Made by a program: the position numbers and the translations under genes
The notes under the pieces: model-generated
Told to the model about the DNA's origin: nothing
Seen by the model: the letters and a program-made list of their open reading frames with translations, nothing else
The model's database searches: none
Shown: piece by piece, positions 1 through 64,000 of the stretch
Layout of the letters: each line of letters starts with the position of its first letter
Position numbering within the stretch: position 1 is the stretch's first letter
Source: Heteronotia binoei
Taxonomy: Eukaryota
Direction: 5' to 3'
Assembly (NCBI RefSeq): GCF_032191835.1
Contig: NC_083243.1
Span: 175,522,001-175,586,000, forward strand
DNA length: 64,000 nt

Positions 1-894
1 GTAATCCCAGTTTTCTAGTCGCCACAGTACATTTGTTTCTGTGTAGTGTCTTTGAGACTAGTTTTTAGCACCTCTGTGGAGAAATCCCTGTATACTTTAC
101 ACAGGAAAACGAGGTCTAAGACTAACCTTATTCTTCACCTCGGGTACTATAAGCACAACACTGGGCCATGGCCTTTGTTCATCCTTGCCCTGAGTCCCAC
201 AACCTCCCGTGAAGGCCCTGTCTCTACAAGCAGAAAGGCATGTTTCCTGGTGACCCTTGTTGCCACACCAAGTGGGATTTTGCCCTTTTATTCCTTCCCA
301 CTCCAGGAAAGTGCCTTGACAATAAACAGCAACGGAAATGCAGAAACCAGTAACAGTGGTCCTTTATTCAAGGGGCTGGTTGTCTTAACAGAGTGTTTCT
401 CCCTATCTTTCTCACCAGAGAGCACTTTGGGTAGAGACATAGAAAAAAAGAGTGAAGCACAACACCACACTTGCAGAGAAATTGTCATATGCAGGGCAGC
501 AGCAGCTCCATTTGGCCCTCCCACGCTTCTATGGTGCCCTGCCCTACTCGCCTAGCATTGGTTGCAAATTCTATTGTTTTTCTGTCCTACATATCACGGC
601 TGTATTCCAATTGCTGACCACTGATCTGTCTAATGTTATATATTTCAACAGGATGCAAGAGCAGGCTTGCTACACCCGGCTTCTCCTTTGGCTCTGGCAT
701 TTTGAAAGTCCACTGCAGTTCAGCAGTTCACTGAGGCTGCCTTAACCTACCACATCAGGCTTTTCAATGAGCTGCTATAGCAGATAACTCCACCCATTTC
801 CCTTGAAGCCATGAACCTCTTTGGGGGGGGGAAGAGGGGAAAGGGTCCATAGGTAGAGAACAAGTGGAGAGACTCATGGCAGTGCCCATCCGCC

Positions 895-1092
895 TCAGTC
901 GTCCTCCTCCCGCAGCTGTTGATGCCTGCTCTGATACCACAACATGGTGGGCAAATTTTGACAGCCTTGATAGCGACGCTGACGCTCCTCCTCACCCAGA
1001 GGCGGTACAGAATGGCAAGGTGCTCCCGCTAATGTGACGTTGAGCAGCTGGGCTGAGGTGCCAGAGGCCAAGACTGCCGACCAAGGGCCCAC
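895..1092 (-). CDS. Unnamed clan CD-like gene, exon 7 (terminal)
   Basis: ctcttttacttcag| acceptor, VGPWSAV...GAPCHSVPPL...YQGCQNLPTMLWY...EEDD*, 198 nt. Confidence 0.85.
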   Translation of the reverse strand: MGPWSAVLASGTSAQLLNVTLAGAPCHSVPPLGEEERQRRYQGCQNLPTMLWYQSRHQQLREEDD

Positions 1093-4000
1093 CTGAAGTA
1101 AAAGAGAGAAAGTTTCACCAGGCAAAAGATCACTATTGGGATTTTCACAAACATTAAAATAGAAGTTAGAGAGAGAACATTATCTCAGTAATCTTAAATT
1201 AGGTAAGACTGAAGGGGCGTTAAAGCTACCGCACGTTCTTAAATTTTGAATTGGGTCCAGCAATGCGTGAGAAGAAAGGAAAATGTACTTGGTGCAGTTC
1301 CACTTGTGCAAGCAGTAGTACAACAGCTACAGGAACATATAGTGCTTTAATATAATTGTTAATGAAAGAACAATGTTATGGAGCAAAGGGCTGTACAACA
1401 GTCTTCACATTATTTCGTTTAATTTGGTTTTAAAACTTTTCAGTACCTTGCGCTATGCCTTGTTCATTCGGAAGACAGTGGGGATACAATCATTTTAACT
1501 TAATACAAGTAGACATTGAGGAATAATTTTAGCAGTCTGCCTGAACAGTGTCTATTATGCATGTAGATCAAACACTACGAGTGAGCACATGGGATCAAAC
1601 ACTATAAGTGAATTGCCCTTATTATTGCCCTTATTTGATGACCTTAAATTTGAATATCACTTAAGTGACTTCAAATTATACAATTTTTTTCTCTAGTGGC
1701 AGAAGTCTAGTTTTGGACAAGAAAATTATCTAGAAGGATATACTAGCAATGGAACGCAACTTCCCTAGTGAAGGAGCCACAATTCCCATTTTTAAAAAAT
1801 ATACTTTGCTAAAGCAACTTTTCCACATGTGTTTACATTCTTGTTTTCTTTGTCATTCCATGTCAAATAGCTGAATAATAGATCTGAGTACACTACCAAT
1901 GTCAGCTCTGTGGCCATTCATCAAGTCCAATGCCTACTATGGATGGCCAGCTTCAGTATGCCACATTATTCTATATTGCTGCTCAACTGAGGGAGAGTTC
2001 TCCATGCGTTTTTCTGTTGGCCAAAACGAACCTGGCTGCAAGGTGGAGCAACTGGAGGATGGTTGGATTTACGGGGAATTGAAACGTGCACTGAACTTGC
2101 TGCATAATTGGCCAAACATTTCTTTCCTTGAGTCACTGATACATTCCAAGTGCCTCTTTTCCCTGCTCCCCTCTCTCCAATTTGTTTCATCCTGTTTTGT
2201 CTCCCAGAACTGGGAGAAACCAGCATCCCTTTAAAGCCCTATATGGCTTGGGACCTGTCTACCTGAAGGACCGTCTCTCCCCGCATGTTCCCCAGAGAGT
2301 ACTGAGGTCGGGATCACAAAACTTCCTTACTGTCCCTGGGCCGAAAGAAGCCCGCTTGAAAGCCACAAGAGAAAGGGCCTTCTCTGTTGTGGCCCCTACA
2401 TGGTGGAATCAGCTACCGGAAGAGGTGAGGGCCCTGCAGGACCTTGTTCAGTTCCGCAGGGCCTGTAAAACAACCCTCTTCCGGTTAGCCTACACCTAGC
2501 TTGAGAATTTTAATGCAACCTGCCAGATCTCTGTATATATTGGAATATTTATTAATTTTTATGGTTTTATCTGTTTTAAAGTTATTCCCTTACATGTTTA
2601 AATATTGTTTAATTTATGTTGGATCTAATGCTGGAAGCCGCCCTGAGCCACTTGTGGGAAGGGCGGGATATAAATTCTAAATAAAATAAATAAATAAATG
2701 GTGATGCCTCATTCACTAAAATCTGCCTCTTTGCACTCACCTGTTGCTAGTACTCACCTGCCTACCAAGGTAATGCTAGTACTTTAAAAGAGGTTTCACT
2801 ATTTGGCTTTTTGCTTGCAGCTAGTATGGGGATAACTTGCTCTATAACCTCCTTGTCTACAAAGCTGTGGCTCTCGTAACCTCTGTTCTGCAGCTCTGCA
2901 CATTGTGGTACTTACTGGCAAGATATGCTGGAGAAGACACTGGTCAGGCTGCAGCCCTGCCCAGAACTCAGCAAAAGCTGATCCACCACTGGTGGCAATG
3001 CCACGCACAAGCACCACATTGGGATGATGCCGTGATGCCCGCAGCTTCTTTGCCAATGGTTCTGGATAGCTCTGGTCAAGAAAGAGGAGGACCCTGCGTG
3101 CACTGCAGCTTTCCAAATCAGCTAGGAGCTCAGAGATGGGATACCGCTCCTTAGGATCAGCCTGTGGGGAGAGGAGGACAGCTCATTAGCATCTGCCCCT
3201 TTGTGACAGCTCCCCCCCTTCACTACTGTACAGTTCAGAGATCAAGAGAATTCCACTGCCCAAGAGTTAAAAGGAATGGATTAAGCAGGAAATGGCAAGC
3301 CAGGGCCAGAAGCCACTGCAACACGGGGGGGTTGTTTTCTCCCTGCAGGCACACATGAAAGAAGTGGACGGGCCTTTGAAGGGAGCAGATGAGAGGGCTG
3401 AAGTCCCCACCTGCAGTTCTGTCAGCATCTCTGCTTCCACCAGTTGAGCTGGCCAGGACATGCTAGGACAGGTGGTGAGATCCCCTCCACATCCCTTCCT
3501 GTGCACGAGTGGCTCAGTTCAGTTTCTACTACCAGCCAATCAAAGCCTGAACACTTTCAGATGGCCAAATACAGGGGTCTTTTGGATTCAGCAAGGGCTC
3601 CTCACAGACTTAAATAGAGAGAGGTGAGTTGAACTTGGCTTGGTGATTAACAGCCAATAAGAATGGATTTCTGTCTACTAATGTGAACTGAGATGTTTTA
3701 TCATGAGAACAGAGGTTCAGAGGCTGGTGCCAGTGGAGTTAGGCCTTTATGCCCTTGGGAGAGCCAATTCTGGAAGGTTAATTTGATCTCCCTGGATAAC
3801 TTCCCTGTTTCCAGTCCCAATCTGCCCCTCAGACCTGACTCACAATGCCATTATGGTTGGCATCCCACAGCAGTATGGTGCCATCGCTGGCTGCTGGGCT
3901 GTTGAGGTAGAGCACCAGTGAGTCGGCACAGTGCAGGCTCCGGCAGACCAAGGCTAGGTGCGAGCGAATTGCCAGCTTCTCTGTGGCTGGGTGCACATCA

Positions 4001-7000
4001 CCCATCTCCATGGCTGCTGCCCAGGAAAGAAGAGGGAAGAGGCTGCTGACTTCAAATCCCATCGGTCTGTCTCTACACTTCTCTAGCAATCCCATCCTCT
4101 ACGCTATACCATCCTCCCAAGAACACACCGAGACACTCCACTCTATTATCTTGTAAACCTCTTATCATGTCACCCCGCAGTCGACGTTTTTCTTTAGCTT
4201 GGAGAAACGTCGACTGCGGGGTGACATGATAGAGGTTTACAAGATAATGCATGGGATGGAGAAGAGTAGAGAAAGAGGTACTTTTCTCCCTTTCTCACAA
4301 TACAAGAACTCGTGGGCATTCGATGAAATTGCTCAGCAGACAGGTTAAAACGGATAAAAGGAAGTACTTCTTCACCCAAAGGGTGATTAACATGTGGAAT
4401 TCACTGCCACAGGAGCTGGTGGCGGCCACAAGCATGGCCACCTTCAAGAGGGGTTTAGATAAAAATATGGAGCAGAGGTCCATCAGTGGCTATTAGCCAG
4501 TGTGTGTGTGTGTATATATAAAAAATTTTTGCCACTGTGTGACACAGAGTGTTGGACTGGATGGGCCATTGGCCTGATCCAACATGGCTTCTCTTATGTT
4601 CTTATGGGAAGGGACTAATTTGGGACAAGGTGGGAATTTTGCTAGGCTCTTAGTGGTCTACCCTGTAACAGCCCCATAGGGCTTTTCTTTTTCTGTCCAT
4701 TACCTATAGGCTGATTATAATTAGGGATAAAATCAAAGGCATGCAACATTAAAGGCTGCATGAGAGCTGGCATGGTGTAATGGTGAGAGTGTCGGACTAG
4801 GATCCAGGAGAACTGAGTTCATAACACCAAACTGCCACGGACGCTCCCTTGGTGACCTTGGGCCAGTCGTGTACACTCAGCCTAACCTACTGCTCAGGGT
4901 TCTTATGAGGATAAAAAGGAATGGGTCCCCACTGGGGAGAAAAGTAGGCATAAATAAAGTAAACAAATAAATGCTTATGCTTTCGCAGATGGGGGCAACG
5001 TGGTAGGATGTGACTCTGGAATGGAAGACTGTTTTCAGAAGGTTGGCAAGAACAGAGCGAATAGTTGTTGAGACCCAAATGATCACAGGCTCTGAAGAGT
5101 TGCCCTTGGAAAAGACACCCTTTTAAGAAACCAGGAGGCTTCAAACCCTGGTAGCAGGACTGCTCTCTTCCATGGATACCTGATGTCTGCCCCTCACTTG
5201 CAAAGAAGGCCTTGATGTGCTCTTGGCGGAAGCCGTTCCTTCGAAGCATCTGGTAGAAGAGCAACAGGTTGTGAGCATGATGTGGGTAGGTGACCTGCTC
5301 CTGCCAACCACCTAGGAGGGAAACACTGTCAAGCGCTCAGAAAATGGGAGGGGAGGAGACAGCAGTTTCTGCCAAAGCTCAACAAGGAAGGTATAGCCAA
5401 GCACCACTAACCCTGTGTGCTAGGAGAAAGAGCCACCCCTTTTAAACTCCTGCCTCGTGAAACAAAGCAGCTGACATTTGGACTGAGATCAGATTCTCCC
5501 TAATCCAAAACATTTGGTGAGGTCCCTGCAGAAAAGGCTTGGATCCCTTTCCCCACCTAGGAGTGTGTCCCTCCTAGCAGCCCCAAGTGCTATTCTGAAA
5601 GTCACACCTGTTATCAGCACGGCATGATCGCATGTCTGATACAAGCGGCACGACTTATACATTGGAAGCTGCTGCCGATGGCACCGCCGGGTATTCTTGT
5701 TGAGCTCGCAATAGGCGACTGTGGAACTGGAGCTGATGAGGGGCAGAGGCTGAGGGCATGGGCTGAATCCACGGAGGTCTGTGCAAGGAAAGATGTGAAA
5801 GAAGGCATCAGGGACATTGGGGGTCAAGGAATAGCTTTGTGAGTGGGAGTACAGCAAGTCAATAACAAGACTGTGAGATAGGGTTGCCAAGTCCAATTTA
5901 AGAAATATCTGGGGACTTTGGGGGTGGGGCCAGGAGACATTAGGGGTGGAGCCAAGATCAAGGCTGTGACAAGCATAATTGAACTCGAAAGGGAGTTCTG
6001 GCCATCACATTTAAAGGGACGGCACACCTTTTCAATGCCTTCCTTCCACAGGAAATAATGAAGGATACGGGCACCTTCTTTTGGGGCTCATAGAATTTGC
6101 CCCCCTGGTCCAATTTTTCTGAAACTTGGGGGGTATTTTGGGGAGAGGCACTAGATTCTATACTGAAAATTTGGTGCCTCTACCTCAAAAAACAGCCCCC
6201 CCCAGAGCCCCAGATACCCGCGGATCAATTCTCTATTATTTTCTATGGGAATAAATCTCCCTAGGGAATAAAAGAGTTCCCAGCAGACATTTCCCTCCTC
6301 TCCCCCCGCTTTCTGATGACCCTGAAGCGGGGGGAGGGCCTCCAAACCAGGGTATCCCCTGCCCCCACCTGGGGATTGGCAGCCCTACTGTGAGAACAGC
6401 ACCATCTCCCCAACACCTATGCCCAGCTTATCCTGTGATCCTCCCTGAATGTAATGTTTCTGTCGCCTGCACTGATAGCCTTCTACCATGATATTCGCAG
6501 AACCTGAAAGCAAATATCTAGTTGGCTGCTGCCACTTCCTTCCTTGCAGCCACATTTTGGTGGCACCTCAGAAAAGAGCTGCTGTGGCTTATGTTAGCAG
6601 AAACGACCGTTTAAGGTGACGTCCGAAAGCAGCATGAATGCACCCACCCATGCAGTGTAGCTTTTGTGGATGTTTAGGGTCCTGTGCCACAACCACCAAA
6701 GGCAGGAAATGGATCTCACAGAGCCCAACAGGTGGATCCTCACGACGAACACGATCTGCTGACCGCTGGCTCCGTCCTTTGCTCCGTCCTGGCCTGCGCT
6801 TCAGCTGGTTCTCACAGCGACTCCTCTGGGCAGGCGTCAAGCACTCATAACTCCCTGCAGGAATAAAAACAAACCTCTGGAATAAAACAGAGAACCTCCA
6901 CAGGTAGTTTGCCACAAAAGAGCACACACAGCCAGGACAGGTGAAATATGCCAGAGCTATACCAATTCCCAGTGCTACTTTTTCAACAGCAAAAAGAACA

Positions 7001-10000
7001 TTTCACTTGCAATGTCACCGTTCCCTTTACCAAACATTATATGACCACATACGAGAACAAGGTTTCATCCTGCCCCCATTGTCCTTTGGCCCTCTTTAGG
7101 CAAAAAAAAATGTAACGCAAATAAATTCAGACATTCAAAATGTTTTAACTGAAATAGAACAAAATCAGCAATAAGAATCCTCAGCACGGAGATAGTACTG
7201 CAGCATACTATTATTACATTATCAGCTGTGCAAAACGACAGACCCAAACACTTCCTACTCTTGCCCTCCGAGTAAAAGGAAAGATAAACAGGTTATACAA
7301 TCACATTTTCTGAAACTATATACAATTGTTCATCATAAAGGACAAAGAACTGTGTCAAGGAATGAGCCAGGATAGCTGAAAGTGTCCTATGCAGTGACCC
7401 ATTACCAAATCAGGGCTGGACACGGACAGAAATCACTTGTCTTTATCCTTTTTTGATTGCTTGGCAGCTAACTCCAAGTCTAGATCCTTTAAACTCTCCC
7501 TTGCATGTTGGCAGTATCTTTGTACTTTGGTGACAGCCAGTGTGGTGTACTAGTTACAGTACTGGACTTCGATTTGGGAGACACCCATCTGAATTCCCAC
7601 TTTGCCAGGGAAGCTTTTTGGGTGACCCTGGAGTACCTGTGGTGACCTTTTGGGTACCTGTGGAGGTTCTCAACCTAACCTAGCTCACAGGGTTACTGTG
7701 AGGATACAGTGAAAGACAGGAGAATGATATAAGTCCCATTGGAACCCCACTGGGGAGAGAAGTGTGATATAAATGGAAGTAAATAAAAGAAACAAATAAC
7801 ATGTCTTTCAATAGGCCAAAAAATATAATTAAACGGAACATTAAATTACTGGTAACTAACTAGTGGTTTGTTTGTCATAACTAGCATTGATTCAATAAAT
7901 CAGTTAGGCTAATTAAGATTACGAAGCTACCAGTTAACTGTGCAGCAGATTTTTTAAAATTAATGTTTAAACTATCATATTTTAATATAAAAATTCAACA
8001 TACATTTTGGGTGGCAGGTGCCATCTGATAGGAGGCTTTCTGTCTTCTCTCACAACTGAATGGACCCTTGGACTAAGATAGTGTAACATATATATATGAA
8101 CTACATTTCTTCAGAAATATTTTTATTTACGTATATACACATTGCAATCCTATGCAGTTACTCCAATCTAAGTGCATTGGCTTAAGATGGAGTAACTCTA
8201 TATAAGATTGCACTATTCATATAAGTAGTCAATGATTAAAGCTGAAATTATTACGGTATTTCACTATACTTTCATTAACTCAGTGACAACCCAGCAACAG
8301 AGAAGGCAACTGGGCAAAAAGTAACCAGTGGTTCACTCAAAAGACAAGTGCTAAGGGTTAAGCAATCTAGAAGTCATGCTTTGCAGCCAGAAAACATTAT
8401 CCCCCAAACACGGAGTGTACGGTGTTGGTACGCTTACCTGGCACAGAAGGAAATGCATCCTACCCATACTCACCAAACTAGGATTAATAACTCTCATTTC
8501 AAACAGGTTCTGGGGCTGGAACCAGGCTTCATATAAACCCTCAAATTACAATGCCGGCCTGTCAGTGATTGTCATGCTGAGCACTAAAGATCTCAGCGAG
8601 AAACTCTGCCTTGTGGTAGCTTCCATTACTGTTTCCATGTCAATCTCTCCTTGCAGCACTATATCTTCCCCCAGTTCCTTCCCAGTGGTGGCCTCCTATT
8701 CTGCCTTCCTCATCCTCTCGAGCATTCAGTTATCATAATGTTAGAATACAGAGCCCAACTAAGCACAGCGGAGTGTTCCCATCAGGGTCAGGACCAGTAG
8801 GAGCCTTGACCTGTCTCCTGCAAAGCAGCTCTACTTTCACCTCCATCTTCATAGTCTGAGCAACCTCTGCAAAAACTAGGAGAGGGTTGTCACAAGCATG
8901 AGGCTATTAATTAGGGATAGTGCCCTCTCTCCCTACAGAGCTTCTTGATGGAAGGAGATACTGTGGGAGCCTGAACAGCCTCTGCTATATTTGCCATTGC
9001 TGGGGAAAGGGTTTGTTTGAAGGGCAGAGGGGAGGAATACTAGAGAAAGTTAGGTTAGCTTCTTTGACTGTTCTTGGGGAAGCATATTTCATGGACACAT
9101 AGGATCAGAATGAATCTCGGAGGCAACCAGTCAATCCAGCCTTTCCAAGACAAAGTCAGCATATCAACCCCATCCTGCAGATCCAATGATCCAGACCAGA
9201 AGGTGGCACAAATCAGAGAACAAGGAAGTGCTCCTCCAAGGCACCCGTGAAGCAGATTGCTTCAGATCTCAAAAATAACATGTGACAAATGAAGAAGAAG
9301 AAGAAGATATTGGATTTATATCCCGCCCTCCACTCCAAAGAGTCTCAGAGCGGCTCACAATCTCCTTTACCTTCCTCCCCCACAACAGACACCCTGTGAG
9401 GTGGGTGGGGCTAAGAGAGCTCTTACAGGAGCTGCCCTTTCAAGGACAACCTCTGCCAGAGCTATGGCTGACCCAAGGCCATTCCAGCAGGTGCAAGTGG
9501 AGGAGTGGGGAATCAAACCCGGTTCTCCCAGATAAGAGTCCGCACACTTAACCACTACACCAAACTGGCAGCCCTAAGCAATGAAACACTTCCTAGCCAG
9601 TCTTGTCTTGGGCAAAAATCCCTTTGCAAACCTCAAATATGGTCATAAGTGAACTGTAGTTGCAAGCAGATTCAGGTGGGTAGCCATGATGGTCTGAAGC
9701 AGCAGAACAAAGTGTGAGCCCAGTGGCACCTTTAAGACCAACAAAGTTTAATTCAAGGTATGTACTTTCATGTGCAAGCACACTTCTTCAGATACAGTGA
9801 AACAGAATTCCCCCAACCATTACATATAGTCAGAGTCAAGATGCGTATGCACTAGGTGATTATAGCTGAGCTTGGATTAAGGTGGCTGTGATGACGGTAA
9901 ATTAGCAAACAAATACAAGAGTTAGTTATTTTAGTGCAAAGGAACTTCAGAAACAGATTTGAATGGGGGACTGGTATTACAGCACTCAGAACAACAGAAC

Positions 10001-11736
10001 CCCCAGGGCTTAACAGAGATACTGGCTTCATATCTCAATACACATGCTAAATCACTCAGTTCTCACTTATACCCAGAAATCAAATGTTGTTAGTCTTCAA
10101 GGTGCCACATGACTAAAACTCAGTTCTCACATCTGTTGTTAACTCCTTTATTATCTGTATGCCAATTTGCTGCCATTTACGTGATTTACCTGATGTGTTA
10201 TTCCAATCTTAGCTGTATTTATTACTCAGCTATCATTCACAGATCCTACCAGCTACCTTAATCTAATCTCAACTATAATCACCCAATACTTATACATCTT
10301 GACTCTAACTGGCCCTTCTTGACAAGCACACCCCCCCATACGTAATGGTCGAGGAAATTCTGTTTCACGGTATCAGAGGAAGTGTATTTGCGCACAAAAG
10401 CTCATACCTTGAATAAAACTTTGTTAGTCTTAAAAGCTGCCACGGGGCTGAAACTCTGTACTCAAAAGATACTGGGCTCTTGGGTCCACTCCAACCAACT
10501 CCCATCAGAAACAAATAGCTTTCAGCCCAAAGCATTTCATACCCAGAAAAGGTTGCAAACACTTTGAAGAGGGGATCTGGTCAAGAATATCAGGAGAGAA
10601 ACCAGGGTTAAAGCTGACTGGTGAACAAACCGCCAGTCATTTTGTGCAGAAAGGATGCTTTGCCAGCAGAAGACCAAAGGGTATAGTAATAGGAACATTA
10701 GATGTGGGAAAGAGAATGCCTCAAGGCTTAATCTTTAAATATTAGAAGTGCTGCTGGGCCTTAGACAGGAATTGACCTCATAATTTACCATTTTAAAACA
10801 ATTATTTTGAGCCCCAAGGCCATGCCTTCAGATAATGAGTACCTGCAATGAAGTGGCCAATTCCTTTAATTGGGGGGGGGGGGGGAGTCCAGTCCCTTTC
10901 AACTGAGGCTTCATGGGGAGCTGCTTGCCAAGGGGTGTTATTTACCCCCATGCCACGAAAAGCTTATATTGGCCATTCCCGCACATTAAGCCTCTCTTAA
11001 AGGGCCGTTTTCTCCAGGGCTACTGGCAACTCTACTCAGAGGTGAAGGACACGGGACAACTACTCTGCATATGCCCCAATCCGCTGGGCTTGAGTGACAG
11101 CAGAGAGCTCCGAAGGGCATGAAGAGGGACCAGACTGCAGCGGGAACATGCCAAGTGAATTTGTTCGGCGGCGGAGAAAGAGGGGGCGCTTGGTCTGGAG
11201 TAAGCGCGCGCGTGTAAATGCTCCCGGGCCAGTACTTTGCACTCACCCAGGTAGAAGCGGTCACGGCTCCGGCATCGGCGTGGGCTCACGTTGAAGTCAA
11301 TATAGAAGAGGAGGAGCGGATGGCCGAAGCTGGCGCCGGGGCTGGGGTCCAGCACTAGGACTGCATCGTGCGCCGGAAGAGCGGCGCCGGCAGGGCGCTG
11401 GGAAGCCGCGCTCTGGTTGAGGCTGGGCACCACCAGCGCTCCGCCGGGCCTGTCTCCCCAGCCGTCGGGCAAGAGGGCTCGCACCTTGTGGCCCGGCTGC
11501 GTGGGCTCCGAGACGTAGACGGCGGGCCCCGGCCCTTGCGAGAGCCGCGCCAGCCGCTGGCACTGCGGCAGCGGCAAGAGCCCGCCGCGCTCCGGACACG
11601 GCGCCACCGCCACGTGCCGCAACGCCGCAGCTGCCCAGCGGGCCACGCGGGCTTCGGAGAAGCGGCTCCCCGACGGGGCGGCCGCGCAGGACCAAGCCAG
11701 GGAGGCAGCCGCCAGCGCCAACAGCAGTGGGGCCAT
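895..11736 (-). CDS. Uncharacterized secreted protein with a legumain (C13)/caspase-like clan CD domain, probable pseudo-peptidase; 7 exons, 538 aa
   Basis: Exons 11736-11247, 6854-6648, 5778-5608, 5311-5180, 4016-3844, 3161-2916 and 1092-895 all have GT-AG junctions, matching phases (1,1,1,1,0,0), and sum to 1617 nt = 539 codons ending in TGA. N-terminal signal peptide MAPLLLALAAASLAWSCAA. HAVLITGGW...HAHNLLLFYQMLRRNGFRQEHI resembles the legumain first strand/helix. CpG island at the 5' end; AATAAA on the minus strand at 363-368. Confidence 0.9.
2228..2698 (+). mobile_element. L2-type LINE 3' fragment
   Basis: FKALYGLGPVYLKDRL...RAFSVVAPTWWNQLP...RACKTTLF is a typical L2 ORF2 C-terminus; tail gccgccctgagcc...gggcgggatataaat(taaa)n. 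Confidence 0.85.
2916..3161 (-). CDS. Unnamed clan CD-like gene, exon 6
   Basis: tccccacag| acceptor, ADPKERYPISELLADLESCSARRVLLFLDQSY...QHILP, donor |gtaagt, 246 nt. Confidence 0.88.
3844..4016 (-). CDS. Unnamed clan CD-like gene, exon 5
   Basis: NAGNAG acceptor ggcagcag (alternative start 4013), ...DSLVLYLNSPAASDGTILLWDANHNGI, donor |gtgagt. Confidence 0.88.
4192..4606 (+). mobile_element. CR1 LINE 3' fragment
   Basis: RTRGHSMKL...RKYFFTQRVINMWNSLP ORF2 end; CR1-type tail cttctcttatgttcttatg. Confidence 0.9.
4762..4972 (+). mobile_element. tRNA-derived SINE (Squam3/Ther1-like), diverged
   Basis: A/B-box-like head, ggtgaccttgggccagtc...cagcctaacctac core, A-rich tail. Confidence 0.75.
5180..5311 (-). 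CDS. Unnamed clan CD-like gene, exon 4
   Basis: ttccctcctag| acceptor, GGWQEQVTYPHHAHNLLLFYQMLRRNGFRQEHIKAFFASEGQTS, donor |gtatcc, 132 nt. Confidence 0.88.
5608..5778 (-). CDS. Unnamed clan CD-like gene, exon 3
   Basis: tccttgcacag| acceptor, DLRGFSPCP...TCDHAVLIT, donor |gtgtga, 171 nt. Confidence 0.88.
5879..6387. mobile_element. Non-autonomous hAT (Blackjack-like) element, copy 1
   Basis: TIRs tagggttgcca / tggcagcccta; perfect 8-bp TSD CTGTGAGA. Confidence 0.9.
6648..6854 (-). CDS. Unnamed clan CD-like gene, exon 2
   Basis: tttttattcctgcag| acceptor, GSYECLTPAQRSRCENQLKRR...LHCM, donor |gtgggt, 207 nt. Confidence 0.88.
7532..7798 (+). mobile_element. tRNA-derived SINE (Squam3-like), diverged
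   Basis: gccagtgtggtgtactagtt head, caacctaacctagctcacagggtt core, A-rich tail. Confidence 0.7.
8142..8213. mobile_element. Short palindromic MITE
   Basis: tgcaatcctatgcagttactcca...tggagtaactctatataagattgca hairpin. Confidence 0.6.
9291..9569 (-). mobile_element. tRNA-derived SINE (long Squam3-like subfamily)
   Basis: Reverse complement of gccagtttggtgtagtggttaag...; (ctt)n tail; near-identical to copies at 20032, 26849 and 63713. Confidence 0.85.
9665..10460. mobile_element. Probable Penelope-like element fragment with inverted terminal segments
   Basis: 9700-9810 (ggcacctttaagaccaacaaagtt...cacttcttcagatacagtgaaacagaatt) recurs inverted at about 10355-10460. Confidence 0.5.
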
Positions 11737-12480
11737 GGGGCTGCTGGAGCCTGCGCCCCGCCGCAGCTTCGAGCTTTCTGCCTGGCCAGCGGGACTTTAG
11801 TCCCCGCCCTGTCCCGAGAAGAGGAGGCTGCGTGTGCAAGGCGGCGACCGGGAAGGGGGGTGGGTGGGGGGGAGGCTCGCCAGGCTTTGGCGTCCTTCCC
11901 AGCCCCACGTGCCCGTTTTAACGCTCCCGGGGTGCCCCTTCTGAGCGAACACACTCTCTCCTCCCCCACCCGGGCGGCCTATTCTTGCACTGGTCGAGGC
12001 TCGTCTGTTCTCCACGTGGAGAAGACTCTGGGGCAGCCCTTTGCCAAGCGCGGTTGGGGGCCCCGGGGCCACATTCAAAAGGCGCCAGAGATTGGCGGAA
12101 GAAGGAAAGGCAGCGGGGCGCTTCTTTGGACACGTGCTCTAAGCGGCCTTGCGAAACGGGCGATAAACGAACAGCAGCCGCGGCCCTTTTAAAAGCTTTC
12201 CATCTCTTTTGCTCGTTTTTAGACTTCTCTTTGGTTTTCGCATGGTACAGAGCCACTCGTTCCAGTGCAATGCAAAACCCAAAGAAATTTCCAAGTCACT
12301 GACCGAGCCAGGGGGAGATGAAGTGCCGCGGAAGTCGGAAGGTTAAGGGAGGACTTCCCACCTCCCCTTTTTGCCGGGACGTCGCTTGCACACGCTGCAA
12401 GTTTGCGCGTTAGACACTAGGCCGTGGCTGGGATCTTGGGCCAATGGGCGGCCTACCTACCTACCCGACCCATGACCTCA
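11030..12480. promoter_or_regulatory. CpG island / promoter of the unnamed gene
   Basis: Abrupt GC- and CpG-rich stretch over exon 1 and upstream; ETS-like cggaag (about 12328), CCAAT (about 12441). Confidence 0.7.
11247..11736 (-). CDS. Unnamed clan CD-like gene, exon 1 (signal peptide and N-terminal region)
   Basis: ccccATGG start, 490 nt, donor CTGG|gtgagt, phase 1. Confidence 0.88.
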
Positions 12481-12823
12481 AGGATTCTCTTTACGTAGTA
12501 ATTTCCCCCATACCAAATGTTCATCCAAACTACCAATTGTCTCCATGAAATTGCTCCGAAACGAAAAACCTTTCTGCCTCACAGGAACGGCGGGAAGAGC
12601 AGGGGGGGGGGGGGGAGGTTTGTGTCACCTTCTAGGCTGGTGTGCATCGACGGTCACGAATTGGAGGCCTGAGAGTGAGCTTGAACCGTGGTAACGCATA
12701 TTGGAGGGTACAGAGAGAGTTAGCAGTAGCACCTCGACAGCAATCCAGACTTGACTGTCAACCGCACCCTTCGCCCGCCTGCTCTTGTTGCAACCTGTGC
12801 CAACACGTGGGAAGGGGGGTTGC

Positions 12824-13347
12824 TAGGGTTGCCAATCCCCAGGTGGGGGCAGGGGATCCCCCGGTTTAGAGCGCCCCCCCCCCCCCCCGCTTCAGGGTTG
12901 TCAGAAAGCAGGGGAGAGGGGAGGGAAATGTCTGCTGGAAACACTATTATTCCTTATAGAGATTTATTCCCATAGGAAATCATGGTGAATTGGTATCTGG
13001 GGCTCAGGGGGGACTGTTTTTTAGGCTAGAGGCACCAAATTTTCAGTATAGTATCTAGTGCCTCTCCCCAAAATACCCCCCAAGTTTCAAAAAGATTGGA
13101 CCAGGGGGTCCAATTCTATGAGCCCCAAAAGGTGCTCCTATCCTTCATTATTTCCTATGGAAGGAAGGCATTGAAAAGGTGTGCCGTCCCTTTAAATGTG
13201 ATGGCCAGAACTCCCTTTGGAGTTCAATTATGCTTGTCACACCCTTGCTCCTAGCTCCGCCCCAGTGTCTCCTGGCTCCGCCCCAGTGTCTCCTGGCTCC
13301 ACCCCCAAAGTCCCCAGATATTTCTTGAATTGGACTTGGCAACCCTA
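12824..13347. mobile_element. Non-autonomous hAT (Blackjack-like) element, copy 2 (opposite orientation to copies 1 and 3)
   Basis: TIRs tagggttgcca / tggcaacccta; TSD ggggttgc / gggggtgc (1 mismatch). Confidence 0.88.
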
Positions 13348-13486
13348 GGGGGTGCGAGGTGTCAAAGGCGACTGGCACTCTGACCCTACCTTGTGCGCTT
13401 GTCAGTACATAGCTATGCCATCACTTGCTAGCAGGGCGTCGCTCAAATTTCTAAAATGAGACTTGCAGCCTTATGAACCTGTCTAG

Positions 13487-13598
13487 GGGTGCATTCACAC
13501 TACACTAAATAATGTGTTTTGCAACTGGATTTTTACTATTCTCACACAGTAAAAATCCAGTTGCAAAATGCATTATTTAGTGTAGTGTGAACGCACCC
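13487..13598. mobile_element. Palindromic MITE, PIF/Harbinger-like
   Basis: About 50-bp near-perfect inverted arms gggtgcattcacactacactaaataatg...; 3-bp TSD TAG. Confidence 0.75.
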
Positions 13599-13765
13599 TA
13601 GGAGCCGCATCTTCGAGCCGATCGCCTTCTAATCCCACCCAGACTATGGCGGCAGCTCCATCCTTGCTCCCGGTTTCATCCCACAGTACAACTTCCTTCA
13701 GAAGAGCCGTAAATTCCTGACCCACTCGCTGGTTCTACACATTAAAGAACTTTGTGCAATCGTAT

Positions 13766-13866
13766 GGGTTTACGTGCACGGCAAAAGGCTCCGATCCAGT
13801 TGCTTAAAAAGACAGCCATCTTTTAAAAACAACAGGATCGAGGCCTTTGCCGTGTAGACACGCACC
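13766..13866. mobile_element. Degenerate palindromic MITE, Harbinger-like
   Basis: cacggcaaaaggctccgatccagttg pairs with caacaggatcgaggcctttgccgtg; TAT on both flanks. Confidence 0.55.
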
Positions 13867-16800
13867 TATATGTTATGAATGTCGTGTGTAGAACCCGCGA
13901 GTCGGCTAAAGCTGCAATAGCGGTGGTAGTTGGAACTGCTTAACAGAGTACAACCCGCACTCCGCACATGCTCAGATGCATTACCGTAATATGCATGGGC
14001 AGAAGACCACGCGCGCCCCCACGCACCTGGCCCATCAACTAAAGAGAATGAACCGCGGCGACATGAGGGATTAAAAGGGGGTGAGTGGGGATCCTTAGCT
14101 AGACAGCGGTGGAGAGCGTCTCAGTCGGCTCTCGCCTTCAAAGGGCCACTGGAACGCGGGATTGAATTTCAATCAGAATATCTGATTGGGGAAAAAAGAC
14201 TAAAGAGCCGCCGCCCCCCTCATCGCAACTCTGGGCTAATTGGTTTATTGCAAGGTGCCATGAACTTTCCGCCGACAAACACAAGAAACCAGTTCGCATC
14301 TAAAGTTCCCTGCCGCTCTTTTGCCTTTTCACAGCTAGAGATTACCGCGGCCATCTTCCGAATAATTGAATGTTTGCCTCGCTATTTAAATAGTGATTAG
14401 GGGAGGTTCTCGAGAGCCCTATTCGGACTCGTTTAGCGTCCCATTCATCAGGACGCTGTTGGTATCCCCTTTGTCTTAAATTCTCACTTTGTTGTGCACT
14501 AGGCAACCTAAATCCATCACGCTTCGCCATATTTTCCATCCAGGTATCTGACAAAACACCTGTCAGCCTTCTAGACGCTTATAACAAGACACCACCCAGA
14601 CCATTTTTTACAAATAGGGGGAGGGGGGGATCATTTCATCTCCATGAATGCTGTTCCTACAATTTCAGCAATGCACCTGACCATTTTTCACCTCCCTAAA
14701 TTCCTCCAGTTATAGGACAGCATCAGTGGGTAGGAACAATGTACTCTAGGTGAAGGTACCGGTTCACCACCTCCCAGGTGAAGCAAGCGCAGCTTCATCA
14801 GGAAGTGGGGGGGGGGGGGCCCAAAAAGTTCATCAAGCCTGCAACATAGATGCAAACCCACCACCTCACATAGCTTTCAATCATCTTCAAAACCGAATCC
14901 AAATAATTTGTGCTAGAGCAAGAAAAGCTGGAAGGCAGATTCAGCTCTGCTTATGAAAAGGCTGCAGGCCTTCGAAGCAGAACAGCGTTTTGTCTGCCTT
15001 TTAGGTCACAGGGGTTCAGTGCAGCAAGTGTTGTGGAGGTGACAAGCGGATGATAGGCCTGATCAAAACATGACTGCTAGAAATCTTGCTGAAGCCTTGT
15101 AGTGGAATCATTTCACAGCCAGTACCTTTATTGTTCCAAGTCCCCTTTCTGCTAGTGGCCTACTGGGGTAAGCCCTTTTGTCCCTCATATACCACCCCCA
15201 CTCCCCAGACCACTTCATGTTAGTCAATCCAAAGATATGGGTTTCCTCTCCACTACTCCTGTAGAGCACACAAAGCGTGGACAGCTATTTTGAGACTCAA
15301 TACAATATGTACTCCATCTCCAAGATGTCAGCCTCTTGCACACCGCTTCCAGCCTGTTCTGGAGATACCAGGGATCGAGTCTGGGAATCTCAGCATGCAA
15401 CCCTATGCCCTACCACTGAGCCACAGGCTCCATTGCTCCCACAAATTCATTTTTTTTTAAAAAAAACAATGTATACTACATTTATGCATGCACCTAAATT
15501 ATCTGTAAGCATATTACCTAAAACTGAAATGCATGAAGTGGCTTGCAGGCTGTTAGTAAACAGGCACCAGGCATGTGTTAGCAGAGAAGAGCAGCAGTTA
15601 ATGAAGTGCCCCCCCCTCCCCGGCTGGAAACATTCGCACTCAGACCTAAAGCCACCAAATATCTATAGCACGTTTGAAATGTACAAAGTACTTTACCTGT
15701 ATCACCAAAATTCTTACAACAGCCCTGCATGATAGGCCAGTAGTATTATCTCCACCTTTTAGATGCAGAATAGCAGCTTGTCTAAGGCCTTTGTAGGTTT
15801 ATTTGATTTGAGAACTTGGTTCACCTCCTCAGCCATTAGCCTTCAGATGCTCTTACCCCAAAGATGGGAGACTTAGCTGATTTACAGAATTTAACTAATT
15901 CCCTGCTTAAGAAAACAACAAAACTGAAGTCAGTAGGCTTGTGACTGTATTTGACCCCAAATCTTTCTTCTTTAATTCATTTATAGTATTATACCATGCC
16001 TTTTGCCCCTACAGCTGCTTACACTGATCTCATCTCCATTTTACCGTATTTCACAACACCCCTGGGAAGTGGATTAGGCTTATATTCAGAACAGTTTCAA
16101 CTCAAGCTGGTTTACCACGAGTAATAACTCTCCCAGACAACTTCCATTTTGCCTCACCTCTGTGGATAACTGACTGCAAATCTGCATGAAGTATTTCAAA
16201 GTGGTCATGTTAGTTAAATCTCCAGAATATAATTCTAGACAGCAACCTTGAAGTATCATGCAAGAACCCCAAACATAGGATCTGGCTTTATAGATCACAT
16301 TATTCAGACCATGATTCCTTGTACCTTAGCAGCAGCAGCAAAACCAGGTTTTTAAAAAAACGCATGCTTGGCTTTAGAGAGAGATGTCTCATCACTGTTA
16401 AAGGTAGAAAGAAAAGCACATACGAGGCTGCAAAACTTCACAGCTTCCCTTAATGCTTTACCCCACAGAAAAGGGGCTAGTTAGGGTATTATTTTCATAA
16501 CCTACACATACAAGAATGTGTAGGATTTCCACAGAAGGAAATCTGCAAGTTGAAATGTAGTAAGGGAAGTAATAGGGGATTGCTCCTCATCAAGCAGCTT
16601 CTTCATGTGGCAGTTGCCTGTTTATATATCCCTCAGCAATAAACAAAGCATCCCCACTATTCCTTTACCTATACAAGTCTCTACCTATTCCCAGACATCT
16701 GTGGCCAGAGCATTGCAGGCATGGAATGCCTCTGTATGTTTTAAGCCAGATCTCTGCAACTCACCAGCCATATACTGTGGACTGCTATGTACCTGGCAAC

Positions 16801-17751
16801 CTATGTTTATAATCCTTTTCAAGTCTAGGGAGCCATTAAAAATGAGACGTCTTTCATGTTCTCGGTAGGCTGCTTGACATGGTTGATGGCTGTTTGTCTT
16901 GGTGGTCACAAGTTGCGCATGAATGCTTTTGGCCAAGGTCATTTTCTGACTATCCTGATAGTTAAGCTATGCTGCGTGACAGCTGCTGAGGCCATATCCC
17001 TGAACCCACTTGCTCCATTATCACATCACTGCTGCAGTATTATTCTTTCAAAATTACACACCACTTTGGTTCAACTACCTCCCTTTCCTCCCAACTCCAA
17101 TGAGCTAGGCTCAGTCTTCCCTTAAAGCAGATTGGAAGGACGGACTTTGTAATTCAGAAGTGACAGGGACTTTTCTTAATCCAACTAACTATTCCTGTAG
17201 CAAAGGCACAAAGAAGTGTATCCATTCACAGTTCAGTTCTAATGGGGGCAGCGGGGCTCAGGGTGCTCAGCCTGCCTCTTCTTAATTAAACCACTTTTGA
17301 AAACAAAAATCAATCATAAAATACCTCTCTTTGTAAAGAATAAACTTCCCAAAGGGAGAGTTAAATGTAATATTAAAGGCTACACATAATCTCTTAAAAC
17401 TGAATGGCAACCATCCATTTCACACACAGAACCACAGACTAATTTCTGAGGTTACAATCTGGCAATGTCTTGTTTTGTAAGGATTATGGTGGGCTTCTTA
17501 CTGACAGGCACAAGGATACAATAGTGATTATACCCCAGGATCATCTGCTGTCATCATCTTATGTTCTGTACTGTGTTCAGTTTACAATATACTTCCAAAC
17601 ACTGTTTTTGCAAGAGATGGAAAATAAATATTTCATCCAGCAATTGCCTGCACTTACTTCTGAAAAGCCTTTTTACCACTTAAGAATGTATCACTTAAGA
17701 AAAAGAATGTACCTCACCCTTCCTCTAAATGATGCTGCTTAGCATTTGTGC

Positions 17752-18052
17752 TACCTAGCCCTGTGGCGCAGAGTGGTAAAGCTGCAGTACTGCAGTCGGA
17801 GCCCTCTGCTCATGACCTGAGTTCGATCCCCGGCGGAAGCTGGGTTTTCAGGTAGCCGGCTCGAGGTTGACTCAGCCTTCCATCCTTCTGAGGTCAGTAA
17901 AATGAGTACCCAGCTTGCTGGGGGAAAAGTGTAGATGATTGGGGAAGGCAATGGCAAACCACCCCGTAGAAAGTCTGCCGCGAAAACGTTGTGAAAGCAA
18001 CATTACCCCAGAGTCGAAAACAACTGGTGCTTGCACAGGGGACTACCTTTAC
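17752..18052 (+). mobile_element. Sauria SINE (Squam1)-like element
   Basis: gccctgtggcgcagagtggtaaagctgcagtactgcag head, RTE/BovB-like tail ending ctacctttac; TSD agcatttgtgc. Confidence 0.88.
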
Positions 18053-19565
18053 AGCATTTGTGCACATGTGTATAGAGACTCAAATAGAAACTTGACCCTC
18101 ATCTCTAAGCTGTGCAAAAGGGAGGCTTCTGTGGATGAGTTTCCTTCACATCCACTTAAGTCACAAACTACTATCTTTTATTTACTACTATTTGGTATGT
18201 GTGGTAGATTCAGGGGGGGAAATCAGGCATTCCAAAATAAGAAACTTGACATTTCACCGATTTAAATCCATTCACCTTGGATCAAGTTACCCCTGAGCAA
18301 CATAAGAGAAATATGACTTTGAAAGAAACAACCCCGTATCAACTGCTGAACTGTTTGCTAGAGAAACCCCAGGCTGAGCATTTCCATCCCACCACATTCA
18401 AGGATGGCTGATCTTGAATGGCAAAGGTGACAGAGAGAGAAAGAGAACTAACTTGTGTGTGCAAATTTATTGACTTCCACCAGCTCTTCTACATTGCCCC
18501 TTTCCTTGCTCCAACCTCAAGCAATCCAACAAAGCGCAGAACACCGGATGGCGAGGTGCCCCTGCAGACCGCAGCAGGAGAGAGACGCCCACCGGTACTA
18601 CAGTGAAGAGGGCTGTGAAAGACGAGAGTGCCTGCCTGAAGCGAACATCAGACAAGAGATGAGCAGGCAGCCGGACATCCAAATGGTCACTGAGGTATGG
18701 GCACCACACCTGGAGCCAGCCAACTGCACGACATGCAGTGTAAAGAAGCTAGCCATCTACTGAAAGTGAGCGGTTCCCTGCCCCTATCACTACAGGGCTA
18801 TTAACCAGCTACTGCGAGGCTGATCTTTGGCAGATTTTGCAAGAGGAGGCTAAGCAGCGCAGTCCCGGCAATGGGCTGGCAGCCACGGTGAAGGCAGGAC
18901 ACGCCATCGTCTCCCAGCAGGGAAGAGCTGCACAGGCCATTCAGGGTCTCACACTGCATTGTGCTTCCCGTTACCTGAATACTCCTGCTGCTGAAACAGC
19001 TAAGTGTGCAAGTGTCAGAAAATCGGTACAACAAAAGTGTTGGGAAGACCATTCGCCCCTTGAAATAGATATGAAGACTGAAACCCAGCACCAAGTACGA
19101 AGTGGGAACCCCTCACTGTCAAAGCATTTGGCACCACCTGCTGTCCAACCATGGGACTACCACAGGGGAAAGAGACAGACCACTTGTATGGCGTCTCCAA
19201 ACCCCTCAAACATCCCAAACTCAGTAAGTCTGAGGTCTAGCTCAACCAATGCCGATGATTCCTGCCAGTCCATCCTTTTCCGCTGCTGTGGTTCCGGTGG
19301 AGGGGCTGCTATCCCAAGGCTACAATTTCCTCCTTGATCCAGGGGCAGAAATGCTGCTGCCGTCTGCCCCTAAAGACTTAACACGATCACAGTGCGACAG
19401 GATAACTTCATTGTGGCTAACGATACTCTAGGAGGGCAGAGGTGCAGCCTTTGGTCAGTTGTTAGTAGCCCTGAGGGAGCAGCAGGAGATGATAACCCCT
19501 GCAAATATAGAAGAAGAGCCATTGTGGCAAAGAAGAATTCTCATGCTGACAGGCACTCTTTGCAC

Positions 19566-19604
19566 TCAGGAAATGCAGCAGTTGGACGGCTTTGCGCTTC
19601 GAGC
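19566..19604 (-). CDS. ZFAND2B: ZFAND2B coding exon 9 (CaaX)
   Basis: ttgtttctgctctag| ARSAKPSNCCIS*. Confidence 0.9.
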   Translation of the reverse strand, partial: ARSAKPSNCCIS

Positions 19605-22600
19605 CTAGAGCAGAAACAAGTGAAGGAAGAGAACAGCCAGAATGAGACTGAATTTTCACCCCTCCCACTAGAACAAACCAACAGAAACTTATGCCACACA
19701 TACAAGCTCACAGCTTTCCAACGCCGTCCTTAGTAAGTCCGCGGAACTACCACTCCTGCAGTTCTGCACTCATAATAGCTAAATTTCCTTGATTCCTAAA
19801 ATTCTTGCCAAGCCATTACAGCGAATAGCTAGAGACCCCTATCCTCAACAAATTGGTCTATATTCCCTTCTAAAATGCACCCTTGCGGCTAAGAGGTTAC
19901 AGCTTCCCACAGTGAAAGCAACTGAAGAGCTCAGGTAGATTCTCTCCTATACTGGTGCATGGCAATTCATTTTGTTATAACATTCACAAAAAGAATGGCA
20001 TTTACCTCAGCAAGGCTAAAATCCTACCCAGAAGAGCCAGTTTGGTGTAGTGGTTAAGTGTGTGGACTCTTATCTGGGACAACCGGGTTTGATTCCCCAC
20101 TCCTCCATTTGCACCTGCTGGAATGGCCTTGGGTTAGCCATAGCCCTGGCAGAGGTTGTCCTTGAAAGGGCAGCTGCTGTGAGAGCCCTCTCAGCCCTAC
20201 CCACCTCACAGGGTGTCTGTTGTGGGGGAGGAAGATAAAGGAGATTGTGAGCCTCTCTGAGACTCTTCGGAGTGGAGGGCAGGATATAAATCCAATATCT
20301 TCTTCTTCTTCTTCTATCAGCCTAAGGTACTGCTGGGAGAAGACCCAAAGGAGGCAGAACTATGGCTTCTTGTTTAGCTCCAGTATGTAGATTAGCTTAG
20401 CCTTGGATGCCTTTGCAAGGACCCCATGCACTCTCCTCACAGCAAAGCCTCCATCAATACTCTGAGATTGTGACCACGACCAGAGGGGCCAATCCAAGGG
20501 CAACCCTCAATTCACTCACCTGTTGTTGCTGCTGCTGCTGCTGCCGCCGGTATTCCTCCTCGCTAGCTGAAAGGGCCTGAGCCAGTGCCAGATCTTCCTC
20601 CTCCTGGGTGCTGTGGCAGACAGAAATTGGATGACTCAGACATGCTGTGCAATTAGGATTCCTCCCCCAGCTCCCTGGCACATTAATCTCAATATAGGGA
20701 ACACACACTACAGCTAGAAACGGCACACATGCTGGGCGATCTGTCTTCAGAACCTCCTAGATCTGGGAGGTGACAGGATCAAGGCTGCTATGTGTATGTG
20801 TGTGGTGCGGGGAGGCAGAAAACCATGGGAAAAAACTGGCTTCACAGTGATGGTAAGGAGGGGAGGGAAAGGCAGCTGCGGCAGGAGAATCTGCCTAAAA
20901 CCAAGGCGTCTGCCAAAACCAAGGAAACTGATGAAACCCTTGTCCATTTCAAAGCCGCTGTGGCTGTTTTTTAAGGCAAAAAAATACACATCAAGAGATT
21001 TAATCAACCATGGATCCCCAGCAACATCAATACGTTGCTCCTTGGCTCGCTCATGCAAGGAAGCAGAGGTGAAATGCAAAAGCCCTCCCCTGCTCTTTCT
21101 GCCACAGAAGTAATACGCATATGAAGCTTGCTGATCACAGACCCAGGAGACCTCACGAGGCATAATAAGAGAACTGGCCCTTCAGTGCCAAGAGACACTC
21201 AGTGAACTAGGGGCAGCATAAATCATACTGTGGTTCAAGCAGGTTTGGGTTGGGCAGCTCCCTCCTCACTGTGCCAGACTGCCCCACACAAGCGGATTCC
21301 AAGCACTCAATGAGGACCTACAGTCAGGTGGTCTCTTAAAGGTAACTGCCACTGTGCTGTACCTGCGGGACTGCGGTTGGGTGGACACTGTCTCTGCAAG
21401 CGACATCTCCAAGGCTCGTTGCAGTGCTTCCTCCTCACTCTGAAACAGCACAAAACCAGAGTCCTGCTAACAGAGTCAGCCTGGTCATCTTTTACTGCCT
21501 GCAGGGCTCTGTGGATTCCAAGAATTTGGATAGGGGTTTTTCTTGCTACCCTTAGAGCCAACAATAAATTACGCACATTAGTGAATTCTGCATCAAGGTA
21601 ATTTGCATTTTTGGAACATGCTAATAGGAGAGGGCAAAAAGAGAGATAACACAGCAGAAAATACCCTTGTTAGGAGAGATAAACTCAGTTCCTCTTTACC
21701 CCAGTTCCCTCCGGAAGCTGACAATCTGTTTTCTTTTCTGGTTCAAATCAAATTCTTCTCTTTTGTTTCATTCAGCACTTGAGGTTATAATGATTATCTT
21801 TGGAGGTAGCAGGTCCACATTGGACCCTGAGCATACTTCCTGGTTTTTCAGGTTGCTATTTTAAGCCAAGAAATGCGCATCTTTGCTAATTCTGGTTCTT
21901 TTTAGCTTCCATTCCATTTTCTGATTTTTTTTTTCCTCCCTGAAGATTCTAAAGAATTTGGAGCTGGGATGTGCTTCATCTTTGTAAAGCAGCTTTGTAA
22001 AGCACAGAGTGGTAAGCTGCAGTACTGCAAGTTCTGCTCATGACCTGAGTTTGATCCTGGCAGAAGCTGGGCTCAGGTAGCTGGCTCAAGGTTGATTCAG
22101 CCTTCCTTCTTTCTGAGGTTGGTAAACTGAGTACACAGCTTGTTAGGGGTAAAGTGTAAATGTCTGGGGCAGGCAATAGCAAACCACCCCATAAAAAGTC
22201 TGCTATGAAAACGTTGTGATGCAATGTCACCCCAGAGTTGGAAATGACTGGTGCTTGCACAGGAGACTACCTTTACCTTTATTGTATTCTTAAGTGAGAT
22301 GCAATGATAACCGTCCATTCTGCAGGATGAGCATGGAGGATGCTTTTCAGTGCCAATGGCATGTTGAGAAAGAAGAAACTTTTGAGTGTCCAGTGTGTGG
22401 ACCACCACTTACCAGACCATTCTGTAGGTCAACAGACAGAGGAGAAGTACTTTGGGGCTGGGGGGCTCTTGCTGTCTCACCGGCTCTGCATGCAAAGGAG
22501 AGAAGAGGGGTCAACTAGTACAAATCATCTACACACCCAATGGAGAGGAACTCTCTGGAATGAGTGGCCTTACATGGCACAAAGCAAGGTCCACATTCAT

Positions 22601-25600
22601 GTTCCTGAGAAGTCACTGGGCTCTGTGATATTTTTGTGCCTCAGAGGCATAAGGCTGGACGGAAAGGAAATCTAGCTTTACAACACACGCGTGCCATGGT
22701 AAGTCATTGTCAGAAAAGCCATAGCTAAACATTAGGGAAGGGAAATGATAGGGATCATTAGTGTTATGGTAGCTCCTGAGAATACTATAAGCTATAGGTG
22801 AAAGAAGAACCTAGGGAAGACATTGTCTTTTGTGCCCTGTCTGTTGGCTATCTAGAGAAACTGCATAAAACAGGCTGCTGGACCACTGGTCTGATCCAGC
22901 AGGGGTCTTCTTATGTTTAAGAAGGCAGGGCAGGGAAAGGTGGTTGTTTTGATACCTGCTAGGGGTTGGTGGACTTCCAACAGACCTCTTGGCCCCACTG
23001 CTGGATGCAGTGCACTCAGGTGCTTTGGTTGACTTTTGAGCTCTGTCAATGGCTGCATGCCTGCAGGAGTAAACACAGCCCTCAGGAACTCAGTAGGAAC
23101 AACAACACCCTCATTACTGCACAAAACCCTTCCTGTCATCAGCCTTCACTGAAGTAGCTCTCCGCCAACACCTGTGCTTCCTCTCAACTCATCTCAGCTG
23201 TAGATGCAGCCAGCTGGGCAAGTGCCAAAGATGTTTACAACATTAGAGGAAGAACATGCTTTGTCTACCAATCCCATAATGCTTTAACAAAGCAGTCTAA
23301 ACAATCATGGATGGAGAAAAAAAGTGTATAAACACAAGTCCCCGAAGATGTGCACTAAGATTGCACTCCTAGAACTGGCACAGATGCACAGCCAACCAAA
23401 CAGCGTTTACCCAGGACATCCCCAGTTCTGCCTTTACCCTGCCTTGGAGAGTGGATGCCCAGCCCCAGTGCAGTCATGATCCAGGGGGTGTCGGTGCTTG
23501 AGGCAAAAGTTGCCGCGACATTGGTCACAAACAACCTTCATCATCTCCCGTTGCTTGCAGCCAGGCCGCTGACACTTGTTGGTGAAGATCTAGGTAGACA
23601 AGAGGCAGTTGTGACTGATGGAGAGCCGAGAAACAAAAAGTACCAGCCTGCTTTGCACCGAAAGAAGCCTCCCAGTCCAAGGGATGGAAAATGACCCTAG
23701 CATACACACTATTCTTAATCTTGCATTTTGAACCCACCTGGTTCTAATCCAGCTCTTAGGCAACAGACATTATAGCCTCAGAGAACTCTGCTGATACCTC
23801 CGTTTTGACACATAACTCTTTCCTGCTGTCGCAGCTTTTTCAATGCCCCCCCCCCCCCCAATTTTGGGCTGATCACATCTCTGTCACACTACCGCTGATA
23901 GGATCCCTCATCGTTTGGATCGAGGCCATGCTCTGCACTGTTCATGAGAGACGTTCTAGAGTCCACTGGGGATTGGCTGCAATCAACCAACTGCCCTCAC
24001 TCAACATGAGGAACCTCACCCTGGCAGACGACTCAGGCTTTGGATGCACCTGATTTTGGTGGGCTCAAAGCAAAGTCCCACCACAGGCCGTTACTTCCTA
24101 CCTTGCGCTTTCGCTGAGCCGGGTCCGATTTGCAATCCTGGTCTATGTGTGCGCCCACCACAATATCAGGCATCTCTCCTCGCTTCACAGGAATGGGCGT
24201 GCTGCAGAGTGGGCACACAGGAACCTGCACATCCTGAGCACAGAACAGAGGTTGAGCTGATGCTCAAGGGGCAGTCTCTTCAACCATTCAGTATATGCAG
24301 TTCCCTAGTGAGCTCAGTTGCTCCCAAACAATCAGTCCCAACAAGAAGTCTTCCAGAATATGCTTCAGCTCCGACTTTGAGAAGCCTCAGAGGGAAGTGA
24401 GCTCCAAAGTTTTAAAACATCTACTAAAAAAAGCCTTTGTGCACTCCATTCTTTTATGGAGTTGATGCACAGATAAAATTCAGGTGATATGGGAGTTAAT
24501 AATTTTCTTATTTTAGGTCTACTTTGCTCAAATCTTATGCTTGATTTAAAAAAAAAAAAAAAAAAACAGTTAAGCTAAGCTGGGCTTGCCATCACTCTCA
24601 CCAGGATTCAGCTTCTATTACCTGCCTGACATCCAGTCCCCTGCCAGAGCTCAGATCACAAGGCCTGTGTCATACAGGAAGGAAAGGATGTAGAGATGGC
24701 ACCAAAGCCCAAGTCTTCAGCTGCTCTCCCCAAAAGTCTCAAACACCACGTCAGAGGAAGATTTAAAAAAAAAAAGACCCTTGAGAAAGGGGACTAGGAA
24801 CCTCATGATGAACAGCAAAAGACGATAAGACACAATATCTTCGATTGATTTCCAGGCACAGGTTAATATTCAAGGAAACAGCAATTTCACATTCAAGTTA
24901 AGAAACACCTTGGCAAGTGGCCAGGAACTCACAACAGCTAGGGGCATAGCAAAGCAGCCACCTTCCCAGCCCTGTTCACGAAACAGAGAAGCTGTAGAAA
25001 GGGCAGTGATGGGCAAGGGAATCAACAGGATTAGATTTTCTGAGGAAGAGATTGACCATTACAGACATAATGTAATCTTACACTATTTTATTCCAGCCAC
25101 TATTTTCTTCCTAAGAACTTAATAGACACATAATAGACACTGGGGTTTTTTCTAACCATTTTCCACCAACTTCCACGGCCATGGAACCAGTTTGTAAATT
25201 ATTGCGCTCATGCCCCCAATGATACATCCCTATATTAACTAGCAATCCTGATGAACTTGAAGTCAAACCTATTCAGGTTGTCTTGGGTTGCTCTGGTATT
25301 GAAGTCAAGTTGTATTTGGCTTCCTGTTTTTAATCTGCCTGTAATGGGAGTTATACCAAACCTAATTTGACTGCTTTTTTCACAAAGTAAAAAATGTCTG
25401 CTGGATCTGTACCAGAATTACTCCTTTGAAATTCATTCAAATAAACAGCACAAGATTGAGCTTTTATTACCTCAAACTATTTCAGTACTCAAATTCATTG
25501 CTCAGATAGCAAGTAAAATATGAGCGACTTTGTTAGTAAAGTAGGTAGCAAATTATTGTGGCATGCAGACAGTGAATGAGCCTCCAGTTGGAAAATTTCT

Positions 25601-27578
25601 GGGTTCTCCAGGCTGCACTTCACCTGTTAGTAGTTCCACTTTGTGGTTCTCAACCAATGGTGGTTGAAAAGCATTTCTTCACAGTAATCACCACCTCGGC
25701 ACAGGTGATGCTTCCACAGGTTAAGCGAGCCATTAAGAGTGCAAGGTCCATCAAAAAAGTCCTGGGATCTAATTGCCTTCATGAGTCTCAAAAAGCAGAC
25801 CAACCTAGCTGATTCCTTCCACAGAGAGGGCACACAATGGCCTTCAAAGCTAATAATCTGCCATATCTGGTCCATCTAGCTTAGTGTCTACCCTGACTGC
25901 CAGCAGCTCTCCAGGAACTTAGGCAGAGATCTTTAACATCATCTGCTACCCAATCTTTAACTGAAGAAGCCATAGATTCTGGGAGCTTCTGTATACCAAA
26001 CAAGATGCTCTATCATTCCGCTATATAGCCTCTCTTCACCATAGGTTGGATCCCACTTAATAATTCCAACTACTGCATGTTAGGGTGATTTTCACCAATT
26101 CTTCTTTCCTGCTGCAGGTCTCTGACTCCCCCTTCACAGCAGCATTTCATGGGGCATCGAGGGATGCTGTGGCAGAGAAAGTCAGTAATTTGGGTGGGGG
26201 GGTCCCAGCCCATGTCAATAGGGACTGCTTCAGACCACTGACAAAGAGTATTGCATCTCATGGGCTATTTGTCATCTGGGACAGTTCCGTGGTTATCATA
26301 AAGACGACAAACTCCTGAGTTTGCCCTATTTTAAACCTAAAGATCTCGCCTCCCCTACTAGAAATAAAAAGGTAAAGATAGTTTCCCTGTGACTTCCCTA
26401 AAACTGCAAGCAAACAGCTTCCTCCACAGCAGAATGGGAACAATGTATTTCATAAATGCTGGATGAAGTCTACTGCGACCCAAATATCCAAGCCCAAGTC
26501 CTTCCTCTTTCAGTTTCACTTACCTTTTTGTAAGCTGAAGTGCAGTTGTGATTGGCATAGGCAACATGGTTGGTGCAGAATAGCTCCCCGCAAGCATCAC
26601 ATTTCAAGGGAAGAAAGTCTGGGAGCATGAAAGGACAGGATGACACATGAGATGAAGCTGTAACAGTTTCCCATGCAACCCTCTAACAGACAATCCAGGT
26701 AGTCTACCAGGTGTCATAATAATGGAATTGCTGGATTTCCTTTATTTTAAGGCATGTGCCTTGTTTCAGTTCCTAAGAACTTAACAGACACATAGGAAAA
26801 TATTCAGATATAATTATCCATAGCTCTCAGATAGCTGAAGCTTGTTTTAGAAGAAGAAGATATTGGATTTATATCCCGCCCTCCACTCCGAAGAGTCTCA
26901 GAGCGGCTCACAATCTCCTTTACCTTCCTCCCCCACAACAGACACCCTGTGAGGTGGGTGGGGCTGAGAGGACTCTCACAGCAGCTGCCCTTTCAAGGAC
27001 AACCTCTGCCAGGGCTATGGCTGACCCAAGGCCATGCTAGCAGGTGCAAGTGGAGGAGTGGGGAATCAAACCCGGTTTTACCAGAATGTTCTTTGTAGGT
27101 TTTCCCTCTTTGTATTCAGTTTTTACTGCAGTTCAAAGGATATCAAATCCAGTGTAGGATAGATAACAGATCTTCTCAACCACCAGAACCTGGGAAGTCT
27201 TCCCATGGCAAGTCCTACAAAGCTCTACACACAAGGAGCCTCAGATACTTCAGGCCTCCTTTGCCCCCTGCTACAAATCACTTAAGTTCCCAGTACTGAG
27301 AAGAAACAAAAGAATCCTCGTTCCAAGTCTCCACTTCCCCCAGTACACAACTGGAATTAGATGTCAGCAGCCCTGATTCTCCCCCTGCCTTCCTTAGAAG
27401 TTGACGGGTGCTGCCTGCTACACCAGTGTATTACCTAAAAGCTCACCCTCCCCTCCATCCGCGCCGCCCAGGAGAAAGCAAGCCCAGGGGTCCACGGGAC
27501 ATGTTACCAACAGAGATTCTCACCGAGCTGCTTGCAAGACGGTTCCGAGCAGTGAGCACCTAAATCAGGGAACTCCAT
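19566..27578 (-). CDS. ZFAND2B: AN1-type zinc finger protein 2B (AIRAPL), 9 coding exons, 272 aa
   Basis: [28 protein letters not shown]...; two AN1 zinc fingers, two UIMs (SEEEALQRALEMSL, EEEDLALAQALSAS), C-terminal CCIS. Exons 27578-27524, 26618-26524, 24233-24102, 23589-23438, 23060-22956, 22485-22413, 21439-21363, 20610-20520 and 19604-19566 sum to 819 nt. AATAAA at 18466-18471. Confidence 0.96.
20032..20315 (+). mobile_element. tRNA-derived SINE (long Squam3-like)
   Basis: gagccagtttggtgtagtggttaag head, (ctt)n tail. Confidence 0.85.
20520..20610 (-). CDS. ZFAND2B: ZFAND2B coding exon 8 (UIM2, polyQ)
   Basis: TQEEEDLALAQALSASEEEYRRQQQQQQQ. Confidence 0.93.
21363..21439 (-). CDS. ZFAND2B: ZFAND2B coding exon 7 (UIM1)
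   Basis: SEEEALQRALEMSLAET. Confidence 0.93.
21990..22279 (+). mobile_element. Sauria SINE-like element, diverged
   Basis: Similar to the 17752 copy; tail ctacctttaccttt. Confidence 0.8.
22413..22485 (-). CDS. ZFAND2B: ZFAND2B coding exon 6
   Basis: AGETARAPQ...DLQNGL, donor gtaagt. Confidence 0.88.
22956..23060 (-). CDS. ZFAND2B: ZFAND2B coding exon 5
   Basis: HAAIDRAQKSTKAPE...PTPSR, phase 2-2. Confidence 0.88.
23438..23589 (-). CDS. ZFAND2B: ZFAND2B coding exon 4
   Basis: IFTNKCQRPGCKQREMMKVVCDQCRGNFCLKHRHPLDHDC. Confidence 0.95.
24102..24233 (-). CDS. ZFAND2B: ZFAND2B coding exon 3
   Basis: DVQVPVCPLCSTPIPVKRGEMPD...PAQRKRK. Confidence 0.95.
26524..26618 (-). CDS. ZFAND2B: ZFAND2B coding exon 2
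   Basis: [32 protein letters not shown]. Confidence 0.95.
26849..27076 (-). mobile_element. tRNA-derived SINE (long Squam3-like), 5'-truncated
   Basis: Matches the 9291 copy. Confidence 0.85.
27524..27578 (-). CDS. ZFAND2B: ZFAND2B coding exon 1
   Basis: gcgccATGG, [18 protein letters not shown], donor gtgaga. Confidence 0.95.
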
Positions 27579-27939
27579 GGCGCTACTTGTGGAGACTGGA
27601 TCCGGGGAGGAAGGATCCTACCTGTAGGGTAGAAAACAGAGAGAGCAAGAGATTAGAGCCCGGGGAAAGAAAATGTCACCACGTCAGGCGGAGATGCAAC
27701 TGCACCCGCAGGGAGGGGAGAAGGAAGGGGAGGAGCTTCAACACCTATGGGTGACTGAGAAACTATTGCAAGGGTGCACCGCAGCACCCAAGAGAAGAAA
27801 TAAGGTGAAGGACAATGACATTCTTGGTGAAAGATACACAGAAGGATGAGTAAAGTCACGAAACCGGAGGCGCAAGTAAGGAAGAATCAGAACCCAAAAC
27901 AGGAGCTAAGCTCCGCCTTCTCTGCTGCAAACAAGGAAA

Positions 27940-28140
27940 CCTGAGCCGGCTCCACCCCACCCACTTCCGCTCCTGGGCTCGATGACGTCATCCAGCTACG
28001 ACCACATGAACTAGCCCTCGAGGGGTTCAATGGGTAGCCTTGCTCGCCGTGCTTCCCGTTGCCACTACCCCATGCCGCGGCGCAGAGAAGGCGCCTCCCT
28101 TGCCTTTAGTCCGACGGCATTCTGGGAAATGTAGTGTGAG
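27940..28140 (-). promoter_or_regulatory. ZFAND2B proximal promoter
   Basis: ETS cacttccgc (27962), CRE tgacgtca (27983-27990), ZNF143/Staf-like gcattctgggaaatgtagt (28117-28135). Confidence 0.65.
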
Positions 28141-28347
28141 GAGAGGCTTAGCCTGCACAGAGATCAGCCGGCCTCAGAGCTGTGTTTAACAAAGCAGGAG
28201 TCAAGTGGCGACTTTAAGACCAACCCATTTTTTTTTTTAATTTAGAACGTAAGCTTTCGTGTGCTCTTAAGCGCACTTCATCAGACGAGGAATCCAGCAC
28301 AGTGAGCAGAGCCATACATAGCTGGTAGGCTGTGCTTCAGACCAACA

Positions 28348-28879
28348 TAGGGTTGCCAAGTCGAATTTAAGAAATATCTGGGGACTTTGGGGGTGGAGCC
28401 AGGAGACTTTGGGGATGGAGCCAGGAGACATTAGGGGTGGTGCTAAGATCAAGGCTGTGACAAGCATCATTGAACTCCAAAGGGAGTTCTGGCCATCACA
28501 TTTCGAGGGACGGCACACCTTTTTCAATGCCTTCCTTCCATAGGAAATAATGGATAGGGGCACCTTCTTTGGGGGCTCATAGAATTGGACCCCCTGGTCC
28601 AAACTTTTTGAAACTTGGGGGGTATTTTGGGGAGAGGCACTAGATGCTATACTGAAAATTTGGTGCCTCTACCCCCCAAAACAGCCCCCCCTAGAGCCCC
28701 AGATACCCGCGGATCGATTCTCCATGATTTTCTATGGGAATAAATCTCCATAGGGAATCATGAGTTCCCAGTAGACATTTCCCTCCCCTCCCCCCGCTTT
28801 CTGACGACCCTGAAGCGGGGGGGGGGAGGGCCTCCAAACCGGGGGATCCCCTGCCCCCACCTGGGGATTGGCAACCCGA
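28348..28879. mobile_element. Non-autonomous hAT (Blackjack-like) element, copy 3
   Basis: TIR tagggttgcca / tggcaacccga; perfect TSD GACCAACA. Confidence 0.9.
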
Positions 28880-28935
28880 GACCAACACGGCTGCCCGCTT
28901 GGATCCATCAGAGCTGTTTAGTTTATTTGTTTTCT

Positions 28936-29222
28936 TGCCTCTAGGGGGCGTTGTAGGCTAGCCATTCTAGAAGCGGGATGGAGCGATGCATGACGGGGCT
29001 TGTAGTCTTCAGGTTGGGTGTTCCCCGCCCTTTTCATTGGCAGAGCATAGCCGAAGCATTTCTATCACAGACTCCGTTCGTGGGGGTGATGCGCACGCTC
29101 TAGAAACCGCGGCACGCGGTGTTCTGGCCCCGCCTTTGGGCGGAAGTGTCTCCGTGGTAACGGCGGGCGGTTCGGGACGGAGGGGGCCAAGTCACCGCCC
29201 GCCTCCCTCGGAGCCGGTAAGT
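28936..29222 (+). promoter_or_regulatory. TTLL4 promoter and probable non-coding first exon
   Basis: CTCF-like tgcctctagggggcgttg (28936-28953), ZNF143-like tgcatgacggggcttgtagt (28987-29006), ETS gcggaagtg (29140), donor ccg|gtaagt at 29217. Confidence 0.65.
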
Positions 29223-29506
29223 TAGGAGGGGCTTTCGTGACTCTGATCCTTTGCGGGAACCTCGTGTTTCTCTTGCCCTTCTTTCTTATCAGGGCAATGA
29301 AGTCCCGGTAAAGGGTGAACCTGCCCTACCCCCGAGCAAGGGTAAAGTGAGGGGCGGTGGCCACGATGTTGGGGGGAATCTGGTAAGGATGCCAGCCTCC
29401 AGGTGGGACCTGGGGATCCCCCGGGATTGTAGCTCGTCTCCAGACCACAGAGGTCGGTTCTCCTGGGGAAAATAGATGCTCTGAGGCATTGTATCCCACT
29501 CTATGG

Positions 29507-29773
29507 CAGGATTGGATCTATATGGTTTTTTTGGGGGGGGGGCAAAATTTAAAAATGACGCCCCCTTTTGGGCCATTCTATCTTTTTTATTTATTTATTT
29601 ATGATTTATATCCCACCCTTCCCACCAAGGTGGCTCAGGGCGGCTTACAACAGGTAAATCTTATGGTCCCATTGCATACAATGGACTCCATACCCAATTT
29701 GGTGCCCCCCCTGTGGGCGCCCAAGGGCACGCACCCCCTCTGCCCCCCCCCCCACTTCCTAGATCCAGCCCTG
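29507..29773. mobile_element. hAT MITE nested in an older Blackjack-like element, with an internal L2 tail
   Basis: TIRs caggattggatcta / tagatccagccctg; perfect TSD CTCTATGG. Confidence 0.75.
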
Positions 29774-30679
29774 CTCTATGGCATTGTATCCCACTGAGGT
29801 CCCTCAGCTCTCTAGGCTCCATCCCCAATTCTCCAGGTCAGGAGTTTCCCATCTTGGGTCTTGCAATATCCCCCACTATTGGGTCTTGGGTCTTGCAACA
29901 TCCCCCACTATTGGCTCTAAACAGCCTGGGCATACTTGGAAGACTCTGATACCAGGAGCAGTCCTGTCCCCCCCGTCCCCCCGGCCAGTGTTGTCATGTT
30001 CACTGAATGGCCCCCTTCGTCCTGAACCTGTGAGCGCTCTCCTCCGAGGATTAAAAAGTAGCATTCCTGTATCATGAATTCGGGTGTGTTATAGATCACG
30101 TTTGTGTCGATTGTGAACAGTCCCTGATCAGGTTCGAGTAGGGGAAACGTGAGAAGGATTTCTGACCTCGGTGATGTCGTAGTGGGGAGTTGGGATCCGT
30201 GATTTACGGATATATCTCTGTTTTGCCTGTCTTAGTGTCTAGTCTCAGGCCCAGGTATAGAGTCTTCAGACCTGCCAGGCTGGCAAAGAGTGAATGAGCC
30301 ACCCCACGTGATAACTGTGTTTGTGTGTGGAAGGACATGCAAAGTTGTCCTGCCCATGGCGGCTGTTTCACCTTATTCTGCTTTTCCGTCACTTTTGTTG
30401 TGCATGGTGTCCATCAGCTGTGAGGCATTTTGTTTTGGAAATCTTTGTTATAATGACCCGACAGATTATGGTTGGGATGGCCTCCCACTGAATTTTATTG
30501 AGGTATGTCTGCAAACTACCTGAATTTTCTGACCTGGACTTCGGTTATCGTTCTTCTGGTGTGTAGCGATTGCAGTGTGATCACTGCCACGGCTATTCCA
30601 ACATTTACTTAGTACTAGCACCACACCTGGTGCTGTGAAGGAACATGGAAATGATGTAACCCTTGCCCAGAGGGTTCAC

Positions 30680-30960
30680 GTTACACAAAATGCACAGGAA
30701 GGGGGCTTTTGAATGGATACGAAAGGTGGTAGAAAGTGCGCTGGAATGGTTTTTGGAAAACTTTGCAGATATGGATCTTGAGGCAGGATTTAAAAGAGGA
30801 AGATATCCTGACAGACTGTTCTGACTGGAGATTCATTTTAAGCATAGGGAATTGTATGGAAAAAAAATGAATGGGAGGAGGAGAAAAAGGAGGGCTATAA
30901 GCTTTCAAGAAAGAAAGCGTATGGGGGATGTAAGGTAGAGGGGGATGAGGCAGCAAACAA
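30680..30960 (-). mobile_element. Old L2 3' fragment
   Basis: SSFKSCLKIHICKVF resembles the L2 terminal FKSxLKTHLF motif. Confidence 0.5.
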
Positions 30961-31434
30961 AAGTAGTTAAACTACTGTAAACCCATTATAAGTAGGGCTT
31001 AGAGGTGGGAGCGGCTTAAAAGCAAGGTTTTGATGTCAGAAGGGATGAGAGTCATGGGGAGAAATGAGTATAGAAAAAAAGGGGCAGTAGTTCAGATGAA
31101 CAGGCAGCAGTGCAGAGAAAGATAGCTTGTATGCATTATTAGACAGATGCAGCTGTGTGGAAGTTACGTTGCTGGGTTTGGTGTACACTTAGCCAAGCTG
31201 GTGAGGGACTTCATAACCAGCTAGCTGTATTAGAAAGTGTCCTCTGTTTTACCAATTTCCTTCAATCGTGAAAACTTTCCTCCTTTTGCTCGTTTTCGGC
31301 CGTAGAATTCTCTACAATTAAGCTTGTCTGTTTGCTAATTCTGTGTTCGTGCAGTAATGCTGAATCCCCTGTTTTGTTGCAGATGACAAGTTGAGTCCTG
31401 TTTAGCATTTCACATTCAGGTATTTGCTTTTCAA

Positions 31435-31619
31435 CAGGGCTTCTACAAAAAAAGCCCACCAGGAACTCATTTGCATATTAGATAACACCTCCTGACATCA
31501 CCATTGTTCCACACAGGGCTTTTTTGTAGAAAAAACCAGCAGGAACTCATTTTTATATTAGGTTACACCCCCTGACACCAAACCAGCCCAAACTGCGTTC
31601 TTGCTCAAAAAAAGCCTGG
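31435..31619. mobile_element. hAT MITE with an internal ~80-bp tandem duplication
   Basis: cagggc...aaaaaaagcctg ends; TSD cttttcaa / ctttccaa; related to the 48205 copy. Confidence 0.6.
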
Positions 31620-34039
31620 CTTTCCAAGATTAATTTATGAAGCAGTATGTTTCTCATATTTTGTTAGTGCTTATAGTCAGAAGCCACAGCACACTCTTGG
31701 TGGATTTCATGTATTGTAGCTGTTGCCGCATTCCATGTTTCAACCTTGACAGTGCCTGTTATCTTGCTTCTAGTAGCATAACCTACTGAAAAATTAAAAA
31801 AAAAATCAGTGACATCCTTCTATAATCAATCAATAATAATAATAAGCAATCGATCAATAATAAATTAATCTATCTGTCCATCTATCTAGGTTTAGGGCAG
31901 CAATGGTTTCTTTTCACTGGCTGGCACCCTTCCACCCTCGCCCTTTTGTATATTCTCTTTGTTCCCTCCCCCCTGCCTAGAAACTGGCCGGGAAGTCCAG
32001 AACTGGGAGAAACATGTGTAGGACACCATCTCAGACTTTTACCTCGGTTTCCAATCTGTATCGTATTTGCACTGAATTTTAAACGTTGTGTATATTTTGT
32101 TTTTATGGCATCATCCCCCCCTTGTACATCACCCAGCGCCTGGTGCACGCTGGGATAGGTCAATCAGCAAGCTGAAATCATCACCATCATCATTATCAGC
32201 TTGTTTTAAAGCCCAATCCAAAGATCCTGGTACCAGTGCGTTGGTGATAGAAGTGCTAGTATTGCTAGTCAGAATCCCATGGCTGAACAGCTGGAGGAAG
32301 AATTTTTTTAAGCCTCATCCAGGTGTGAAGACCACAGCAATTGCACTAGAGCCCTTAGGAACCTTGCTATCACCCATCAGTCATAGAGTGCTATGGCCTG
32401 GGGTTTACATACAGTTTTGGAGGGCTGTGATTGGCACCAGATTTAGCCAGTGCCTGGGCTTGGGAATTTGGAAGTGTGTTGTGGGAATTTTTATTTTCAT
32501 GTTGCATGCTTTCAGTGGGAGAGAAATACTACCAGAGCTATCATTGGTGTGGTGGTACTGGTGGGGGGAGGCTTCGGATGTGAACCAAATTCTCTTGCAT
32601 CTCTAGTATACCACTGAGTCCACCCATTTGGGTACTGCAGTTGCAATCCCTGGCACTGACATATCTTCAGGCTATAGCAGCATAGGGTTTTCTCACCATC
32701 CAAAGCTTAGGGCCAGGGATTGCTGACCTGATAGATTACTTTTGCTTCTGGTTTAATGAAATGTACAAAGCACGTTTCTTAACGCTTTTTAGCACAATGT
32801 CGACATTTTCTGGAGGCATTTCTAGTGGGAAACGAGGAAAAGTAACAAGACAACAGAAACAACAAATGGAACCGAAACTCTCTAGAAAAGAAACGGCAGC
32901 TTTATTGTTTCAGCCGCTTTCAATTTTTAAAGAGCTGTCGGCTGCCTATTGCTCGATCCTTTCGTTAGAATTGGGCAGTTCTGAAAATTACAGTGCTTGT
33001 GGTCGGAACACTCCTTAAAGAGCTCTCGTCTGTGAGTAATGAGAACTGCCTTTCTGTCATCTTGAATCTAATTCATGCACTGCTGTTATGATTAAGAGGG
33101 CATCTGCGAGGCTTGGGCGAGAAGTGATCTTTTTGTCAAGAAAGTAGAGCAGTTGTTCTATAGTGGCTCAGTTTGGGAAGTAGGAATTGAAATTTTCAGG
33201 GGTCACCGACCATGATATATTGTCATAGTTTTAATATAATCACCACTGTATACTTTTGCTGGTATTTGGCAGTGGGGCCATATTTGCACTAGCACTATAT
33301 TTTAAGGGAGTCATGTGCTGAAACATCCATCTTGCTCTATTTCTTTGGTCCTCTATTATTTGTGCCAGATAGGGAGATCAGGTATGATGGGGTTCTGTGA
33401 CTTTGATCTATAGAAATCATTTGGATTTATGAGTGTATGGTATTAGAGCATTTTCCTGATGGCTAAATAAAGAAGGTGGGAAATTAGGAGCTAGAAAGAC
33501 CAGTATGCAAAGTACATTAAATTGCATTTGGACTGAACTTTTGAAGAGACCTTTTCATTATCTCTCTATCAGGCCCTGATGCCCAGTAGATAGGTAAAGA
33601 TGATCTAATTCAGGTCTCTTCATCATTAGTAGGAGATTTCTGGTTCACATTCCTCTTCTAACTCTTGGTCTGCTGCAAGTTGCTCTTTAAATTTGCTTTG
33701 TGAGCCGATGTAGCTATCATCTGTAACCGGCGCGCCAAGGTTAATTATTTTTGTCGATATTTGTTTAGCATGCTAGCTACTAGATTGTGACTATCTGCCT
33801 AATGCAGTTTCTTAACTTTCTGGTATATGTCAAAGTGGTCATTAATATACTTTTGAGATAGATCTCCGAATACGTTTAGTGAAGTTAACTGTTTGTCTCT
33901 TATTCAAGAGTACTACAATGAGAATGTAAAGCCAGTCAACAACCATGAGGCCTGAAAGTAAAAATACTCCCTCCAGATATCACATTTAATTTAAGAAATA
34001 TTGAGTCTACATAATGTTTGCTTTTTAAATATATGTCCT

Positions 34040-34260
34040 CATAGGGGCATTCAAAGCCGCTTGCAGTGCATAACACTAAAACAATGTAAGGCTATGTTAA
34101 CTATAAAAATAACATTAAAAACAGCAAGAAGGCTCAAAATGATAAAAACTATAGCACAAAAAACTTCAGCCTATAGCCCAGAAAGCAGCAAACCATTGGT
34201 TTGGATAAACAAAATAGTCTTTGTCTGGAGCCTAAATGATGCCAAAGATGGTACCAAGCC
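34040..34260 (-). mobile_element. Old L2 3' fragment
   Basis: Reverse strand ...catttaggctccagacaaagactattttgttt resembles the L2 terminal motif. Confidence 0.4.
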
Positions 34261-37200
34261 ACACATTCATTCATTTTTGGGTAGTCATTATGTCCTTGAT
34301 AAAGTTTACTTCGCCTTGCTTTTTTCCACATATGTGCTCAAGTGCACAAAGAGTGGAAGTATGCATTACATATAGTTACCAGACAATTTAATTTGCCCTC
34401 ACCCCTTTTCCATGTGCATTCATTGGGACTTTTAAAAAAATTAGTTGTACAGCATAGAGAGAGGGACTCTTTCTGTTTTAAGTGTCCCTAGTGGGCATAA
34501 AAGCCGTGCAGGGATGGCATCTTTCAACAGGAAAACAGCAGGAGAGGAAATGATTAAAGAGCCCCTCTTTTTCCCTTCCACTGTGCTGTTCTCCTCCCTA
34601 CAGAAGGTGGCTAACTGATCACAGAAATACACATAAGATGTACTTTTGTCCAAGTGCATCCAGAAAGTGGATACATTCATCAAGCCCACAGAAATCTGTC
34701 AAGAAGCAGCTGTAGTAGATGCCAGTATGTTTTATTTCTCAGTTTTTTTGTTTTGGGATGAAGTGGCAATAGTAGCATTATGCCAGTCATCTAACAGGTA
34801 AATAAGTATGTAGAATATTGGATGTTACTGAAAAGCATTTTCAGAAGCATAACAAGCAAGGCGATGCCTTTTATTGGGCCAGCTTTGCATCCCTTCCTCT
34901 GTAGTACTAAAATAATAAGAATGGCTAAACCAGAAGTCTGCTTATTCTCTGGACACGAGGAGAGTGTTGTAGAAGTTGATGAGTTCTTTTCCTTAGGACA
35001 CTGGGGAAGCTTAGGTAGAAATAGTGCTGGACAGAATTAAATGGGCTCTGAAAAATTTAGTCTTGTTGCTCATGTTAGGTTCTGGCTCCGCAAAACAGAT
35101 TGAGATTAGTTTTCCTAAAGGTCTTTTTTTCCTTCCCACTCCATACTTTTTAGTATCTAGCTCGATGAAGAGTTCTGGTGAATTTGAATGTTTTGGTTGG
35201 TCTTAATAAAAGATGATTATATAATCTTGTTTTGGGATTTTACTGAGGAATAGTATCTGGAAGACACAAGTAGCGTGTTTGCAAAAGGAAACTCTATGCT
35301 GCCGCTTGCTAGTAGCTCCGTGTAGTCTTTGTTTTTGCCCTAATCTGTGTGTAGAGGTTAGATGTCACTACACATTGGAATGTGTTGTTGGGTGTAGATT
35401 GGGTAATCTAATACATGCCACTGTATCATGTGCCATTTTCTGAAATGGAACACAGCAGTTCAATAGCTAGATGGGCATTGGAGAAAAGTTTCTTCAGCAG
35501 TAGATAAATGTTGCCGTTTATCTGTTGGCTTTTAGGTAAACCCTTGCCTGATAAATCCTGAGAAGTTTAGAAGGGCAGAGGATGTTTTCCAGGTTAGTCC
35601 TGCAGGCTTGTGTGTTATGTTGATCTGTGAAACTGCACAAGTACATGCTCCAGCACAGAGCCAGAAGAGCAGACAAAGTCCTGTTCTGGAACATTAAGGA
35701 GTGTTGATTGTTCTAGCACAGAGGCCGTTTACCTTGGGATGTCGTGGAAGTTGCTTGCGATCGTTCTTTTCCTCTTTGCTGGCCAAAGCTCTGATGGTGG
35801 GAGCTTTTTGTTAACTCATGGATGAGGTGTTTTTAGTAGATTCTGTCTAGGACTGTCTGGAAGAGCATACCATACAGTATCTTGTCTCAGTTTTGATACC
35901 TTTGAATCCCTTTGCTGGGTCATACGGAATCAGCATTGTTTCCGGTAACCTAATTAGCTTATCTCATGAACATTCTGCTATGGAACTGGCCTTCCTTTTT
36001 AGAACAGCTGTAGTTTTTAATGACTGTGCAAACTCTCTTCTGTTTATGGAAATATAGATCATTTTCTTTTTTTCTGCCTGGGACCTTGAAAACCAGCTTC
36101 TAGAAGAAAATGGATGTAAAGACTGCTCTATGGGTCAGTTTGTATCTAAGGTCTTATATTTACTTTCAGGTGCTTTGTGTATGTATACTCATCTTCTCCT
36201 TACAATCTATTAACCTTACTAACATCTCTTTTAAAAAACATATTGCCTGGAAAATACCTTTGCATATTATTGAGGTGTTGTGCGTATTGAGGGAAGCCTC
36301 TCATAATTATCTCAGTAGTGAATTTTAAAGTATATTCATTTGTGCCTCCTGCTGCCTGTGTTGGCATATTGTCGCTTGCAGCCAGAACTGAGTTATTTGG
36401 GTACTGTGTGATTTAGAATATATCGACAAAGTTGAAACAGCCGTTTTTGAATTAGAAATCTGGTAACTGAACAGTCAAACATACCTTGTATGCATGGCAG
36501 ACTCGATTTCAGAAAGTTTCAGCTATTATATGACATTGGGTGGGGACTGGAGAATTAAGCCCTACAAAAAAGTGTCTGAATGTTTTCAAAAGGGGAAAAC
36601 TTAATTGTTTTCTTGCATGTAATTTGTCAGTATGTTGGTACTACTTTGAGTATCAAGTACCTGCTTATCAGCATCCTAATTTGTTCACCCAAAGTGTAGC
36701 TTAGTTTTGTGCATGCCCATTTGTCAAATGGACGTGTGTTCTTGTTTCACATTCTTAACGTTGGTCAAAGCAAGGCTGGGCTACAAAGGCTTCCATCCCA
36801 AGCAGCGTGAGTGGAGTTGTATTAGGGAAGGAAGCGTCTTTGCCTTCCTGCTTTCACTGCAGTCTTCTGTTCCCCCTGAATTTGTGCTCTTGCAAGCCAG
36901 TGGACCTGAAGGAATAATGTGGGGGACAGGCTGGGCAATCTGCAGTTTCAGGGGTGTTTTTTTTGGCTAGAATGTCTCCGCAAGTGAATGCTATTCCATC
37001 AGGGGAGCTGCTGCTGTTTGAAGAGAGCAAACTCCTATACGTTTGTATGTGAATGAAGTTTCAGCTCCCTGATACTGCCACTTCAGAGGTCCAACAGGAA
37101 TTGCTGCCTGCCCAGCAGTGTAGTTTGGTAACCGAATGAAAGACCGATGTGTGAGAATTGAAGCATGCAGCTAACTGGGGGCTGCAGTTATACATGTGTC

Positions 37201-37423
37201 TGCCCTCAGTTGCAGCTATCATTGTGACTGTTCTGTCACTTGATATGTTGCATAAATAACAATTGTGTGGAGGAAGAGCAAATGGGAAAAGAAAAGTCTT
37301 TTGGGACAGAATCAGTCACACAGGTTCATTTACGTGTTTCCCTTTTTCAGGCCGGATATAGTAAAAATGCTGCTCTGATTTCTGTTCACCGCTGTGCTCA
37401 TTGAGGGTATGTGATGGCTCTAC

Positions 37424-38811
37424 ATGGCCTCAGCAGGGCCAGAAGCCTATAGCCTAAGCCTTGAGACAGGAAACCGGTTCCATGCGGGCATCCCATCAGG
37501 GCTGACAGTGCCACCACTCACAGTGAAGCTTCACGAAACCAAGACCTGGTACCTCGCAAAGCAGCAGCTGAAACCCATCTGGCAGCTGGAACGGAATCAT
37601 GTGACCCCTCTCCAACACCGCCACCCAGCCCACTCAGGGACCTCTCTCTCGCGTTCCTGCTTCCTGCGTCCAGACTTGCCATGTCGTGAGGCAGTGCTTC
37701 TGAGCCCTCCTCCATCTCAGCCCCATTCTTTCCCAAACTTTCTTGGAAGTGCCCTGCTCTGTCGACGTTCTTACTTCAGACACAAGCCCTATCGGAGGCT
37801 TGAGTCCATCTGTGTGCAGCCAGGTGCTTTGGAGAAGAAAGCTCTTCGCATCCCACCACCTTTCCTTTGTTCCATTCCTAACAACGTCATGTCATCCTCA
37901 ACCATGGATCCATTTCTGGTGCCAAGTACCCCCAGTGGGCGTTCCAGTCCAGTGTCAAAGGGGTTTACCCTCAACTCAGGGAAGCAGAGCTCCAGTTCCT
38001 ATAGACCAGTGCTAAACAATAACTCTTTTCTGAGGCCAACCAGTGCTAAAGTGCCTTTGCAGCAGCACCATCACCAACCACTACCACCAGAAAATAAGAA
38101 GCTAAAAAGCCTGTCAAGACCGCCAGGGTTCTCTTGGACTCATTCTGGGGGGCATGGAGATTGTTCCATGAATCTAGATAGGAAACTTGGGAGAAGTAAC
38201 GGCCTAACTCTAGAACAAACTGGTGCTAGATCTTGCTTACCTATTCACAACAGCCCAGTCCTCAAAGTAGATCGGTCGTCTTGGCGAGCTGAGGATGGTG
38301 AGAATAGATCGCAGAACCTAAAAGAACAAAATGTTCGGTTGACCGAAGCCATGAGGAAGCTGACTGCTAGTGGTATCCGGAAGATTAGTACCTACAATGA
38401 GTTTGGTCACCGCATTGACAGCTCCTGCCTTATGAATGCAAACTTCCACTCCACTTTGTTCAGCCGGTGGAAACCGCACATTGTAGCACAGATCACCCCA
38501 AAAGAAGTATCAGCTGCTGCCCCTCCAAATCTGGAACATGACGGCCGCCGCCAGAGCCTTACTGGTTCAGAGGGTGCTGAAATCTGCACTAAGCGCATCA
38601 ACGTTCGCTGTCTAGCCTCAGATCCTGAGCCTTCCAACCATACCGCCTCAAGCCCAATTGTCAGTTCTCCATCTGTCAGTAGTACAGAGCAAGTGGTTAA
38701 AACGGAGCTGTCCCCGCGGTCTACTGTCTCTGACGAAGAGACAACAATTTCATCTCTACCGTTCGGCACAGATACCAAATGGGGTCAGCCTACTGCTGTG
38801 AAAGATACTGA
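37424..38811 (+). CDS. TTLL4: TTLL4 coding exon 1 (large, low-complexity N-terminus)
   Basis: 463-aa ORF; acceptor at 37350; donor GA|gtaagt. Confidence 0.95.
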
Positions 38812-40049
38812 GTAAGTACTGTGGTAGGTATGCAGGGGCGGTGGTATGTTTTGTTTTCAAGAATCCCTTATGTCCTGGGCTGGCAGTGATGTGGTACAGA
38901 ACCACTGTAGAGCATGGGTTGTTTTTTTGTAGGGGGGTAGCGCAGAAAGGAGTTAGGTTTGTCTCCGATTGGGCATAACCATTTTGCTTTGGAGACTGGT
39001 CTGTTTGGCAGGTGTGCCACAAGTCGAGACCAAAGTATTAAGCAGGATTACCTAAGTCAGGGGTCCCGAACCTCTGAGCCGTGGACCAGTCCTGGTCCAC
39101 GGCCTGTTAGCAGCCGGGCCGCGTAGCCTCGCTGCCCCCCTCCCCGTGGCGCCTTTGCAATTTTAAGGAGCAGCGAAGTGCCTCCCGCGCTGTTTAAAGG
39201 CCGACACCCCCCCCGGTTGATCAGCTGATTGGTGGGGGAAACTGCAGCAGCAGCAGCGAGGACCCACTGAAAAAGTGGCGCTGCCCTTGCCTCCTTCCCA
39301 CTTCCTTCCTGGGCGTGAGAAGGAAGTGGGGAGGAGGCAAGGGCAGCGCCGCTTTTTCAGCGGGTCGCTCGCCACTGCTGCTGCAGTTTTTCCCACTGAT
39401 CAGCTGATTGGCGGGGGGTGTGTGTCAGCCTTTAAAGAGCCTGGGAGGCACTTCACTGCCCCTTCCCGGGCCTTAAAATTGCGAAAACGGAGGGAGAAGG
39501 AGACACCACTGGGGGGGGGGGAGGCCAAATTCGGTGTACCCACCCTGCCGGCCCTGGGGCCACGGTGGGTGGGCTGGTTCCTGGTGCCAGAAAGGTTGGG
39601 GGCCACTGACCTAAGTGGTAGCTTGCATTTCTCCCTTTTTTGAACATATATGAACATATGAAGCTGCCTTATACTGAATCAGACCCTCAGTCCATCAAAG
39701 TCAGTATTGCCTACTCAGACTGGCAGCGGCTCTCCAGGGTCTCAAGCTGAGGATTTTCACGCCTACTTGCCTGGACCCTTTTTAGTTGGAGATCCCGGGG
39801 ATTGAACCTGGGACCTTCTGCTTCCCAAGCAGATGCTCTACCACTGAGCCACCGTCCCTCCCCTGGCCGCCGCCAGAGCCTTACTTTTCTCTTTATTGCA
39901 TCACTTCAATGCAGTTTTATAAATAGGGCACCCTTTTCCTACACTGTCACTATCCGATAAACATACTGCTTTCAAGTCTTTTTAAAAAGCATGTATGAAA
40001 AGCACGGCTCATCATTCATGAGAGCGTATACAATCTTTCTCGCGTGGAA

Positions 40050-40118
<69 letters not shown>

Positions 40119-43100
40119 TAGAAAATCATGTGCGTAAAGCAAGCCACCCTAAGATAGAGGGATGAATTGGAGTACTTGATATGGTATAGTGTTTAGAGTG
40201 TTGAATTTAAATCTGGGAGATACAGGTTTGAGTTCCCACCCATGAAAGCATGCTTGGTGACCTTGGATCAGTATACATTCTCAGGCTAAACTACACCATA
40301 GGATTGTGAGGATAAAATGGAGGAGAGAATAATAATGTAAGCTGTTATGGGTCCCCATTGGCAAGAGAGGTGGGGGGGGGGGTAAATGAAGCAAATAAAC
40401 GGTGCAGTATTTTTAATTACCTCCCCAAAATGATGGTGTGAAGCATACACAGAAGTTGTTCAATGGGATGTCTCAACTGTTGTGCAGTTAACTACCAGTC
40501 CCAGTGCACATAGATTCCTCTTTGTATCCATCATTGTGAAGGGTTTCAGGAATATATAAGATGCCTACAGTGTTCTGTTTTGTGACTCTAAGCTTTGATT
40601 TTGCAGCTCTACGCTTAACTTGCCCCTGCTGGACCAAGCAGAAGTGGAGGATATAGAAGAAGAACTCCCTGATGGCTTGGAAGACGTCTGCAGTCAGGAT
40701 GAGGAGGGAGAAGAAGATGATGACGAAGGCCAGTAGTATTGTGCCCCCATCACTTTTTGTAAAATACTGAAGTACAGCTAAAAAAGAAGAGAGTTGTCAT
40801 GCACTACCGTCAGCAATTAGAATAATAGAATCATGGAGTTGGAAGGGACCTCTAGGGTCATCTAGTCCAACCCCCTGCACAATGCAGGAAACTCAGAAAC
40901 ACTTCCCCCCTAAATTCACAGGATCTTCATTGCTGTCAGATGGCCATCTAGCCTCTGTTTAAAAACCTCCGAGGAAGGAGAGCCCACCACCTCCCGAGGA
41001 AGCCTGTTCCACTGAGGAATCGCTCTAACAGTCAGGAAGTTCTTCCTGATGTTGAGTCGGAAACTCTTTTGATTTAATTTCAACCCATTGGTTCTGGTCC
41101 TACCTTCCGGGGCCATAGAAAATAATTCCGCACCATCCTCTCTATATGACAGCCCTTCAAATACTTGAAGATGGTGATCATATCACCTTTCAGCCATCTC
41201 CTCTCCAGGCTAAACATCCCCAGCTCCTTCAGCCTTTCCTCATAGGACTTGGTCTCCAGACCCCACACCATCTTCGTCACCCTCCTCTGGACTCGGTCAA
41301 GCTTGTCTATATTCTGCTTAAAATGTGGTGCCCAAAACTGAACACAATACTCCAGGTGAGGTCTTACCAGAGCAGAGTGAAGCGATACCATCACATCACG
41401 TGATCTGGACACTATACTTCTGTGTCCAAAATTGCATTTGCCTTTTTAGCCACTGCATCACTCTGTTGACTCATGTTCAGCATATTATCCACTAAGACCT
41501 CTAGATCCTTTTCGCACATACTACTGCTAAGACAAGTCTCCCCCATCCTATAACCATGCATTGGATTTTTCCTACCTAAATGCAGAACTTTACATTTATC
41601 CCTGTTAAAATTCATTTTATTGATTTTAGCCCAGTTTTCCAGCCTGTCAAGGTCATCCTGTATCCTGTTTCTGTCTTCACAACCCCACCCAATTTAGTAT
41701 CATCTGCAGATTTAATAATCATTCCCTCTATTCATCCAAATCATCGATAAAGATGTTGAACAAAATAGGTCCCAGGACAGATCCTTGAGGCACTCTAATT
41801 GTCATTTCTCTCCAAGAGGATGAGGAACCATTCACAAGCACTCTTTGGGTGCGATCTGTCAACCAGTTACAGATCCACCTAACGGTAACAGAATCCAAAC
41901 CACATTTTACCAACTTGTCAACAAGGATAGTATGGGGAACCTTATCAGAAGCCTTACTGGAAAGATAAACAATGTTATCCAGCAAGGTAGTCACTTTCTC
42001 CAAAAAAGAGATCAGGTTAGTCTGACATGACTTGTTCTTGAGAAAACCATGCTGACTCTTAGTAATCACATCCATTCTTTCTAAATGTTCCAGGATCGAC
42101 TGTTTGATGATTTGTTCTAAAACTTTTCCAGGTATAGATGTCAAGCTGACGGGTCGGTAGTTACTCAGATCCTCTTTTTTCCCCTTCTTGAAGATGGGGA
42201 CAACATTTGCCCTCCTCCAATCTTCCGACATCTCTCCTGTTCACCAAGAATTTTCAAAAATAATAGCCAGAGGCTCAGAAATTACATCCGCAAGCTCTTT
42301 TAGAACCCTTGGATGCAATTCATCTGGCCCTGAGGACTTAGTTTCATTTAAAGAAACCAGGTGTTTATGTACTACCCTATGCTGATCTTAGGTTGGAACT
42401 TCATACCCTCCTTATATGTTCTGTTTTTGCCACGTTGACCACCGTTTCCCTCAGAAGAGAAGACTGAGGAAAAGTAGGAATTGAGCAGCTCCGCCCTCTC
42501 TTCATTAGCCATTACAATTTCACTTCCTTGTCCTTGCAATGGGCCCACCAAGTCCTTGGTCTTTTTCTTACTCTGAACATAAGAAAAGAACCCTTTTTTG
42601 TTGTTTTTAGCATCTTTGGCCAGCCTAAGCTCATACTGAGCTTTAATTTTCCCAACTTTTTCTCTACAAGGACTGGTGATTTGTTTAAAGTCATCCTTGG
42701 TTAAAAGGCCCTCCTTCCAATTTCTAAAGGAGTCTTTTTTATTTCTCAAGTCTTTAGAGAGCTGTTTATGGAGCCACTTTGGCTTCTTTAGGCTTTTTCC
42801 ATTTTTTCTTCTCACAGGAATCGTCTGCGATTGCACTTTCAGTATTTTGCTTTTAAGAAACTCCCACCCCTCCTGAACCCCCTTCCTCCTAAGTATTTCT
42901 GGCCCTGGGATTTTACCCAGCATAGTTCTAAGTTTATCAAAGTTTGCCTTTCTGAAGTCCAACCTATAAGTCTGACTACATATAGCTTTTCCCTTCCCTA
43001 AGACAGTAAATTTCAAAATCACGTGGTCACTACTGCCCAGGGTACCCACTATTTCCACTTCTTCAATCAATTCTTCCTTGTTGGTGAGAATCAAATCCAA

Positions 43101-46100
43101 GATAGCAGATCCCCTTGTTTCCTTCTTCACTTTCTGGAAAAGGAAGTTGTCAGCAAGACAAGTCAGGAATCTATTTGACTTTTCATTTTTAGCAGAGTTG
43201 GACTTCCAACAGATGTCCGGGTAATTGAAATATCGCATGATCACTGTATGCCTTCTCTTGGAGAACTTTGCAATCTGCTGTAGAAGTATGTCATCCAAGT
43301 CCTCTGACTGACTTGGTGGTCTATAGCAGACCCCCACAATAATATCACTGTTATTTCTTACTCCTTTTATTTTTACCCAGAGACTCTCAAGTGAGCTGCC
43401 ATGCTCAGATTCACATATTTCCTCACAAGTATATGCCTCCTTCACATATACTGCTACACCTCCGCCCTTTATCATTTGGCTGTCCCTTTTAAATAAGTTG
43501 TACCCCTGAATCCTAATATTCCAGTTGTGAGTGTCATCCCACCAAGTTTCAGTAAGGCCTATTATGTCATAGTCTCCTTCCTGTATTAGGACTTCCAGTT
43601 CCTCCTGTTTGTTTCCCATACTCTGTGCATTAGTGTAGAGACATCGGAATCTACGTTTTATGCATCCCGAGGGTTTAGTTTCCGTACAAGCCTGCAAGTT
43701 AACATTACCTAGCATATGTGCCACTTTTTGCAAATCTTTAATGTTCTTATCCCCAGTTTCTGGCATCATACGAGGCTTTGAATTATTGTCTCGCTCCCCC
43801 ATACAATGTAGTTTAAAGCCCTCCTTATTAGGTTAACAAGGCTGTTACCAAACACCCCTTTTCCTACTGGCATAAGGTGCAAACCATCTCCCAATAGAAG
43901 AGCACCATCTCAAAAGCGTAGGCCATGGTCCAAAAATCCGAATATTTCCTGACGACACCATCGACATAGCCAGTCATTTATTTGAAGTATTCTTCTTTCT
44001 CATCCTAAGCCACGGCCTTCAACAGGAAGCACTGACGGGAACACAACCTGTGTGCCCAGCTTCTTCACCTTCTGACCCAGAACCACATAGTCTTTTCTAA
44101 TACGTTCAGGGCTATGACGGGCAGTATCGTTCGTTCCCACGTGGATCAACAAGAAAGGATAGTAGTCCGTGGGCTTGATAAGTCTTTCAATCTTTCCTGT
44201 CACATGCTGGGTGCATGCACTCAGCAGACAGCAGACCTCTTGGGATGATAAGTCTGGTTGGCACACTTTGGGCTCCATCCCTCTGAGCAAGGAGTCTCCA
44301 ATCACCACCACCGTCCTCTTCCTATGTTGGGGAGCAGAAGCTCCAGGCTTCTTATCCACAGGATCCTGAGAAACTTTCTTCAAGCTTCGTGGAGGCTGGG
44401 GAAGTAGCCCTTGTTCCAGTGGTTCAGAATCAGTTACTGTGGGGAGATCCTGGAACCTATTGCTGAGCAGCAGGGGCTCAGAACACCTCCTGATTTTCTT
44501 TCTCCTTCAGGTTACATTTTTCCAGGAACCCTCCGGAAAAGCATATTATTAGCTTATTAGCATATTTGTATTTCATGTAACTTTCAAATAAAAATCTAGC
44601 CCAGTAGAAACAAACCCTAATGATTCCTTTTATAGTACTAATGTTGGCATCCACTTGTCATATAGCAACTCATAATGTAACATCAAAAGAGACGGCAGCA
44701 TAATAAAAATGCTGTTACAGCCATAATTACTGCTAGTTTGAATAGGGTAATTTTTACTTAAGTACTTTAAAATTTTGCCCCGTTTGTTTTCGTAATATCT
44801 AATTATGTTAACTGATGTTTAAAAGAGATCAGCTGTTGAATTGTTTTGAATAATAAGGAAAAGCAGTACAGAATTGCAGCAAATAAATAAATCTCTTGCA
44901 TTTTGCAGGTGAATTCTTCTCCAGTATCCAGCCAATATTATTTATTTAGAAGCAGGCTTTTCTGCTTGATGTTGCCTAATTCTCCTTTTCCTCACAACCC
45001 CAATCACATATGGCTTTGGTCCATGCAGGTCCCATAATCTGTGGGGTAAGCTGAGTGCAAAATCGGTCTAGGTTTACCAGATTGCCCAACAGAGTGAGTG
45101 ATTCCCACTCCTAACTCCAGGCCTCTGCTTCACTCTTTACTTTCAATAGCAAACAAAAACCATGGCAAAATTACTAATAATACCACTAAAGATCCATACA
45201 TCCAAAATGGATAGAAAATTCCTATGTAATTCATGCATAACCATATCAAGATACCTACTATATCGGGTGGCCAACGGTAGCTCTCCAGATGTTTTTTGCC
45301 TACAACTCCCATCAGCCCCAGCCAGCATGACCAATGGCTGGGGCTAGGGGAGTTGTAGGCAAAAACATCTGGAAAGCTACTGTTGGCCACCCCTGCACTA
45401 TATAGCAACACAGGTTTCTGAATACATGCAATGGTTTTACAAAATTCCATCAAATATCAAAAACCTAAAATCCACTGATTTCTCATGAGTTGGCACCTGT
45501 TTGTAAAACTTTGCAAATGAGCCACTGACGGGGGGGGGGGGGTGTTGCCCAGGGAACGTGCAGCAGATGCCAAGCAAGAGAGACAACAGAGGGCACAGTT
45601 CAGACTTTATTTTTCCAGAACAGAGTGCAACAGTCTCCCTAGCGCATGCTGGGTGGTCTCGCCATGGGCGGGCCTCCATTCCGAGCGGCGGGCAGAAACA
45701 GCTGAGGAGTGGGGAGGTGGTGGAGTGGCACACGCGGAAGCCTCTGTGTTGGAGTCCCACCTGCAAAACGGAGATAGAGATCAAGAGCACCTGCAGGGGC
45801 AGTGGCTGGAAGAGCGGGCTGCATTGCAGCCCGGCGCCCTCTTATAGGGACAGTCTCTGACCCACCTCCCCACAACGGGGCAGCTGCCATACACACACAC
45901 ACCGTGCCCTGCCAGGGGTTGGGAACGTGGCAGAGGGCAGACCAAGGGAAGGGAGCAGGCGGCAGCACAGGGGAGTGGGGTCAGCAAATACCCCCTGCCG
46001 GAGCCCACTACCTGGTTCAAGTGCCAGAGACGCTCGCACACCGAGCGGTCGAGAGCAAGGGGAGGGGGAGGCTGAGGAGGGGCAGTGGAACTTACCCAGC

Positions 46101-49100
46101 TATGGGCGACAGTTCTCTGTGGAGACCTGGAAACAAGAGTAGTTAGCCCCAGGGGAGAGACCTCTCTCTCCCCCTCGCAAGGCAAAGATACTGTCAAAGC
46201 AACCGCGAGGTGCAAAACCCGTCACCAATGTGCCCTGCCTGTCCCTCACTCTAAGTCCGTATGGCCGGGAGCTCGTTGGCAGAACTCCCGCCATGCACTC
46301 CTTTCCCTAGCAATTGAGTAGTGCAAGGCCAGAGCGGAAGTATTTCTAGGAGGGGGGAGACCGTGATTGGGTGCTGGAGAGGGGGCTTGTCAGCCCGAGG
46401 CGCGAGGGGATTGGCAAGGCAATTATGCCACTCCCTAAGGGGTTTGCGAGCTTCCACGGCGGCGGCAACCTTTGTTTTTGGTTTCAACGTGTGCCTATGA
46501 GGCATGCTGCCATTTTTGCGGCCGTAAAGTTGCGCCTCTAGGGGCTATGTGTCGTGGGCCAAACTGCCCACGAAGCCGCCTGAGCCTGGCTGCACCCCCA
46601 ACTCCACTCCCTTCTCCGCCTGAACGCTGCACTCCTCCTCACTTCTGCCCACGCTCGGGCACAGCCCTCAGGCGGGGCTCCGCTCGGGCAGCCCCCCGCC
46701 CATGTACCTCCCTTCCACTCTGGTGGCGCCGGTCATATGTCAGCGCAAACCCTTCCTGTGCCCACATGCCAGCTCGTCTGCTTCCAAAGGACTTTCCGCC
46801 CCCCTCGATTGCGCTCTAAGAGGATCACCACCTCTCTTTTTCACCAGCAGAAAAGATGGATCAATCCAGTCTATTATCTTGGAATATCATAAAATAAATT
46901 AATGTAATTAATCTGGCCTCAAACTATTCTTCAGTACTTGCTGTCTGACCATTTTTCCGGTGTTTTGCAATAATTACATAAGCAGTGATAACTCGCTTTA
47001 ATACCTCCTCAGTATTGTTGTTAGAAATAATTTTAACATAGCAGAATAAGTATCTTTCTGTTATGAGTTTTCTCTGTGATCAGATCTCCTTGAATAAAGA
47101 TTGGAAGAAGACTGCAGTTTGACTAACATTATATTGTTTAGTAACAATGAACGGCAGCTCTGAGCCTGATATCTTCATTGCTCTGTTTTATTAATTTAAC
47201 CTTCTTAATTGGCTTTTTATCATCCTCATGTTATGTTGCACTGTTCCTTATTCCTAGGATAATGTGTTTAAATAGAAGGTGCACCTTGACTTTTGGGGAT
47301 GGGAGATGATGAATAAAGCATCTGTATAAATAAGTATTTCTTGTTCTCCCAACCTTGCGTCAAAGTTCTGTCTTCATCTTGCATCATACGCAAGGTATTC
47401 CAAGGCTACATTGAAGAGCAGGCAGAGAACAGATTCTCCTCCCTCATCTCTCTTTGGGAGGAAGTCGAATTGAAGTAATTGATAAGAAACTTGTGGTGCC
47501 CTTTATATGTTCTCCCCGTCACACTTGTCTTTGGGCAAGTGTGGGGAGAATATTTAAATGACCCAATGACACCTATTGTGAGAGTGTTTTCCAGAGAATC
47601 CGTACCAATGCTGCCGTTGGGTCATTTTAAATGTTCCTCCAGATGTACAGATACTGCTCCATAGAGAAGCAACGCCCTTTTACGAGAAGAATATATGTGA
47701 CGCATTGTCTAAACTTCCTTTATAAAAACAAAAGGTGGCTGAATTTCTTCATGGAGTCATGGTCCAGAATTTTCTGTCTTAAATGGTCTTTGTCACTACA
47801 GGTGAATCAGATGGTTCGTCCTCAACTGAATTGTCCCCCAGTGGTTCTGTGGCTGCTATATCCAGGTGAGTTTCAGGAATGGTGGAAGTGCTTTGTTATC
47901 ACTGATCAGTGCACTAAAATCCATTGTACACTCTTAACTAAACCAAAATTATGGGTGTATTCACTTGCTGGCGTTTTTAGTGAAGCTCTCCTTCAGTTAA
48001 CAAATAGTTTATGGTTCACTAAATGCGATCCCAGCAAAAAAAATGCACTTATACTGAGAAGCTGGATTTAAAGGCTGCTAGTGGGATGCTTGTTATATTC
48101 TGGGCCAGAGCTTCTGAACTAACGCAAGTGTTATCCATCCCAAGCAGTATTAGTAATTGGCCTTAGGGCCCAACCAAGAATTAAAGTGTACTGTGTATAG
48201 TAGGCAGGGCTTTTTTTGTAGCAGGAACTCATTTGGATATTACACTACACTCCCCTGATGTAGCCAATCCTCCAAGAGTTTGCAGGGTTCTTCTTACAGG
48301 GCCTACTGTAAGCTCTTGGAGGATTGGCTACATCAGGGGGGGTGTAGCTTAATATGCAAAGGAGTTCCTGTTACAAAAAAAAAGCCCTGATTGTAGGAAA
48401 GAGATAGAAAAGGCACTGATGTGTTAGGTGACCGTCTTTGCTCCGTTACTTGTTGCTGTGGTCATATAGCTGGAAGATTGTCTTTTCCCCCTAGGAATTG
48501 CATCGAGGGATTGGTACCACCACTTGAGGGCCAAGAGCGAATTCTCAAGCCAGCTCTTGTATGCAGCCTGTTCCCTAATGTGCCTCCTACCATATACTTT
48601 GGTACCCGAGATGAGAGAGGTAAGGTAGATTTGAATTTATTGCAGGGTGCTGGCAAAATCCGAAGAAACTAGTATATCAAAGGAAGGTTGAGAAGACTTC
48701 ATAGCTTAAAGCAGGAAACGACAGGGTTGGGATAAAGCAGAGAGGTACATATGGTAATGTGGAATGTAGTAAAAGAAAAGAGGGGCCTTCTGACTAATTC
48801 TCTTGTACAATATAGCACACCATTTTTTTTCTTGAAGTCCTCTTGTACAGAACCCAAATTTTCTGGTAAAGCATAAACTAGACATTTTCTATCTGTGGGT
48901 TGAGTCAAATGGGTAAATCCGCAGTTAAGACTCTGGGAGGGATGGTAATTTTTATCAGCCTTCAGCAGCAGGTAGCATGTCTGTCCAACTCTTCCTGTGT
49001 TTTCTGCCCCAGTCCCAGGGAGAAATGATGCCCAGATCAAGCATTCCTTGCTGCAGAGATGGGCTGTCTAGTTAAGAGTGGCGTCATTACTTCTGTTTTA

Positions 49101-52100
49101 CATACAGAAAGTTCCAGGTTCAGTCCCTGGCATCTCCAGTTTGAAAGGATCTGGTAGTAGGTGATGTAAAAAGCCCTGCCTGAGACCTTGGAGAGCCGGT
49201 GCTAATCAGAATAGACAATACTGATCTCGAAAGACAAATAGTCCCACCCAGTATAAGGCAGTGTGTTCATGTGGTTTGTTTGCTCTGCACTGGTGTTTTT
49301 GTAGTGAGTAACAGGAATTGATTATAGTATAGTATAAACCATAGCAGCCTTTGTTCTGGAAAGCTCAAAGCTGCCCTTGTGCACTGGGAGTGTGCATGCA
49401 GATAAATCTGGATGCTTTATTGCTACAGCAGTACTTCTTACACTTTTTCTTTTTAAATTTATTGTACCTTCTGCATTGTTCTGTTGACCCCAGCATCAGC
49501 AATCTAACCCACAGGAAAATGCATAGAGATCCTTGCTTGCAGTTGTGTGCATGGTCTGCTCCTGTATGCAAAGATCTGTTAGCTAGGGAACTAATCCAGC
49601 ACTGGTATTAAGAAGGAAAATACAAATACATTATTAGAACAGGCAGCTGCCACTCCCACAAATTTAAGGTGAATCAATGAAGATTTTCTACTTTTAACCC
49701 ACCCATATCTTGGCTAGTGAGGAGAACAAGAGTTTGTCTGCCTCAGTATCTGGTTCTTTCCGGGAACTTTGTGACCTCTGCCCAGGTATTCTGTATTCCT
49801 AAGGAGGGCTTGCCCAGCAATTTAAGGAACACTGTGTAATTGGAGAGTGGTGAAATTTCTGCAGAGGGTTCCTTCTTTTGCTGGTCCGATCATATTAAGA
49901 TCCGCAGAAGAGAAATCTACACCTTCAAGCTTCTCTGCTCATTACAACTTTATTTAACTGAATTTTTGAGAAATGAATGCTCGTTAGGTTAGGTTTTCCT
50001 CTACCTTTAGGATTTGCTTCCTTCCTAGTGGAGAAGCTTCCTTGGGAGCAGAGGAAGATGCTGCGATGGAAGATGAGCACTGTGACTCCAAACATTGTGA
50101 AGCAAACCATTGGCAGGTCTCACTTCAAAGTCAGCAGGAGTGAGTTGTCTTCAGGGTGGGAATGGTTTTTGGGCACATCTACCTTTCTGTCTCCCTTACA
50201 TACATCCGTGTTTACCAAAGCCCACAGCTTTGCTTTGGAATGGTGCTGAATGCTCAGAAAATTTGCTGTCTCGCTTGGATTACCTGAGTCACAAACACGG
50301 TGGTTTCGATAAGAATTGGTTGCCTTGGTGTGCCTCTCTTGCATGGATGAATCAGTCTGATGCTGCAGATTAGGAATCCGCTGTTATGAATGTTGTTTTT
50401 CCACTGCTTCCCTTCAAGTTTTGGGCAAGCCTTCTGGTTCTTCCGCCTTGATATGTCCCCACGGGCAGCAATCTGGATGTTTTTTGCCACAAGCTGCCAT
50501 TTTCTGCAAGACCTCACTAGTTGCCCTATGCTCTGTTCTTAGAGAAACTGGGGGAAATGGTATAGGGGAACTCCATTCTCTTATATGCAAAAAAATGCGA
50601 ATGACTTTGGCAGAGTTTGCTATACACACGATGGCCAGTTGTGGACTATATGTTACTACAGGGAGCTGTAGCTGCTCTTTCCTGTAGATCCTTTGAGAAA
50701 TACACTCTCTCTTCATTCACCACTATTTCAAGTAGGATGAGAGTTAGATATCAAAAGGAATGGTGACTTATAATTTGGCATCAACTTTCGATCCACCCTG
50801 AACTAACAGGGCTTGCCTTCAGCATATAGCTTGTGACATCGGTGTACAGAAAGAGCAGACGGAATGCCATTGAAAAGAAGTGGGTTATACCTGCATACAG
50901 TTCTTCATAGCATTTTTATTGGCGTTTATTTGTACGGCAGTTTTGATGGAGAAAGAAGCATGATTAGGGATAGGAGCGCATTGTACGTTCATATTTTTCC
51001 CCAAATTAAAGGTCTTAGGCGACTGAGACTTTCCAGTTCTAGAGCACAGAGCAAAAAATGTTCCCGACGCATTGTCCAGATAATACTAAATATGATTTCT
51101 GAACCGCCGCGTTGCCCACAGGAAACAATGACTGGCTGGGTTGCTGGGGCCATCACATGAAGTCTCCTGGATTCAGAATTGTCAAGGAGCACCAGAAGGT
51201 AGGAGAATGGGATCATACTGTACAAAAGCATATCGAAGAACATCATGCAAGATGGGGGGGGGGGGCAGAAGGCAAGATACACTCAGCTCTTGTCTTCTCT
51301 TCAGTTCCCTCCCCCCAATTCTTCCACTGCATGCAACTAATAACTTTTGTGTTCTCTGCTTTAGTATCCCCTCCTCTCATCCCTTCACAGTCTGCTGTGA
51401 GTGGCAGTGTTTCTTAAGGTATTCTAGGTGTACAAGACACAGTATGCAGGTGCCTTGGCACTTGCAAGCTTATGCTATGTGAGCTACCTGTGGGAGTACC
51501 AAACAAGGGTTTTAGGATTAGTGTGGGTGATATATTGAATTTGGAGGAAAGGATGTTCTCTAGTTGAACATATGAAGCTGCCTTATACTGAATCAGACCC
51601 TCGGTCCATCAAAGTCAGTATTGTCTACTCAGACTGGCAGCGGCTCTCCAGGGTCTCAGGCTAAGGTTTTTCACACCTATTTGCCTGGACCCTTTTAGTT
51701 GGAGATGCCGGGGATTGAACCTGGGACCTTCTGCTTAGCAAGCAGATGCTCTACCACTGAGCCACCGTCCCTCCGCTGGTACTGAAAGTAGAAAGCTAGG
51801 ATATAAAGGAGACATTATTGCTGAATTCTCATTCCCTATCTGCAGCTGAACCACTTTCCTGGCTCGTTTCAAATCGGGCGGAAGGACCGGCTGTGGAGAA
51901 ATGTGTCCAAATTGCAGACGCGCTTCGGAAAGAAGGAGTTCAACTTCCTGCCACAATCCTTTATCCTCCCTCAAGATATCAAACTGCTCAGGAAGGCTTG
52001 GGAAGATTGTGGAAGCCGCCAGAAGTGGATTGTGAAGCCGGTGAGGTTGGAGAGGAGATGTGGATGTACACTCGCTCCTTAGGAGTTCTTGCCTTGGTAC

Positions 52101-55100
52101 AGCCATGTCGTTTCCTGCTGTTCCCAGCAGTACAAACTTCTGGTGCCCTCTAGTAATTGTGGGAGCTCCCCTTCTGTAGACATATAATTTCCACTAGACA
52201 GAGCTGGCACGTCCATTAGGCAGCATGAGGTGGCTGTCTGAAGCGCGGCTCTGGGGGGAGGGTGCCAGTTTGGGCACTCCTGCCCACCTTTGCTTCCTCA
52301 GCGAGGGAAATAGCGAGCTTGGCGGTTACCACAGGGCTTCCAGCCTCAGCAGGCGTACATGCTGCTCACTCACGGTTGCTCTGTCCCTCTCATCTGTGCT
52401 TCCAAGCATAGACGCCACCAAGCTCGCCTTCACTGAGGAAGTGAGGGGTGACTGGGGCACCTGGCCTGGGGTGCTAGTCTTGCACTGGCTCCCCAGTGCT
52501 GGTGCTGCCACTAGAGTACTCTGGTTACCGCTTAACTTTGCCATAACTGAACTCAACTAAGCCACTGATTGTCTTCTTCCTACAGGTGGGGATTTTTTTC
52601 AGTTTGAAAAAGTCAGTAATGTGCTCTTTCCTTTCCGTTATTTGTAGTTTTAGTACCTTTATGTTCCACAAGCAGGAGAGGAAGAACAGTGAGAAGGTGG
52701 ACTATAAATTATGATGATGCTTATAATAATTTGGAAAGGGCGGTGTAATCAGCACTCCCTCTAAGCTGTGGAGTCTTGTGGGCAAAAATTCTGCTTCGTG
52801 AGCAACTGGCATTAAAGTTGTGTACTACTGCATAAAGTAGTTTGCTCTGGGGCTATTTTTCCTGAACTAACACAAAAATTGTGTGAGTTGGGGGCTAAAA
52901 AACTGAGTTAGCTACACTAACTCAGCTTAGAGAGAACACTGGTTGCAGTAACCCTTCCTGAGTTGTCACGGTTCTTTGTGGAATATAGATTCGTATTCCT
53001 TTAGGGTTAAGTGGACATTATGCCGGGTGATTTGGAGGGCTGATCCTTCTGGCATTTTTAAAATGCTAATAGAAGTTGGACTCTGATGTGTTTTGGATCA
53101 GGGATATACAGGGATGGGGAGAGAGGGGTTTAATTCCCTTCCTTGCTGCTGTTTCATCAGTCAAAACTGTAATGGGGAGAGGGAGCAGCTGAAGAGTAGG
53201 GAGCTGTGAAGGATGAAGTAAGCTAACCTTCAGCACTGAAAGCCCGCCAGTGTTTCTCTGGCTTCTGAACTTTTCATTGTGCTGTTGTCAGGTTTTTCTG
53301 GTATTTTATCATTGTTATTGTTTTTAACTACAAAAAGAAGCATAAGCATAGATACATAGAAGGGGGGAAGGGCATATACAGAATGGGAAAAGCAGGGGAA
53401 AAAAGAAAAGTGCAAATATATCTGTTATAATTCCAATTCGTTCTACCTGCGAGTATAGAGTTCTCCATATATTTTACCATCTTTATCTTTCATTATAAAA
53501 CATTTTTACTAAACTATTATTTGCAATACAAGTCTAAACAATTCTTCTTCAACACAAATAAGCATAAACCAGTCAGAGCAATCTCAACATTGAACTGGCT
53601 GGTTTGGCTTAACCATGTTGAAAACACAGACTAGTTTGTTAGTTTAACAATATCCTCATTAACATAAACACAAAAAATTCATATCTTTATCCTTAAGAAG
53701 CTAAAAGAAAAATCCAACAAAGTATTTTGTCTATCTCGATATAAACAGTTTCTCCTGGGAGGCATACTAAAAACAAATCTGCCAGTTTACATAATAACTG
53801 TGCTGTCTGCCTTTTTAACAATTAATCCAACTCTTATCTTATTGGTCTAGAAAAAACAACTTATTGCAACCCAAAATTAAAAATCACTTGCCTGTTCTTA
53901 TTGAGAGTTCCATACCCAACTACCCACAAAGATAAAGACATTTCAAGAAACCCTTCTTGCTAAAAAGATATCTATCTCCTGATTTATAACGAATATGTAC
54001 TTTCTCTTTCCTTAATACAGTCTGAGAACAATATCTTTATCCTTAACAGGCTAGAAATAGAGCACAATAATTTATCTATCTTATTATAGACAATTTCTTC
54101 AAACAAACATACTAGAAGGAGATCTACTATAATACACAATAATTATGATGTCTACCTTCTTAACAATTATAGATTAACTTGTAGGATTACCCATATCGAT
54201 AACAAACATAAAAAGCTAATGTTATTATCTGTTAAAGACAAGTTCACCAATTTATCAAATGATTATGCTGTCTGCCTTCTTAAAAATTGATCTAGATTAA
54301 CTATTTTTACATAAAATTCTTTTCAAAGACTTTTTAGTCCTTTAGCTTTTATATCCATATTATTTTAGACAAAACTTACTATAGTCCAAAAAAAAGAAAA
54401 GAAAAAAGAATCTCACTTAGCTTTCTAATATCACATATCAGATTTTCTTACAAAGTCCATATCCAACTATCCACAGAGAAGGATCTAGTTCAAGAGGCTC
54501 TTCTTTCTGAAAGATTTCCACATCATGATTTTCTGGTTAAAATGCACCTTCTTACTTCTTAATGCAGTCAACCCTCTCGAAGAAAGTAGGAAAAATTCCA
54601 CAACCTTTGTTCCTCTTGACATAACTTCAGTCTCCATCTCCGGTCTTTTTTTTTTAATTACGCCATAGGGTTCCATTTTGATTTTCTTTTGTTCTTTTCC
54701 CAACGAGTTGCTCTCCCATTTCAATTCCACAGACATCACTGGATTCTCTTTAGTACTCTGCTCATGTAGATTTGAGATTTTGCTAGCTTTCAGCACAAAA
54801 GCTCCCATTTGTTTCTTAACCAATTCTGTCAATAAACCAAGATCTTGCCTCAGAGAATTCAAACTGCTTAAAATATCTTTTTTGTGAAAACTTTTGCCTA
54901 GCAAAGCCATTTGTCAGCAAACTCAGTCCATTAATCCAGGTTGAAAAGTAGCTCAGAGTCCCAGATAGTCCGTCCTTCCCAAGCTCCTCCAACTGAAGTT
55001 TTGAGTGTTAGGATATGAATTTCAATCAGACGACAAGGAGAAATCCCTCTAAAAAGTATCTCATTTTGTTCAGACCGTATTGCAGCCGAATAGAAATCAC

Positions 55101-58100
55101 TTTAACAAATATCCAGTTATAATCTGGATCGATTTAAGTATCCGTATTCAGGTTAATTCAAATTGTTTCCAGTACTTAGAGATGTTCTTTAGCTTTTCGA
55201 GGCCTCATTCACAGGGAAATTGGAGGTATGAACCTCTTTCCCTTCCTTTGAACTGCCCATTTATTGAAATGCAAAACGACCCATTAGCCATTGGCAATTG
55301 AAAGCCCACTTACTTGCAATGTAGAATTGTCATGCTTGAGGCAGAGAAGTGATAGATCAAAAGCTTATTGAAGAGAAGAGAAGCAAGCGATTGGGCGTTC
55401 ACCTCTTGCTGCTGTAATGGCGGTCACGACAGGGAGAGCTTCGGGGAATACAGAAAGACCAGGAACAACTGCCGTTGTGCCCCTGTCTTGCTGTAAAAGC
55501 CCCATGCCGAAAATAGACCCCTGCAGGGCCTCTTTGGGGGTGTCACATCCGTGGCACCCCTCCCACTGCCTGATTCAGGGGGGCCTCAAGCAGGAGAACC
55601 CAGGGACTCCGCTGAGATCAAGGTGATGTAGCCCGGAAGAGTCCCTATCATCAGGTTTTTCACCACAGCCATGAGGGCTGGATTTTAACCCCCCCCCAAA
55701 AAACGTAAGGATTCTTATCATTCACAGATGTCGAAGCTCTGCATTTGATAACCAGGCCTCGAATGTTCAAAGCTATTACAGCCTTCTACAACCATTGGCT
55801 ATGGATACTCTTCCTGCCTTCTGTGACTAGCATTGGTCCATTCATCCCTTGGTGTCCTTTGAACTCTATGATAAGAGCAAATCCATTTTTATATGCATCT
55901 GTCTCTCTTTTCTAGCCAGCATCAGCCAGGGGCATTGGTATCCAGGTCATCCATAAATGGAACCAGCTGCCAAAGCGCAGGCCACTGCTGGTGCAAAGGT
56001 GAGCAAAGTTTTCCAAAACTATGGTGTAAATTGGCCTTGCCTGAATTTCTGGATTTGTCAAGAAGCTACCTGGCCTCTGGAAATGCTGTCTTGTGGAACT
56101 AAAATTGCTCAAGAAATCTGGTTTCTTTTGCCTTTGCCTTGTGTTAAAGAGGAGGGCAATGGTGGAACTGCTGTTGTGTTAAAGTTTCTTCAGAAACATG
56201 GCTGACAATTTTCTGCAGCATGAAATGCTATGATGAAAAAGATGAACTTCAGCTATAGCCTCTAAACCCCTGCAGGACCAAAGCTGTCTCTGTAGTTGGG
56301 GAAAGGTTAAAGATAGTTTGATGCCTAACAGTTTTTCTTTCAGAGCTAAAGCTCATGGGCCTCTCCTCCTTTTTCAGATACTTGCATAAACCCTACCTCA
56401 TTGGTGGAAGTAAGTTTGACTTAAGGATATATGTTTACGTCACATGCTACGACCCATTGCGTATCTACTTGTTCAAAGATGGACTTGTCCGTTTTGCCAG
56501 CTGCAAGTAGGTTCCCCAGGAATTGTATGCCTATAACAGGGTGAATATTAGCAGCTTAGAGCAAGAGGATCAAATTGAGCATGGATCCTGTGCACTAGAG
56601 TGGCTAGAGATGTGTCTCAGATTGACAGAGAGTACATTTTGACTGCTATGTTTCTGCCTCTAGGAACAGCAACTGAATGACATTGAAATGTGTCCTTAAC
56701 TGAAGAACAGATAGTATTGGCACACCAATCTGTGCATCTCTTTGTTTAAGAAATGTGGAGGGGATGGGTTGGTCACTCAGTAGTAACATACACCTATTGC
56801 ATACAGAAGGTCCCAGGTTTGGTCCCTGGGATCTCCCAGTTCAAAGGTCTCAGGTAGCAGGTCTTGGGAAAATGCTTGTTCTGCCTGAGACCCTGGAGAG
56901 TTTTGCCCATGGATGCCCTGAAGAGTTGCTGGGCAGTTCTGAGCTTGAGTGCTCTGCTTGTCTAATTCTGCATAAGGCATCTTCAGAGGCTGAGCGGTCT
57001 GCTGTGTTTGTTCTGTTAACCAAATATGCACTGAGATGCTACAGCATTTTAGTACTATGTTGGTTAGAGGCCATAAGTTAATTAACTGACTTTTGCAAAT
57101 GACTTCTGTCAGAGCCACTCCAGATGTGTCGCCCATGACAGCATTGTATTAGACACTAGGAAGGAGGCTTGACTTTTTGTTGTGGAGGAGGAAGGCGCAC
57201 TCTAAGTTTTCTAGCTCTCGGGCAGCCAGCTTCTACTCCTCTTGTTATTTAGTTCAAATAAGTGAGTCCTTGTGAATGCTTTGTAGGACCATTTTCTTCT
57301 TGTTCCATCCCAGGTACTCCTCATCCATGAAAAGCCTCAACAACAAGTACATGCACTTGACCAACTACAGTATCAACAAGAAGAATGTTGAATACAAAGC
57401 CAATGGAGATGAAACTGCTTGCCAAGGGCACAAGTGGTAAGTGCCAGTAGTGCAGGAAGAGGATTCACTCTTATTCTGTCATGTATATTCTGCTCTACTT
57501 TAGCCAGTAGATGTTGTCTGTCCTGTAGCAATGATTGAATTGCAATAGCCTAGGAAGGAAAGGAAAGGTCCCCTGTGCAAGCACCAGTTGTTTCTAACTC
57601 TGGGGTGACGTTGCTTTCACAACGTTTTCACGGCAGTCTTTTTACAGGGTGGTTTGCCATTGCCTTCCCCAGTCATCTGCACTTTCCCCCCAGCAAGCTG
57701 GGTACTCATTTTACCCACCTCGGAAGGATGGAAGGCTGAGTCGACCTCGAGCTGGCTACCCGAAAACCCAGCTTCCACTGGGGATCGAACTCAGGTCGTG
57801 AGCAGAGCTTAGGACTGCAGTACTGCGGCTTTAACACTTTGCGCCACGGGGCTCTTTCAATAGCCTAGATACAGTCCCTCTTTTTCCCTAGTAAAGGGAC
57901 CAAGTCTTTCCTGAATGTGCAGAAAAGCAAGGGGCCGCAAGAATAGTTGATTCTGACTAAGATAACACTACGATGCAGGTCTACGGGTGCTCACATTTCC
58001 CTCTCTTTCGGTAGGGCACTGAAAGCACTCTGGAACTATTTGAACCAGAAAGGAATTGACAGTGAAGCCATCTGGGAGAAGATAAAAGACATCGTTGTCA

Positions 58101-60910
58101 AAACCATTATTGCGTGAGTCTAAGAAGATATTTCTTGTCTTCCATCCCCTCCCTCAGTAGCACTTAAAGCTACCTTTTGGATTTTTTCACTGGGCCCTCG
58201 TCTTCATGGGGCCTCCCAGTTTGCTGCAATTGTGCGTTGACTCCAGCTGACCTTCAAGGAAGTGCTTATCCTGGCTCGTCCCTGCTTTTTTTGGAATCAA
58301 ATTCTACTCTTGCGTTATTTCTTGAATCCTCTCTCACTCCTCGTTGGTCCAAAAATTACCTTGATTATTACCTCTTTCGGATCCATTCCGAAATGGGGGG
58401 CGGACATATGCAGCTGCGCCTCCCGCAAGTTAGTCCCGCCGCTTAGTAGTAACCAAGCATCGGTTTCGCTTCCTAGGTCAGAGCCCTACATCACCAACCT
58501 CGTGAAGTTGTATGTGCGGCGCCCTTACTGCTGCCATGAGCTGTTTGGGTTTGATGTCATGCTGGATGAGAATCTCAAACCATGGATCCTGGAAGTCAAT
58601 ATCTCACCTAGGTAGGCTGATTTATATCGGTTGTGTGCATCCTGATGGGTTAAAGATGTCCTTGTGCCCCAGGGTGGTTTCATGAAGGTAAACTTAGTCT
58701 GTTCTGTTGAAATCACTCTATTTCCGACTCTACTTCTTCATTTGGGGGAGGCAAGATTAGTATTTCACGAAGGATTATGGTTAGAATAGGGCCAGGAGGT
58801 ACTGTGTAGCTGTACTTAGGTTGCTGTGAAATTTGGGAATGGCTGAGCTCCCCATATTTTTGATACTGTTGCTTTAAGATCAGAATTCTTCCTGTGCTTT
58901 ATTCTGGAGAGATGTGAATTTATTTAACAGTTCCTACTGTCAAGTGCAGGACAATGACTGGGTATCCAGTGGAAGATTTTAAATAATGTGCTCAATTTCT
59001 CTGCAGCCTCCATTCAAACTCTCCCCTCGATGTCAGTATCAAGGGCCAAATGGTCCGGGATGTCCTAAACTTGGCTGGCTTTATATTGCCAAATGCGGAT
59101 GATGTGGCTTCGCTTTCTGGAAGTTCTACAACCAGTTCTACAACCAGGTCAGGAGCCGTAGATTGCGCTCTCTAGTAGCAAAAGCTATGCTGGAGACCTC
59201 CTCTTGTTCTGCCTTGTGGATACTGTGGCAGGCTACTGAAAGACTGAGTTGGAAAGAGGTACTTCGGGCTGAAAGATGAGAAATTGTTAATGTGCTACAG
59301 CACTTGACTGCAGCCGTACCTAAGCGTAACCCAAATATCTAACCGGAGTATCATTGTTACCCTATAGAGGTTGTTTGCAACTGGATTCTCCTGTGTGGAC
59401 ATGGCAATCCATTTGCAAGTTATTGCTATAGTGCAGTGATAATTCAGTCTCCAGTGATGTGTGGATGCAACCCAGTCTGCAGGTCTGTGGATATTCTGCT
59501 CTCACACTGTGGAGGTGCAAAAAGAGTGTATTGGGCACAGACTTCATCATCTCAAGAATCCCGTCTTTCTTAAAGGAAGCAAGTGGCCCCCATGATGGCA
59601 GCAAGTGTGTGCAATACGTTATAAAATAGAAAGCTGTGTGGTGATTAAATTGAGTAACTGAGTTTTGTTCTCCCAGTGGACTTCATGGCTGACTGGAATT
59701 TGAACCTAAGTGTTTTGAGTACAAATCCAACACTGTTTCCACAATACCAGGGAGCCAGGATGTTGTAATTGTTAAGAATGGTGAACTGTAATCTGGAGAA
59801 CTGAGTTCGATTCTGCCCTTCTCCACATGAAGCCAGATGGGTGACCTTGGGTCAGTCAGAGCTCTCAGAGCTCACTCAGCCCCAAAAAATTAAGTCTAAC
59901 TCACTACCTAAGAGTTAAAACTTAAGGCTGCAGACAATTTTTGGATATCTTGGCTATACGACACACAATGCCATGTGATTATTATTATTATTATCCACAC
60001 TACCATGTGGATAATCATTGTTTTTTGTGTTTTGGCAAAGAACTCTGTGGCAGGATAACAAATACCTTTATTGTAGAAAAAAACTCAAACCATGTTAGGT
60101 TTGTTCATGAAATACATCTATGCATTCGTTTCAAAATGAGCTTATATTAAGTTGCTCTGGTTTCAGTCCTTATTTCCTTGTAACTAAGGCCCAATTAATA
60201 CGACGGGACTTGCTTCTGTTTAAGCATGTATAGGATTGGACCACACTTGTTATGCAAATAAACAGTTTATAGCTTGGATACACTGAAGGGGTTTTATGAA
60301 CAGATCATTTTTTACTCATGGAGCATGCCTTTTTGCCTCCTTTTGTTGCCCAAATATCCCTCAAGATGCTGCTCCCTAAGGTGTTTCAGGCTGTAGCAGG
60401 AAAAGGACGGCTGCGTGGGCAGAAATTATGAAATGCTTTGGTGGATCCATGCTTGTCTTTCCTGTGCATTGGATACATATTATGGACGTTTATGGTCCAT
60501 CTTGAGCCCCTAACAGCTCCTTTTCACTCTGCTTGTCTTTGGGGTAATGAGAGTTGGTGCCTTACTTTTTAGCTGCTTCCCCTTAATTCTAGATCTAAAC
60601 TCTAAAGTAATTGACCGTTGTGAGCTGTGGAAGCTTTTTGAAGTTTTCTGGTGACTTAGCTATCAATAGCTGTAGCTTCAATGTGCTGTTGAATGCTGAG
60701 TACATCCTGCTGTATTGCCACTGATATTGTCTGTAGATGGCAGAATGGAGATACTGGCTTAGGTGTGTCACTGTCTGTGTGATAACTTTGATTATTGCTA
60801 TGCCCAGCTTGAATTCTTCCATGAAGGAAAAATCCAGGCCATCGCTCGAGTTATTCACTGCTGAGAAGACAAAGAAAGCTTATTATCTGACCCAGAAAGT
60901 GCCTGATCAG
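37424..60910 (+). CDS. TTLL4: Tubulin monoglutamylase/polyglutamylase TTLL4 (14 coding exons in window; 3' end beyond window)
   Basis: MASAG...[11 protein letters not shown]-terminus; TTL core [77 protein letters not shown]. Exons are phase-consistent and sum to 2895 nt. Confidence 0.96.
39058..39608. mobile_element. Non-autonomous hAT (Charlie-like) element with a long internal palindrome
   Basis: TIRs caggggtcccgaacc / ggttgggggccactg; perfect TSD ACCTAAGT. Confidence 0.85.
39641..39863 (-). mobile_element. tRNA-derived SINE (Squam2-like)
   Basis: Minus-strand head ggggagggacggtggctcagtggtagagc, tail aaggcagcttcatatgttca. Confidence 0.85.
40053..40116. repeat. (AT)n microsatellite, about 32 units
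   Basis: Direct read. Confidence 0.95.
40170..40399 (+). mobile_element. tRNA-derived SINE (Squam3-like), diverged
   Basis: ggtgaccttggatcagt...caggctaaactac core, ggaggagagaat...aaataaa tail. Confidence 0.7.
40607..40728 (+). CDS. TTLL4: TTLL4 coding exon 2 (acidic)
   Basis: ttttgcag| STLNLPLLD...[22 protein letters not shown]; probable GC donor. Confidence 0.8.
40822..44530 (-). mobile_element. CR1 LINE, about 3.7 kb, degenerate: ORF1 esterase C-terminus, ORF2 APE endonuclease and partial RT
   Basis: ORF1 [11 protein letters not shown]...IHVGTNDT (SGNH); ORF2 [55 protein letters not shown]; CR1 3' tail; frameshifts and deletions. Confidence 0.93.
45264..45395. mobile_element. Palindromic hAT MITE
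   Basis: gggtggccaac...gttggccacccctg; TSD tactatat / cactatat. Confidence 0.75.
45543..45969 (-). mobile_element. Probable solo LTR
   Basis: TG...CA termini (tgtgctgcc...gggcaaca on minus), TATAA at 45842-45846, AATAAA at 45606-45611, G-run on both flanks compatible with a 4-bp TSD. Confidence 0.55.
47802..47865 (+). CDS. TTLL4: TTLL4 coding exon 3
   Basis: [21 protein letters not shown], donor gtgagt. Confidence 0.88.
48205..48389. mobile_element. Palindromic hAT MITE
   Basis: TIR cagggctttttttgtagcaggaactc; TSD atagtagg / attgtagg. Confidence 0.8.
48495..48619 (+). CDS. TTLL4: TTLL4 coding exon 4
   Basis: [24 protein letters not shown]. Confidence 0.95.
49060..49270 (+). mobile_element. 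Squam2-like SINE, diverged
   Basis: ccaggttcagtccctggcatctccagt...gagaccttggagagcc...agtataaggcag. Confidence 0.7.
50029..50139 (+). CDS. TTLL4: TTLL4 coding exon 5
   Basis: [37 protein letters not shown]. Confidence 0.95.
51122..51198 (+). CDS. TTLL4: TTLL4 coding exon 6
   Basis: [25 protein letters not shown]. Confidence 0.95.
51565..51773 (-). mobile_element. Squam2-like SINE
   Basis: Near-identical to the 39641 copy. Confidence 0.85.
51846..52040 (+). CDS. TTLL4: TTLL4 coding exon 7
   Basis: [17 protein letters not shown]...QKWIVKP. Confidence 0.96.
52750..52941. mobile_element. hAT-type MITE, old
   Basis: TIRs cagcactccctctaagctg / cagcttagagagaacactg. Confidence 0.6.
53299..55650 (-). 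mobile_element. Probable non-autonomous L1-clade retroelement without ORF2 (HAL1-like)
   Basis: 11-bp direct repeat tcaggtttttc at 53288-53298 and 55651-55661; CpG-bearing 5' end gggactcttccgg; 141-aa Lys-rich ORF 54485-54910; pyrimidine-rich 3' UTR and A-rich tail; no RT motifs seen. Confidence 0.5.
55916..55998 (+). CDS. TTLL4: TTLL4 coding exon 8
   Basis: [28 protein letters not shown]. Confidence 0.96.
56378..56506 (+). CDS. TTLL4: TTLL4 coding exon 9
   Basis: [43 protein letters not shown]. Confidence 0.96.
56757..56930 (+). mobile_element. Squam2-like SINE, diverged
   Basis: gcagaaggtcccaggtt...cctgagaccctggagag. Confidence 0.6.
57314..57436 (+). CDS. TTLL4: TTLL4 coding exon 10
   Basis: [24 protein letters not shown]...CQGHKW. 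Confidence 0.96.
57554..57857 (-). mobile_element. Sauria SINE-like element
   Basis: Reverse match to the 17752 copy; TSD caatagcctag. Confidence 0.88.
58015..58113 (+). CDS. TTLL4: TTLL4 coding exon 11
   Basis: [33 protein letters not shown]. Confidence 0.96.
58477..58611 (+). CDS. TTLL4: TTLL4 coding exon 12
   Basis: SEPYITNLV...[24 protein letters not shown]. Confidence 0.96.
59007..59147 (+). CDS. TTLL4: TTLL4 coding exon 13
   Basis: [28 protein letters not shown]. Confidence 0.95.
59750..59885 (+). mobile_element. Squam3-like SINE fragment
   Basis: aatctggagaactgagttcgatt...gggtgaccttgggtcagtc. Confidence 0.55.
60808..60910 (+). CDS. TTLL4: TTLL4 coding exon 14
   Basis: LNSSMKEK...[13 protein letters not shown], donor gtaagc. 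Confidence 0.92.
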
Positions 60911-61073
60911 GTAAGCAGGATCATGCCTTCCCCAGACCTCATCATCTTGTTTCACTGATAGGTATAAAGGCCAGAGTTTCTTTGTTTTGTTTTGGTTTTT
61001 TGCATTATGACAATCCTTTGGCTGGAGGTTACTTGGCGCTCTGCCTTACTATAAAAGCACTTTCTGCCAGAAT

Positions 61074-62000
61074 GATAGATAGATAGATAAATTTATTGTC
61101 ATTGTTCTCAACAAAAAGAGAGCAACGAAATGAGGTGCTCTTCCACAAAACATACCAACACATCAAACACACATATTCATATTCATACCATTTAAATACA
61201 TCTAAAACCATTTAAACCATTTAAATACATCTAAAACAGATAAACATTCATAAAACCATTAAAACCATTTAAACCATTTAAATATATCTAAAACAGATAA
61301 TCCTTCATAACCCTGCATTTAGCCTAACCACAGCACTTGGATAGAAACTGTCCTTAAATCTGTTTGTCCTAGCCTTCAACACTCTATATCGTCTACCTGA
61401 CGGTAAGATCTCAAATAGCAAATGGCCCAGATGTGAAGGGTCCCTTAGGATCATTTGTATCTTCCTTTTACATCCCATATTATACAGATCCACCAATGAG
61501 GGGAGAGAACATCCACCAATCTTTTGTGCTCTTCTCGTCACTCTTTGGAGCACCCTTCTCTTTGCTTCCGTGCAGCTCCCAAACCACGTGCAGAGGCAAT
61601 AAGATAAAATGCTCTCAATGGAACTACGATAAAAGGCAACCAGCAGACTCCCTGACAGTTGTAGTGATCTTAAGAGTCTTAAGTAGTATAGTCGTTGCTG
61701 GGCCTTTTTCTCTAGAGCTAAAGTATTTGCCCCCCATGTTAGATCCTGTTTCATGGTAATTCCCAGAAACTTCCATTCTGTCACCTGTTCTACCATAACA
61801 CCATCAATAAACAACGGCTGGATGTCCTAACTATTTTTCCTGTAATCCACTATAATTTCCTTCGTCTTATTTATATTAAAAATAAGATTATTTACTTTAC
61901 ACCAAAGGGACAGCTGTTGAACTTCCCTCCTATACGCAGACTCATCTATTCCCAATAGAGTAAGGACAGTCTCCATGTGTACTTGTACACCAGCTATGGT
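61074..62000 (-). mobile_element. Rex1/Babar-type LINE 3' fragment
   Basis: KTKEIIVDYRK and FLGITM...KKAQQRLYYLRLL...FYRSSIESILSYC..W...LPSGRRYR....RTNRFKDSFYP (DUF1891-like C-terminus); tail aataaatt(tatc)n. Confidence 0.85.
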
Positions 62001-62338
62001 TGTCAGGCAGCCATCTGTTGACTGTCTCACCACTTAGGGAGGCTCATCTGACATTGACCAGATCTGGGACCTTTTCCATTGTAGCATCTGCTTTGTGGAA
62101 TGGGCTGCCTGAAGAGGTAAGGTGGGCCTCTTCCGTGGAGATCTTCAGGTACTGGAAAGCCTACTTATTTACCAGGGCTTTTGAGGGAATTTGAATGGTG
62201 GACACTTTTTAAGAGGCAAAAGAGGCAGAGATTTGAGGTTGGTTACTTTATTTGCATTATAATGTTTTAAACTGTTATTTTACGTTGCCTTGAACCATGA
62301 GGAAAGGTGGATTATAAATGTTTTAGTGAATAAATAAG
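61995..62338 (+). mobile_element. L2-type LINE 3' fragment
   Basis: FSIVASALWNGLPEEVR...KAYLFTRAF; taaataa tail. Confidence 0.75.
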
Positions 62339-63712
62339 GTAAATGTCTTTCCTGATCACAGTGCGCAAGTTCATAAGCTACAAAGGAAAAGTAACTTGAG
62401 TGGCAAGCCAACTAAGTTCTCATTTATGTACGGAGAAGGACTCAACGTTACGCTGTTTGTCTAAAATCAAAGCATTAGAAATACACACACACTCAAGAAA
62501 ATCCAATTTCTTCCCCTCTCTCCCTCCCTCCCACCTTCCCTCCTATCCTTGTCTCATGGCTCTCAAGCATCTGACGCTCATGTCCATCAGCTCTCAAACA
62601 TTTGACATTTAGTCTATGTGGCTCTTACACTATGCAAGTTTGGCTGCCCCTGCCATAGGGTTTCTGATGCAAGAGAGGCACAGAGCTGGTTTGGCACGGA
62701 GCTTCTGGCAAAACAGTTATACCCCTTTTGGCCTCCCTTTCTGTGGTTTCTCATCGCTCCCCCTCACTTTTTGCACTGATTCTGTGCCCCTTCCCCTTTC
62801 TGTTTTTGCTGATGGACTCTCAAGCTGGTCACTTGGCAAGATTTCAGCTCTTGGAACAGAAACGTAGGGAGTTTTTTTGGTGGCAGATAGGCACAGACAA
62901 GGTATAGCAATTGGAGCAGCATGGGAAGAGCAGTTCTGTGTCAGGCTGGATTAGATGGGGGTTAGCCGGTCACTTTTATAGTGCGAGGAATTCTGGAAAC
63001 GAGCATAGAATTGGTAAATATGCCATGTGGTGTCTGTTTTCTTCCCACGTTAATTCACTTTAAACACCATCTCTATGGAAATCCAACACCTTACCATCAC
63101 GTGAACTCTGGTTTACAAATATCTGGGACATTTTCATAATGGAGAAAATCACAGCACAACTTTCTTTGTTCGACATTTACCCCAAGGTCACATCTTTTGA
63201 AGAAAAATGGCTTCCGTTTCTGGAATATACTGAATCTAAAAACATTTTACCTATTAACACAACCTACCTTCAGTTTCTCTCACTACAGTTCTTTCTAACG
63301 TATGCTGTCCCTTCTTTCTCTTTGTATTTAAATATTCCCTTTTGTTTGGCTTGGGATGGAACAAGGCAGTATTCTTAGTCAAAATTCTAGCCCAATTACC
63401 AGTTAATTTATCCTTAGAAGATATTTATTTATTTATTTGTCTATAGATTGATTGATTGGTGAACTGGATGTTATCTTAAGTGCTAAATAATACGTTCTGC
63501 AATGTTATATATACCATAGTACTTTATGCATAGTAAAATTTTGTTATATATGGAATTAATCTCCTTGATACTACTTCACCCAACAAAGTTCTGTATAACT
63601 TGGAATTTCTAATAGACACATTTAAAAAAAAAAAATTAACGTTAAACACATTCTGTTGGTTTCTCCCTGCTCAAGAGGTTGGCAGAAATGCCTTCAGCCT
63701 TGTCTGTATTTA

Positions 63713-64000
63713 GAAGAAGAAGATATTGGATTTATATCCCGCCCTCCACTCCGAAGAGTCTCAGAGCAGCTCACAATCTCCTTTCCCTTCCTCCCCCACA
63801 ACAGACACCCTGTGAGGTGGGTGGGGCTGGAGAGGGCTCTCACAGCAGCTGCCCCTTTCAAGGACAGAGGCTCAGAGCGGCCTACAATCTCCTTTCCCTT
63901 CCTCCCCCACAACAGACACCCTGTGAGGTGGGTGGGGCTGGAGAGGGCTCTCACAGCAGCTGCCCTTTGAAGGACAACCTCTGCGAGAGCTATGGCTGAC
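63713..64000 (-). mobile_element. Long Squam3-like SINE with an internal 111-bp tandem duplication (runs off window)
   Basis: tcagagc...aggaca unit repeated at 63761 and 63872. Confidence 0.85.

What the first reader, a model, noticed from the sequence alone, without database searches (positions are those of the whole stretch)
3069..3903. Both catalytic residues appear replaced: probable pseudo-peptidase
Clan CD proteases use a His-Gly...Cys dyad (legumain FTDHG and IEAC; caspase-like SGHG and DSC/QAC). By eye, the aligned strands here read YLNSP (no His; codons 3895-3903) and FLDQSY (Ser at the Cys position, 3069-3071). Inference: a catalytically dead scaffold, ligand-binding protein or inhibitor, or unusual Ser-based chemistry. 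This would be unusual for a secreted clan CD protein.
Basis: inference. Interest (0 to 1): 0.7.

Follow-up and report, generated by a model that had tools for sequence, protein, structure and literature searches.

The report
Conserved legumain-like protein without catalytic residues
A gecko-like lizard gene encodes a secreted protein shaped like the protease legumain but lacking its catalytic histidine and cysteine, and this "dead" site has been kept almost unchanged from molluscs and insects to reptiles, which points to an unstudied non-protease job.

Summary
On the minus strand, codons 3903-3895 read Asn-Ser-Pro and 3071-3069 read Ser, inside a seven-exon, 538-codon gene (11736..895). Spliced RNA contigs confirm five of its six introns.

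A model of the closest annotated orthologue's C-terminal half (pLDDT 87.8) superposes on human legumain at Z about 17, rmsd 3.0 Å, over about 200 residues. PIGK, metacaspases and caspases score similarly. Peptidase_C13 is hit by 18 of 55 family members.

By strand order and local motifs, YLNSP occupies legumain's FTDHG position and LDQSYPE (family consensus VDQSYSG) occupies IEACESG. This placement was not measured on coordinates.

The family carries no functional name in any source. It spans Bilateria, from molluscs, annelids, arthropods, echinoderms and amphioxus to fishes, turtles and squamates.

- No member has His-Gly.
- Pro is kept in 202 of 204 sequences.
- Ser is kept in 213 of 227.
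- Ser is replaced by Asn in arachnids and Daphnia, which argues against a Ser nucleophile.

Next to the site lies an EF-hand-like D-x-N-x-N-G-x-x-D-x-x-E loop, present in 182 of 191 members. I read the protein as an ancient, selected pseudo-peptidase, probably a ligand-binding and possibly calcium-dependent module. I found no paper on it.

The parts
11247..11736 (-). Exon 1. ATG at 11736. Predicted signal peptide of about 21 residues (11736-11674), then the start of an N-terminal domain of unknown fold.
   Evidence: Collinear with orthologues P0046/P0048 residues 1-162. Donor GT. Not covered by the laid RNA stretch.
6648..6854 (-). Exon 2. Basic linker and Cys-rich region.
   Evidence: RNA contig joint 5778|6648.
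5608..5778 (-). Exon 3. Cys-rich linker and strand 1 of the legumain-like domain (CDHAVLIT).
   Evidence: Missed in my first model and found through orthologue P0003. AG/GT sites. RNA joints 5311|5608 and 5778|6648.
5180..5311 (-). Exon 4. G-W after strand 1, helix 1 and strand 2. The HH at 5282-5277 corresponds to legumain's S1-pocket Arg44-His45.
   Evidence: Profile alignment to the PAL/legumain YRHQAD segment. RNA joints.
3844..4016 (-). Exon 5. Helix, strand 3, the N-S-P loop, and the first half of the EF-hand-like loop.
3895..3903 (-). Asn-Ser-Pro at the position of legumain Thr146-Asp147-His148. Pro replaces the catalytic His.
   Evidence: Conservation 187/190/202 of 204. Follows the end of strand 3 in the model.
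3844..3864 (-). First seven residues (D-A-N-H-N-G-I) of the EF-hand-like 12-residue loop.
   Evidence: Pattern found in 182/191 family members against 30/38200 shuffles.
2916..3161 (-). Exon 6. Last five loop residues (A-D-P-K-E, 3161-3147), helix, strand 4, the D-Q-S-Y loop, helix and strand 5.
   Evidence: RNA joints 3161|3844 and 1092|2916.
3066..3077 (-). Asp-Gln-Ser-Tyr at the position of legumain Glu187-Ala188-Cys189-Glu190. Ser (3071-3069) replaces the catalytic Cys.
   Evidence: Conservation D/E 224/225, Q 216/225, S 213/227. Follows the end of strand 4 in the model.
895..1092 (-). Exon 7. The last part of the legumain-like core, with a conserved N-x-T sequon, the GAPC and GCQNLPT motifs, and the stop codon at 897-895.
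   Evidence: The VIA alignment of the model reaches model residue about 256 against legumain residue 289. RNA contig.

Best explanation
The window carries an intact, transcribed, seven-exon gene on the minus strand (11736..895, 538 codons). It is the orthologue of a protein family that carries no functional name in any source (zebrafish locus tag si:ch211-67e16.11; LOC-numbered 'uncharacterized protein' in geckos, snakes, turtles, sharks and many invertebrates).

The protein has a signal peptide, an N-terminal region of about 270 residues of unknown fold, and a C-terminal half of about 245 residues that folds like the peptidase domain of legumain/PIGK (clan CD, family C13-like).

In this domain the catalytic His-Gly after strand 3 is replaced by Ser-Pro-Ala/Thr, and the catalytic Cys after strand 4 by Ser. 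The third legumain residue, Asn42, is not kept either. These replacements date back at least to the bilaterian ancestor and are under strong purifying selection. The protein is therefore a selected pseudo-peptidase, not a decaying enzyme.

Inferred mechanism: it cannot do Cys/His proteolysis or transpeptidation. It uses the retained loops at the C-terminal ends of strands 1, 3 and 4 (G-G-W, N-S-P, D-Q-S-[YF]-S-G) as a binding surface for a peptide or other ligand in the secretory pathway or outside the cell. An adjacent conserved EF-hand-like loop (D-x-[ND]-x-[ND]-G-x-A-[DES]-x-x-E) may make this calcium-dependent.

Shown here: the gene structure, its transcription, the fold, the absence of the dyad, and the conservation. 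Inferred: secretion, ligand binding, calcium binding.
For: Gene model:
- All splice sites are AG/GT and the frame closes at 1617 nt.
- Spliced contigs of 1941 nt and 1741 nt from two RNA runs of one study carry the joints 1092|2916, 3161|3844, 4016|5180 and 5311|5608. The 5778|6648 joint was called for X1 only; X14's contig pieces are contiguous across it.
- The exons are collinear with gecko orthologues at 93-94% identity.

Fold:
- AlphaFold2 model of P0003:270-544 with a 55-sequence alignment gave pLDDT 87.8 and pTM 0.89.
- Foldseek's top 50 hits are all clan CD, with PIGK at 8e-7 and legumain at 5e-6.
- VIA-align gave Z 17.2, rmsd 3.0 Å over 202 residues against human legumain 26-289. Metacaspase-4 scored Z 17.4 and PIGK 16.6.

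Sequence:
- Peptidase_C13 is the only recurrent Pfam family, hit by 18/55 members with a best E of 4.4e-6. P0030 scores 21.3 bits against a cut-off of 22.8.
- 9 of the 10 best PDB profile hits are C13 enzymes, all at non-significant E-values.

Dyad absent and conserved:
- Searches show this. Ser is replaced by Asn in spiders, ticks and Daphnia, by Thr in two sequences, and by Cys in one sequence that still has NSP.

Secretory route:
- N-terminal hydrophobic signal, many invariant Cys, and a near-invariant N-x-T sequon.

EF-hand-like loop:
- Present in 182/191 members against 30/38200 shuffles.
- The only PDB hit of the sub-profile is EF-hand 3 of GCAP-2, at a non-significant E of 3.
Against: - No residue-level structural superposition could be printed. 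The equivalence Pro377 = His148 and Ser425 = Cys189 is inferred from strand order and motif similarity.
- The structure is a prediction for an 88%-identical orthologue (P0003), not for the window's own protein.
- Ser is kept in 94% of sequences and the preceding acidic residue in 99.6%. That conservation would also fit a catalytic role.
- The exons of the window and the orthologue P0003 give no Peptidase_C13 hit of their own.
- Nothing here shows what is bound, or that calcium is bound. The loop has Ala where EF-hands have Ile/Leu/Val, and it is preceded by a beta-hairpin, not a helix.
- Absence of activity cannot be shown by computation.
Confidence: 0.7

Rival explanations
1. The domain is an active enzyme with a different chemistry. 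Ser425 acts as nucleophile, helped by Asp423 or by the His aligned with legumain His45, making a Ser-type hydrolase or transferase built on a clan CD scaffold.
For: Ser is present in 213/227 sequences and an acidic residue two positions before it in 224/225. His304 is kept in most vertebrates and aligns with the S1-pocket His of legumain. The loops around the old active site are the most conserved part of the domain.
Against: Asn replaces Ser in arachnids and Daphnia, Thr in two sequences and Cys in one, with the rest of the protein conserved. His304 is kept in only 34/91 invertebrate sequences. His287 is Gln in most invertebrates. No conserved His lies in the loops after strands 3 or 4. The His position holds Pro, which cannot act as a base.
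Confidence: 0.12
2. The catalytic pair exists but is displaced. Another conserved His and Cys (for example His440, His356 or Cys366) reach the groove in the real structure, so the protein is still a cysteine peptidase.
For: The domain has several invariant Cys (C285, C361, C366, C413, C472, C505, C523) and a near-invariant His440. I could not inspect model coordinates.
Against: By the model's strand order, C285, C361/C366, C413 and His440 lie just before strands 1, 3, 4 and 5. That is the edge of the sheet opposite the clan CD active site. In a secreted protein, an even set of invariant Cys is most simply read as disulfides. In all known clan CD enzymes the dyad sits after strands 3 and 4 (PMC4357240; PMC9604545).
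Confidence: 0.05
3. The resemblance to legumain is convergent or only a generic alpha/beta sandwich. The family is unrelated to peptidases, so 'replaced catalytic residues' is a meaningless description.
For: The window's exons and P0003 give no significant Pfam or PDB sequence hit. Sequence identity to legumain in the structural alignments is only 13-14%.
Against: Z 17 over about 200 residues, with clan CD filling the whole top of both fold-search lists. Peptidase_C13 is hit by 18/55 members down to E 4.4e-6. Legumain-like local motifs sit in the right order: A-V-L-I-x-G, G-W, R-H-x-x-[DN], Y-[LF] before the His position, and [DE]-x-[SC]-x-S-G.
Confidence: 0.05

Closest known systems
Legumain / asparaginyl endopeptidase (MEROPS C13, Pfam PF01650)
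   Same: Same core fold over the whole peptidase domain (Z about 17, rmsd 3.0 Å, legumain residues 26-289). Both enter the secretory pathway. Shared motifs: the strand 1 motif, G-W, R/H-H at the S1-pocket position, an acidic residue two positions before the nucleophile position, and S-G after it.
   Different: His148, Cys189 and Asn42 are all replaced (Pro, Ser, Tyr/Phe/Gly). There is no C-terminal LSAM prodomain: the protein ends about 15-20 residues after the core. It has an N-terminal extension of about 270 residues that legumain lacks, and an EF-hand-like loop after the hairpin that follows strand 3.
PIGK / GPI8, catalytic subunit of GPI transamidase (C13)
   Same: Best Foldseek match (7wld_K, E 8e-7); VIA Z 16.6. 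Both are luminal/secretory proteins.
   Different: PIGK keeps the His/Cys dyad and has a C-terminal membrane anchor. This family has neither, and there is no sign of partner subunits.
Pseudo-caspases and other protease-fold pseudoenzymes (for example cFLIP in clan CD; haptoglobin, HGF and azurocidin in the S1 family) - from general knowledge, not tested here
   Same: A protease fold is retained, the catalytic residues are lost, and the protein is kept by selection for binding or regulation.
   Different: cFLIP is cytosolic and vertebrate-restricted. This family is secretory and bilaterian-wide, derives from the C13 branch, and has no named partner.
Metacaspases (C14B), calcium-dependent clan CD enzymes
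   Same: Top VIA hit (AtMC4, Z 17.4). Calcium dependence is known in this clan (PMC4357240).
   Different: Metacaspases keep the dyad. Their calcium site is made of scattered Asp residues, not a contiguous 12-residue loop.

Membership tests
Clan CD (caspase/haemoglobinase fold) | Alpha/beta/alpha sandwich with the caspase-type central sheet, superposable on solved members | tested here: met
   Model pLDDT 87.8. Foldseek top 50 hits are all clan CD. VIA Z 15-17.4 against legumain, PIGK, metacaspases and caspases. Tested on orthologue P0003, which is 88% identical to the window's exons.
Clan CD (caspase/haemoglobinase fold) | Catalytic His (usually His-Gly) at the C-terminal end of strand 3 | tested here: not met
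   The window reads Y-L-N-S-P-A. Pro is kept in 202/204 relatives, and none has His-Gly.
Clan CD (caspase/haemoglobinase fold) | Catalytic Cys at the C-terminal end of strand 4 | tested here: not met
   The window reads L-D-Q-S-Y. Counts over 227 relatives: Ser 213, Asn 9, Thr 2, Cys 1.
Peptidase family C13 (Pfam PF01650) | Sequence score above Pfam's gathering threshold (22.8 bits) | tested here: inconclusive
   No hit for the window's exons or for P0003. P0030 scores 21.3 bits and P0026 17.8 bits. 18/55 members hit at E <= 0.1, best 4.4e-6.
Peptidase family C13 (legumain type) | Third catalytic residue Asn42 and S1 pocket Arg44/His45 | tested here: not met
   In the profile alignment to PAL/legumain, the Asn42 position holds Tyr/Phe in vertebrates and Gly/Arg in invertebrates. 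The Arg44/His45 positions hold His-His in the window, Arg-His in most fishes, and are variable in invertebrates.
Peptidase family C13 (legumain type) | C-terminal prodomain (activation peptide plus LSAM), or the C-terminal membrane anchor of PIGK | tested here: not met
   The structural alignment to the legumain core runs to model residue about 256 of 275. The protein ends shortly afterwards.
Pseudoenzyme (pseudo-peptidase) | Homologous to an enzyme family, catalytic residues missing, and kept under purifying selection | tested here: met
   The family is found in molluscs, annelids, nemerteans, a bryozoan, a brachiopod, arthropods, echinoderms, hemichordates, amphioxus, fishes, turtles and squamates.
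Pseudoenzyme (pseudo-peptidase) | Lack of catalytic activity | not testable with these tools
   Needs a biochemical assay.
EF-hand-type calcium-binding loop | 12-residue loop with ligands at positions 1, 3, 5, 9 and 12 and Gly at position 6 | tested here: met
   D-A-N-H-N-G-I-A-D-P-K-E in the window, across the exon 5/6 junction. The pattern is present in 182/191 members against 30/38200 shuffles.
EF-hand-type calcium-binding loop | Helix-loop-helix context, hydrophobic residue (Ile/Leu/Val) at position 8, and a significant profile match | tested here: inconclusive
   Position 8 is Ala. The model shows a beta-hairpin before the loop and a short helix after it. The only PDB hit of the sub-profile is an EF-hand of GCAP-2, at a non-significant E of 3.

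The most novel reading that the evidence does not exclude
This is a third, so far undescribed lineage of the C13 family in animals, beside legumain and PIGK. It would be a secreted, calcium-binding pseudo-legumain that has used its disabled substrate groove as a receptor or chaperone for a specific peptide motif (for example Asn/Asp-containing or C-terminal signals) since the bilaterian ancestor. It appears to have been lost in mammals, birds and amphibians. A bolder version is that it carries out a non-thiol reaction at the conserved Asp-Gln-Ser site.
Probability: 0.3. Interest if true: 0.75.

Novelty: new variant of a known kind. Interest (0 to 1): 0.6.

Why it matters
Animals are usually credited with two C13-type proteins, legumain and the GPI transamidase subunit PIGK. 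This finding points to a third lineage that is conserved across Bilateria, has no Pfam family, and carries no functional name in any source. My searches found no literature on it.

Its active-site residues were swapped long ago and then frozen. That is the signature of a pseudoenzyme with a real function, not of a dying gene.

It is present in zebrafish, so the function is directly testable by knockout and binding screens. Its apparent absence from mammals and birds may explain why it has been overlooked.

The conserved EF-hand-like loop next to the former active site gives a concrete, cheap hypothesis to test: calcium-dependent ligand binding.

Tried and rejected
1. Exon-by-exon Pfam and PDB sequence searches of the window found nothing beyond chance hits (PurR, WD40 proteins). 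The clan CD claim therefore could not be settled from the window alone.

2. My first gene model had six exons and skipped 5778-5608. The orthologue P0003 exposed the missing exon, and RNA contigs confirmed it.

3. I first took P0026, P0042, P0045 and P0030 for fish paralogues. The cluster look-up showed they come from amphioxus, a chiton, a mayfly and a snail.

4. The word search with exon 6 alone found only one exon-sized fragment, as expected from that tool's length window.

5. I tried to obtain a residue-level alignment of the strand 3 to strand 5 region to legumain with a sub-profile (A4). It gave no C13 hit, only a weak EF-hand hit.

6. The search for bacterial or archaeal relatives by back-translated motifs found none. 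This is a weak test.

7. Five literature searches found no paper on the family: the zebrafish locus name, legumain + pseudoprotease, clan CD + pseudoenzyme, legumain-like + catalytically inactive, and peptidase C13 + pseudoenzyme. The tick papers that mention pseudoproteases concern S1-family proteins.

8. The full-length model from a 25-sequence alignment was too poor (pLDDT 62) to say anything about the N-terminal region.
Full report
**What is in the sequence**

Reading the minus strand gives TAC CTC AAC AGC CCA, that is Y-L-N-S-P, with N-S-P at 3903-3895. It also gives CTT GAC CAG AGC TAT, that is L-D-Q-S-Y, with the Ser codon at 3071-3069.

The window has no N and looks like vertebrate DNA with interspersed repeats. 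The two motifs sit in neighbouring exons of a minus-strand gene.

My first model had six exons. The closest annotated orthologue showed that I had skipped one. The corrected model has seven exons:
- 11736-11247
- 6854-6648
- 5778-5608
- 5311-5180
- 4016-3844
- 3161-2916
- 1092-895

Every intron has GT..AG, and the total is 1617 nt, or 538 codons plus stop.

**Transcription and splicing**

An exon 6 query found RNA-seq runs holding it. I laid the contigs of four runs on 895-6854. One 1941-nt contig (run X1) and one 1741-nt contig (run X14, same study) skip the predicted introns. The joints are 1092|2916, 3161|3844, 4016|5180 and 5311|5608, each with CT..AC on the plus strand, which is GT..AG on the minus strand. 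The 5778|6648 joint was called for X1 only; X14's contig pieces are contiguous across it.

So the gene is transcribed and spliced as modelled for exons 2-7. Exon 1 lay outside the stretch I laid. Its support is the ATG, the donor site, and collinearity with orthologues.

**Identity of the gene**

- Exon-wise Pfam and PDB sequence searches gave nothing meaningful.
- The word search with exon 6 found only one exon-sized fragment.
- The exhaustive representative search with exon 6 found 45 proteins. Among them was a 544-residue protein of the lizard Elgaria (P0003).
- Searching with P0003 returned 162 proteins. All are labelled 'uncharacterized protein', many with the zebrafish locus tag si:ch211-67e16.11. 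They come from squamates, turtles, lungfish, sharks and rays, gar, bowfin and many teleosts.

The window's seven exons are collinear with these proteins. Identity is highest to geckos (Paroedura 93.8%, Eublepharis 92.7%) and is 88% to P0003. The window therefore comes from a gecko-like lizard, and the gene is intact.

No mammal, bird, crocodilian or amphibian appears among the 120 hits listed. Such orthologues would be expected to outrank fishes. Because 42 hits were not listed, I treat the loss as apparent, not proven.

Four divergent hits turned out to be invertebrate: amphioxus, a chiton, snails and a mayfly. A profile of these found full-length relatives in the following groups:
- gastropods and bivalves
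- annelids
- nemerteans
- a bryozoan and a brachiopod
- horseshoe crab, spiders and ticks
- crustaceans
- hemipterans and a springtail
- echinoderms
- hemichordates

The family is therefore as old as Bilateria. A motif-based scan of bacterial and archaeal genomes found no relative, but that is a weak test.

**Is it clan CD?**

A first full-length model from 25 sequences was mediocre (pLDDT 62), yet it already drew PIGK, plant peptide ligases and legumain.

A second model covered only the C-terminal half of P0003 (residues 270-544) and used a 55-sequence bilaterian alignment. It is confident: pLDDT 87.8, pTM 0.89.
- Foldseek's first 50 hits are all clan CD: PIGK 8e-7, legumain 5e-6, then caspases and MALT1.
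- VIA-align gives Z 17.2, rmsd 3.0 Å over 202 residues against human legumain residues 26-289. It gives Z 17.4 against Arabidopsis metacaspase-4 and Z 16.6 against PIGK.

At the sequence level:
- Peptidase_C13 is the only Pfam family that recurs, hit by 18 of 55 members with a best E of 4.4e-6. A snail member sits at 21.3 bits against the 22.8-bit cut-off.
- Nine of the ten best PDB hits of the family profile are C13 enzymes, at non-significant E-values. They align over strand 1, helix 1 and strand 2.

I conclude that the domain is a divergent member of the C13 branch of clan CD by fold and remote homology. The alignment to legumain runs to within about 20 residues of the C-terminus, so there is no LSAM-type prodomain and no PIGK-type membrane anchor.

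**Are the catalytic residues replaced?**

In active clan CD enzymes the His and Cys are strictly conserved, and legumain uses Cys189-His148-Asn42 (PMC9604545). In gingipain R these residues sit at the C-terminal ends of strands 3 and 4 (PMC4357240).

In the model, strand 3 ends at ...L-Y-L-N and is followed by S-P. Strand 4 ends at ...L-F-L and is followed by D-Q-S-Y-P-G. Lined up with legumain's I-Y-F-T-D-H-G and F-Y-I-E-A-C-E-S-G, this puts:
- Pro at His148 and Ala/Thr at Gly149
- Ser at Cys189
- Asp at Glu187 and Tyr at Glu190

A one-residue shift in the loop after strand 3 is possible, but there is no His anywhere in that loop.

The profile alignment of helix 1 places the window's H-H (5282-5277) at the R-H of the plant ligase's Y-R-H-Q-A-D segment. 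That R-H corresponds to legumain's Arg44-His45, which form part of the S1 pocket (PMC4357240). The Asn42 position holds Tyr.

'HHAH' is the S1-pocket element, not a replacement catalytic His, and it is poorly kept in invertebrates (His in 34/91). The His of 'LHC' is variable. Its Cys, like the other invariant Cys and His440, lies just before a strand, on the edge of the sheet away from the active site.

I could not inspect coordinates, so this last point is inferred from topology.

**Conservation**

Counts below are over 204-227 domain sequences.

| Position (P0003 numbering) | Residue kept | Count |
|---|---|---|
| 375 | Asn | 187/204 |
| 376 | Ser | 190/204 |
| 377 | Pro | 202/204 |
| 423 | Asp or Glu | 224/225 |
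| 424 | Gln | 216/225 |
| 425 | Ser | 213/227 |
| 426 | Tyr or Phe | 220/227 |

Mean column identity of the domain alignment is 42%. Not one sequence has His-Gly.

The exceptions at the nucleophile position are informative:
- Asn in spiders, ticks and Daphnia
- Thr in two sequences
- Cys in one sequence of unknown origin (P0181), which still has N-S-P

A residue that can be Ser, Asn, Thr or Cys while everything around it is kept behaves like a small polar contact, not like a nucleophile. I therefore rank Ser-based catalysis low (about 0.12) and favour a non-catalytic role.

**A second conserved feature**

Directly after the hairpin that follows the N-S-P loop, the family carries W-D-x-[ND]-x-[ND]-G-x-A-[DES]-x-x-E. 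In the window this is D-A-N-H-N-G-I | A-D-P-K-E, split by the exon 5/6 junction (3864-3844 and 3161-3147).

It has the ligand pattern of a canonical 12-residue EF-hand loop: positions 1, 3, 5, 9 and 12, with Gly at 6. It is found in 182 of 191 members, against 30 of 38200 shuffled sequences. The only PDB hit of a profile of this region is EF-hand 3 of GCAP-2, at a non-significant E of 3.

Position 8 is Ala instead of Ile/Leu/Val, and the model shows a hairpin rather than an entering helix. I therefore call it EF-hand-like and treat calcium binding as a hypothesis. Calcium dependence is common in clan CD (PMC4357240).

**How it most likely works**

Shown:
- an intact, expressed gene
- a legumain/PIGK-like fold
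- loss of the whole catalytic triad
- strong, ancient conservation of the replacement residues and of the loops on the former substrate face

Inferred:
- Entry into the secretory pathway. The evidence is the signal peptide, many invariant Cys, a near-invariant N-x-T sequon, and no membrane segment or retention signal.
- Use of the disabled groove to bind a ligand, possibly controlled by calcium.

The N-terminal 270 residues matched no Pfam family or PDB sequence and remain unexplained.

**Comparison and novelty**

The closest known proteins are legumain and PIGK. The closest known concept is the protease-fold pseudoenzyme.

I file the family as C13-like by fold and remote homology, but not as a peptidase, because the defining dyad was tested and is absent. 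I found no paper on it in five searches, and no Pfam family covers it. I rate it a new variant of a known kind, with interest 0.6.

**Limits**

- The structure is a prediction for an orthologue, not for the window's own protein.
- No residue-level superposition could be printed.
- The phyletic gaps rest on truncated hit lists.
- Function is inferred.

Noticed in passing
window 3844-3864 and 3147-3161 (minus strand): An EF-hand-like 12-residue loop (D-A-N-H-N-G-I|A-D-P-K-E) spans the exon 5/6 junction. It is conserved in 182/191 family members. This suggests a possible calcium site next to the disabled active site.
   Followed up: partly
protein P0181 (source metaclust, organism unknown): This is the one family member with Cys at the nucleophile position (I-A-D-Q-C-F-S-G). 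It still has N-S-P at the His position, so it is not a restored dyad.
   Followed up: partly
window 58262-58615 (+): An exon-like ORF has a significant Tubulin-tyrosine ligase (TTL) family hit (E 1.5e-12). A TTLL-type gene probably lies on the plus strand downstream. The 463-residue Ser-rich ORF at 37424-38815 (+) has no Pfam hit, and I did not test whether it belongs to that gene.
   Followed up: partly
window 41728-43802 (minus strand), also 44000-44383: A LINE-type retrotransposon remnant. ORFs match endonuclease-reverse transcriptase (E 8e-11) and RVT_1 (E 4e-18).
   Followed up: partly
window 61305-61814 (minus strand): An ORF matches the Pfam domain ALKBH8_N (E 2.8e-13). Its origin was not examined.
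   Followed up: no
window 2089-2685, 4079-4675, 5870-6466: Intronic stretches with contig depths of thousands to hundreds of thousands in the RNA runs, and many variant copies. These are high-copy interspersed repeats that are transcribed somewhere in the genome.
   Followed up: no
window about 11740-12500: A G+C- and CpG-rich stretch lies immediately upstream of the start codon. It looks like a CpG-island promoter.
   Followed up: no
protein P0006 (450 residues): A gene model in which a Cys/His-rich, zinc-finger-like N-terminus (not scanned) is fused to pieces of this family, with the middle of the domain missing. It is probably an annotation artefact in that species.
   Followed up: no
hit lists: No mammal, bird, crocodilian or amphibian orthologue appears among the listed hits, although turtles, squamates, lungfish and fishes do. 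One cluster carries a ferret (Mustela) label beside Oreochromis, which looks like contamination.
   Followed up: no
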